Below, one piece after another: positions 1-64,000 of a DNA stretch of 64,000 bases (positions are counted from its first letter, which is position 1; every line of letters starts with the position of its first letter). Made by a program: the position numbers and the translations under genes. The DNA comes from Lingula anatina (taxonomy: Eukaryota; Animalia; Brachiopoda). Location of the stretch: NCBI GenBank assembly GCA_051362555.1, contig CM120643.1:9610001-9674000 (forward strand). Reading direction: 5' to 3'. Under the pieces are notes generated by a model. That model searched no databases and was not told the DNA's origin. It was given only the letters and a program-made list of their open reading frames with translations.

Positions 1-6
1 ATAAAA

Positions 7-343
7 TTGCCTTCAGAAAATGTAAGCACTTGTCTAACAAAATTCCGTGGCCTTGTATCTCAAGTTTGTGGTATTAACCCCAACATAAAAATTTGTATTT
101 CGGCTGTACTACCCCGCGAGGTAGACAAATTTAAACACATCACCCATCCTCTTGCTCAAAAGCATGTTATCAACTCTTTTGAATACGAAGTACAGCTTGT
201 TGAACAAAAGCCTACTTTTAGAATGTCAATCTCAGCACTCTTTATATTTTTTGGACAGTACTGAGTACTTAAAAAAACCTCAGGCTGGAAAATTATTGGC
301 ACGTGATGGGCTGCATTTGAATTTTCTAGGTATCAAAACATTA
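7..343 (+). pseudogene. SGNH/GDSL hydrolase-like domain (C-terminal part, one frameshift near 150)
   Basis: KICISAVLPR...N..L..C..LYFLD...LLARDGLHLNFLGIKTL matches SGNH block V (DxxH). It joins in frame to VICPAV (1745 onward) once the 344-1742 MITE is removed. Confidence 0.75.
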
Positions 344-1742
344 AGTGGAGACCGGGGCACGTTCGGCCCCGGGGCACGTTCGGCTTTCACTCGTATTTTC
401 CTTAATTAACACTTTTGGTCCAGCAGCGACCCCTTTATGTGTCACATGATCTATTTAGCGGATACTACAAAAATAAGGCTTCTGTGGTGCACTCCGTTCG
501 GAAGATATGATTGAAAAACTTATTTTTCACGTGTAAAATTTTTTAAAAGGTTTTTTGATTTGGGTCTACTTCAGCATTAATTAGTTGAATTACTGTCACC
601 AATGCATTATAACATAAGAGCATATAGAAAGCCAATTTTAATGAGGTATGACACCTCACTGTCGACTTGTTAATTATGTTGCTATGGTAACATACATTCG
701 GAATGCAGGCTTGGGGTAAGTTCGGCCCCTCAAGGTGGGGCACGTTCGGACCCTGGGTTGGGTACGTTCGGCCAGGGGCCGAACGTGCCCCTTGGCTTTG
801 GCTTGATCTAAAAATTATTATTTTTAAGCCAAAAAAAAGTTTGTTATATGCTAACATTTCAGCGCCATTAGTGGGGTTAAAACTTAAGCTGGTATCTTCA
901 CTTTTTAATTGTCGCCTTTTTTTCAACCACGCACGAAGCCTATAATTCAAATATTTAATACATGTACATATCATTAACTTATATTTTTCAGAGAAACACT
1001 ATGGCATCTAGCCGGAAATATTAACATTGTTTAAAGATCACTGGAGTTTTCATCTAGTTTTCTTTTAAATATTTTCTTAACGTGGCATTATTTCAAACAA
1101 ATTGTGTATGTTAAAATGTTTTTTGTGATTACAGTTGAAGTTTTGCGTTTGAACGCTTTGTTGTGATCAAATGTTAGAAAATTTTCCCGTTGGATTAAAT
1201 GTGGGGTTTCAATACTGACGTAGGTCAGTTCCTTCATGTTCTGTTATTGATATACATGAGAAGTATAAAGACCTATGCATTTAAAAAAATAGTAGCTCAA
1301 TACATGTAGTTCAAGGACATACATGTACCAAACAAACAATTTCAATTAGGCCTAAATATCTTTCTAAAACCTAACTAAATTATTTATTTCAAGTGTATCG
1401 TCACAGTTTAGTAGCTAATTTAGCACCAAAATACCTATTTTTTAAAAAATAAAAATACCTTAAAAGGTATTCATGTGAAATGGAAATAAAAGAAATCGGT
1501 AAGAGAGTATTTGAATTTGCAGGCCGAACGTGCCCCAGGCGGGGGCACGTTCGGCCACGTGTTGGAAATTTATTTCATGTTAAATTTCTTTAAAATGCAA
1601 GGTCTTCTTTTCATTTAAACAATGTATAAAAAAAGGAAATTTAGCAGTCTATCTACTCAAAACACATCATTGAGATTCGTCGTCAAGCAGCTGAACTACA
1701 ACCGATCAAAGGAAAAGGGGCCGAACGTGCCCCGGTCTCCCC
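344..1742. mobile_element. Non-autonomous TA-target DNA transposon (MITE, Tc1/mariner-pogo type)
   Basis: TIRs GGAGACCGGGGCACGTTCGGCCCC / GGGGCCGAACGTGCCCCGGTCTCC. TA at 342-343 and 1743-1744. Internal GGGGCACGTTCGGCC repeats near 720-790 and 1523-1557. Confidence 0.9.
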
Positions 1743-4700
1743 TAGTTATCTGTCCTGCAGTATGTCCAGTTAGCTCAGCCATTCCCCCTCTGTCTTCAGA
1801 GGAGGACTGGCCAGCTCTCCCCCCTCCCTCAGTGAGCCTTCACACTTCACCTCTCAAGCTAGCATCCACGCAACACAACAACACACCCAAACCTCAGCAG
1901 ACCAAGCTTGCACCCACACCAGCCAAGCCTGTGTCCTCCTCCACAGTACCACAGGTAAGGTGCAGTCCTCACACGCACAAGCAGGCACCACTCAACATTC
2001 GCAGAAAATCATATTCCAGGCAGACATCTTCTAAATACAAGCATGTGCACCCAAAACTTAGACGGCCAGTCACCATACATGACCTCCAGAGTCCTCCCAT
2101 TATCTGTAAAAACAGATTTGCCACTCTTCATGTGGAGGAGCCTGAAGATCATGAGAATGATGACTGTATCACCAATGAGCATGCAGTATCATCACAAGCA
2201 AGTCACCCCATCATACCTGCACAGAAACAGAAGTTAGTAGTGTCCCTGTTTCAGAAGTCTACTAATATCAGACTCAGAAATGCGGACACTTCTAACCAGC
2301 AAAGTGCTTACACTGCTACCAATAACAATTACAATACTCCTTCTTCCAACAACACTGCACACAGAAACACTGGCTGTGCCAGGGAAACCATAGGGATTTT
2401 CTTTCTGATGACATTTCTTTCTACTCTGTTATTTCTTGTAGGGATTGTGCTGTCTGTCTTGGAAGCACCACCATGTCTGGTGGTGAGTGTTGCACTGATC
2501 ATTGCTAAAGTAGTTAGTGCCAAAGCCTGGGTTGGTAATTACAACGTCAATTTAGTTAAAAAGAAGAAAAGAGGCAAATGCTTAGAGAGGCAGAAACGCA
2601 GGAATGGGCGGAGTAGATGTAAAAAGAGAAAAAAAAACTGCTTATATAGGAGATACTGGAGGTGTAAAGAAAGCAAATTTTGGTGCAGAGCTGTTTCAGA
2701 GTGTATGTAGCAGTGATAGAGAAGTTTTTGATGAAAAAGTATTGGGTAACATGACACTTGTGGATCATAAGATAGATATTGCTGAAAACACAGTCTGTCA
2801 TGGGAAAGTAGCAGTTGGTGATAGTGATGTTGGCATAGTGGATGATGTTAGGAGTTGTAAAACAGAGGTCTTGAACAGTAAAATAGAAGAAAAAGGACCA
2901 TTTATATTTGAAGTTGACATGTTTGAATCCAAACATTTCATTGCTCATGATGGTAAAAAACTTCCAGTTTCATTGATAGTTACATTGATTGACAATACTT
3001 GTTTCAATATTGATGGAAAGTACAGCATCTATTCAGGTAGCAAGCTTCTAAGTGTACATGATGTAGTAGAGTTTCCTAATAAGGTAGTGGTCATGATGAA
3101 AGACTTAGGTGGGGCAGGAGATAGTGATGAGGAATTGAAGCCAGCTAGTAAACAACCATGCAGTACGTGCTCACTGTCTAGTATTCCTACCATTCAGTGT
3201 CAGAATCCTTCAGTTTCGATAGGACTTGCTTACTCCAAGAAAGAATTGCTGCAGTGTTTTCAGTTGACCAAGTCACAGATACAGCATGTAGAGAGTAATG
3301 TGGTACAGCTGTGTAGGGTGCACTACAATAAACTGTATACATTTAGGGAATACTTTAAGTGTTTAATTTGTAAGAAAAGGTTTGAAAAGACACTACAAAG
3401 AAAGGTAGATCTGGAAGCATTAAAATGGTATGTGGAGAAGAGCAATATATCAGTTGAGGATGTGTCACATAGTAAGGTCTGTAAACCATGTAGCATGAAA
3501 GTATCACGGGCAAATATTAAAATGTGAAAATGAGATGTCTGACATTAAGCAAGAAGTTCTTTCTGTTTCAGATGACATAGCTGGTATTAAATCATGTTAT
3601 ACTAATTATTTAAGTAGTGATAAACCTTGTAGTAGTGAGGATGTTTTTGAACATGCTTTCTCCTTTGTAGTGTTACATTTAGCAAATGAGTTATTAAAAT
3701 GTCATACTGTATTATTAGATGACCTTATGGAATTATTACTTGGTAAGATGGGTGATATTATATCAAAATATGGAATAGACAAACATATTACGGATTTGTT
3801 GCCAAATAGTTACCAAAGTATTGTTGTTTCGAGGTTGAAAACACTCTTTAGTCATAGTCTTATTTTACGAAGTGTTCCAGATAAGCCCAGTTTAGGAACA
3901 TTATTATCACGTAGTGATGGCAATGATGTGGAATCTCTTTTGTTATTGCATAAGGGTAAGACGAAACAGCAGGAGAGTGGTAAGCAAGATAATACAGATG
4001 AGATCATCTTGGAAAGGGCAATAAATATTTTGAGACAAAGGTTAATTGCTTTCTCAAAAAGAAAAATGACCGTGTCCATTGATAGCTTTAAACCTGAAGA
4101 ATTCATAATGAACTTGGATCCTGTCATTTGGAATTTTACCTATCAATTAACAATGGGGGTAAGAGAATTTTCTTTATTTAGAAGACATATCTTTGATTGG
4201 AATGTTCCATTTATGGCAAATTTACATGATAGTAAGGTTTACAATGCAAAGCGCATTTTCAATAGATTAGGTGTAATATCAGTAGTGCATAGGTGTTTTA
4301 GTAATGAAATTGATGACCCCGTAGGTCTTATATATTCAGATGTCATTGACAAATACAGTTCTTCATCTTCTGAATTATTTGAGGTTTCTAATGCGTTTGG
4401 TTTTTCTTATTCCAAATCTCACTATACTAATTTCCAGGTGAGTATCTCAGAGGACATAATAAAAAATTTAAGGAAAGGTGAACCATTTTTAGCATCAGAT
4501 TCTTTTTGGATAGCATCTGTAGATAATGTAGATGTGGACAGTAGTAATGCTAGGGTTTTAAGTGGAGATAATAAGAGAGCATTTCACGGTACATCAGTGC
4601 AGGTTTGTTCACCACAACCAACTAATATAAAATTGTCTGCAACTGATAAATAAATTTAGACATTTTATTTTTGAAACAGGAGATGCAGTATATTCAAGGT

Positions 4701-5169
4701 ATGTAACAAATAGCACCTACTTATCATTTTTTGAAGCATTGTCTATTTGGGCAAATAGAGGAATACAAGGTAATGCAACTCCTCAGTATATTCTACATAA
4801 GGTTAAGGAATTGATTTCTTTGCCAGAAAATATTGCGTATTTGGATAACTTGTCTGATAGCTTTCATGATAACTTCTGCAAGACTCAGAATTTTTTTAAT
4901 TTTGCACATAGGTTAGATAAAATAGGACAGTCATTGTCACCAGATACCCCTGAGCTGTTAGGTGTAGTTTGTCTTTTTCACAGGCCCATTTATATTTATC
5001 GTGAAGAAGGGGGCATCTTCTCTGAGTGTGTGAGATATGCAGCAAACATTTTTAAGTCTAACCTATCAAATTAATAAGATATGAATATGAAAGGATAGCA
5101 TGTTATGACTTGATAATGGATATGGAAAATGATGAAAATCCACAGAATATTGACGATATTGCGCTATTA

Positions 5170-7225
5170 CACTGTAAAAACAGTGTTTAGCTCCTAAACA
5201 CATTTCTAAGCGCCTGTTTTGTCTCACTTTTTCCACGCGTTTAGCTCCTAACATGCTTAGCTTCTTAACACGTTTCACGCTTGTGTTTAGCAGTATGACG
5301 CGTTTGACGGCTTATAAATGTAGGGTGTATTTGTTTAACCTTTAGGTGCTAAGGGTTTCAGTCGCACACACGCGCGCACGCGCACACACACACACACACA
5401 CACGAACTCACGGTCACTTTTAACTGCTATAGTTATCTCTTTCTATAACAGGGTACCGTGAACTGTCAACATCGTTGACTTCCCACTATCATCTTTACAG
5501 CTGTACTTATTCATCCTTATGTTAGCTGACCTTGCGAGGAAGTTTATTGGAATGTATTTCTGAAAAGCAGGTTAGGAAAATTCACTAGTTCACTAAAGGC
5601 AAGAAACAACTATCAATTTTACTTTAAAACACCTTTCTCCATATTTTGATAAAATGCGATACGGTATTGATATCTATTATTTTTTTTTCCGAAAGTAACG
5701 AACAATAGAACATCAGGATCATATTGGGGTATTCATTATAATGCTTTATTTAAGCTTTCATCACATGCTGGTTATTTCGGTACCGATAGTCCGAATATTT
5801 GTACCGCTCTAGTCGCCGACTTACCCCAAGCCCATTTTGGAATTAACCACTAACTGTAATTCAAACAGCATAAGACGTGTTTTTGTTATTTATATAAAAA
5901 TGTTTTCAAAACATTATATAATGTTTTTCCAGAATGTTATAAACACGCTGATAAAACTCCACAAAATGACGTTACATGTATCATAAAATTGTGTAGAAAC
6001 GGTCTTCGAATCTTTTTACAAATTATAACGTTACTGTACATCATTTTGCATGGAGTTAAAACACCCATAACGTTACCATAATGTTCTTCTATACCATTAC
6101 CAGCATGTAACCATCTGATAACGTCGTGAAATCGTTATTTGTTATTGGATTATTACTTAAAGGTACATACAGTATGAATCGAGCATCGGTGGAGCGTGGG
6201 TTGCCAGTAACACATATAAACCACCTCTACTAGATTCTTATACGACTCAAATAAAGTCGACATGCCAAGGGACAAACTGAATAAATCATTCGATCAGCCA
6301 TAAAAGAGCTTTAGACTGCTCTTTTAATTTTTGGTCAGAAATTTAACCTACTTATGTGACCTACTTTTCTGCCCCATGTATATACAGGATAGTAAGCTAA
6401 CAGAAAAATCCATTCAAATAACATTTTTCGGCGAATATTAATCAATGCCTTCTGGCAATTCCCTTAATTATACTTTTTGAAACTATATACTGGTATTTGG
6501 TTGGTTTTTGAGCAAAAAATTGACTTTGTATGCATCTTTAATAGGCCTATTTTAAATAAGCACGCGTTACTGCAAGGAAGGACACCAAGCGTTCGAGCAG
6601 ATTGCTCCACGCCTTCAACAGCTCCACACGTTTACAAGGGGGGGAAGTGTTAAGCCAAATTGTTGAGCCTTGTAATAAACTTATGGGACCGGTGAAACAA
6701 ATCACATAGCTAAAAGTGTGACACTTCTAAGAATGTTAAACATTTTTATTTCTTCTGAAAGAAGCTTGAAAAGCTAAACTTGTTGTTCAGCTACCCTCTA
6801 CCAGGGCGACAGATGGATTTTTCACAGATATGTCTCTAGATAAATAGATAGTCAATTTGGTCTGATGTCACCTCAGCAAAAAATGTCCCCAAGAACTGCG
6901 GCCTTGATAGAGGGTATTGTTCAGCAGCTCCACGCGTTTAGGAATTCCACACCTATAGCAGCTCCATATGTTTAGCAGCCTCACGCGCTTAGCAGGGGAA
7001 GTGCTTAGACAATGTGCTTAGCTTGTGATAGACTTATTATAGATCCATATACCGGTGAAGCTAAGCACATAGCTAAACGTGTAACACTGCCAACGTGTCT
7101 AGCATTTTCTTCTGTGAAACGCTTGAAAAGCTATACGTGCTTAGCTTTTACACATATTTCTAAATGCGTATAGGTGCTTAACGTATGTTGTATGTATTTA
7201 AATGCTAAGCACTGTTTTTACAGTG
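5170..7225. mobile_element. Non-autonomous CACTG-terminated element (EnSpm/CMC-like), 2-bp TA TSD
   Basis: CACTGTAAAAACAGTG...CACTGTTTTTACAGTG, with TA at 5168-5169 and 7226-7227 and subterminal CACGCGTTTAG-like repeats. Removal joins DDIALL to PSLLTVFG in frame. Confidence 0.85.
5365..5403. repeat. (CA)n/(CG)n microsatellite
   Basis: cacacacgcgcgcacgcgcacacacacacacacacacac. Confidence 0.9.
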
Positions 7226-9407
7226 TACCTTCCTTGTTAACAGTGTTTGGGATTAACCCCTTACATAGTATTTCCCATGAAGAATATAAACCATTGGTAG
7301 GAAAAAAGGCATCAAAATGGAAGATATAGACCCCACATTACTTTCCACTGTATTTGACGCGGATTCCTTGGCTTTTACTTCTCTTTACAACCCTAGCCAA
7401 CCTTCCCCTCACACTCAACTTTCCTTGGCAGACTTCCAGGTAACTGATGAAGAACAGCACCAAGCTACAGCATTAGGCAACAAACTTTTCAATTTCAGTT
7501 TAGGGCACCATTGTTTTGCTGAAAAAAGTATTGGGTTAGATGAAATTGAGAATTATCCCAATATTCTAAAAGGATATTTTTCAGTGCATGAGCCAGTATT
7601 TAAGGAAAAATCTCAAATTACATGTATATATTTTAGTATAACTGATAAAACGTCTGATTCACCAGATACAATGAAAGTGATTTTCGGGTAGTTATATAAT
7701 GTTATGGGTGTTAGCAAAAAGATAAAGAATTTAGTGGTTGTAGGTGATGCCAAATTATATGATATTTTAGTTAAGCTTAAGTTAGAATTTTCCACAGAAT
7801 TAAAATGGTTACTCCCATATATAGGAGATTGGCACACCCTCAAGAATTATCAAGGTGTATTAATGAAGTGATATGGAGAGGCAGGACTAAGGCATTTTAT
7901 TGAGCTGTTCCATAAGGGTAAGACTGCCTCTGCTGTGTTAGGTGCATTGAATTTCACAAAAACACATGAGTTTTTACTACAGGTTTGGGAGGCAATGTAT
8001 AGGCATGAGTTAGCTGTGTTTTTAAAGTATAGGTCGACAGTGTTGTCTGAAAGAGATAGGTGTGAGTTTTCATTGAGGGATATCTGTGATAGGATGAATG
8101 GGGTAGATTCAGAGTTCCAGGCATTTAATGAATTGACTGATATGAATAATGACATAAAGGAAGAATTTAACAATTTCACATCTAAAATGATAGCTAAGGA
8201 TGAGACTTGGGCCTTTTGGCACAATTTTATTCATAGAGATTGTTTTGCATATGTAGCATACTATTTAGCCATACGTTCAGGCAATTGGCAATTAAGGAAC
8301 TTTTCGATAAAACATGTTACAAAGCTTTTTCACAGTGTCCAGTCTAATTTTTATTACCGGCTACTTCCCCACCATTTAGCTGACCTCAAAACTTTCCCCA
8401 CATCTGTTCTTAAACATTTTGAATCTGGCGGATTTGTCATAAATCTAACTGAAAGGCCATATAGCAGTATAGCATTAGATGAGGCACACGAGACTTGTAT
8501 AAACAGGGACATTAAGAAGGCTATTAATTATCCATCAGAAGATGTTTTTTCTAGGTTAGTTTACTATTTACCATATAGGGCTAGGGTATTGAAAAACTTT
8601 GAGTATTTGCTACCCAGTAGTAAGAATTATGAGTTACCTTTCAAGCAAAATTCAGTTAAGTCACAATTTGAGAATAACATTAGGTATTACATTCAGTTTA
8701 TTGAATCTAGTCAGTGTTCACTTTTTAATGTACATTTAGACATGTTAGATCAAGAAAATGGTATTTCACTTATTCATATCTGCACACAAGAAAATGCTGA
8801 TGAAAATCAGCGGCGGGATTTACTTAACTTATTAGAATTAGGTAGTGAAGAATTAAATAAGTTTACTAAACACAAAATAATAAAAGTAGATGACAGCAGG
8901 GCTTATAGTAGGAAAAGAAAATTATTGCATACTTTTGGCACTAATCTAGAAACTAAGTCAAACAAAAAACGCCAACTTAGTTATCAGAAACTAGTGACAG
9001 ATAGTTTACGTAAGCAATTGAATTGGACAAAGAAAGGAAAATCACTCCCTGAAAATGTGCAGCAAATTGTACCTTACCCCTTAGCTATATGTGGGGAGGA
9101 CGGGGCCCCGTATAAAGGAAATAAGTCTTCAGCCAGACACTTCTTCCAAAACATGTACCCACAAGCATTCAGTGTAGGATTATCAGAAGATATAGTCTTT
9201 ACAAGTATAGTTTTGGATGCCATGTTCCAAATTAATACCCCCCCCCTTTACCCTTACAAAAAATTTCAAACAGTATGCACAGTTATTTTACAATAGGCAT
9301 GTATTTCCCGTTTCTCAAGAAGGAAGTCAAAGAAGTTCATGTAGTATTTGATAAGCCAGGTGGCGTAAATAATTTTGATCCTAAGCAAGTAGAAAGAGAT
9401 AGGAGAG

Positions 9408-10232
9408 TGTTACTGCCAGAGCAGTGTTTTATAGATAAATCTTATTTCTTTACTTCGGACGCGCTACTCACTTGTTTGTCGCATCGGTGTTGAATAACAA
9501 TTGTTTTTAGCGCGCTTATGATAATGATGGGATAGAATGTGATTCCATGTGGAATGAGATCGGCTGATATTAAATGCTGAGACAGCCGTAATTACAAGTG
9601 TTTTTGTAACAGGAATCTGGCCCATAAGGTTAGCAATTAATTTTAAGTTATGAAAGTTCATTTAAAGATAATTGCGAGAAGATAAAATTAGTTTTCCATT
9701 GTAAACTGCAACTTTCAGTAGCGTTAGAAATGCCGGTCTGATGTACAATGCACAGTACATGTAACACAATCACTGTGCCTTTCAGTATTGGAGTAAAGAA
9801 AGTTCAGTAAAGTGTAGTGTATTGTTTAGAAACGAGAATGTAGCTGTACTAGTTGCGAGTTAAATATTGTTTGTTTTATGTTCGTAATCAATGTTATTTT
9901 AAAAAGCGTATTTTTTCATTGTGTTAGTTGCGCCAGATGAGATTTACTACACAATCATTTAGAACCCAGTCGCTTGCATTACACTAGAATAGCCCAAAGT
10001 CGGTAAGAGTTACTTATATTTTGAAGATAAAGATAGGATAACATGCAACTGTTAAGTAAAGATGTTATTTAAGCGACTTAATAGCATCATATAAAAGAAC
10101 TAGGGCAAGAATATGAGATGATTTACTTATTTTATTTCAATTATTTTTTCAGTTGACGGTTTAAGGTTTAATAAATCAGTAAAAACGACGCAAAGCTGTT
10201 GTTGTTGTGTGTGAGTATTGCAAGTGGCTACA
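9408..10232 (+). repeat. 5' LTR
   Basis: TG...CA direct repeat of 16321-17145; AATAAA near 10170. Confidence 0.97.
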
Positions 10233-10807
10233 GTCAACGACTTGGATTTGAGATAGCCCATACCAATAGTCCGCAACTAAAGCCCTGAGACGGCCCGTAC
10301 CGAACAACCGAACCAAGAAGACAGAATTTATGACCTACTTACAACCTGTGGTAACTCTAGATATCTGAGATGCCTGGAGCCAGTCAACAGCCATTATTTA
10401 GATGACCCGGCCCAGTCAAGTACTAGCAGTTACTGGTGGGACTGTAATTAAGGAAATTGAGCTAAGATCCAATCCGCAGCTTGCAATAAAGCTGAAATTG
10501 AGACTTTCTCGAGTATATGTTGACACTTGATTTCATATCCACAGATAACTATAAATACTAGTAGACCTCAGTGTAGCTGAATATATTATTGGCTATCTAA
10601 ATATACATATGATTATTAATTTATTTGTTTGTTAAGATTAAGATACTCGGCAATTTTACATGTTTGCTGTTGATGTTCAAATGTTTTAGCTAGCTTATTA
10701 CTTATAGAGAAACTGTCTACATTTTGAAATTTACTTGTCTTGTGTAGTGTAGATAAGTTTATTTGAATTCAAATAAGTTACGCTGCCCATACTGCTTGAC
10801 ATTAAAA

Positions 10808-11964
10808 ATGGATGCAGCTACCATTACCAAGACTCCCAGCACTAGGACAGTTCCTTCTCAGACACCAACTGACCAAGAAGTAACATTCAGAAACATATCG
10901 CCTAAAGATGATTTGAGAAGAAGACTAATTGAGGAATTAGATCCAGATGACTCCGTCAGTCAAGCCGGCTCAAACGTATCTTTTAAGGAGCGACAGTTAG
11001 AAGAAGAAGCTAGACAGGTTGCTTTGAAGGAAAGGCTGAAGTACCTTACAGCACAGCAAGAAATAGAAGAGCAACAGATACGTTTAGAGCAGAGAAGAAA
11101 GCGGCTCTTGTTAGAATCAGAACTGAATGAAAGCAAGAAAAGGGAAGAAATCTTTAGGAAAGCATTGGGAGGTGAAGATACTACTAAGAAGGAGTCAGAC
11201 AGCAGCTATAGCCATGATGTTGTGAGGGCCTTAGAGAAGTTGAGCCTGAGTAGATTACCGATTCCAGAGCCACCTGTATTTGAGGGAAATTATCTAACAT
11301 ATGTAACATGGCGACTAGCATTCAAGACTCTAATAGAAAGCAGAAATATCCCACCCAGTGAGAGGCTGTACTACCTAAAGAGGTACCTCAGAGGAGAAGC
11401 TAAAGAGACAGTGGATCATTTGTTTTACTTAGATTCAGAAGAGGCTTACATTGAAGCCCTTGAGATACTTGAAGATAGATATGGTGATAAATTTTTGATA
11501 GCAGAGGCTTTCAGAGACAAATTAGAAAAGTGGCCCAAGATTAACAGCAGAGACAGTAAGGGACTTAGAAAACTATCAGATTTTCTCAGGCAGTGTTTAG
11601 CAGCAACAGATCATGTAGGAGAGTTGAAGATCCTGGACGACTGTCGGGAAAATAGGAAGTTACTTCAGAATGGATCACACGAAGATGGGCCCGAATTGTC
11701 GAAGAATCACAAGGTTTCCCAAGCTTCAAGAGGTTTGTAGAGTTTGTAAAAAAGGAATCCGACATTGTAAATAACCCTGTTATGAGACCAGCTGAAACTG
11801 CATTTAGCAAGAAAACCCCCACTTCCACCAGCCTTATGACGAAGACGAGCGATCAAGCTATACCAACGCCTCCTGTCACGAAAAATGCCTGTACATTCTG
11901 TGAGAAAATAGGACACGACATCAGAGAATGCTGAAACTTCGAAAGAAAAACGCCACAAGAAAGA
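10808..11964 (+). pseudogene. BEL/Pao gag, disrupted by a frameshift near 11667 and an in-frame TGA at 11932
   Basis: LPIPEPPVFEGN..Y..W..AFKTLIE..ERLYYLKRYL.GEA is typical BEL gag. It continues in the pol frame as EWITRRW..FVEFV..CTFC..H..REC*. Confidence 0.9.
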
Positions 11965-14900
11965 ATGGAGTTTATAAAGAAAAGAGGTCTTTGCCTAAGC
12001 TGCCTTAGAAACGGTCACTTAGCCAAGGAGTGTAAAAGGAAGGAACAATGCAGTAGATGTGGTCGTAAACACCCTGCCATACTACATGGGGACTACGAAG
12101 CCCTACACCCAGAAGATCAACATGTAAGAACATTGTCAAGTACTTGCCAAGAGGGAGCTATCAGTTCAATGACAATTCCAGTCTATGTATCTGTAGGAAA
12201 TTCCGGGAATGAAATCCTGACATATGCTCTTCTAGATAGTCAAAGTGATGTTACATTCATTAGCGACGAGTTAGCAGCCAAGCTGAATGCAGAAAGCGTA
12301 CCTACAAGTATCAGGATTTCAACAGTCAACTCCAGCTATGTAGTCAAAACTTCAAAGGTTCCAGGATTGACTGTAAGAGGTTTTAACTTAACAGAAACTA
12401 TAGCACTACCAACCTGTTATACAAGAGAAAACATACCATTCAACAAGAAACATGTACCTAGACCATCGGATGCAAGAAGATGGAATCATCTGCAAAATAT
12501 ACAGAGCCAAATTGCACCGCTCCAGAATTGCGACGCAGGTTTACTTATAGGTTACAACTGCTCTCGTGCATTGGTACCCCTTAGTGTCAGAGTAGGAGCA
12601 AACGAGGAACCCTATGGAATACAGACACCCCTGGGATGGAGCGTCGTGGGAAGGACCAGACGAGAAGACACAGATGAATATCACCTCAGTCACAGAGTGA
12701 TGAGGAAAGAAATACAAAGGGATTTGAGAGTCGATGATAGAGGAGAAGTGACTTTTGTCCACAGAACAAAGGTTAAAGAGACAGTAACTGAGCCAGAGAT
12801 AATTCAGTTACTGGAAGCGGACTTCAGGGATGAGCACAAGTCAGAAGATTCCTTGTCCCAGGATGACTTGAAGTTCTTAAAGAAGATGAAAGACACAATC
12901 TATCAAGACCAAGACAATTTCTATACCATGCCTCTACCGTTTAGAACTGATGCCCCACAGTTGCCTGACAACATGCCCATGGCCATGAGAAGACTTGAGC
13001 ATCTTAGAAAGAAATTTGCAGACAAAGAATTTGCCGCCGAATATAAGAAGTTCATGGACACAATGATAGAAAGCGGAGAAGCTGAACCTGTTCCAGATAA
13101 AGATGTAGCTGGAGGACACAGATGGGTCGTGCCACACCATGGAGTTTACCATAAACGTAAAGGAAAGCTCAGGGTAGTATTTGACTGCGCAGCGAGATAT
13201 AAGAACATTAACCTGAATGAGAACCTCATCTCAGGTCCAGACCTCACCAACAGTCTGATAGGATGTCTCCTGAGATTCAGAGAGGGATCAGTAGCCGTTG
13301 TAGGAGACATAGAACGAATGTTTTATCGGTTCAAGGTAGACCCACGAGATCGTAACTACTTCCAGTTCCTGTGGTGGGATGGAGACCTAGAAGGCACACC
13401 TAAGCTATTTAGGATGACAGTTCACCTGTTTGGAGCTGCCAGTTCCCCTGCGTGTGCTAACTTTGCTTTGAAACAACTGGTTGAAGACCATGGAGAAGAA
13501 TTTGATGAGAAGGTTTGCTGGGTAGCTGGTAATTGCCTTTACGTAGACGACTTGTTATTAAGCATTGATTCTGCTGAGGAGGCAAAGCAGCTTATTGAAG
13601 GCGTACGTCAGCTATTTCAGAAAGCAAATATAAGACTTCACAAGTTTATTAGCAACAACCAAGAAGTTTTGGAGAGTATTCCCGTATCAGAAAGAGGGAC
13701 ACAGAGCACCACTGTTGATTTGCCTTTACCTGCCACAGAGAGAGTATTGGGAATTCAGTGGGATACCCATAGCGACCAGCTCAGCTTTCAGTTAACACTG
13801 AATGAAAGACCGATGACTAGAAGAGGAATTCTTTCGACTGTTGCCTCTGTCTATGATCCCCTGGGTTGTATAGCACCATTTATCCTATTAGGCAAACAGA
13901 TACTGCAGGAGATGTGTGCGTCCAAAGCCAGCTGGGATGATCCAATATCAGAAGAACTCAGACCAAGATGGGAGAAATGGCTGCGTGAATTGCCAAAGCT
14001 AGCGGAAATTCATTTATCAAGATGCTATATTCCCCAAGACTTTGGAAAAATTGTCACAGCAGAGATACACCACTTTTCGGACGCAAGTACCAGAGGATAT
14101 GGCCAATGCTCCTACCTTCGAGTAGTGAATAACAAAAACGAGTGCCACTGCTGTATCATGTTGGGCAAATCTCGAGTCGCGCCACTCAAGATTACTACAA
14201 TTCCGAGATTAGAGCTTACAGCAGCCACAATGTCGACCAAGATGAGTACTCTGCTGAAGTCTGAAATAACCTATGAAAACCTCAAGGAGTATTTCTGGAC
14301 AGACTCCAAGATAGTGCTAGGATATTTGAAGAACAATGTAAGAAGATTTCATGTCTTCGTAGCCAACAGGATTCAGACGATTCAAAACGCTTCTGACCCT
14401 AGTCAGTGGCACTACGTGCCAACCAATGATAACCCGGCCGACCATGCTTCTAGAGGGCTGTATCCAGAGGAACTGATGGCATCAAATTGGTTTAAAGGCC
14501 CAGAATTCCTGAGAAACCCAGTTCTAAGCATGGTAGAGGAAAATCCAGAGGTTGATCCAAATGATCCAGAGTTGAAGAAAGCAACAGTAAATGCAGTGGA
14601 GACTACAGAAAAGGCAGGAACATTTACACAGAAGCTCAATAGATTTTCATCCTGGACCAATGCCATTACAGCAGTGACAACCATTAGAAAACGTCTACTC
14701 AAAATGGGTTCATCATTGTCTGCTGACCGACGAAAGGCAGAACTTGCTATTCTTAAGCTGCTTCAGGCTGAACGGTTCCAAGACGAAATTAGGCAAATCA
14801 AAGATGGATCGCTTCCGAAGAAAAACCCTCTCTCCAAGCTGGATCCTTATATTGACGAAGAAGGAACCCTGCGAGTAGGAGGACGTCTCACACGATCCTC

Positions 14901-16119
14901 ACTGTCTTACGAAGTACAACACCCTGTAATTTTGCCAAAGTCAGGACATATTGTAGACCTAATTGTGCGTCATTGCCATCAGAAGGTAGCCCACCAGGGA
15001 AGAGGTTTTACTCTGAATGAGATACGTTGCCAAGGGTACTATATCATTGGTATAGGCAAGACGGTTGCTTCTGCAATACACAGATGCGTAACCTGTAGAA
15101 AAAACAGGGGCAAAAGTGAAGAACAGAGGATGTCAGATTTACCAAAGGATCGAACAGAACCTTCACCCCCATTCAGTTACTGTGGCATTGATTGCTTTGG
15201 CCCCTTCCCTGTGAAAGAAGGTCGCCGTGAAGTTAAGCGATATGGATTGATAGTGACCTGCATGGCGTCGAGAGCAGTACACATCGAATGCCTGGATGAC
15301 ATGACGACAGATAGTTTCATAAATGCTTTAAGATGTGTGATAGCTTTGAGGGGTCCTATACGGCAAATCAGATGTGATCAGGGATCAAATTTTATCGGAG
15401 CAAGAGTGCTTTTAGATAAATCACTAGAAGAGGTCAAAAATGACGAGTTGAAGAAATTTATGATTGAGAACAAGTGTGATTTTGTGTTTAACAGCCCACA
15501 CTCAAGCCATATGGGAGGTGTGTGGGAGCGACACATTAGAACCATCAGAAGTATACTAGCAGCAATGTTGGAGCAACATGGTTCTCGTATTGACACAACC
15601 ACCTTAAGAACCTTCCTATATGAAGTCATGGCCATTATTAACTGTCGACCTTTGACCGTACAGAACCTACATGATCCACTTGGTCTAGAATCACTTACTG
15701 CGAACCATTTGTTGACAATGAAGCCAAAGGTAATATTGCCATTGGGAGAGTTTGGACCTGAGCACCTGTATGCAAGGCAAAGATGGCGCCAAGTACAAGT
15801 GTTAGCGGATAATTTCTGGAGTCGCTGGAGGAAGGAATACCTTCTTAATTTGCAACAACGAACAAAGTGGAATGAGAAACGAAGAAACCTAGGAGTGGGA
15901 GACATTGTTTTGCTCAAAGATGAAGGATTATACAGAGGAGACTGGCGACTTGCCAGAGTAACAGAGGCGAACATAGATGAGGATGGATTAGTTCGCAAAG
16001 TGAAGATTCTTTTGGGGAATCGTGATCTTTCTGCCAAAGGCATCCCCTCCTCTACGTCTACTATATTAGAACGTCCAATCCATAAACTAGTTTTGTTGTT
16101 AGAAGGGGATAAGTTGTAA
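11965..16119 (+). CDS. BEL/Pao polyprotein: zinc knuckles, aspartic protease, RT, RNase H, integrase
   Basis: CLSCLRNGHLAKEC; ALLDSQS; LRVVFDC..GPDL..DIERMF..YVDD; HHFSDAS..PRLEL..WTDS; HH-CC, IDCFGP..CDQGSNF..GGVWER. Confidence 0.97.
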   Translation: MEFIKKRGLCLSCLRNGHLAKECKRKEQCSRCGRKHPAILHGDYEALHPEDQHVRTLSSTCQEGAISSMTIPVYVSVGNSGNEILTYALLDSQSDVTFISDELAAKLNAESVPTSIRISTVNSSYVVKTSKVPGLTVRGFNLTETIALPTCYTRENIPFNKKHVPRPSDARRWNHLQNIQSQIAPLQNCDAGLLIGYNCSRALVPLSVRVGANEEPYGIQTPLGWSVVGRTRREDTDEYHLSHRVMRKEIQRDLRVDDRGEVTFVHRTKVKETVTEPEIIQLLEADFRDEHKSEDSLSQDDLKFLKKMKDTIYQDQDNFYTMPLPFRTDAPQLPDNMPMAMRRLEHLRKKFADKEFAAEYKKFMDTMIESGEAEPVPDKDVAGGHRWVVPHHGVYHKRKGKLRVVFDCAARYKNINLNENLISGPDLTNSLIGCLLRFREGSVAVVGDIERMFYRFKVDPRDRNYFQFLWWDGDLEGTPKLFRMTVHLFGAASSPACANFALKQLVEDHGEEFDEKVCWVAGNCLYVDDLLLSIDSAEEAKQLIEGVRQLFQKANIRLHKFISNNQEVLESIPVSERGTQSTTVDLPLPATERVLGIQWDTHSDQLSFQLTLNERPMTRRGILSTVASVYDPLGCIAPFILLGKQILQEMCASKASWDDPISEELRPRWEKWLRELPKLAEIHLSRCYIPQDFGKIVTAEIHHFSDASTRGYGQCSYLRVVNNKNECHCCIMLGKSRVAPLKITTIPRLELTAATMSTKMSTLLKSEITYENLKEYFWTDSKIVLGYLKNNVRRFHVFVANRIQTIQNASDPSQWHYVPTNDNPADHASRGLYPEELMASNWFKGPEFLRNPVLSMVEENPEVDPNDPELKKATVNAVETTEKAGTFTQKLNRFSSWTNAITAVTTIRKRLLKMGSSLSADRRKAELAILKLLQAERFQDEIRQIKDGSLPKKNPLSKLDPYIDEEGTLRVGGRLTRSSLSYEVQHPVILPKSGHIVDLIVRHCHQKVAHQGRGFTLNEIRCQGYYIIGIGKTVASAIHRCVTCRKNRGKSEEQRMSDLPKDRTEPSPPFSYCGIDCFGPFPVKEGRREVKRYGLIVTCMASRAVHIECLDDMTTDSFINALRCVIALRGPIRQIRCDQGSNFIGARVLLDKSLEEVKNDELKKFMIENKCDFVFNSPHSSHMGGVWERHIRTIRSILAAMLEQHGSRIDTTTLRTFLYEVMAIINCRPLTVQNLHDPLGLESLTANHLLTMKPKVILPLGEFGPEHLYARQRWRQVQVLADNFWSRWRKEYLLNLQQRTKWNEKRRNLGVGDIVLLKDEGLYRGDWRLARVTEANIDEDGLVRKVKILLGNRDLSAKGIPSSTSTILERPIHKLVLLLEGDKL

Positions 16120-16320
16120 GTTTTCCATAGAATAATGTTCGAGTATGGTTTTGTGATACATGATGTTCAAAGAACTGTTAAGTGAAGATCTAATGGTATT
16201 TGGGAGTACCAAAGCTATTGTATAGTGAGTTAATAGTTACAGTTTACCAGTTACATTGTTTCATGTGTAAGTTAGTTTTGTTTGTTTGTATAGAAAATCA
16301 ATTAGATTTTGGCTGGGGAG

Positions 16321-17145
16321 TGTTACTGCCAGAGCAGTGTTTTATAGATAAATCTTATTTCTTTACTTCGGACGCGCTACTCACTTGTTTGTCGCATCGG
16401 TGTTGAATAACAATTGTTTTTAGCGCGCTTATGATAATGATGGGATAGAATGTGATTCCATGTGGAATGAGATCGGCTGATATTAAATGCTGAGACAGCC
16501 GTAATTACAAGTGTTTTTGTAACAGGAATCTGGCCCATAAGGTTAGCAATTAATTTTAAGTTATGAAAGTTCATTTAAAGATAATTGCGAGAAGATAAAA
16601 TTAGTTTTCCATTGTAAACTGCAACTTTCAGTAGCGTTAGAAATGCCGGTCTGATGTACAATGCACAGTACATGTAACACAATCACTGTGCCTTTCAGTA
16701 TTGGAGTAAAGAAAGTTCAGTAAAGTGTAGTGTATTGTTTAGAAACGAGAATGTAGCTGTACTAGTTGCGAGTTAAATATTGTTTGTTTTATGTTCGTAA
16801 TCAATGTTATTTTAAAAAGCGTATTTTTTCATTGTGTTAGTTGCGCCAGATGAGATTTACTACACAATCATTTAGAACCCAGTCGCTTGCATTACACTAG
16901 AATAGCCCAAAGTCGGTAAGAGTTACTTATATTTTGAAGATAAAGATAGGATAACATGCAACTGTTAAGTAAAGATGTTATTTAAGCGACTTAATAGCAT
17001 CATATAAAAGAACTAGGGCAAGAATATGAGATGATTTACTTATTTTATTTCAATTATTTTTTCAGTTGACGGTTTAAGGTTTAATAAATCAGTAAAAACG
17101 ACGCAAAGCTGTTGTTGTTGTGTGTGAGTATTGCAAGTGGCTACA
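16321..17145 (+). repeat. 3' LTR
   Basis: Direct repeat of 9408-10232, same length. Confidence 0.97.
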
Positions 17146-17456
17146 GAGAGATAGGGGTTCAGTAGCAATAAGCATTGATAAAATTACACATACATCTTCT
17201 CTTCCTAATGTCTGGCATGATTTCTTAAAGAATAGGTCCAACAAAAGTAAATTAGTAAGTTATTTAGGTGCAACTTTATTGCAGATTCATAGTGAACAGG
17301 AACACTTTAATGAAAATGCAAAACTATTTGTAAGTGGCTGTTTTGATGGCACGTGTAAGGTAGCTGTTCGTGGAAATATTAGGGAAGATCCTTCATTCAG
17401 TTCCAATCATGAAGAGGGTTACAGTTTAGATATTATTATCCTTTCACCAGATACTG

Positions 17457-18189
17457 GCCCCCGTTTCACAAAAAAACTTAAGTCGGTTTCCCTGACTTAT
17501 GGCTTGGTTACCAACGTAATTAAGTCGTTACGTCACTAAGTCCCGTTTCACAAAGAATCTAAAAGGTCGCTTACGTCGTTTTTTTCTTAGCCGTAAGTCG
17601 ACAATGTCAAGCCTCCTCGGGAGGAGACTTAAGTCGGCAAGCTCAACTAAAACTCGGTAAATGAGAGCATAAACAACAAAAATTTGGAAAGAACATACCT
17701 CCTTCAAGATATTGTGTTATAATATCCTTGAATAGCACTGACATTTATGGAATATTAAAATAAAAAATAAAATTCCACTTTACCCAGCCGATCGCGTGTT
17801 TGTTTATGTTTTTGACCGCTAGACGTCCCTCAGTAGTGTTCCACGACAAGCTAATGTTTAACTGTTACTTTGAAGTTGTATTGAAGTTAAACTTATCAAT
17901 AAAGTTCAAAAACAAACTTTGTTTGTGTTTTGGCTGACTTTTATTGTTGATAAACGATCGTTCTCGGCTGAAAGAGGCCATGAAACGTCATGTCTTGTGA
18001 AACTTTTGCAATTTACACCTCCTTTTCTTGAAGAGTTTCTCGTGCGCGTCGACTACGGTAAGCACGCCAAGCTAAGACGTTAGATTCTTTGTGAAACACT
18101 CCAAGTCGACTTCAGCTAAGTCGACCTAGCTAGGCCACCCAGCTCGAGTAAGACGTCTACGGATTTAAGATTCTTTGTGAAACGGGGGC
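17457..18189 (+). mobile_element. Harbinger MITE (family H1, sharing ends with the 44549-50471 element)
   Basis: TIR GCCCCCGTTTCACAAA / TTTGTGAAACGGGGGC; TSD CTG. Removal restores the SPDT-D motif of the Academ XPG domain. Confidence 0.95.
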
Positions 18190-20262
18190 CTGATGACTTA
18201 GAAATAGGACTAGGCCTGTTTGATAGTAGGGAGTACAGGAATAAGCATGTTTTTATTAAAGTAGGGCTCAAACCTTATGAGGATATTTATGTGGATGTAA
18301 AAAAATTGCATCTTTGTCTGGTTTCTGATCCTGATTTAGGTACTTTAGACAGGGAAAATGTTGGTAAAATTATGCAGGTTTTATTTATTTCCTCAGGTTG
18401 CGATTTTGTTTCATTCTTCAGAGGATTTGGTAAGAAAAGCTTCTATACCACTTTCTATAGGTATGCAGACTTCATATCAGGAAGTAGGGCTGTGGGGTCT
18501 CTTGACCAAGTAGGCATAGGAGATTTTAAAAATGGACTTCTTGCTTTTTGCCGACTTTTAGGATTTTAAAAAATGTTGTAATGCATTTTTGCATACTAAC
18601 CCAGATTGCAACCCAGTCAGTTATTTCAGAAGTTTATATGATAATAGTAAGACTTATATAGACAATGTACATTGCTGGTTAGCTAATATCAGGTCTGCAT
18701 TGCTGGATACAGAGCCTCTAGAGCATGTTTTGCCACAAAATGACACTGGCTTAGGTCTTGTTATATTAGTCAGATGTGGAAACAGTTAGGTCAAAACCAG
18801 ATAGAATATTTGGATGTTTTGGAATGGGGGTATGAAGTTATAGATGGGACACTTAGGTATAAGTTTGTTACTGATCAGGTAAATGAGGTAGTACAAGGTA
18901 ATTATAATTTTTTAATGAAAGGCTGTAGTTGTAGGTATGCAGACAGTGCATGTGGGAATAGGTGTGGGTGTAGGCATAAAAAAGGGTATGTGGTCTTAGT
19001 TGTAAATGTGGAGGGGAATGTCTTAATAGTGTAGAGAATTTAAACAGTGAGGAAGTATTGATAGAAAATAGTGACAATGAGAATAGTGATAGTGATGCTG
19101 AAGACCTTTTTTAATTAGCAAATTTGTAGAGAAAATAATATTTAGATGATAATTATATATTATTAGATAGATTTAAAACAAACTATTTCCAACAGATTCT
19201 TCAAGATATTAAAAGTAAATGTTTATCATTTCAGTTTTTAAAATGGCTTTGGAGGCCAAGTTGAACATGCAGTGGACTTCGTGTGCTGATCAAAGATGTG
19301 GAGAAAGAGGAACAACATAAATAATAATTGAATTGCCAAATAGACATGAACTGGATTTTTTGGCTACAGACTGATAACACACAGAAATAAGGTCGCGCGA
19401 CAAGGTTATTTTCAGTTGCACCCTGGATTACGCACGCTTGCTCCGCAAGGTGTCGCCTGTGGAGGGGGGGGGGGCGGCAAAGCCCATATGGTTACTGTGG
19501 CGAAGGTGACAGGTACTTCCAAACATTTTTTCATAACTGTCTTTATTCCTCATTCTATTCACAAATTTGATATTTACGGCAATGGAAAATGTGGCACTGA
19601 CAAAAGTGGGTCTTGGTGCGTTGACAGGCCGCACAGGTGTCCCCAATTAACCGCCGCCAGAGAAAAGACCCCAAGCATTAAACAACACGACCTGTAGATA
19701 TTGGAAATTTGGCAAAAGTTAAGCAACTGAGGCTTTGGAGATTTGGGCAGAAATCGAGAGGAATATCCAGTGACATGCCAAACCTCTAAGTTCAAGTCTT
19801 GGCCCCTGTCATCAGTAACGCACCCCTTAGTCAAGAATCTGAACAAATCAATGTTGGGCAGGTATGCTCTATTTTCTACAGGCGTTTTGTGATTTTATCA
19901 ACTTGATTGGCAAGTGCCAGACCTTTTGTTCCCCGGTACTAGTAGCAAACTTTATCAGATAACAATCTGACACTATGTTGCACTAACAGCGCTGTAAACC
20001 CAGTTATCAATGCTGTCATCTTTACCAGTATCTTTACCGGTATTATGCCAGTGGTACGTTTGCTACATTTGAGTAAGGCAATATGCTTTGATGCTTATAT
20101 TTATTTGTAATACGTTAGCATCAACCTGTTAATAAAAACTTGGAAACTTTCAATGTTATTACACAATAACAGTATAATGGTGGGAGATGTTATGATTAAA
20201 TGCTTAGAAGAAATAATAAGAACAGATTATGTGAAATATAAAATGAATTTATTTTATTTGGG

Positions 20263-20301
<39 letters not shown>

Positions 20302-20729
20302 TTTCAAACCAATTAATTATCAAACATGAAGCTTATTTTTAGAAACATTAACAGATATTACTGCAATATAACCCTGCTGGTACACAGATCTACAGTTCTA
20401 AAATGCAAATACCTTTCACACACCACTGATGAAATGTGAATAATCATATGTATAAAGCAATAAAAATATCACAAAATGCGTGTAGGCAAGATATTTCTAC
20501 AAGTAACCTCATTAATCACTCGGGAAACTTCATAATGCATTTAATAAATGTAGAAATTTAAGCAAAAGAAATTCTACATACAGGCATAACAGATTTATCA
20601 TATATTGCCACCAACCCTAAACTGAATGGGCATAGAAAGAACAAAGTGAATCTCCCTCCCATTAAAAATGAATAATAAAAAAAATAATAATAAAAACAGA
20701 TACTGTCAGTCTTAATACTGAAAAACAAT

Positions 20730-21110
20730 GGCATCTTGCAGTCTTCACTGCCTCACTATTTGCAGACAATGATCTAGTCACTTTAACTGTGTACTTTTGA
20801 TGAGGCATAGATGCAAGAATAACTTTGAAGTATATTGTGAAGGTCTCTTTTGTCATAAATCTGCCACGTATAACCTGAATGCACATATTGCAATTCACAC
20901 CGCAGCAGCTTGTCTTAGTAAGGACTCAACCAGTTGAAAACTTGAGGCACAGCTTCAGGGACAAGATCACACCATCTACCCTTGCTGTGATGATGGATCT
21001 ACTAGTACATTATCTATGTCTTGTCCTCCTAGTTTCTCTTATACCATTTCCCCTGATCTATGCTCACATCAATCTCTACAACTTTACCAACAGCTACACA
21101 TTTTTTACAT
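20730..21110 (-). pseudogene. Possible degenerate SWIM-finger ORF fragment of a DNA transposon
   Basis: KVILASMPHQKYTVKVTRSLSANSEAVKTARCHC resembles the V.xSM..Y.V.V....A.C.C lead-in to transposon-associated SWIM fingers. It is truncated before the second C/H pair. Confidence 0.35.
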
Positions 21111-24100
21111 CTGAAAGTATAAAGCCAAAATTGTAATAAAGCACTATCAATTTACTTGTTATATATTGATTTGAGGGCAAAAGAAAAAGGCAGCAACCCC
21201 GTATCATAATCAAGATAACTGAAAATCAAATATGCATAATCAAATAGCTTTAATTGTATATACTACTGATGATTTAATCTTTTAAACTTCAGCATAAATT
21301 TTGACTTTCTCTTGTTAAAGCATAGCCACTTTATCAAAATGTGCTTGAACAAATAATAATAATAAACAACCTGCACACATGATGGAATATGGAGGTCAAT
21401 TGCCACAAAATAAGTTGATTTGTACTTGGTAGCCTGAGAAATAGTATCAGGTATTTATTTGAGCAGTAATAATACCACAGAGTTAACAACGACACAAGCA
21501 TATGGTGTTATGTAACAAAATTCATGCATTACTTGCTGTGGCAGTGTCCTCCTCAACCTATCGTGCACCGCAGGTTTTGATTTTCAATGTCATCAAAAAT
21601 TTTTCTTGTTGTTAGTTTGAACTATGTATCTGCTATTCAAATAATATCGTTTGGAAAATAACTAACTGATTTAATTATGCTTTTGCAACATGAAATTATC
21701 ATTAACTTTGCCGGTTCACGTGTACACAGTACAATGTACCTTGCTATAAGTGCTGCTCTTTTCTCCCCAACTCGCCACTGACAGGCTAACCACATCGTTT
21801 CAAAACAACGTTGGTATGCTCCTTTACTTTTGGTGTTGGCAGTTTCGCCCCGGGGACATCGTTTTCGGTTAAAAACAACGTATCGTTTTCACCCATCTTT
21901 GCATTGCTCCTGCACAAAATGTCCGCTTGCTGCCCCCCAAGGGAAAAATCGTAGCACGTGGGTAGTTACGCAAGACCTGTGACGTATAACGCGCGCAAGG
22001 TTGTTGAACTGGGACCTTGAATATGACTTAGACTGTTGTACATTTTGCATATACCCAGGATATTTTTAGTCACACTAAGGACAAAGTTACTGATATGGAC
22101 AGTGATATGTTCCATGGAGACTGCTGCACAGAAAATTTGATAAAACATATCGTAATATTCAATGAACACATATTATAGTTTCCTTTAATAACTTATAAAT
22201 TAGCTTATATATATATATTTGTAAAATAACTTCAAACTTATTATTTTTGTTTTGCTCTGTTCCATTTAATAAAGATGATAGATGTTTGTTACATTATATT
22301 CAAGTCCTTATGACAGCGGGATTAATTGTTGCTTTTTATTGTTGCCTATTAAAATTTATATTATTTTAAATTGTGATTTGGGTGCTGAAATGTTAACCCT
22401 TGTTAATGTTTTTTCCTGTATTTGGTAGTGATTAATTTTAATTATTCATTTATCTTTGGTCATTTTTAAACAGTATGGATTGAATAAAAATATACAGATG
22501 TAAAATTGAAGTACATGAAATAAATTTTTTTATGTTCAAAAATGTTGTTTCTGAGTTCTATTTCATTATTCTGAATAAAATTCTAACCTTTACTAATTAA
22601 AAATAAATATAAAAATAATAATAATGTTACATTCCTGTAAAGCATTAAAAACGGGGTAAATATTGTGAAAATGAAACGAAAATAGTAATAAGATTGGTTT
22701 CTATTTGATGTCAAAAAATCCTAGTAAACTGCTGGTTGCTCTCGTCTTGGAGCTTGCATGACGTCATTGCATGGCGGCTTTCTCTGGCCGATCAATGGTT
22801 CGCAAGTCGCTTGTCAATGACGGCTGGTAAATTTGTTTACAAATATAAATTTTAAAGATTTTTCGTGAAGCTTGAGACGAATGAAAATTACATTCAGCGA
22901 TGACTGGAAAATCCCGCACACTCTCTAGGTATTGAGTTAAAGCAAATGTTATGCTGTTGTTATGCTAGAAAATCACCGTGACGTTATAATTTAGCGCTGA
23001 TTCATTCTATTAATTCTTCCTCTGAAATGTTGCCCCAATCAATAAAAATGAAGCTTACATACCCGTCTATAATGTCTTGTACTTGAAAGTTAAAAGACAT
23101 AATATAGAAAAAAATTATCGGCATTTTTCATTGAAATTAGCGTTTTTTTCACAAAACGAACGCGACGCAACGTAATGGCGCGTGAAAAAACGACGTAAAA
23201 TCCCTACGCCGTGACAGTATGTGTCCTATAGTAGGCTTGTTAAGGGGTCAAACGCTGCATTTTATAGTACAAATGTCTAACTTGGCATAAATGTTCCTTG
23301 GGCCAAAAGAAAATTTTTTATCCAAAGAGACGCGCTCTATCGATTCATAAATTAGCATAAAATATGCAAATTAGGTGCCAAAATATATAATATTTCATAT
23401 TCCCATTAATTTTTGGTCTAGAAACATGTATAGATTATCAAACCTGACTAAATTAGGGACAAGGAACCCATTTTTGATCATTTGGAAGCAATTGGTGGCC
23501 ATTTTGTGCCTCAAATCCAAGATGGCCGCCACCCGCCATTTTGAAAGTGGACATAATTTTGCTATTTTATGTTGAATTTTGAAGCGTTTGATCTATATAT
23601 ACTTGATATAATATCGATTCCTACTATTTTGGGGATGAAAAAGTCATTTTGGATATTGTTTTGGTGATAGTAGGTGATTTGAATGGACAAAGAGGGTGTT
23701 TTAAGTGCCTACCACATATGTGTGAACGCTGCAAAACCATGGATATTGATAACCCGTATTCAAATATATCTCAATGCAAATTTTTTGTTATATACCATTG
23801 CTATTGGACTATATTATGAGCAAAAAAAAAAAAAACACATTTTTACCATTATGGAGGCCATTGGTGGCCGTTTTATCCCTCAAATCCAAGATGGCCGCCA
23901 AAACCATTTTGAACTTGAGCATAATTCGCTATTTTGAAACTACATGTACTACATCTTTGTAAATGAGTAATACGTCGTTTTATATGATTTTCTGGTGCAG
24001 AATACATTATTTGTTTCTTAAAATTTGTGCCTCAAATTCAAGATGGCCTTCATACGCCATTTTCAAATTGAGCATTATTCACCATTTTGAAACTATCACA

Positions 24101-26234
24101 CCTTCATAAGCGTGCCATACGTCATTTTTGATTATTTCCTGGTGCAGAATGCATTTTCGGTTTCATAAAATGTAAATAGAAACTTTTATAAGCCTCCAAA
24201 TAAATATAGGATTCAGATGCTACATGGGCCTGCAGTTTATATGTACAATATATGAGTAATCCAATTAGTACAAAACTGCCGATCTATAAAACAAGTGTCA
24301 GCAAACAAAATGGCTGAATTAAAGCAAAAGAATACATCTTTGACCGCATGAGGAAAATTGTTAGCCATTATTTTGATCAAAACCAAGTGATGGTTGCATG
24401 CCGCTATTTTAATCATTTGGTGTTATTTATAATCTTTGAACTGTGGGACCCTCATTCGCTTGTATTAGGTAAAATGGTACTATTCTGGGAGCTCAAAAGT
24501 AATTTTCCAGTGCTAATTTGGTGACAGAAGATAATAAAAAGGTAATATAAGGTTGTAAAATAAATTCCAAGATGAGTTTCGTTGAGTATGTTACAAAAAT
24601 GTGGAACCCGAACCACATGCTCAATTATATAATCTAGATTTATCTTAAGTGACCTTAAGTGACCAATGGCAATAAATATATATACATAGTGCAGGGTTCT
24701 CCCCAGGCCTTTATAGCGTATTCTCTTTTTGCCGATACGCTTCTTTTTTTGCCGACACGCTTCTTTTTTTGCCGACACGATTCTTTGAACTCCGATACCC
24801 TTTAAGAGTGTGTGTGTGACCAATGCCTTTAATGCCTTTATTCCTGACAGTCGCGACGTAAACGACTTGTGTGCGTACTTGGATCTCTTGTGTGCACGTT
24901 AAGATGTTTATTTTTATTCTGCCTGGCGCAGTAATACAAGTATTAACATCTCATGTTGAGGGCGCGGGACCTGCGTACTGACAAGTTTTGAATATCAACA
25001 TCCGCTTATTAGTTTCGTCATCAATGTAATTTTGTGAGATTTGTTTGCTTTATCTATATTTTTGGAGAAATATAATAAATAGTCTATTCTTCATGTTATT
25101 TTGACTGAAGAATAGTAGCAGTCGTGATCATTTATAAATAAATGAATCCATGCGGCAAGAGAAAATATCAGAAAAGATGCAACGCTATTTAATACATTAG
25201 CTCCTGTCGGGACAGGTGAAAATTCAGCTCGGACAGGTTAAGTTGCAGGGTTGGCTGTCCGACGGACAGGTCATGATTTTTGAGAAATTAGGAGCAAAAA
25301 TCCTTTTAAAAAATCTTTTTTGACTTACGTCTTTTTGTCTCCTCTTGGCACAAAACACGTGCAGTCGCAAAACGAAGTCTGAGCAAACTTACCGCCAAAT
25401 TATAAAAGTGAACACCCTCCAGAACTTCACAAGACAAAATTTATTCACATAACAGGCTCACTACTGAATATTTATTTGGTTAAAAATCTACGTGCTCTAG
25501 ACATAAAGAAACAGAAACTACGCAAGTACTGTGCTGGTTACAAAGCCAGATTGGACTAGATGAACTGGCTATATCTAGTTCGTTGTCAAGGCAACATACT
25601 GCCTGTCAATCAAATACGTTGTATGCCATCTACTCACTATAGAACGTGAAATCTTTGGGACTGAAGATCTTGTTGAAATATTGTTTATTTGACAAAATAT
25701 AACCTGAAATTTTGTATGATGTTTTCTTTAATGACTTTAGCATCACCTATATTATTTACAGTTAAAAATTTAGTGCTGGAATATGATAAATTAACATTGC
25801 TGTCATATACCAGTGTGATATTGATGTAAGGAAGAAATTAGTAATAACAAATATGAGAATTTGAATAAAAAGGGGAATTTTTTTATACTGATTTTATTTA
25901 ACTCATATATTAAAAAAATCAAACACATGATAACCCATAAAAAGTTGAATTGTTAACATAAATATAAAAAGGTATTATATGATGAATATTCTTTAATTTT
26001 TCATTGAACTTTATTCAAATATTATAAAATTTGAATACTTTAATGAAATTAGTCTAACAGTACCCCCTCCCCACCTGCCGCTCAGGGTTTTTATTTTTTG
26101 CTTTGGTTAAACTTCATGTGAATTTGTTATCAAATTGCAGATTCACAAATTGCAGACCCTGTACCCAAAATCCCAGAAGCCCTGATTGAAACTTTATAAT
26201 GTTAAATCAGACTTATATGCAAGATAATCTTCAG

Positions 26235-27173
26235 GGCCCGGTTTCATCAAGGCTGGATAGCACTATCCTATGGATAAAAATGGCCGCTATCCTCTGGATA
26301 GAGCTATCCAGAGGATAGTGCGTTTCATCAACAGTGGATAGCGTTATCCAGGGGATAAATCAGCTTATCCAGAGGATAAAGTTGTCCGCTCGAAATAGGT
26401 GGGATAAATCTGCTATCATGCTGTTAAATCATCAAAAATGGTTTGACAGTAAATCCTGTGAGATTTCACAGGCGGAGAATAATTAGAAAAAGAATTTAAA
26501 AAGATGTGTGGTTGCTTTTGATGCTTTGAGTGATACTGAATCAATAGATTACATAACAGACTTGATCAAAGTTGACATCGCGCCTGTTACGAACAGAACC
26601 CATGCAATCTCCGTGAGAGACCAATTATCTTTTATTTTACTAAAACATACCTTTTAAATCGACGAAAAAACTCTACACTGCTATTGACATAATCTGCCAA
26701 ACTTGCCAAGTCAGCCATTTTGTTAGAAAGTATGTCACGACCTTGCCCTTCAACTGCAAATTGTAAACATTGCATGAGGCACAACTAATGCAATGTGATG
26801 TGTTTTTGACACTGACACTAAAATATGCTGTAGATATTAGTCCCATTATTTTAATGAATGTACCATCTTGAAATATACTTAGAATATTGTTTATCATGGG
26901 TAATTTATTTTCCAAATATGGTATAGATAACTTTTTTGTTAGCAACTATCATGGCTTTTATAATGTTTATAGCAACCAACTGCATTATGGGAATGTATTT
27001 TTCCAAATATTGTATTGGATGAATTTTTATCTACTGGATTACTATCATGCTGTTTATCCAGCCTTTGTGAAACACAAATTTATACAGGGGATAACTATAC
27101 AGAGGATAAGAAATTTATACATTGGATAGTGTTATCCATAGGATAGCCTATCCAGCCTTGATGAAACCGGGCC
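26235..27173. mobile_element. Harbinger-type MITE
   Basis: TIR GGCCCGGTTTCATCAAGGCTGGATAG; TSD CAG; many subterminal TATCCnnnGGATA palindromes. Confidence 0.92.
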
Positions 27174-29254
27174 CAGGAGTTCACAAGTATGAAAAAACAA
27201 CTTTTTTATCTGAAAATAAATCCACTTTAAGGTGCATTTTCCGGCTCATTTGATTGAATGTCTTGGCAATAAATGCATTAAATGTATGACTACACATATT
27301 TATTTACAAAGTTCAATGGTATGAATAGAAAAAAATTATTAGTTTTGTTGGACAGGTTGGATTGAAATTCGGACAGGTGCTCATAAAAGTTAGTGTCTAG
27401 CCCTGATGTTCCCACAAAATTTGGTCCTGCACGTGGGCTATGTTGTAATGATTTAATGACAGCTTCAGATTGCATGAAATTGCACCCTTTTTGCATGAAA
27501 TAATGAAAGTTTTTCCTCCGGAGGGAGTGAAAGACAAGCAAATGGACTTTGCTTTGAAATAGCTCTAGATCTTGTCTGCAAAATCATCCAGCAGCACAGC
27601 AAAAAGAAACATGCATGATCAGCTCTGGTAGGCCAATAAGACAACAGCTAGTAAGAATTGAGGTTTTGTCAGTGTCCTATGAGAAACAGCCAAACAATAT
27701 ATGGAAATCCAGTTTCAAGAGAAACATTAATGCATGAGAACATGTCGCATCAGAGGAAAGTGGTATCTTTACACAAAAGAAGGAATCTGCAAAACCAACT
27801 AGAAAGCAACAGCTGCGCAGGAAGGCAAGAGGGATAAAGCAAAGAAGTCGAGGAAGCAGCCTCTTTTCCTAGTTGACAGTGCCAGTGATCATTCCTAGCA
27901 TGATTTGACCAGACAAGTCATCTCACTACCAATAGAAATCCATAAGGCGACTACATAGTTCTCATTGTTTCCAATGGACGAACAAGCACAAAACATCTAC
28001 AGTATATACCAACTACAGGAATATTCATCTTGGAATCATCTTAAAAAACCTTATGCCTTTTTTTATTATCCTCTGTCACCAGAGTAACACCAGAAATTAA
28101 TTATGTACTTCCAAAATAGTAACAATTGATGTATTACGATCATATGTAAGTCCAACAGCTCAAAAAAGGTAAATTATGCCATAATTTTTAAATAGAGACA
28201 GACTCTTGGATATGAACAACAGAATAGCTAACAGTAGTCACCAAACAGTTGAATCTGCCATGCTGGTCTCTTGCACTTAATCTATGTCTGGCAAAACCAT
28301 TTTAAAATTGTTATATAACATATTTTTTGCACAAATTTGACTTCAAGACGTATACAAGCGAAGGTGAAGACGTAAGCCTGTATTGGTGTTGGAGCCTTTT
28401 AATATTTTCTTTTTGTATTATATCTCAGAAGAGATAAGACACATGACTTCTACAACCCAAATGATAAGAAACGATGTATAACATGCTAGTGTAAGAGCAA
28501 TAGCTTCAAATTGATGAGTTATGCCTTACCCGTATTTCAAAATTGTGACTGGCGGCCATCTTGGATTTGAGGATCAAAATGGCTACCAATTGTCTCCAAA
28601 GCACCAAGTATGTGTTCTTTACCTTTAATTAACGACGCTCTCTCATATTTCAGATTTCATATTTCTGCCCTAGCGATTTTGATTAAAATTGTAAGACAAA
28701 ATCTTCTTACCATATGAATAAAAAATATGAAAAAAAAATTGGGGGTACCCAGGCTCGTTTTCGAGAGGTGGCGTCCCGAAAAACACTACGTTTATTACAT
28801 TGCGTTATATGGGGATTTTGCCAAAATGCCCTTAATTTTGCTGAAAAATGCAAAAATAAAAAATTCTGCCCTAGCGATTTTAATTTTATGTGGATATGTT
28901 ATAGATCTTGGTAGACCTCAAAGAAATTTACAAAAAAATATGTACCACACCATGCTTGTTTTTGAGCCAGGGCTGCTTGAACATCGATTTTGATCAAATT
29001 TACATAGGAATCAATGGAAATTTCCAAGCAAATTTAAATAAATGTGTTTTGTATCGTGGGTTTTTTAACTCATACATTTATTTTGCTTCCATGAAAATCA
29101 TATTTATACTTCTCTGCATCAGCTAACCAAATTTCATAAAGTTTGCTTATCCCATTCATAATAAATAGATATTCAAATGTTGAAAGTATCAGTTGGATTT
29201 CAGTATGCCTCATTGAATGCCGCCATATTGGATTTTTCATAGGCTGGACCTACA

Positions 29255-30610
29255 AGCACATGTATCAATCTCTTGTGACTTTTATCTTCCTATTCCTTTT
29301 TTCTTACTGTTTTATACATTTTTAACATTGAGATAGCTGGATAGATTGTTTGCTTTGTATATTTTAATATACATTGTTTAAACAATGTATCAATTTCTTA
29401 CTACTGGTACGTTACATGTAGCCATATTTCTTGACAAACGTGCTTTGGAAACTAGGTGGCAAAAAAGTTAGAATATTCGTCTAAAGACATCTTTTGGTTA
29501 TCAGTTTATTTCGATTTCATATTATATTTACAACATGAAATCAAATAAATATATATAATTAATATACATACATTTTTTAAAATTTAGGCATTAAAGACAT
29601 CCTACATGCATTTTTCTTATTACTTTATACATTTTGTTACTCTTTTTTGTGTTTAGATTAATTTTACATATAGAAGACAATAAAGACCATCTAGACCTCT
29701 TTGAAATGACATGTGCAAATGCTGATATATTAACCACGACATCTTGATTTTCCCCCTAAACATGAAGAAATTGTTTTTATAAACTAGGTATTATATAGAA
29801 TTTGCTAAAGGTTGAACACAGGATTTTGTTAATTGAATGGGAATGAAATAAAAAATCAAATAACAGGGATCTTCCTGGGTCAAAATCTGGCTGGGCCATT
29901 TTAAAAAAATGTGTGCCATGAATTTTTTGTGATAATTCATTATGTTTCAATATCATTTTTTATTTTAATTTTAATCATATTATTTTTCATAGGCTAGGCA
30001 GATTGACCAAAAGCATATTATATCAATCTCATGTGACTTATTTTCTTATTCCTTTTTATTTTTATTTCTTTTGTTTCTTTATTTTTCTTACTCAGTACTA
30101 AAATATGCACTTTATGGTTAGATAGCTGGATAAATTGTTTCCTTTGTATATTAACAATGTATCAATATCTTACTATGGTAAGTTAGTCATATTTCTTTTC
30201 TATATATGGAAGATGGTGACAAAAATACTCATCTACAGATATCTTTGATTATCAGTTTATTTCTGTTTCATATTATGTTTACAACATGCAATCAAATACA
30301 TATCAATAGCATATAAATATGCATATTAATTTAAAAATTTAAAAAATCATACAATTTTTTATTACTTTTTTTGTTACTCGTGGTTTTTTGTGTTTGGATT
30401 GATTTCACTGAGAAGAAAATAAAGACCATCTAGACCTTCTCTTTGAAAAGCAATTTCAAATTCTGATATGCTAACCCTGACAGCTTAATTTTTTTCCTAC
30501 ACATGGAGAAATTATTTTTTTACAAACAAGGTTTTTCTACAGAATTTGGTAAAGGTTTCACACAGGATTTAGTCAATTGACTGGGATAAAATAATAAATC
30601 AGAAAAAAGG
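29255..30610. repeat. Degenerate tandem duplication of ~600 bp (29255-29870 vs 30020-30610)
   Basis: Shared blocks in the same order: ATCAATCTC.TGTGACTT, AGATAGCTGGATA, TTATCAGTTTATTTC, AATAAAGACCATCTAGACCT, CACAGGATTT. Confidence 0.8.
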
Positions 30611-32551
30611 GATTTTCTTCACTTTCATCATTGCAAAAATTAACTAAATTTTGTAACTCAAGACTATCTTTTAATGCATTATGGGCTGAATAATTTCTGT
30701 GAAGTAATAAGTTTACAAACTAAAGTCTCTTGTTTATGATTGGGTAAATTAGGATAAAGTTGGAATAAAGTACACTTTATCTTCTAAAATATACTGTTTA
30801 TTTTCCTAGCATCAAAAAAGTATTACATGTATCTGCATAAAAACCCTTGGTCCTCTGTTGTGTGTTTTATGGTTTTGTCCATTTGCACAAAACCATTACA
30901 AGAATGACGTCGCAACACGCCAGGCGGGTGCACACCGGTTGCATCTTTTCTGGAGAGCTAAAAATCGCACTGTTTGCAGGTCATATTGTTCAATAACATA
31001 CTTAAATCAACAACAAAACGCCATGAGTCTAATTATTTTAACTTATTGTGAAAGAAGAGAATTGTTTTCAGCATACAAATCACGGTAATTTGGGCCTGGG
31101 TGATCGGAAACCAATGCTGAAGAAGGCAATGTCTTGTTGCACACATCGTAACCATGTGATAAATCACCACAATACACATTGTGGTCAAAATGCAAACCAT
31201 TGTGATTATTTTCCGTGAGATAAGATCTTGTCACTGCTATACAAGCCTTACTAAAACGTTCTTTCTATCCCTTCTTCACGTAATTTCTTACATTGCGGCA
31301 TTTGTAAACAAAGTCGCAAGTGGGTACTTTACGTCGTAAAAGACCAAGCGTTCACAGATACGCAACGCATTGTTGACATATTCGTAGCGCTTCGACCAAA
31401 ATAACATCAAAGATTTCATACTGATTTCTTAAAAGGGTGAATTACGTATTTTATTGCATGTTATATGTTTATCATTAGCCGCTATTGCAAAAAACTACTC
31501 ATGCGCGAAATCTGCGCAGATCGCAAAAAAAGCTAATATGAGAGAACTACCTTAAGCCATTTTGGTCTCTTACACTTGTTTCAAGCTCTTTATGATTTTA
31601 TACAACATTTTGTACTAATTAGACTACATGGCACATGTAAGTCTATTTGACAACTTAAGCCTACATGCATATTCATTTTGGAGGATAAAATAGTTTTTAC
31701 TCACATTTTATGAAACAGATAATGTATTCTGCACCAGAAAATCATATAAAACGACGTATTACTCATTTACAAAGATGTAGTACATGTAGTTTCAAAATAG
31801 CGAATTATGCTCAAGTTCAAAATGGTTTTGGCGGCCATCTTGGATTTGAGGGATAAAACGGCCACCAATGGCCTCCATAATGGTAAAAATGTGTTTTTTT
31901 TTTTTTTGCTCATAATATAGTCCAATAGCAATGGTATATAACAAAAAATTGCATTGAGATATATTTGAATACGGGTTATCAATATCCATGGTTTTGCAGC
32001 GTTCACACATATGTGGTAGGCACTTAAAACACCCTCTTTGTCCATTCAAATCACCTACTATCACCAAAACAATATCAAAAATATCAATATCAAAAAAAAA
32101 AAATATATCAAAAATGACTTTTTCATCCCCAAAATAGTAGGAATCGATATATATATCAAGTATATATAGATCAAACGCTTCAAAATTCAACATAAAATAG
32201 CAAAATTATGTCCACTTTCAAAATGGCGGGTGGCGGCCATCTTGGATTTGAGGCACAAAATGGCCACCAATTGCTTCCAAATGATCAAAAATGGGTTCCT
32301 TGTCCCTAATTTAGTCAGGTTTGATAATCTATACATGTTTCTAGGCCAAACATTAATGGGAATATGAAATATTATATATTTTGGCACCTAATTTGCATAA
32401 TTTATGCTAATTTATGAATCGATAGAGCGCGTCTCTTTGGATAAAAAATTTTCTTTTGGCCCAAGGAACATTTATGCCAAGTTCGACATTTGTACTATAA
32501 AATGCAGTGTTTGGCCATTTTTTGGTCCTTAACAAGCCTACTACTACTGCT

Positions 32552-32878
32552 ACTGAATAACGAGCGAGAGAACTGGCGACTGCTTCGTGAAACGGCACTC
32601 ATAACTAGCGAGAGGCTAACGACCGATCGCTAAAGCCCCCTTTACACTGGACGGCGTCCTTTCTGCGTCCAGCAGTACGACCCCATTTGAGAGTTAAAAA
32701 ATTATAATACTTTACGTGCCGACAACTGGCCGATCATTGAGCATTCATTTTGATGCAAAACCAATGCTCCTGCCTCCTAATTAAGACCACAGGGATGCCA
32801 AATTCCATGGTCGCAGAAAGGACGCCGTCCAGTGTAAAGGGGGTATAACTAACTACTGCTTCGTGAAACCGGCCCCTG
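32552..32878 (-). mobile_element. Terminal fragment of Harbinger family H2, interrupted by a small MITE
   Basis: Reverse complement of 55386-55490, ending GTGAAACCGGCCC. Confidence 0.8.
32634..32845. mobile_element. Small Harbinger-type MITE (TWA target)
   Basis: AGCCCCCTTTACACTGGACGGCGTCC...GGACGCCGTCCAGTGTAAAGGGGGTA; TSD TAA; second copy at 52777-52999. Confidence 0.9.
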
Positions 32879-33607
32879 GTCTCCGAGACGTACTTTAAAC
32901 CTACCGCAGACCGAGATCCATTCACGCCGCAGATGCTACACATGTTAAAAATTATACATGCCCTCTCTCTCTCTCTCTGCGAAACATTAAGACGTGCACA
33001 TTTTAACATATTGAAATGGTGCATGAAGATCTAACATGTTCACTTTACAAATTATACTAGGAAATTGATCTTTTTTGTTTTGTTTTTTTTATATTATACC
33101 CTAGGGATTGATCATGATATTTTTCAAATTATACCTTGGGGCGTACTATGTACATTATTTAAACACAAAGTTTAAATAATAAACACAAATGTGTAATGTG
33201 CTAACAATACACTTAGTTTTTATTAAAAACAGGTTATCAAGTGCGCAGTTTTTCTCTCATAAAAACAATTGTTTGCTTCCAATTGTAACTTGAAAAACGT
33301 GTGCGATGGTTTGTCTTACCACGCTGTTTTTTTTTTTTTTTGTTTTTTTTTAATTTAAGTTCTTTTCAGAATGTCAGCCATCTTCCATTTACTGCGTTAA
33401 CTTAAACTGCTCGAAACTTAACAGCACGAGTTAACATTTTGGACAATGTAAGACGAATTCATTCAAAACTCTTCTATGAATTTGACATCTTTCAAACGTG
33501 CGTATTATTAAAGACTTGCTATTATTTTTTTCTCTTCTTCCTCCTCCTCTTCACCTTCCTCGTCTCCTTCATCTTCATCCTCATCCTCCTCTTCCTCACC
33601 ATTTCCT

Positions 33608-35316
33608 TCATCCTCCTTTGTTCCCCCCGCACGCCTTTTGCTTCGTTATCGTTTTAGGCACCACTTGGATTGCCACAACTTTAGGTTTACTAACTGGTTT
33701 GGGTTCGACTTTAACAGTTGTAACTTTCTTTTTAGGCTTCGGCTTCGCAACGACAACTGACACCACTTTTGGTTTACTAACTGGTTTGCGTTCCACTTCA
33801 ACGGCTACAATTTTCGGTTTAGGGATGGGTTTCCGTCTTGGGGGAGGTTTGCGGATTGAGAAGCTAGATGGTCGTGTAACTTTTTGAACTCGCCGCTTTA
33901 AAAGGGGAGAGGGTCGTGGTCTTGGCCTTGGTCTTCTTCTTCTCGATCGACTGTCCCTGACATTATCACGTCGCTGATGCCCTATATATCTTGGCCTTGG
34001 CCGATACCTTGGTCTATATCTTCTACGACCGATTACATACCTATAACGTATTCGGCGGGATCGTTTCCGCTGAAGTTTCTTCGGTGTTCTTTTAACTATC
34101 TTGTAGAGATTCGTACGGCCAAAAAAACCTCCACAAGGCAGCTGCGATTTTTGGCAACTAACGCCACATGCGTATTTATTCACTTCCCTAAGTTGACGGA
34201 GATGAACGTTGTTTTTCAAACAGCGGCATATGTTGATCCCCCTTCAATTTAAAAGTGAAATCATCATTAATGGCGTTCTTTTTTTTTTTTTTTTTCACAT
34301 GAAATACCAGTATGATTCACATTTGGACTTTGGTTGATCAAAGTTTTTTAAAGGATAACGGCGGTTTTTATGACAGTTTAACTTTTGTCGCTTTGAAGTT
34401 TGCACAGTGAATCTATCGAACGAAATATTAAAGATACTAATCAATGAGCAAGAATTGATGAAAGGACACAGGCATGCAAACATGCTTGTGAATTACACAA
34501 CGCCAAAAACTGGCAACAGAAATAATGTTTGACACACTAGCTGTATTAAGTCCTCATTTTAGATTTTGGGTAATTCACATTCCAATAACATTTTTTGTAG
34601 CTTACCTCGAATGGCTCAGTGCTACATATTTAGTTCCTTGCTTTTTGCAGAAGTCTGTGCAGTCTCCAACTTCGAGTTTCTCCCCCCTCTTTTCATGACT
34701 GTTGAAGAGGGCCGGGCTGGGTCTAGCATAGCAGCCCTTGTATTGTGCGCCCTCCGCGCCGGCATATGAAATGTAGTCCCCTGTTCAAGAAAAATGTTAT
34801 TTTAATTTCATTTAAACGTGGTTGATAATGCATCATAATTTGATATATCGTTAGAAGTAAACGGAAAGGTTTGCAGGGTTTTCGCCAGAAATAAGAAAAA
34901 TTAAAGAAATATTTTGTACTGTTTTGCAGACTTCTACTAGACCTACTTACAGATTTCTATTTTTAAAATTCCCAAACCTCAAATATCTGTAAATTTAATC
35001 AACATTTTTACCAAGTGGTTATTACAAGCTTTTTTATCTTACCAAAACTTATTGAATAAAATCAAAATTAAAATTGAACAGACATGCCGAAAACGAATTT
35101 ATGAAATCTTCTTTAATTCGCTGATTTGAAAAAAAAAACCATATTCTACTGACAAGGGGTGAAACGAAAATAGCAATATGTAATGATTGATAGCACTAAA
35201 CCTTTGTGTTGTACTTTTGAGGCGTTTTTAAAATACATACATGCACTGGTAGGCGTGAGAAGGAAAGTCAAGAAGCAACACAAGAAGACAGCTGCAATTT
35301 GTGAGAAGGCCATCAT
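33608..35316 (-). CDS. Secreted WSC-domain protein with Arg/Tyr/Pro-rich and Lys/Val/Pro-repeat tail, copy A (294 aa; exons 35316-35241, 34780-34606, 34241-33608)
   Basis: GT-AG introns with compatible phases. Signal peptide MMAFSQIAAVFLCCFLTFLLTPTSA. WSC pattern YKGCY..DCTDFC...YVAL..CRC..C..SC....PCGG....LY. Exon structure is conserved in copy B. Confidence 0.88.
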
Positions 35317-35677
35317 ACCTGAAAAGAGTTCATTTACAGAGAGCCTCATTTCGAACGTTTACGTTGCAACTCAAATTCAATTAAGTATTTCAAATAAATA
35401 AATCCGTACGAAATTAAAGGTGATTCGTTAGTGTAAAGGGGTGATGGGTGACCTCGTCTTGTTAGGCTGTTACATCGTCTAATATGGAATAAGATTGAGC
35501 AAAAACGTTCATTAGCTGGGAAGTTGAATCATAAGAAAAAGACAAACCGAAAATCTTTCATGCTGTTAGCCAACGGGTACAGTATCTCCCTCATTGTAAA
35601 GAAATTTCAGAAAAAATGGGCAGGGTCTACAAAAAGCATACTGTCAAAGACAAGGCCCCTTCAGAACAACGTTGCTG

Positions 35678-35680
<3 letters not shown>

Positions 35681-35736
<56 letters not shown>
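35681..35736. repeat. (TA)n microsatellite
   Basis: Perfect TA run; paralogous run at 61301-61367. Confidence 0.95.
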
Positions 35737-35739
<3 letters not shown>

Positions 35740-36344
35740 TCGCCCTTCAAGAAATCGACGCCTTCAAGAAATCGACGAAAACCGGAAGTGCGTGTTTTTG
35801 CACTGTTTTTCCTGTCATGCCCATCATAAACACTGTGTTGTCAAGTAAAATGAAGCGTCTGATACAAAGTATCAAACGCGGCATTCACGTGCTTGCTGGC
35901 GATGCGTTCAGTACACTTTGTTTACACTGACATGTCGAGGTCAGAAATGCACAATGTTTTTCTATGTAATTACGCAGTTTCAATTTTGATTAGTGAATTT
36001 TCTTTTATCTGCATGGTCATTTTCCGAACATTTGTATAAGCCACGAAATATTTCTCATCGGAAAATCACCCAGCAGCTTTCCAAGTACAAACGAGTGACG
36101 TCATGACGCACTTCCGGTTTTCGTCGAGATCTTGAAGGGATTAGCGTTACGGTTTGCTGCACATTGAAAGCGTTCTGTCTCAAAATGTTCTCAACTGCTT
36201 GGATTGAAATTTACAGAACTTATTCTTCACATGATAACACACATATGTGCTTAATTTGAGAGCTTTAGCTGTTATATGTTTTCTACAGTGCCCATTCAAA
36301 TTTGAAAAAGAGCTATTTTCCGTCGATTTCTTGAAGGGCAAGTA
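35737..36344. mobile_element. MITE sharing ends with the pogo/Fot-like element at 37253-41679
   Basis: GACTCGCCCTTCAAGAAATCGACG...CGTCGATTTCTTGAAGGGCAAGT, inserted in (TA)n. Confidence 0.9.
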
Positions 36345-36467
36345 TATATATATATATGATCAATTGCCATGACTGCAATTCTTTTTTACATTGGTGAGAT
36401 CGGTAGAAAGGTGAGTGAACAAAAAAAAAAAAGAAAAAAATCTGTGCTATTTCTGAACATTTAATAG

Positions 36468-36620
36468 ACACCGGTCACAGGATTGGCAAACACAATCCTT
36501 GAATCTGAGTCACGTGATATCCCACGTGAGGTACGAGAGGCTATCAACATCCGTCACCAGCCACCCATGAAGGGAAGGGGGGGTCGATCTACCTGACATT
36601 CATAAGAGGATCCTGCCCGC
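36468..36620 (+). mobile_element. Penelope-like retroelement 3' remnant (GIY-YIG C-terminus)
   Basis: TGHRI..TILESESRDIPREVREAINIRHQPP..G.DLPDIH..IL matches the end of Penelope ORFs. Confidence 0.6.
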
Positions 36621-36926
36621 TATACCACCTATCGGGCTCCAGGTTGGCCGTAAGCTAACTGTATAAAAGTTTTTCGGCTTGTGTTTGATAATTTTCATTT
36701 ATGGAATAAGATTATATGACATAAAATTGATTGGAAATTGGGAAAAATACCAGCCCGATAAAAACTTCGGTGCTAACTCGAAATGATTGTAAAGGCAATG
36801 TGATTTTTGGCCGAAATATCTTTAAATGTTTCGATTCACTTGTTGAAACCACGCAAAATATAGATTTTGGTTGCGTTATTTCACCTAATTTGCGACCAAA
36901 ATCATTACCGTTTCATTTCAACTTAC

Positions 36927-37213
36927 CTGCTTGTCAAATGGGTAATTCTGGACTTTACGTCAACTTAATGGATAGCCTTGAAATAAACAGTGAGAGTCTA
37001 AATCGTTTACTCCTATTTTTCAGTATAAAATCATCCAGGCAATGCTATTACACGGACATTTTGCCCCTGAACAGACGGTGCCTGAGACTGTCGCGGACGC
37101 ACAACTCACGTAACGTCAAGCGTACGTGGTGTCATTTCACGTTATCCGCTTGACGTTTTACGTCACACAGATGACGTCATCAAGTGTATGTTGCACAACG
37201 TTACAACTCCCGT
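36927..37213 (-). promoter_or_regulatory. Probable non-coding first exon and promoter of the WSC gene, copy A
   Basis: Minus-strand donor CAG/GTAAGT at 36927/36926, conserved in copy B. Cluster of ACGT-core motifs, TGACGTCA (37172-37179) and TTGCACAA. Confidence 0.5.
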
Positions 37214-37252
37214 TACATATCGCTGTAGATTCGATAAATTTGAATAGATCTA

Positions 37253-40200
37253 GACTTGCCCTTCAAGAAATCGACGGAAAATAGCTCATTTTCAAATTTG
37301 AATGAACACTGTAGAAAAAGTATATAAGCTCAAGCTCTCAGATTTCGCACATAGGTGCGATATTATGTAAAGAATAAATGTTGTAAATTCCAATACAATT
37401 GGTTGTGTAGATTTTGAGATAGAACGCTCTGAATGTACTGCAAACCATAACACTTACGCCTTCAAGATCTCGACGGAAACCGGAAGTGCGTCGTGACGTC
37501 ATTCCATTGTGCTTGGGAAGATGCTGGATGATTTTCTGTTGAGAAGGACTTCGTTTTTTATCAAAATATTAAGTAAATGACTTTGCAAACCACGCATATA
37601 GTTTTTTTTTAAGTAAAAAAAGCTATTTAAGACTAAGTTTTGTTTTTTTATTTCGATTTATATTTCAATGTTGTCTCATGTTTTCATAGCATTTCAAGAA
37701 AGTTCAAACGATTCACGAATTCGGCTTTTAATGATGTCTGAAGCGTGTAAGGCGTCATATATGTTTATAGAAAGTGTATTAGAAATTGAACTTAAGTAAA
37801 CGTACTGAGAACGAACTCTAGACTCACAAATAGTGTTTGGTCATAAAAGATTTTACTTTTCTCAAAGACCACTTATATTTCCACTACAATCTTATAATAT
37901 ACAGAGGTAGTCCTAATTACGTATACCGCCCCATTTTAATCAAAACGGAAAAAAGAATACACACACATTTTATCATTTCAAGATGAACAATGTGACAGAA
38001 AACAAACAATCACAGACGACAGAATTTACAACAGACATGAAGGGGCAAATGAAGGGCCACAAATTTATGTACATTACTTTATCTGTAATATTAATACGTT
38101 GAAAAACTGTAATTATAATAATAAACAATATACATGTTGAAAAGAACTAAACCAATACTCTTTTATTCTGATGCCTGCCAGCAGTTATGGCATAAAAAAA
38201 CGTCCAAAAATGTGGGTGTTTTCGCGCAAGAAAGATGTTCTTGCGCATTGCAAACGACACACCGAATAAACTCGTACACTTCTTCCACCAACTCAGTTGT
38301 GCTAGTACTTGGTGGCTCCATACCGTTGCATACGGTACATATCGGTGCCGGCCGACGGGGTGTAGGTCTACTTGGTGCCACGGTTCCTTCCCGCGGTTCT
38401 TCAATGAAGAAATTTCCTGCCACGATGCCCATTCTTTTTGCCCTCTTTTCATATGCTCTTTTCCTTTTCTCTTCTTCCTTTTTCTCTTTCTCCTGTCTTC
38501 TTAATTCTTTTCTCCGTTCCACTTCCAAGGCCTTCTGTGCCTTTCGATCGTGTGCCTCAGCCCTCTTTCTCTCCCTCTCCTCGCCCGCTCTTTTCTTCTC
38601 CTCCTCCTTCTCTATCCTTCGCTTAGCGGCATCTTCCCTTTTCTTCTGTTTTTCTTGAACAATCCTTTGGCTTTCTTCCTCTTTTCTTCTTTTTTCTGCC
38701 ATCACTTCGTCCGACGTCAGTACTTGCGATCTACTATAATCTGTTGCAAATCTTCTTTTTCTCATGGGTGCCCCTTCTGCTGGTACAATCAGCACTTTCG
38801 CGATGGTTGGAGACACTATGCCCATCTTCACCATTGGGTGTTGCTCAATCTTGCATATGTGACCACAGTAACAGACAGGTGTCGCGTCAGTAGAGTCTGT
38901 TTGCGTCATCGAGTCCGTCTTGTCTGTCGGCTGTCCATTGTCATCGTAATATGTCTGAGTGGTTTGGTCTTTTCTCTCTTCGTCGTCACCGCTGCACTCC
39001 AATATGAGGCAGCACACGTCTCCACTTGTCTTTGTCTTCTTATGTGCTCTGTCGTTTTCTATGTATTTATCTGCCTTTATAGCTTTTGGGTTGAGTGGCC
39101 ATATCCCTGTAGTTTTGAAAGACGCTGATAGTTTTTCTGGTGTTAGTGCTTTCCTTCGAGCAGATTTAAAAATTGCTGGAAAAGTTGCTTTAGTGATAAG
39201 AAGGTTTTTCCGTAAAAGACTGGCGGATTTTGCAATTTTTCTATACTCCAATTTTAGATCTTTAAAAATTTGATCCAGGGGTTGTAAAAAATGAGAAGTG
39301 TGGGCTGGGATATTAAATAAAATGATGTTGTTTTCCTTAGCACTGTCAATAAGACCTTTGGAAGCATGGGCTGCTAAGTTGTCTTGCAACAATATCAAGG
39401 GCCTGGCAGAGGGGGCGTGTTTCAAGAAAATTTTGACAAACCATTGCAAATACATGTCAGAGTCTATGTACCCCGACTCAGAGGAGCCATAAAGGGCGTC
39501 TTCCGGCCCTTGCTGTATGGCTTCAGGTGCTGGGGGACAGCCCTCGAATATAATCATCGGTGGCAGCAGCTGGCCAACGGCACTGCCACACTCCACGACA
39601 GTAACATGGTTGGCATTGGTTACCTCTCTTTCATATGGGAACTGTTTTCCCTTCTTGGCGACAACTTTCGAGCTTGCTCTAGACTGAAAGTAAGTCTCAT
39701 CTACATTGTAGATTTTACTTGGATCGGTAATGTTGTGCAGTGCGAGGGTTTCTTTTAGTAAATCAAAATGCGATTCTGCAACGGATGGCTGCGACATGAC
39801 GGCTCTGCCTCTGAAAAATAATTTTCTAGAACGGTTAGAGCACAGCGATTTTGCCTTTAAGTACCTTTAACACAATGCCTTTGTTAAATGGAGGAAAAAA
39901 GCCCACACTCATATGTGAACATTTTAGGTTGTAAAAAAATTGAATTTGCAATGACCATCATTATTATTACCACAATCATTATTATTTTCAGTCACAGGCA
40001 CACCTATTGATTAATCCCGGCTTTCTTAGAGAGAGCTCGGGGTGCCTTTGCCTAAGGCGCCACCACCAACCATCCGATGCAAGAAACTCCACATTTGGGT
40101 CCCTTTCTTTCATGATCCCTTTTGCAAAGTGCCCCATCAGGTCTCTTGTCAGAGGAAAACCCCAGTCAGCCATAAGCATAGCATAGGCTATTAGGGCTTC

Positions 40201-41679
40201 CTCGTCGTCTGGGTTCATTAACGGTTTTTTCTTAGGTGTAAACTTCAGTCTTCCTTTTGTGATAGACGCATATAAGAGAGAGACAGAGAAATGAAGTGAA
40301 ACAGGATATACCTTAAGAGCAGGACAGGAAAGAGAATTTGCCCAAGGCAAGAATTAAACAACAAATACTCATAAAATTAAAATAAAAACGTTTTTATTTA
40401 CAAACCAATTTACGTTTTAGTTTTTCTTTGTTTTTATTGTTATTAATACGAACATAAAATGCAACTCATACCGTCATTACCAGCGTATATGCTCACGTAT
40501 ATTGTTCACCGGTTCATTACTTTTATAGTCACTACTTGTATATTCTAAGATTCGGTACCTGACACATGGTCACCAATCGTTGTTACTGGCACACCAAAAG
40601 CGCGTGACGCTTCAGTCAACGTGTACGTGCCTGCTTGCACAGACAAAACAGCTGCATCTAATTGTTCTAAGTTATATTTCCGTGGCATTCTGAAAACTGA
40701 TTTGACATTTTTGGTTTAATTAATGTTGTTTTAAAATGTAAACACACATAATTTGGGCTTTTATTTTAGATAAACAAACAGAACTAGGCCATCCTTTGCT
40801 AAAGTTGGATATTCTAAAGGATTTCTTTTTAAATTAAACTTCAATATCAGTTACGTACGTAACCCGTCTTGTAACAGTACTATTGTAAGGGTCTCTAGCG
40901 GCAATTCACCAAACTACTACATGTGTACGTATGTTGTGACACACATTATTGACTCAAACAAGAAAACAATCCTAACTACAATTGATCGGGACGATTTTAT
41001 TTACACTCACAAGAGAGATGAATTGGAGACAAAAACAAAGGACATCATTTGGATACTTAAGATGCCTTTATTCAAGGTTTGTGTTTATCACTAAGTTTGA
41101 TGCAATGTGTTTACAAGCCGTGTACATTTTACCTGTAATACTACGTCGGGTAATACGGAGGTGATAAACATCCAGGGTAGCCCTATAGAGAATTACGGCT
41201 GGGATAATATGTGGAAAACATCAATCAGCCAGTAACGTTTCTTACAAAGGACACGCACCTGTTAGAATTTTAAAAATCTAGAATATATAAAGCAGATGAA
41301 TGTGGTATTTTTCTACTTCATTTGAACTTACAAATGGCGACACCGGCGACAACAAATAATGATAAATTAAATTTACTCATACGAAGGATGCGCAAATAAT
41401 AGGACGTCGACAAGAGCATAAAAGCACGGAAATTTATGTAAGTAAACATTATTTCTGTTCAACTAACTTCTTCTACAACATGTGTAAGGTCGTTATCAAC
41501 GCTTTTGTATTATAAACAAAAGTTTAAATGTTGCGTTCGATACTTTGTATCAGACGCTACAACTTACTTGACTACGCAGTATGTTTACGCAGAGCATGCC
41601 GGGAAAAATAGCGAAAAAAAGCACGTACTTCCGGTTTGCGTCGATTTCTTGAAGGCGTCGATTTCTTGAAGGGCGAGTC
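37253..41679 (-). mobile_element. Apparently autonomous pogo-superfamily (Fot-like, DD35D) DNA transposon
   Basis: 24-bp TIRs GACTYGCCCTTCAAGAAATCGACG; TA TSD; contains a spliced transposase gene. Confidence 0.93.
38163..40688 (-). CDS. pogo/Fot-like transposase: psq-HTH, CENP-B HTH, DDE_1, charged coiled coil, PHD finger (exons ~40688-40559, ~40254-40004, ~39810-38163)
   Basis: MPRKYNLEQL..ASRAFGVPVTTI; DEEALI..WGFPLT..SDGWW..RHPELSLRK; IYNVDET..QDNLAAH..LQPLD (35 aa between the 2nd and 3rd Asp); C-terminal CTVC..IRCVVC..HLSC..FLCHNC. Confidence 0.92.
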
Positions 41680-41771
41680 TACGTGTAGATCTATAAATAT
41701 AATAAGAAACGGTTTAAAATCCTGGAAAGCCTTAATAACACGCTTACAAAATTTAAAAAAAATTATATATA

Positions 41772-43084
41772 CACTGATGCTCATAAGTTAAGCAACACTT
41801 TCTTATTTCTCGAATTTCTCAGCAACCAAAATTTTTATTGAGGCAAAATTTGTACAATAGCTAGATATTTCTCTTGTTTTTACTTTGACTTACTGGACCG
41901 TGACATTACAGTACTATTTACTGTTGGACACGATAGAATATGCAATGGGGGTCCCACTTGCGAAAAACACAGTTTGGCCATGCCATGAGGAGCTTCCAGT
42001 TTGGCTAGTTTCATGGGCACAATTTGTTATTTTGGACCAACCAATGGTTAGAAGAGGACTCAACGAGGTAATCAGATGGCAAATAATGGGAAGCCATCGT
42101 GCTGGGGTGCCAAAGAGACAGATTGCAAGGCAACAAAAAAGTAGCACCAAGTCAAGTGTCCAAGCTGGTAGCAAAATGGCGCCAAACTCATCATGTATTG
42201 GACAAGCCTCTTTCTGGTAGAATAATATTAATCGACGCAAGAGATGAAGATATCTGGTTCGATTATGCCACCAGGACCAATTCATATCAACCAAACAATG
42301 AAAAATTGCCACCGTACGTCATTCAAGGGAGGTGCCCTGGTCAACAATACAGAGACGAAATACCATTGGGGTGCATACAATCACACATTCAAGCAAATCC
42401 AGAAAGAAAAATCATTTTGGTGCAGGACAATGCGCCCATCCAGAAAGCATGGTCCCTGCAAGACGCGCTGCAACAACGCGGTAACCCACATTTGGATTGG
42501 CCTGCATATTTACCAGTTCTCAATGTAATAGAACATGCTTAGGATATGATTGACAGGGCAGTAAATGAGAGCCAACCTCCAGTTAGAAACATTAAAGAGG
42601 TCCAGCAGGCAGTAAATGAAGAATGGAACTGGCTCTCAAAGCAAGATTGGCAGAATTTGGTGGCAAGTTGCAGGAGACAATGTGAAGCTGTTGTTCAAAA
42701 CCAGGGAGGGCACACCCGATATTTATTGCATAATAGACGATTAATCATCTATTATCTACAGACTTCTTTTATTAAATCTAATTCTTAGATGATCGAACTT
42801 TATTTTTTCATAATAAGCTGTTTTAATCAGCACGTACTTTTTGCTGTGTGAGCATACTTTTTTGACACATGGTTTGGCATATTTTAGTACCGTTTGGTTA
42901 ATAAAGTTATTTTGATTATTACAATAAGCTATGTTGTGTATATATTTAACAGAAATATTCAACTTGAATAAGTTATTTATAAAATATGAAAGAAATATGC
43001 ATAACCCCACCAACAAATGAAATAATGAACATGATAGAAGAAACTTTTGAAAAAATCGGGGTGTTGCTTAACTTATGAGCATCA

Positions 43085-43087
<3 letters not shown>
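41772..43087 (+). mobile_element. Internally deleted Tc1-like transposon
   Basis: TIR CACTGATGCTCATAAGTTAAGCAACAC; TA TSD. Broken transposase at 42043-42730 (RWQIMG..RQIAR; QDNAP..DWPAY.P.LNVIEHA; GGHTRY). Confidence 0.92.

Positions 43088-43141
<54 letters not shown>
43088..43141. repeat. (TA)n microsatellite
   Basis: TA run adjoining the Tc1 TSD. Confidence 0.95.
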
Positions 43142-43144
<3 letters not shown>

Positions 43145-43421
43145 CCATTGGAGCTTAGATGGCACAACTACAAATTTAAAATCGGGGGAAATCTGTAGGC
43201 CAAAGGCGTTAAGGTAGATCGGTCGTTACGTAATTTGACGATTTGCGCAATTTCAGCGCATCGTCAATCGTCTCTAACGACACTCCAGTCTGTTTTATTA
43301 ATTTAAGGAAATAAAACAATTATCTGTAAGATAAACACACATTATCAACTTGTCTGTAACTCTGTATGATCGATACAGATTTTCGACAACGTTTGTCGAC
43401 TATGATTCCATACGACAACTG

Positions 43422-44155
43422 GCCCCCGTTTCACAAAGAATCTTAAATCCGTAGACGTCTTACTCGAGCTGGGTGGCCTAGCTAGGTCGACTTAGCTGAA
43501 GTCGACTTGGAGTGTTTCACAAAGAATCTAACGTCTTAGCTTGGCGTGCTTACCGTAGTCGACGCGCACGAGAAACTCTTCAAGAAAAGGAGGTGTAAAA
43601 TTGCAAAAGTTTCACAAGACATGACGTTTCATGGCGTCTTTCGGCCGAGAACGATCGTTTATCAACGATAAAAGTCAGCCAAAACACAAACAAAGTTTGT
43701 TTTTGAACTTTATTGATTAGTTTCACTTCAATACAACTTCAAAGCAACAGTTAAACATTAGCTTGTCGTGGAACACTACTGAGGGACGTCTAGCGGTCAA
43801 AAACATAAACAAACACGCGATCGGCTGGGTAAAGAGGAATTTTATTTTTTATTTCAATATTCCATAAATGTCAGTGCTATTCAAGGATATTATAACACAA
43901 TATCTTGAAGGAGGTATGTTCTTTCCAAATTTTTGTTGTTTATGCTCTCATTTACCGAGTTTTAGTTGAGCTTGCGTACTTAAGTCTCCTCCCGAGGAGG
44001 CTTGACATCGTCGACTTACAGCTAAGAAAAAAACGACGTAAGCGACCTTTTAGATTCTTTGTGAAACGGGACTTAGTGACGTAACGACTTAATTACGTTG
44101 GTAACCAAGCCCTAAGTCAGGGAAACCGACTTAAGTTTTTTTGTGAAACGGGGTC
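43422..44155 (-). mobile_element. Harbinger MITE family H1 (inverted relative to the 17457 copy)
   Basis: Same TIRs and interior as 17457-18189; TSD CTG. Confidence 0.95.
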
Positions 44156-44742
44156 CTGTAGCACGTTCATAGACTTGCCCTTCAAGAAATCGTCGGAATA
44201 GCTCCTTTTCCAATTTGAATTGGCACTAGAAAATGTATGACAGCTAAAGCTCACAAATTATGCACGTAGGTGCTATGTCATGTAAAGAATAAGTGTTGTA
44301 AATTCCAATCAAAGCGGCTGCGTATATTTTGAGGTAGAACGCTCTGAATGTGCTGCTGTAGTTTAGATTTCGACGAAAACCGGAAGTGCGTCGTAACGCC
44401 ACTCATTTGGAAATTTGGACTGAGAAATATTTCGTAGCTTATACAAATGTTCAGAAAATGGCCATAGGGTCTACAGCTTGAAGAAAATTCACTAATCAAA
44501 ATTGAAACTGCGTTATATTTTACAGAAAAATTGTGCACTTCTGACCTTGCCCCCGTTTCACAAAAAAACTTAAGTCGGGTTCTCTGACTTAGGGCTTGGT
44601 TACCAACGTAATTAAGTCGTTACGTCACTAAGTCCCGTTTCACAAAGAATCTAAAAGGTCGCTTACGTCGTTTTTTTCTAAGCTGTAAGTCGACGATGTC
44701 AACCCTCCTCGGGAGGAGACTTAAGTCGTCGCTATCAGCAAA

Positions 44743-45688
44743 ATGGCCGCTGCCGTAGTTGTCCAAAATCTTCATCGTCGGGCTCTTCGAAGAGAGCGTG
44801 TCTTCAGAGACCGTGAGAATCCTTTAGATTATTTTAATGACGATCAGCTGAGGGAGCGTTTTAGGTTTAGAAGACATTCTATTTTATTTATCCTTCAATT
44901 TATCAATAATACAATTCAACCTCCAACCAATAGAAGTCACTCAATACCGGCACTATTTCAGTTATTGATTACTTTGAGATTTTTAGCCACTGGTTCGTTT
45001 ATGTTTGTTGTTGGGGATACAATCCCCAGAATATCCAAAGCAACTGTGTCCAGAGTGGTAAGAAGAGTTACTGTGGAAATAACACGTCTTGCAGGACAGT
45101 TCGTACAGTTTCCTAATGGAAGGCGACTTGAAGAAGTAAAGAAGGGGTTTTTCCAACTTGCCGGTAAGTGCACAACCTTCAATTGACCTTGTTTACATTA
45201 GACAGCGTTCGAAAACATAGAGGGCGCTTACAATTGCACTCGTCTCACCTAAAACAATTGCTTACAGATATAAAGTAGGTCATGTTGTGCTTCGTGGATG
45301 TAAACAAAGGCGGGCAACGTGGAACGTTAGCTTAGTAGGGAGAGCGGTTGCAAGAAAAGCTAAGTATTTGGATTCAAAACCCGGCATATGGTTGTCAAGT
45401 GGCCATCAATATATATTTGGTAACTTCTTTTCATAACTTATTCAACATTTTTTCACAGGAATGCCCAATGTAATAGGTGCCATCGACTGTACTCACGTAC
45501 ATATACTGGCACCAACTGGGGCTAGGGAGCCAGATTTTGTGAACAGAAAGGGCAGACACAGCCTAAATGTACAGGTAAAATATTTAATGACTTTTTTGTT
45601 TTATTGACTTGTCGAAAAAGTACATTTGTTATTGTATATATTTTATATCCAATACATTATTTTGAGAATTATAAAAAAATCATAAATT

Positions 45689-45728
<40 letters not shown>

Positions 45729-47502
45729 TTTTATTGACTTTTGTAAATTCACTGATTTCACTTACACATCAATGAACAACACTGCTTCATGAAGCATTTG
45801 ATTAAATAGAGAGAAAATGTCTTTTAAAATCTAAAATATAAAACTTGCTGTAACAATAATATGTGAAAAAATAATAACAATAACTTTATATAACAAACTT
45901 TAACAATTCATGTATTTTTACAAATTCCTTTTCTGAAAAAATGTTTTCCTTTCTCCAATATAAAAATATAATTCAATAAATTACAAGATTTCAAACACTA
46001 AAACATGTATGTACATTTATAATATATATACACTAATATGCTGAAAAACACTAACAATTTAATACTTGTACTTTGCACAAAAATATACAAAATTTATCGG
46101 AACACTACAATTTCAATTTAAGTGCAAGTTTTTCTAACCACCAAAGGTAGGCTCTGTTATAGGGCTATTGCCTATTCTTGTAAAACCTATTGTTCAATTA
46201 TGCCGTGATTAGAGTAATTAAGCAGGTATTACTGGCCAAGACAAGAGCAACACCCACCCAAATTTCACAATTTTCAGATATTTTAATATTAAAATATATC
46301 GCCAACAAAAGAAAAGGCCACAAGGATCTCTTTTGTACTTTATATGTTCAATGTTCCTTTACAAACCCATACATGTTTGACAGCCATAGGACTTCTACTA
46401 GTGGGTATATGACCCTCTGAAAATCGCCATGCGTGAACTTAGTTTTGGGGGGTGGGGTAAAAAAAAGGGGGTACAGTGTGGACAAGGTGGGTTATATTTT
46501 TAGTTTGAATGTCTTATGATGACTGAAAATTTTCTGCGAAAGCTGGAATACCAGAAAATTGGGCATAAATCCCCTGATATACAGTTTTATGGCATAACAT
46601 TTAGCAGAAGTTAATAGGGTCCTCAGGCAAGTATTTCAGCCCAATAAGGTCAAATTCTGTGAACCCCCACCTTGCTGCACTTGTCTGGTGCTTAAAGAAA
46701 ACTGGCACTTAAATCTTTTAACTCTCCACATTTCCTTGCACTCTTCTCTGGTCATTTGACATGGTTTTCAGCTGTAAATAAAAAGTAAACACTTTGCACA
46801 TTTATTATACATTACACAAAGCTAAGTAATAAAAATGAAATTATTTTACACACATTATATATATAATTTCCCCATACTTTTTCAGTTAGTTTGTGATCAT
46901 GCCTTTGTTGTGACCAACATGGTGGTCAAGTGGCCTGGATCTGTACATGATTCAAGAATATTTAGGCAGTCCAATTTGTTCAGGCACTTAGAAAATGGTA
47001 AATGTACATATATTTAATATACTTATTTTAAAAGCACAGGTTTATTAATTGATTTTTAATTTATACATTAAGAGCAGTATTCAGTACATTTGGTAATTTC
47101 TATTTATAAATTTCTCTAATTTTTTCAGCTCCACATTGTGGTTTCCTTTTAGGAGATAGTGGATATGGCTGTCGCCCATTTCTTCTAACCCCTTTTCACA
47201 ACCCAGCACCTGGGCCACAAACAAATTACAACAGATCCCATTGTAGGACAAGAGTTACAATTGAGCAAACCAATGGAATTCTCAAGGCCAGATTCCCTTG
47301 TCTAAATTTTCTCCGTTTAACACCAGAAAGGTCAATAACTGTAATTAGCACTTGTGTGATTTTGAATAACATTGCAAGAAGAGTAAATGATAATTTCCCA
47401 CCACCCCAAATTGTTAATCAAATCCAACTACCCCCACCAGTACCAGTTCAGAATGATGGTTTCACTATGCGAGATGGAGTTGTACGAGCATATTTCTCAT
47501 AA
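44743..47502 (+). CDS. Harbinger DDE transposase (HARBI1-like); exons 44743-45163, 45459-45574, 46886-46997, 47129-47502
   Basis: Phase-compatible GT-AG introns. Motifs [53 protein letters not shown]. No stops seen. Confidence 0.95.
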
Positions 47503-47611
47503 TGTTAAATATGTAGATGGATATACCCCACAAACTATATGCTTTGACATAACTGTAGCTGCATTTATATCATAAAAATGTGCATTGTTTTGAATCATTA
47601 ATACACTGACC

Positions 47612-49308
47612 TTAAAGTTGATGCATATTAGCCTCCAATGAGGCAATCTCCAACTGCAGCCTTCTCTTTTTCAATTTAGCTACATCCGTCCACTCCCTTA
47701 AATATTCTTTGTACAAGTCATTTACGCTGTCCTTCTTGTTTGGAACCTGTACATTAAAAAAGAAAATTTGTTGAAACAATAACAATTTTTTAAAAGATAA
47801 ATGTATTTTTCAGAATTAATTATAATATTTCACTATTAACCGAAAGTGACAGTACTTTACAAGAGATCAAACAATGTTTTACCCGAATGATATATATGGT
47901 TTTAGTTTTTGAGGATTGAGGTTTGAAAATCACTTACAGGTTTTTCTGCTACTGAATTATTTTCAGCAACTTCCTGTAAATAAAGTTGAAACATGTTGTG
48001 AAAGTTTGTGTTACTACTGCATTTCAATTACCATAAGCCAATGCATACTATAAATTTAAAAAAAAATTATCATAAAATCTATAGACAATAGAATTAAGTT
48101 AGATTGCACAGTTTTGACAAGTAACAATGTAATTTGCAAACCTCTGGTGTGGACTCTTCATCTGCAGCCTAAGAAATGAAAATAACAACATGATTATGGA
48201 AAATTAAACCATTTATATGTAACATACACATGCTACATTATATACACCATTATGTATGTATGTATTAAATATATTTCCATTGATATTATTGTTAAAACCA
48301 CAAGCTGCAATCATGTACATCTCACAATGTTATTGATCCTTACATTGTTATTGTCCCCTATTCCTTCTTCAAATTCCACTATAAACAAAAAGGTAAAACA
48401 TTTGTACTATTAACAAAGAAATGAGAAATCAGTAAAATAAGCATTTTTTCAAGATTTCTTTTGCTGTTATTATTGAAATTACTTGTAAGAATCCTACTAA
48501 TAGAATCCATGCAGGTATTTCTCAAAGTGTAATTAAAACTATGTATGTAATTTATATTATAATCAAAGTTGTACTTACATGTGTGACCACTTGAGGGTCC
48601 TGCAGCATAGTCTTTAATTAACAAAATTACAATATTAAATTTTGAATATGGTGGTTATCTTTAATCTAATAAGTACATAACAGTTAATAATTAAATATTA
48701 ACAAAAGCAATAATAGAAAATGTTACTGGAGTTTGCTTTGAACATTTCATTGTTTATTTTTATTGTGAATTTACCAATGTACTTACCTACTGAGTTGGTT
48801 TCTCCTTCAAAACCAAATTCAATTCCAGCTTCTAAACCATCCACGGAGGGCCTACCATGGAGGCCCTCCATGACCATGTCCTCAGCTGTGGACATGGTCA
48901 CAGCAGGGCCTCCACCAGTCCTCCTAGTTTCATCCCTCTTTCTTTTGGCTACAAGCAAGGATAATTTATTAAAAATGTTTCTTTAGACAACTACCCCAAG
49001 TAACCAATACAACTAATAGGATATTGATATTTATGGGAAATGTTATAAATTAACATTAAAGGAACATAATTAGTAAACATATTAATTTTAATAATGAAAA
49101 TAGGTACTGCACAATTTAATTGTATAGAAAGTGACCCATGCAGCTGCAGCACAAAATTTCTTACCATTCTGTGTAATGTTTTTCATCTTCTTTCTGATCT
49201 CTAGCCCATCCCGAATGACAAATGGATTTTGGCTATAATTTATAAGTCGAAACTGTCAAAATTTAAGCATTTATTTCAAAACATACAGTTACACAAATTT
49301 ACAAGCAA

Positions 49309-49361
<53 letters not shown>

Positions 49362-49791
49362 GAAAAGAAGTATGCTTTTTCACAAAGAAAAAAAGTCATT
49401 GAAATTCAGGCCAGGATAACTTAAAAAGAGGTCTCTGTACCTGTTCACTACTGAGGCTATCTCCTCCCAATTCTTCTTCTTCTCTGCCACTGTAATTTTT
49501 GATGAAAATTTCCCTTCCAACACCGCTTTTCTCTTATTAAACTCCTCAACTATAATGATCTCCTCTGTTTTGCTAAAATTTGGTTTTCTAGTGGTTTCCT
49601 TAAGAAATACATATATGGACCTTGTTAAATATTATTATATATGTACAATATATATATATGTATTTGTAAATCAATATAAATAATTTTCAATTAATGTAAT
49701 GATCCCACTTTTAAATAACTGCTTAAAATTTTTAAAAGTTTAAAATAAAGCAATCAACATTTGAGTGGAGAACTTAAACTAAACTTACCAT
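47612..49791 (-). CDS. Harbinger Myb/SANT-like DNA-binding protein (multi-exon)
   Basis: ATG/GTAAGT at 49791-49789. Exons encode RKPNFSKTEE..FSSKITVAEKKKNWEEIA..VN, RDGLEIRKKMKN and RRTGGGP; last exon VPNKK..LKKRRLQLEI..HQL*. Small middle exons are not fully resolved. Confidence 0.85.
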
Positions 49792-50769
49792 TTTGTTCAA
49801 TGACAAACCTAGGAGAAGGAACAATTAAAATTTTTTTTTTTTTTTTTTTATTTGTTTAATATATATTTATTTATAATTTACAAAAGTCAATAAAAGTATA
49901 TTTTTTATATATTTATATATTTGCTATAATGTTAAATATTATTGAGTGTCTCGTAATATTTAAATGGAACATAATTAATAGAGTAAATAAGTTATGTGTG
50001 TGAAGAGCGCACACTTACACATACTGTATTTCCCGCAATTTTTACCCTCATATAATTGAAGCACTTTTTCATTTTAAGTTGTTAAATGTAAAATGCCACA
50101 AAATAGCACAATTAATTCGTATAAACATAGTCAATATAACTCTTTTCTATTCATTTCAAAGCAATGCAATGCCGATAATGCCATTTTTAGTTTCGTTTCA
50201 TCAAAATAAAAGCTGCATAAATAAAAACTCACCTACGTCGTACGAAGCAGCGAGCGTGGGTCACGTGATCAAAACAACGGCAACTCTCAACCTCCAATAC
50301 CACAAGAGCGACGAACGCGCGTGAACCAAGTCGACTTCGGTAAGTTCATCAAGCTAAGACGTTAGATTCTTTGTGAAACACTCCAAGTCGACTTCAGCTT
50401 AGTCGACCTAGCTAGGCCACCCAGCTCGAGTAAGACGTCTACGGATTTAAGATTCTTTGTGAAACGGGGGCCTTGACTTGTCAGTGTAAACAAAGTGTAC
50501 TGAACGCACCGCAAGCAAGCACGTGAATGCCGCATTTGATACTTTGTATCAGACGCTTCATTTTACTTGACAACACAGTGTTTACGATGTCACGTTCATG
50601 TTATATTCATTAATAAATAACAACGGCAATAAACTATTTTCATTTGCATGAGTATTTCCCTTATTATTCTCTTCAATAATTTTGTTGTTAAGTTAATGGC
50701 TTACACCTTCTCATCAGTTTGACAAATCTGAAAATAGCTGAGTATACTCACTTCAACTGTTAAACATAA

Positions 50770-51442
50770 CGAAAGTTTTAAATGTACTTAGATGTCTCTT
50801 CACACACACACAAAAAAAAAAAAAATCATAAAAAATAACGATTTAGTGAAAAACACCCATTCTCCCATTGATTTGAATGGGGACTTCCGACTAGTGCGTC
50901 ACGCAGGGTGTGACGCACTTCAACTTGGCGTAGTTCTCTTATTTGGTCGGTGACCCCCAACTTTTTTGGCAAAATTAAAATCTACTTGGATGCCTCTTTA
51001 CAAAAAAAAGTTTTTTAAAAAAATTCAAACGTTAGAAAAATCATGAAAAATAACGTTTTGGTGAAAAACACCCATTTCCCCATTGATTTGAATGGGGACT
51101 AGTGCGTCACGCAGGGTGTAGCGCACTTCAACTTGGCGTAGTTCTCTTATTTGGTCGGTAACCCCCAATTTTTTTGGTAAAATTTAAATGTACTTGGAGG
51201 CCTCTTTACACAAAAAAATTTTTAAAAAAATTCGAACGTCAGAAAGTCATAAAAAATAATGCTTTAGTGAGAAAACACACATTTTCCCATTGATTTGAAT
51301 GGGGACTAGTGCGATATGCAGGGTGTATCATATTTGGGGCTAGTTCTCTTATTTGGTCGGTGACCCCCAATTTTTTTTGCAAATTTTTAATGTACTTGGG
51401 TGTCTCTTCAAACAAAAAAAATTTAAAAAAATTCGAACGTTG
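50770..51442. repeat. ~190-bp tandem repeat (about 3.5 units), subterminal in the Kolobok-like element
   Basis: Repeated CCCATTGATTTGAATGGGGACT...TAGTTCTCTTATTTGGTCGGT.ACCCCCAA...TACTTGG. Confidence 0.9.
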
Positions 51443-52188
51443 GAACATGTAACGACCGATCTACCTTAAAGGTGTTGACGATTTTCGTGAAGAAACTAGA
51501 TCTAGGCTTACATAGACCTATGCAAGGTAAAACACATTGCTTGTTGGAACAAGAAAACTGACTGTCGTGGATTTGTTTTACACTTGGTGGTACTATCTGT
51601 GAGGCTTATTTGATAATATTCCATTGATGGCTTTCGATCCTTACATAACATTGTAGGCCTACTTATTACAAAGTCCCAGACTAAATTCCAGTTTAAACTG
51701 ACACTTGATTAAATAACACTTGATTATAGCTGTTTTCTTTCTACTTTTTTAAAAATCAATTTCTTACTTTGAGATAAATTTCCTGCATTGATCTAGTGTC
51801 ATTTACTTTCTGCAGTCTTAGAATGAGTATAGTGTCACTTATAAGCAGTAGGCCTACATACCAAATAAAAAGAAAAAAAATACAACTAATATTTTATATG
51901 AATTAAATTTCATAGACTGGAGATGAAATATAAAAGGAATGAAAATTAAATAATGTCCAAAATCTGCCCTTCTACGAAGTATTTCGTACCAAAAACTCAC
52001 ATTTCAATGATTTTATAATTAAAATTTCTACACAACATGTAAAACACACTTGTCATTTTGTACTGGGATAAAGATAGATTGTATTTACACCTAAAATGCA
52101 ATACTTGTAACAAATTTACATTTCATATAACAACCGTTTGTGAGAAAATCCAGAAGGTAAGGGTGATTTTAATTATCAGTGAGTATAA

Positions 52189-52392
52189 CAGGGGCGGATC
52201 CAGGGTTATTTGAAGGGGGGTCCAGTTTTTTTTAAAGAATGACAGGCTTGCCTTTCGGTGCAGTTTAGAACTATGATTCAGCACTTCAAAATTCTTAAAT
52301 CAGGAGAGGAATATTGGTGTGATTTTTTTCCAGAAACCGAAAGGCGGGGGAACAGGATCCCCCCTGAACCCCCCCCCCCAAATCCGCCGCTG
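52189..52392. mobile_element. Small MITE
   Basis: CAGGGGCGGATCC...AATCCGCCGCTG flanked by TATAA on both sides. Confidence 0.7.
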
Positions 52393-52776
52393 TATAAATT
52401 AACAATTTATACATTATACTCTAAGAAGTACTGAAATGGTTGAAATTCTGATTTTAATGAGAATACTAAAAAGTATTTAGCAACTGTTGATGAACAAATC
52501 CGGAAGGAAAGGACAATTTTAGTTTTCAGTGGGCATTAGTAAGTAAATGATACTTCACGAATAGTTAAAATAATTGAAATTCTGAGTAATCAGTGGGCAC
52601 AATTAGTTATTTATTTTAAAATATTTTATTTATTTATTTATTTATTTTTTTATTTTTTTTATTTGCTTAAAAATTCCTTTATTTTATCCTTTTGTACATA
52701 TTGCACTAGCCAACACTGTACTAGTACCAGTACCAGGTACAACGTAACTTTTTTGACTTGAGAAAATATTTACTTA

Positions 52777-52999
52777 AGCCCCCTTTACACTGGACGGCGT
52801 CCTTTCTGCGTCCAGCAATCCGGCCCCATTTGAGAGTTTAAAAATTATAATATTTTACGTGCCGACAACTGGCCGATCATTGAGCATTCATTCTGATACA
52901 AAATTAATGCTCGTCCCTCCTTATTAAGACCACAGCGATGCCAAATTTCATGGTCGTAGAGAGGACGCAGAAAGGACGCCGTCCAGTGTAAAGGGGGTA
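52777..52999. mobile_element. Small Harbinger-type MITE (same family as 32634-32845)
   Basis: Same TIRs; TSD TTA. Confidence 0.9.
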
Positions 53000-54389
53000 T
53001 TACTCCCCCACTCCTTATGATAACAGCAAAGGTGTATAGGAAAAAAATTATTTTCACTTTTATACCCAAACACATAATAAGATATAATAATCTGAATAAA
53101 TTTCACATCATAAATCAAATGTCACTTTTGACAAATTGAGTCAACTTTTTCATGTGACTTTGGTGTCCTAAAATAGCTAATTTATATGCCCAGTCATGCA
53201 ATATCAAGTATGTTGACTTTGAAAATGCGTTTTTATTGTTATTTATTTTTGTTAAGTGTGTGTCATTATGATTTTATCATTCCCAAATCCTCTTTTCGAG
53301 ATGGACACTTATTGTGCCTTCTCATAAACCAGACTATAATCCAAATGGAAATGATTCCAACAGAAACCCTTCAATCAAAGCGTTCCGACCCCGATGTAAT
53401 TTACATAACAACAAGTCGCTCAGCGCAGTGCGAACTACTCGTATCTTCTTGGCTGGTCATTTGACAGCTGGAGGCTGTAAGAATAGGACGCTGATATGTG
53501 TGATGAAGTCGCAGAGCTGGAAATTTCATTCAGCTTCGAAAATTGTAACAAATTTGTCATGTGAGTAAAAGTTATTCATGTTTTTTACGAGTTACCAGAT
53601 AGTTTATTGAAATTTCATATTATTTTACTCTTCCAGTTTGTCTGAGTAGTTGACTGGAGTTGAGAAAAGTTGCAGAGTGATATCTCTAAAAAGATTGAAA
53701 AGCACGTGCTGCCAATAAAAACACAAATGATATGAAGAAAGTTATAATAGATAGTTTGCTTTTTGGTTCCCACATGCTACATCACTTCAATGCCAGTCAA
53801 TATACGTAATTGGGTCTCCTGAACACATTTTGTATTTTAAATATTCCCATAGTACAGTACATGCTTGGATGTATTAGTGTGGACTTTCTCAGATGCCTAT
53901 ACATTACAAACTGATCAGTTTAACAGTGCATTTAGTTTTACCAGTATTTCAAAAAAAGATTTCCATATTTTCAATTGAAACATAGACGAGAGAGGACTAT
54001 TTCCACGATACCTTTTTTGTCCATGTTAGCAGCCTTCTAGACTCTAAAACTTTGACTGAATTCCTTAGTCTTTACCTTGGAAATGCTTTCCAAAAGTATT
54101 GGCCGGATTGTTTCTTGTGATTCTTCTCATAGTCAAACATAAAAAATTTGAATCTTGAATATAAAACCTGTTTAGTCGATTTTTCAAATTTGGTGTTCAG
54201 TTAGCCTCAATGTAATTTTTTTTTTCGGCATGAGCACAAGTTTTTCCATTTTCAGTTAATCTATTTTTTATTCGAATTCGTTTGCTTTCGCGGATTAAAT
54301 ATCGTTTTTTAGATGTGATTTTGATATTTCAGAACTACCAACTCTTTGCGGTGATCCTGCAGAGTGCTCGTCTGACTAAAGCTTTCCTG

Positions 54390-55382
54390 GCCCACGTTTC
54401 ACAAAGACTCTTAAATCCGTAGTTGACTAGCTCGAGCTGGCCCCCGTTTCACAAAAAAACTTAAGTCGGTTTCCCTGACTAAGAACTTGGTTACCAACGT
54501 AATTAAGTCGTTACGTCACTAAGTCCCGTTTCACAAAGAATCTAAAAGGTCGCTTACGTCGTTTTTTTTCTTAGCTGCTAGTCGACGATGTCTAGCCTCC
54601 TCGGGAGGAGACTTAAGTCGGCAAGCTCAACTAAAACTCGGTAAATGAGAGCATAAACAACAAAAATTTGGAAAGAACATACCTCCTTCAAGATATTGTG
54701 TTATAATATCCTTGAATAGCACTGACATTTATGGATTCGAATATTGAAATAAAAAATAAAATGCCACTTTACCCAGCCGATCGCGTGTTTGTTTATGTTT
54801 TTGACCGCTAGACGTCCGTCAGCAGTGTTCCACGACAAGCTAATGTTTAACTGTTACTTTGAAGTTGAATTGAAGTAAAACTAATCAATAAAGTTCAAAA
54901 ACAAACTTTGTTTGTGTTTTGGCTGACTTTTATTGTTGATAAACGATCGTTCTCGGCCGAAAGAGGCCATTAAACGTCATGTCTTGTGAAACTTTTGAAA
55001 TTTTAAACCTCCTTTTCTTGAAGAGTTTCTCGTGCGCGTCGACTACGGTAAGCACACCAAGCTACGACTTTAGATTCTTTGTGAAACAGTCCTAGTCGAC
55101 TGCAGCGTAGTCGACCTAGCTAGGCCATTCAGCTCGAGCTAGTCAACTATGGATTTAAGATTCTTTGTGAAACGGGGGCCTGAATGTCAGTGCTATTCAA
55201 GGATATTATAGCACAATATCTTGAAGGAGGTATGTTCTTTCCAAAATTTTGTTGTTTATGCTCTTATTTACAGTATAGCCTCTGTGAAACACTCCTAGTC
55301 GACTTCAGCGTAGTCAACCTAGCTAGGTCACCCAGCCCGAGCTAGTCGACTACGGATTTAAGATTCTTTGTGAAACGGGGGC
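54390..55382. mobile_element. Rearranged H1 MITE containing a complete H1 MITE (54440-55179)
   Basis: Outer and inner elements are each bounded by GCCC.CGTTTCAC TIRs and CTG TSDs. Confidence 0.88.
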
Positions 55383-55385
55383 CTG

Positions 55386-58300
55386 GGGCCGGTTTCACAA
55401 AGCAGTAGTTAGTTAGCGATCGCTAGTTAGCCTCTCGCTAGTTATGAGTGTCGTTTCACGAAGCAATCGCTAGTTCTCTCGCTCGTTATTGTCTCGTTGT
55501 TGCTTTGGATATTTAACGACTTGTCAGACCAGTCGCTAACTCTAGAGTTTCATCGTACGCATGCGTAATGAGTGAAATAAAAAGGTTGCTTAGTTACCGT
55601 TGTCTGTCGTTTGTCTTTGTATCCTATCATGGCGGCTACCTTTCTTGCTATCCGTACCGCCAGACGGCAACGTAGACTACGACATTTTCATGAAAGGCAG
55701 AATCTGTTAGAATATACACACGATGATGCAATTTACGAGAGGTTGCGCCTAGCTGTGACAAAAAGAGCGGCAAAAAGGTGGTGGAGCTCCTTTACGACGA
55801 CCTCAAAGCAGACTTTCTTATGCATTTCCAGCCACCAAAAATTAGAGAGTTAGTGCTTTCGTGACACTTTTACGCAAGAGTTCCACTTCCGGCAGACGGT
55901 TTCGAGACTACGGTGAGTAACGAGAGAACTAACGGCTATTTCACAATCAGACGTACACTTTCAAAATTGAGCATGTTACATTGCCTCTAAGTATTATCAA
56001 AACCAATGTAGTGCCCACCCTTTGTCCAATCTGGAAGATGGCACTTAGTCAGAGCAATCAAAATTTTTTTTTTTGGCAAAAATATACTTATTTGAATCCC
56101 CTAAATACAGCTGTTTTTAGTTGTTACGAAGGGTCACTGAAGTTGTGTAATAATTTCAGGTAGTGGATATGTAATTTGGTATTGTAATTTATTGCATTTA
56201 GTTTGACTAAAGATATCAGTTGTGAGGTATAATGTTGTTTGAAAATCAGTTGGACATAATATAGTGTAACATATGAGACAAAAGCCATTGAATGTTAAAA
56301 GGGAGCTCTGTTACGGATTTTTCTGTTTTTAACATAGCTGATTTCAAGGAGCCCCTGAAAGGAAATATTATGCTTGACAATAACTTTTCTTCAGTAAAAT
56401 GTGTTTTTAAAGGTATTTCAATACATTAAAAAAATTACTGTGTCCAAATCCATGTTTAGTTGAAAATTCCAACAATCCAAAATTGAAATCACATCTTAAC
56501 ACAAAATTTTGTAGCGTCCGTCCCCCCTGTAGCAAAAGGATAGCAGTTAATCTTTTTTTAAATCCACACTCAGGCACTTATGCATTTCACTACCCATGAT
56601 AAAATAATATACCTAAAAGGCCAGTAGTAAGACACACTGTGGACATACCATTTGATTAGTGGTCAAATGTAGCGTCCGTCCCCACCTGTAGCGCCCGTCC
56701 CCAATTTGTATTTTTCGCTTTATTAAGGATACACATGCTGAAATGGATTTTAATTAAGTATATTTTGTAAATACTCATTATAATCTGTCTAATGTAGGCC
56801 AAGGTTGTCACTGACGCTTTGGTGCATTACTTGTAATGAATAAATGGATACATTTAAAACAATGTTATAATATGAAACAATGTTGTTGTTTTTGCTGCTG
56901 TGAAACAACACTTGTGTACTTTTAAATTGCTACATGTATGAGACGAAGTGACATCACTTGGTTATAGTTTGGACTAAAAAGCTACAGTATATTTTATCCA
57001 AGGTAATAGGTTGTAATTTGTGCATTTGAGCTTGGAACAATGATGGAGCAACATTTATGTTTTTATTGTTGGTGGGGATGGGTAAACTTAGTCAATGTAC
57101 AAAAAGAAATGCCATGGAAATGGAAGGCATAAGTGAAAGTGCTTTGAAAAAAAAAGAAAACAACGAGAAGAACTCAAAAAAGATCCCGAACGTTTGAAAA
57201 CTGCCAGAGAGAAGGACAGACTTAGAAAGAAAAAAGAAAGAGAAAAGAAGAGACTTTACTTAATGAATCACCCAATATAAGCAAAAGCTGAAAGAGGAAA
57301 GGAAACTAATAGAATGAGAAAATATAGAGAGAAAATCTGAGAACAAACAAAGATCAGTGCTTTATCAGAAGCAGCTAAAGCAAGAGAGAGAAGGAAAAAA
57401 CACTTTCAGCCCAAAGAGAAAGAAACAGAAAGATGAAACTCAGTGAAGCTAAAAAGAAACAGGTCTTGAGGGGTAAAGCATGGAGACTAAGGGTTCAGTT
57501 ACAAGATAAAACACCACAAGGTAAAGACTCAAGCCCGTTTTCATCTTTCTCCACCTTGAAACAAGCAAAGAATGCCCTTCCGAGGTCACCGAGAAGAAAA
57601 GCTAAAATTGTAGAAAGGCTAATAAGATCTCCTAGAGTAAACAGCATATTAGAACAGAAAGGAATTATAGCAAGCAAGGAAACAAGCAGAAAGTTGGAGA
57701 TGGGGGAGACCCTTATTCAAAGTATGTCAGAGAATTTGTAATACTGTCAGAAAATATCTCTGGATACACTCCTGTTATTGATTTGTAAATGTGTTGTTGA
57801 ACTGTTTGTATTCATTTTAATACAGTTAATGTTTTGGAATGGGGATATAAAAATGACATGTTTTGGTGTAGCGTCCGTCCCTCAGTGTATTACGTACCAA
57901 GTCATGAAATTTTGGCACTCTTAACATGTTTTAGGTATTTTATTATGTGTCATTCTTATGGTCAAGTCTTTGTCATATCAAAATAAGAGATTTCAAATCA
58001 TTGATGGAATCCCCTGATTTGATCTTAATCACACAACATTTTATTTTTATTTGCAAAAGAAATGAGGCCATGCATCATGCAACCGTACATTTTGGAAAAA
58101 AATAGCTCACAGTTGATTGAAATTTTGAGGTTTTCATTGCAAGTACAATTCATGTGTATAAAATTATGCTTATTAAAATAATTATTTTCCAATTATTATG
58201 TTTTATTCATCACGTGAATGTAATTGACTTGTAAAAATGTAGCGTCCGTCCCCAGTGTGAGACCATCCAGTCATTTTAGTGTCAAACAAAAACAAAGAGA

Positions 58301-58591
58301 AACGGTGCAAAAACATTTGAAGGGATTATGCCCAAGATCTATACTAATGTCCTACTGATATTCAAACCTCTGTTTGGTGAAGTTCATATTTGGTCGAAAA
58401 TGGACCACAAAGTGTACATCTGATTGTGAAATAGCCGTAACTAACGACCGAACTTTACGACTGAACTTAGCGATAAGTTAACTACTGCTTCGTGAAACAC
58501 CCCTCGAAAATCGCTAAGTTTGCTCGTTAGCGAGGTACTGTAGTTCAGTAGTTAGTTGTTCTATCTAACTACTGCTTTGTGAAACCGGCCC
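55386..58591 (+). mobile_element. Deleted Harbinger family H2 element with transposase N-terminal remnant (55629-55750)
   Basis: TIR GGGCCGGTTTCACAAAGCAGTAGTTAG, flanked by CTG/CAG. MAATFLAIRTARRQRRLRHFHERQNLLEYTHDDAIYERLRL parallels the N-terminus of the 44743 transposase. Confidence 0.82.
55933..58437 (+). mobile_element. Deleted DNA transposon (Sola-like) nested in H2
   Basis: TIR CGGCTATTTCACAATCAGA.GTACACTTT, flanked by TAA. Dispersed TGTAGCGTCCGTCCC repeats. Charged ORF remnant 57114-57741 with KNALPRSPRRKAKIVERL. Superfamily assignment is tentative. Confidence 0.75.
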
Positions 58592-58687
58592 CAGGGGCCC
58601 ATTTCACGAAGCAGTAGTTAGTTAGGACAACTAACTACCGAACTATCTCACTAACGAGCGAACTTAAGAAAGGTAGCCGCCATATTG

Positions 58688-61297
58688 GATTGATCATGAT
58701 ATTTTTCAAATTATACCTTGGGGCGTACTGTGTACATTATTTAAACACAAAGTTTAAATAATAAACACAAATGTGTAATGTGCTAACAATACACTTAGTT
58801 TTTATTAAAAACAGGTTATCAAGTGCGCAGTTTTTCTCTCATAAAAACAACAGCCGTTTGTTTGCTTCCAATTGTAACTTGAAAAACGTGTGCGATGGTT
58901 TGTCTTACCACGCTGTTTTTTTAAATTTAAGTTCTTTTCAGAATGTCAGCCATCTTCCATTTACTGCGTTAACTTAAACTGCTCGAAAGCTTAACAGCAC
59001 GAGTTAACATTTTGGACAATGTAAGACGAATTCATTCAAAACTCTTCTGTGAATTTGACATCTTTCAAATGTGCGTATTATTAAACGTGCGTATTATCTC
59101 CTTCATCTTCATCCTCATCCTCCTATTCCTCACCATTTCCTTCATCCTCCTTTGTTCCCCCCGCACGTCTTTGGCTTCGTTATCGTTTTAGGCACCACTT
59201 GGATTGCCACAACTTTAGGTTTACTAACTGGTTTGGGTTCGACTTTAACAGTTGTAACTTTCTTTTTAGGCTTCGGCTTCGCAACGTGAACTGACACCAC
59301 TTTTGGTTTACTAACTGGTTTGGGTTCGACTCTAACAGTTGTAACTTTCTTTTTAGGCTTCGGCTTCGCAACGTCAACTGACACCACTTTTGGTTTACAT
59401 CCCGGTTTGCGTTCCACTTCAACGGCTACAATTTTCGGTTTAGGGATGGGTTTCCGTCTTGGGGGAGGTTTGCGGATTGAGAAGCTAGATGGTCGTGTAA
59501 CTTTTTGAACTCGCCGCTTTAAAAGGGGAGAGGGTCGTGGTCTTGGCCTTGGTCTTCTTCTTCTCGATCGACTGTCCCTGACATTATCACGTCGCTGATG
59601 CCCTATATATATTGGCCTTGGCCGATACCTTGGTCTATATCTTCTACGACCGATTACATACCTATAACGTATTCGGCGGGATCGTTTCCGCTGAAGTTTC
59701 TTCGGTGTTCTTTTAACTATCTTGTAGAGATTCGTACGGCCAAAAAAACCTCCACAAGGCAGCTGCGATTTTTGGCAACTAACGCCACATGCGTATTTAT
59801 TCACTTCCCTAAGTTGACGGAGATGAACGTTGTTTTTCAAACAGCGGCATATGTTGATCCCCCTTCAATTTAAAAGTGAAATCATCATTAATGGCGTTCT
59901 TTTTTTTTTTTTTTTTCACATGAAATACCAGTATGATTCACATTTGGACTTTGGTTGATCAAAGTTTTTTAAAGGATAACGGCGGTTTTTATGACAGTTT
60001 AACTTTTGTCGCTTTGAAGTTTGCACAGTGAATCTATCGAACGAAATATTAAAGATACTAATCAATGAGCAAGAATTGATGAAAGGACACAGGCATGCAA
60101 ACATGCTTGTGAATTACACAACGCCAAAAACTGGCAACAGAAATAATGTTTGACACACTAGCTGTATTAAGTCCTCATTTTAGATTTTGGGTAATTCACA
60201 TTCCAATAACATTTTTTGTAGCTTACCTCGAATGGCTCAGTGCTACATATTTAGTTCCTTGCTTTTTGCAGAAGTCTGTGCAGTCTCCAACTTCGAGTTT
60301 CTCCCCCCTCTTTTCATGACTGTTGAAGAGGGCCGGGCTGGGTCTAGCATAGCAGCCCTTGTATTGTGCGCCCTCCGCGCCGGCATATGAAATGTAGTCC
60401 CCTGTTCAAGAAAAATGTTATTTTAATTTCATTTAAACGTGGTTGATAATGCATCATAATTTGATATATCGTTAGAAGTAAACGGAAAGGTTTGCAGGGT
60501 TTTCGCCAGAAATAAGAAAAATTAAAGAAATATCTTGTACTGTTTTGCAGACTTCTACTAGACCTACTTACAGATTTCTATTTTTAAAATTCCCAAACCA
60601 CAAATATCTGTAAATTTAATCAGCATTTTTACCGAGTGGTTATTACAAGCTTTTTTATCTTACCAAAACTTATTGAGTAAAATCAAAATTAAAATTGAAC
60701 AGACATGCCGAAAACGAATTTATGAAAACTTCTTTAATTCGCTGATTTGAAAAAAAACCCATATTCTACTGATAAGGGGTGAAACGACAATAGCAATATG
60801 TAATGATTGATAGCATTAAACCTTTGTGTAGTACTTTTGAGGCGTTTTTAAAATACATACATGCACTGGTAGGCGTGAGATGGAAAGTCAAGAAGCAACA
60901 CAAGAAGACAGCTGCAATTTGTGAGAAGGCCATCATACCTGAAAAGAGTTCATTTCTAGAGAGCCTCATTTCGAACGTTTACGTTGCGACTCAAATTATA
61001 TTAAATATTTCAAATGAATAAATCCGTACGAAATTAAAGGTGATACGTTTGTGTAAAGGGGTGATGGGTGACCTCGTCTTGTTAGGCTGTTACATCGTCT
61101 AATACGGAATAAGATTGAGCAAAAACGTTCATTAGCTGGGTAGTTGAATCATAAGAAAAAGACAAACCGAAAATCTTTCATGCTGTTAGCCAACGGGTAC
61201 AGTATCTCCCTCATTGTAAAGAAATTTCAGAAAAAATGGGCAGGATCTACAAAAAGCATAGTGTCAAAGACAAGGCTCCTCCAGAACAACGTTGCGG

Positions 61298-61371
<74 letters not shown>

Positions 61372-62073
61372 CAGGACAGATTGAAATCTAGGCTGGTGTA
61401 AAATCGACCATAGTCAAATTTTATTTTCAAATGCTATGTTTGTATTCGCAAATTCTTCCTGAAATGTAACAACTAGATTATATAGGATACACGCCATCTT
61501 TTGTACTCATGGCCACTATAATGAAGTGGGCACCTGAAAGACAACATCATAAGAAGTGAATGGAAAAAAGCAGGACTCTCGCCTGGGTATGAGGTTAAAA
61601 ACATATATATATGTCATAAACAATTAAATAGTCAGGATTACATTTGTCACCTGATTTAAATCTTCCTAAGTCAAATTGGAATTTTGATCCTGAATAAGCC
61701 CAATTAAAATCTGAAAATAAATATAGATTTTGGTTGCGTTATTTCACCTAATTTGCGACCAAAATCATTACCGTTTCATTTCAACTTACCTGCTTGTCAA
61801 AAAGGTAATTCTGAACTTTACGTCAACTTAATGGATAGACTTGAAATAAACAGTGAGAGTCTAAAACGTTTATTCCTATTTTTCAGTATAAAATCATCGT
61901 GGAGGCAATGTTATAACACGGACATTTTGCCCCTGGACAGACGGTGCCTGAGACTGTCGCGAACGCACAACTCACGTAACGTCAAGCGCACGTGGTGTCA
62001 TTTCACGTTATCCGCTTGACGTTTGCGTCACACATTTTCTCTTTTTTACGTTGCACAACGTTGCAACTCCCGT
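58688..62073. repeat. Segmental duplication copy B
   Basis: Direct paralog of 33105-37213, offset about 25.6 kb. Confidence 0.95.
59142..60936 (-). CDS. Secreted WSC-domain basic protein, copy B (323 aa; exons 60936-60861, 60401-60227, 59862-59142)
   Basis: Same exon structure as copy A, with one extra 29-aa repeat and an L-to-H change in the signal peptide. Confidence 0.86.
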
Positions 62074-62081
62074 CAGTCATA

Positions 62082-64000
62082 GACCTCGACCCCGCATTAT
62101 GGAACGACCCCGGATTATGGAACAAAACCGGAAGTTTGCCCTTTTTACCCAGCATGCAGAGCGTAAAAAATCCCCGTTCCACGTAAGTTTCAAGCGTCTG
62201 CTACAATGTATCAAACGCGCTATGCAGACGCACGTTACGACCTGATACAAATTGAAATGTTAGCGTTTGAAAGTTCGTTGCTCTTAAATTTGATAAAATT
62301 AATACTGAACTTACGTTTATTCAAACAAGTTTTAAAGTCGTTTACCGTCCGTTCTCGTCTGCACTTGTTACTGTCAGTTTCCGATCTCGATTACTAACTT
62401 TTTCATACTGGTTACGTGTAGATACATCGATCGCTGTGGACGTAAACACGGCCGTCTTTTACTGCTATAAGTGTTGTAGCCTAACTTGTCTCATCTCTTA
62501 TTGTTTGTGTTTCTTGTTCTCGGCTTATTGAAATAATTTTCAAAACATCCACTTACAAGAGTAGGCCTAACAAGTTGAAGTATTCCATGATCTCGTAAAA
62601 ATGGCTTCGATGTTGGCCATCGCAGTGTGCGCTTTCTGTGCACTGTAAACTGCCGCTAGAGAACGCTCCAAGCGCTATTAGGCTCGCGCCGCTTGTGACT
62701 TTAAATAAATTTGTTGCCACAAAATAAGAATTTATATTGACTTTTTATATTGGACATTATGAGTGAAAATATCGTTACTGACCTTGTTTATGCACAATGA
62801 ATTTCAGCATGCCGAAGAGAAAGTTATATGATCCTGAGTGTTTACATGCTGCTATCAGTGCCGTGAGAGAGGACTCTTATTCATTATCAGAGGCGGCACG
62901 TATGTTTGACGTGCCGAAGACGACCCTTTATAATCATATTTCAGGTATACAAATGACACATGTTTGATCTTTGTTCTGATGAAAATAAAAAATTCAAAAT
63001 AGCCACCCTAGACTGCATTCCCACATATATTTAGATCGATCTATCCCCATGGGGAGTCTCACTAGATTGCTGTCAGCCTGACCGGCTTAAATGTCTGTCC
63101 CGCCTACTAAAAGGTGTAAGGGGATTAATTAACTTTTGTGCGCGTTCGGCTCTCGGAAGCTGACCCAGTGTTAAACTTGTCAATCATTTATTAGGTTTAC
63201 GCCTTCTACTAGAAGTTTTTTCTTTAAATCTTCTTATTTCATCTGTCCCTATCTTGTATCTTCTTCTTCTTCTTCTCTTTTTCTTAAATATACCACAGGT
63301 GCTCTCAAGGGAGGTGGTCATGGAAAGTTGGCCCTCAGTCACTCTGATGAGGCCGCGCTGGTCGACTACTGCCTTATAATGAGTGACTGGGGGTTTCCAC
63401 TAACCAAAGACTTGGTGTGCAAATTTGCCATGGCTGTTGGTCAGAATAGGAATGTGCACTTTTCAGCGTCGAACGGCTGGTGGAATTGATTCATGAATCG
63501 ACATCCAAAGTTGTCCCTAAGAAAACCAGGGCAGATTAATAGGTGCAATATTGTGAGATAAAATAAAACCATGCTAAATAAATGAAAATTATAAGAAAAT
63601 AAAAATTGTCTTCATCTAAAGATAAGAACGGATATCGGAAAATAAGAAAACATTATTTAATAAATATGAACCAATTTTTTTTCACATTAACATGGATAAG
63701 TTCCCTTTTTTTCAGAGGGCGAGCGGTAATGTCACAGAAAACAATTGCGGATGGTTTTTTCATTTTGCTCAAAGATACGCTTGTAAAGCATAATCTTGAA
63801 GGAAAACCGGGTTGCATCTATAACTGTGATGAAACATATTTTCAGTCTCAGGCAAGCACAAAAATTGTAGCTGCGAAAGGAAAGACCTTTCCTTACGAGA
63901 GGTCGATCACTTCCTCCGGCCATATTACAGTTTTGGAATGTGCCAATGCAATGGGGGATCTGCTGCCGCCCATGATCATTTTTGAAGGCTGCTTACCTGC
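62082..64000 (+). mobile_element. Second pogo/Fot-like transposon (left part; runs off the window)
   Basis: Begins TA-GACCTCGACCCCGCATTATGGAAC with a duplicated subterminal motif, at the point where homology to copy A ends. Right TIR lies outside the window. Confidence 0.8.
62809..64000 (+). pseudogene. pogo/Fot-like transposase (exons 62809-62944, 63299-63542, 63716->64000) with an in-frame TGA near 63487
   Basis: MPKRKLY..AARMFDVPKTTL; DEAALV..WGFPLT..SNGWWN*FMNRHPKLSLRKPG; IYNCDETYFQS..HITVLEC..LLPPMIIFEG. Homologous to 38163-40688. Confidence 0.9.

Follow-up and report, generated by a model that had tools for sequence, protein, structure and literature searches.

What kind of protein would a DNA transposon make if an esterase, a ubiquitin-like (Ubl) domain ending in GG and a transposase were joined in one chain, and how would such a chain be divided? 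This question is raised by a 64,000-nucleotide stretch of Lingula anatina DNA (the window), for which the initial annotation had proposed a processed polyprotein of this type. Positions 1..19110 hold the parts of one element, a dead DNA transposon, probably of the Academ type, into which four further elements have inserted (Table 1) and whose left end falls outside the 64-kb window. The copy lacks one open frame, with breaks near 2630, 3519, 4651-4654 and 5060, and counting 3 stops over 5,790 sites puts its decay at an estimated 1.2% (0.25-3.6%). Its read depth is that of a single-copy sequence, and 2 and 7 contigs of the read runs were placed on it at 82% likeness. RNA reads on 1744-5167 numbered 2 in run X11 and 0 in run X14, in samples of about 6% of each run that give no measure of expression or splicing. 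The core matches Pfam DUF6589 at E 1.6e-4, under the curated cut-off, and its sister at or above that cut-off; we take DUF6589 to be a mark of Academ transposases. The cysteine-rich finger at the C-terminus (GCSC..C...CGC) has counterparts in relatives with weak TCR/CXC matches. Acidic and helix-turn-helix-like motifs appear in the alignment of the C-terminal part, which may be an XPG/FEN1-like nuclease; searches of PDB and Pfam gave no nuclease match of weight.

Table 1. Parts of the transposon and of the elements inserted in it (window positions).
Feature	Position	Strand	Observations
SGNH/GDSL esterase domain, C-terminal half	1..343	+	tblastn with sister SGNH domain: 13-135 and 179-364, E 2e-7
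Nested non-coding element with terminal inverted repeats	345..1742	.	flanked by TAA/TAG; parts esterase from linker; codon phase identical on either side; read depth several-fold above the host element's
Pro/Ser/Thr low-complexity linker	1746..2392	+	two short motifs in common with sister family
Hydrophobic, membrane-like segment	2393..2530	+	followed by a Lys/Arg/Cys-rich stretch to about 2707
73-aa segment with LGG end	2895..3113	+	positional counterpart of the sister's 72-aa predicted ubiquitin-like domain
Zinc-finger region opening the transposase	3114..3518	+	first CxxC at 3159; frameshift near 3519, where run X7 is one base shorter; alignment score to sister 74, 0/1000 shuffles as good
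Transposase, N-terminal part	3520..4653	+	tblastn to P0001 E 1e-29; ends after HGTS motif (4585-4596); in-frame stop 4651
OTU-like domain without catalytic residues	4682..5127	+	frameshift near 5060
Nested high-copy non-coding element	5170..7225	.	TA duplication; missing from one run X7 contig, which joins 5167 to 7226 directly
Transposase core, DUF6589-like	7228..9406	+	motifs GD..Y, GDWH, LDEAHE; 36% to P0001 over 645 aa; stops at 7689 and 7869
Nested LTR retrotransposon, BEL/Pao-type	9408..17145	+	GAGAG duplication; family name presumed by us from motifs
C-terminal part	17147..19110	+	nuclease-like acidic motifs (EE.., SPDT, SGCDF..GKK), CXC finger 18921-18990, acidic tail
Further inverted-repeat element	17456-18190		splits the C-terminal part

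The proposed layout is found intact in a sister family. In a tree of 21 cores the window element pairs with P0016 (support 98/98, 40% identity), whose protein runs in the order SGNH esterase, linker, 72-aa LGG-ended domain, zinc fingers and transposase. Among the nine sister cluster members checked, three full-length proteins (2888-3053 aa) each unite SGNH, LGG, core and CXC in a single chain, which bears out the combination of esterase, GG-ended Ubl and transposase that had been read from the broken window copy. An identical Ubl-LGG is found in six of the nine, and LGG in all six that cover the site. These proteins are gene calls and may represent one locus present in several assemblies. The 72-aa domain is predicted to be ubiquitin-like: its AlphaFold model (pLDDT 71) has the order strand-strand-helix-strand-strand, and Foldseek matched it to SUMO, ubiquitin, ISG15 and UBL domains (probability about 1.0, best E 0.012, none at E<=0.001), while the top VIA row was a Ubl domain (Z 6.1, rmsd 4.1, 75 aligned; none at Z>=8). 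Atlas likewise placed it with ubiquitin-family clusters at 0.87-0.89. By sequence, the Pfam ubiquitin match has E 0.0039, under the curated cut-off, and six of eight PDB matches are Ubl4A/SUMO, each weak (E 0.9-1.6).

The position of the GG agrees with a role as a joint. It lies 13 residues before the first Cys pair in the sister and 15 in the window, directly before the zinc finger and transposase as originally claimed. In ten other families (P0029, a duplicate of P0003, being left out), the distance from Met to this pair is 16-20 in eight, 32 in one and 6 in one, and the GG falls at the point where nine of these ten relatives have an initial Met of their own (16-32). Full-length proteins of the other relatives checked measure 1,716-1,820 aa and have neither the SGNH/Ubl extension nor the OTU insert. 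A related but more distant family, L014, is a complete 6.4-kb element with inverted ends of about 450 bp and 4-bp duplications in 5/7 distinct insertions; it has no room for an N-terminal extension because its left end lies only about 550 bases before the ATG. Conservation of the GG, which the initial annotation had suggested checking among homologous proteins, is seen in both lineages and in all covering sister proteins, though with two cassette-bearing lineages known it amounts to n=2. Further such families may exist: a protein search found no long relatives of 3855-5000 aa and covered 2370-3855 aa only via the sister's own cluster. ORF 3499-4650 had 0 matches among proteins of 673-2000 aa, and scans of genome contigs and viral contigs gave no relatives of the element.

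With moderate confidence, we favour the reading that this lineage made a long polyprotein, likely with a GG-ended Ubl inside it and likely cut after the GG by host proteases. One chain would hold esterase, linker, a likely LGG-ended Ubl, zinc fingers and transposase; a likely cut behind the GG, made by host deubiquitinases or SUMO-type proteases, would free a transposase with a start like that of its Met-initiated relatives, apart from the esterase-bearing piece. We assign the cut to a host enzyme, since an OTU is missing from the intact sister and that of the window could not have cut. It is unlikely that the Ubl is instead an integral, uncut module captured from the host, serving in docking or proteasome targeting, with the LGG a remnant of the captured gene. 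Such a module would fit the many integral UBL domains (Rad23, Dsk2, Ubl4A) among the top structural rows and the tails MKDLGG and TAALGG, which lack the Arg residues of ubiquitin's own LRLRGG, and cleavage is something we infer here; however, integral UBL domains usually have no terminal GG, and LGG is the sole three-residue run common to both lineages at 14% domain identity, placed where the relatives' transposase starts.

An OTU-like module had been placed at 4650-5130, and its presence was confirmed. Read through one frameshift with an X, 4682-5127 aligns to the OTU domain of P0012, an Owenia relative in the same six-row clade as the window (support 95/100), with a score of 41 against -33 +/- 11 for shuffles (0/3000 as good), and both domains sit at the same site just behind an HGT[ST] motif. 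The Owenia OTU, on a partial protein, is confirmed by Pfam (E 4e-10, above cut-off) and has intact GDGxC and HYD motifs; the whole of P0012 gave 0 matches in PDB, and the window OTU has no direct Pfam match. In runs X5 and X7, five extra bases behind 4654 put the OTU in frame with the upstream part. The site of its catalytic Cys is Ser (TCA, 4724-4726), with STYL replacing GDGR, and that of its catalytic His is Cys (TGT, 5101-5103). The loss of both residues is not explained by decay, because decay is only an estimated 1.2%; a level this low suggests that the OTU was probably inactive already while the element was still mobile, most likely as a leftover or as a ubiquitin-binding module. The window OTU is also broken before its last strand.

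A cutter encoded by the element itself, as the initial annotation had in mind, was not supported. On this account the OTU once cut, or still binds, its own Ubl, the sister having lost the OTU and the window copy having inactivated it. We consider this distinctly improbable, even though an intact-motif OTU stands at the same site within the clade and the window holds both modules: the intact sister retains Ubl-GG with no OTU by Pfam (motif spacing 179 aa versus 367 and 448), the window kept its GG while both catalytic residues went, and a Ubl on the Owenia protein, which is partial, would be hypothetical.

Host cleavage at a Ubl-GG joint, our preferred reading, also has to accommodate the window's own segment. 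The initial annotation had given a peptide at 2897-3113. This peptide lies in frame +3 and its LGG at 3105-3113 stands, but its start was offset: in the ORF that carries it (2586-3527), G-P-F-I-F begins at 2895 and P at 2898. No change is listed at the LGG in runs X5 and X7. The beta-grasp fold suggested for this segment was not recovered from the segment itself, which matched 0 Pfam families at E<=10 and only two weak, unrelated PDB entries by phmmer. Its single-sequence AlphaFold model (pLDDT 49) drew structural matches at Z<=4.0 only, mostly PAS/LOV-type rows and no Ubl, and ESM Atlas offered, as no more than a lead, the N-terminal domain of TDP-43 (0.76). It shares 10 identities in 69 positions (14%) with the sister Ubl, a likeness that is not significant once the LGG is removed: between 223 and 1720 of 3000 shuffles then score as well, and it ranks 12-32 among 1714 windows. 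Aligned with MAFFT, the two segments show many gaps, and a profile built from this alignment found no Ubl in PDB. A tblastn search with both against 54 loci found none, a weak blank since the segments miss each other too, and the 313-aa ORF 2586-3524 had 0 relatives among 1.84 billion representatives. Position, length and LGG, rather than sequence score, point to a strongly diverged version of the sister's Ubl. Two bases missing at 2629 in run X5 do not bring the linker and Ubl frames together, and the linker-to-Ubl junction therefore rests on the sister family. That the segment is no Ubl at all and instead an unrelated or unfolded spacer with a chance LGG is very doubtful: all direct tests on it were blank or weak, but it matches the sister domain in length (73 versus 72 aa), in its neighbours on both sides and in the accompanying linker motifs and esterase, and LGG occurs 0 times (GG 20 times) in 11,541 residues of seven other relatives.

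We know of no cut-and-paste transposase that is a polyprotein product. If our reading is true, one gene would yield the nuclear transposase and, as a separate product at a fixed ratio to it, the esterase piece, and release of the transposase would come under the control of host deubiquitinases or SUMO proteases. Among known lineages the nearest is AcademX of the Academ superfamily, reportedly the subject of work by Kapitonov and Jurka in 2010 and by Kojima in 2020. Terminal inverted repeats and a 3-4-bp target duplication are traits of this lineage, and among the elements compared here L014 shows them. With AcademX traits taken in part from PMC10045372, the element resembles AcademX in its one long ORF, N-terminal zinc fingers, DUF6589-like core, nuclease-like C-terminal part and CXC finger, and in that no helicase gene was seen in it; it differs in the N-terminal extension of about 1,100-1,300 aa (SGNH esterase and Ubl-LGG) of two sister lineages and in the OTU insert of two lineages. 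A parallel for the joint comes from viruses. As described in the portion of PMC8310069 consulted, cytopathic BVDV pestiviruses carry ubiquitin or ubiquitin-like inserts before NS3 that host hydrolases cut, and there too an internal ubiquitin-type domain serves as a host-cut signal giving the downstream enzyme an authentic N-terminus (a cut shown in BVDV and inferred here). Whereas the BVDV insert is near-intact host ubiquitin acquired by RNA recombination, with cleavage shown, the Ubl of window and sister is strongly diverged, long-standing and part of a DNA transposon, its cleavage putative. Ubiquitin- or SUMO-type protease domains (OTU or Ulp1) are also carried by proteins of the DNA transposons Ginger1, Helitron/Helentron and Mutator, according to parts of PMC2836005 and PMC6431247. 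Those domains are C-terminal or lie in RepHel, whereas that of the window lies inside the transposase and is catalytically dead; an upstream Ubl-GG, likely present in the window, goes unmentioned for those elements in the same parts of these papers. A host-cut Ubl joint is known from some viruses, and the literature searched contained no such joint in a DNA transposon. Nor did that literature contain the SGNH-Ubl-GG cassette for DNA transposons, although it may be described in Repbase entries, in the 100 curated Academ sequences that supplement PMC10294476 or in Kojima 2020 (AcademH). Since ubiquitin pathways were earlier suggested to take part in transposition (PMC2836005, in part), the Ubl-GG joint offers a concrete test case for that suggestion, with an intact sister family at hand.

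The esterase has parallels of its own. In the window it has one frameshift near 148, and DGLH is its only conserved block inside the window, the start of the domain lying outside. The sister esterase shows the blocks GAS, SGA, GANN and DGLH, which we take to be the named SGNH blocks, and matches Pfam Lipase_GDSL_2 at E 1.3e-6, under the curated cut-off. SGNH/GDSL esterases, with a proposed membrane action, occur likewise in LINE ORF1 proteins, rotifer LTR elements, Terminons and a platyfish Helitron, as the parts of PMC3905857, PMC6431247, PMC5408684 and PMC4021074 drawn on here report; unlike in those mobile elements, the present esterase shares a reading frame with a cut-and-paste transposase, to which a Ubl-GG junction links it. 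The retroelement esterase is now extended to an Academ-type transposon. Of the N-terminal esterase/membrane part first envisaged, the esterase is found in the sister, but the membrane-like segment is missing from it (hydropathy 2.67 in the window versus 1.16). The linker motifs common to window and sister are E-D-x(0,1)-W-P-x-L and N-R-F-x-x-L.

Of the initial annotation, the observation holds in part and the interpretation is supported in part. The order of esterase, ubiquitin-like domain (Ubl) ending in GG, and transposase, which it proposed as a polyprotein cut at GG with an OTU-like module that binds the Ubl or ancestrally cut it, exists as a cassette in a sister family whose proteins are intact, and probably also in the window copy; the OTU turned out to be dispensable. 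The best match of the window's transposase core, P0001 (38%), belongs to a cluster of 14 proteins. Esterase, LGG, core and CXC finger lie in one chain in three of the nine cluster members checked (2888, 2990 and 3053 aa), and in six of the nine the same 72-aa domain, without any difference in sequence, runs up to ALGGG. In a tree of 21 cores, from which fragments and broken loci were left out, the window and P0016, an intact sister protein, are sisters (support 98/98, identity 40%). The sister esterase matches window 13-364 (E 2e-7), and two short motifs are common to both linkers. The membrane-like segment proposed for the N-terminal part is present in the window at 2393-2530, but the sister has none. 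In P0016 (residues about 540-1070), the linker between esterase and Ubl contains a unit of about 51 residues repeated in tandem, and its copy number varies in the sister family.

Several tests, partly dependent on one another, predict that the sister 72-aa domain is ubiquitin-like. Pfam ubiquitin matches it at E 0.0039, six of eight PDB matches are Ubl4A or SUMO (all weak), and the ESM Atlas places it in ubiquitin clusters (0.87-0.89). Its model (pLDDT 71) retrieves SUMO, ubiquitin, ISG15 and UBL domains in Foldseek (best E 0.012, none under 0.001), and Ubl domains head the list of the structure-similarity search VIA (Z 6.1 with 75 residues aligned at rmsd 4.1; no match reaches Z 8).

The distance from GG to the first cysteine pair is 13 residues in the sister and 15 in the window. 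Of 10 other families, eight have a Met 16-20 residues before this pair, and in the remaining two the distance is 32 and 6 residues, so that a cut after GG would leave a transposase starting like its relatives; LGG itself does not occur in 11,541 residues of seven other relatives. A further family (locus L044 at about 7470-7660; also L024, L035 and L039) seems to get its Met from its own tiny upstream exon, as its transposase exon lacks one and an upstream ATG is followed directly by GTAAGT. P0014, another relative, has a leader of 132 residues, and other full-length members measure 1,716-1,820 aa. The family of locus L014, a complete 6.4 kb element with inverted ends of about 450 bp and 4-bp duplications in five of seven distinct insertions, has its ATG about 550 bases in from the left end. 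In the family of loci L002 (6640-8000), L003 and L023, a tandem-repeat array lies immediately upstream of the transposase start.

A cut after GG can with good reason be inferred from the sequences of these two lineages. We consider it moderately probable that a host deubiquitinase or SUMO-type protease cuts the long protein there, which would free the transposase from the esterase-bearing piece. The tails before GG in window and sister lack the arginines of the ubiquitin tail; beside the agreement of the GG site with relatives' starts, an uncut Ubl acting as a docking domain seems unlikely to us. Host cleavage would have a parallel in cytopathic BVDV, where, according to a passage of PMC8310069, a ubiquitin insert is used in the same way, cellular hydrolases cutting behind it and giving NS3 its authentic start.

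The internal OTU-like module was borne out. In P0012, a partial Owenia protein, Pfam OTU scores above the cut-off (E 4e-10) just after the HGT[ST] motif. Between this motif and the conserved one that follows lie 448 aa there and 367 in the window read-through, against 172-241 aa in nine OTU-less relatives (sister 179; P0014, where the motif was not found, is not counted). The window insert aligns along its length to the Owenia OTU (41 vs -33 +/- 11, none of 3000 shuffles as good). By alignment, the catalytic Cys site is Ser (TCA) and the His site Cys (TGT), and STYL occupies the GDGR position. Neither catalytic substitution can arise from fewer than two base changes, and decay of 1-4% would rarely produce these (upper bound about 3e-4 per codon), so the OTU had probably lost its activity while the element was still active; and because the intact sister has Ubl-GG without an OTU, the cassette does not require one. 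The module is thus real, dead and dispensable, and a role as the necessary cutter is not supported; self-processing by the element's own OTU, for which the module is at hand but its catalytic residues are not, is improbable.

In the window itself the peptide and its LGG are present at 2895-3113 and stand together with the OTU-like module, but the fold does not stand on direct tests. Pfam returned no family at E<=10, both matches among PDB sequences are unrelated, and the 313-aa ORF holding the segment has no relatives among 1.84 billion representatives. AlphaFold from one sequence gave pLDDT 49 and a structure search with this model Z<=4.0 at most. The top Atlas row is the TDP-43 N-terminal domain (0.76), which is ubiquitin-like. 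Judged from the window sequence by itself, the ubiquitin-like claim would not stand. From position and LGG, we infer a diverged counterpart of the sister Ubl, whose divergence arose in the active element because decay is near 1%. That the LGG is there by chance is the least probable reading: identities to the sister domain (10/69) are often equalled by shuffles, but length and neighbours are the same.

The decayed DNA transposon lies on the + strand, begins upstream of base 1 and extends to about 19,110; 14 relatives tile it from 3147 to 19105 (tblastn), the named ones coming from Mytilus, Antedon and Owenia, which makes an animal host likely. In runs X1, X5 and X7 contig depth is even across the transposon (about 50-105) but rises steeply over the inserts, which marks the transposon as single-copy. 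Along one chosen reading path, 1-9269 holds three in-frame stops and about six frameshifts, and decay is about 1.2% (95% range 0.25-3.6%, from 3 stops in 5,790 sites). Decay sites vary between individuals, some breaks differing in other runs: run X7 is one base shorter at 3519, which makes the zinc-finger frame continuous with the transposase frame, and five extra bases behind 4654 in X5 and X7 join the OTU frame to it, while the stop at 4651 remains. Run X7 also has a 7-base loss at 2919-2925, within the ubiquitin-like segment, which points to ongoing neutral decay.

Insertions into the transposon and other features of the window
Feature	Position	Strand	Remark
Inverted-repeat element	345-1742		Later insertion splitting transposon
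Inverted-repeat element	5170-7225		Later insertion splitting transposon; high-copy
LTR element	9408-17145		Later insertion splitting transposon; GAGAG duplication
Inverted-repeat element	17456-18190		Later insertion splitting transposon
Arg/Lys/Pro-rich ORF	33608-34243	minus	Short repeats
DNA transposon remnant	38163-40353	minus	
DNA transposon remnant	41861-42542		
DNA transposon remnant	44725-47502		
Arg/Lys/Pro-rich ORF	59142-59864	minus	Short repeats
DNA transposon remnant	63603-63998		

Judged from its internal part, the transposon likely belongs to AcademX, for which a passage of PMC10045372 describes duplications of 3-4 bp and an encoded nuclease; a profile search gave no confirmation of a C-terminal nuclease here. 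OTU and Ulp1 domains are described for elements of the Ginger1, Helitron and Mutator groups (PMC2836005, PMC6431247), and SGNH esterases for retroelements (PMC3905857). The Academ passages of PMC5751038, PMC10799480, PMC5753468 and PMC10294476 name none of these domains for Academ, and the literature searched, which lay outside the main Academ papers and Repbase, yielded no Academ element with an OTU, an esterase or a Ubl-GG cassette.

The LTR retrotransposon is young (LTRs about 97% alike), with a pol frame of 1,394 aa and a gag frame broken near 11,700-11,934. The high-copy inverted-repeat element is polymorphic, one run X7 contig joining 5167 straight to 7226. The remaining transposon remnants we take, by motifs, to be pogo/Tigger-like with a C-terminal PHD-like finger, Tc1-like and Harbinger-like. 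The two Arg/Lys/Pro-rich ORFs are similar to each other and presumably resemble sperm nuclear basic proteins.
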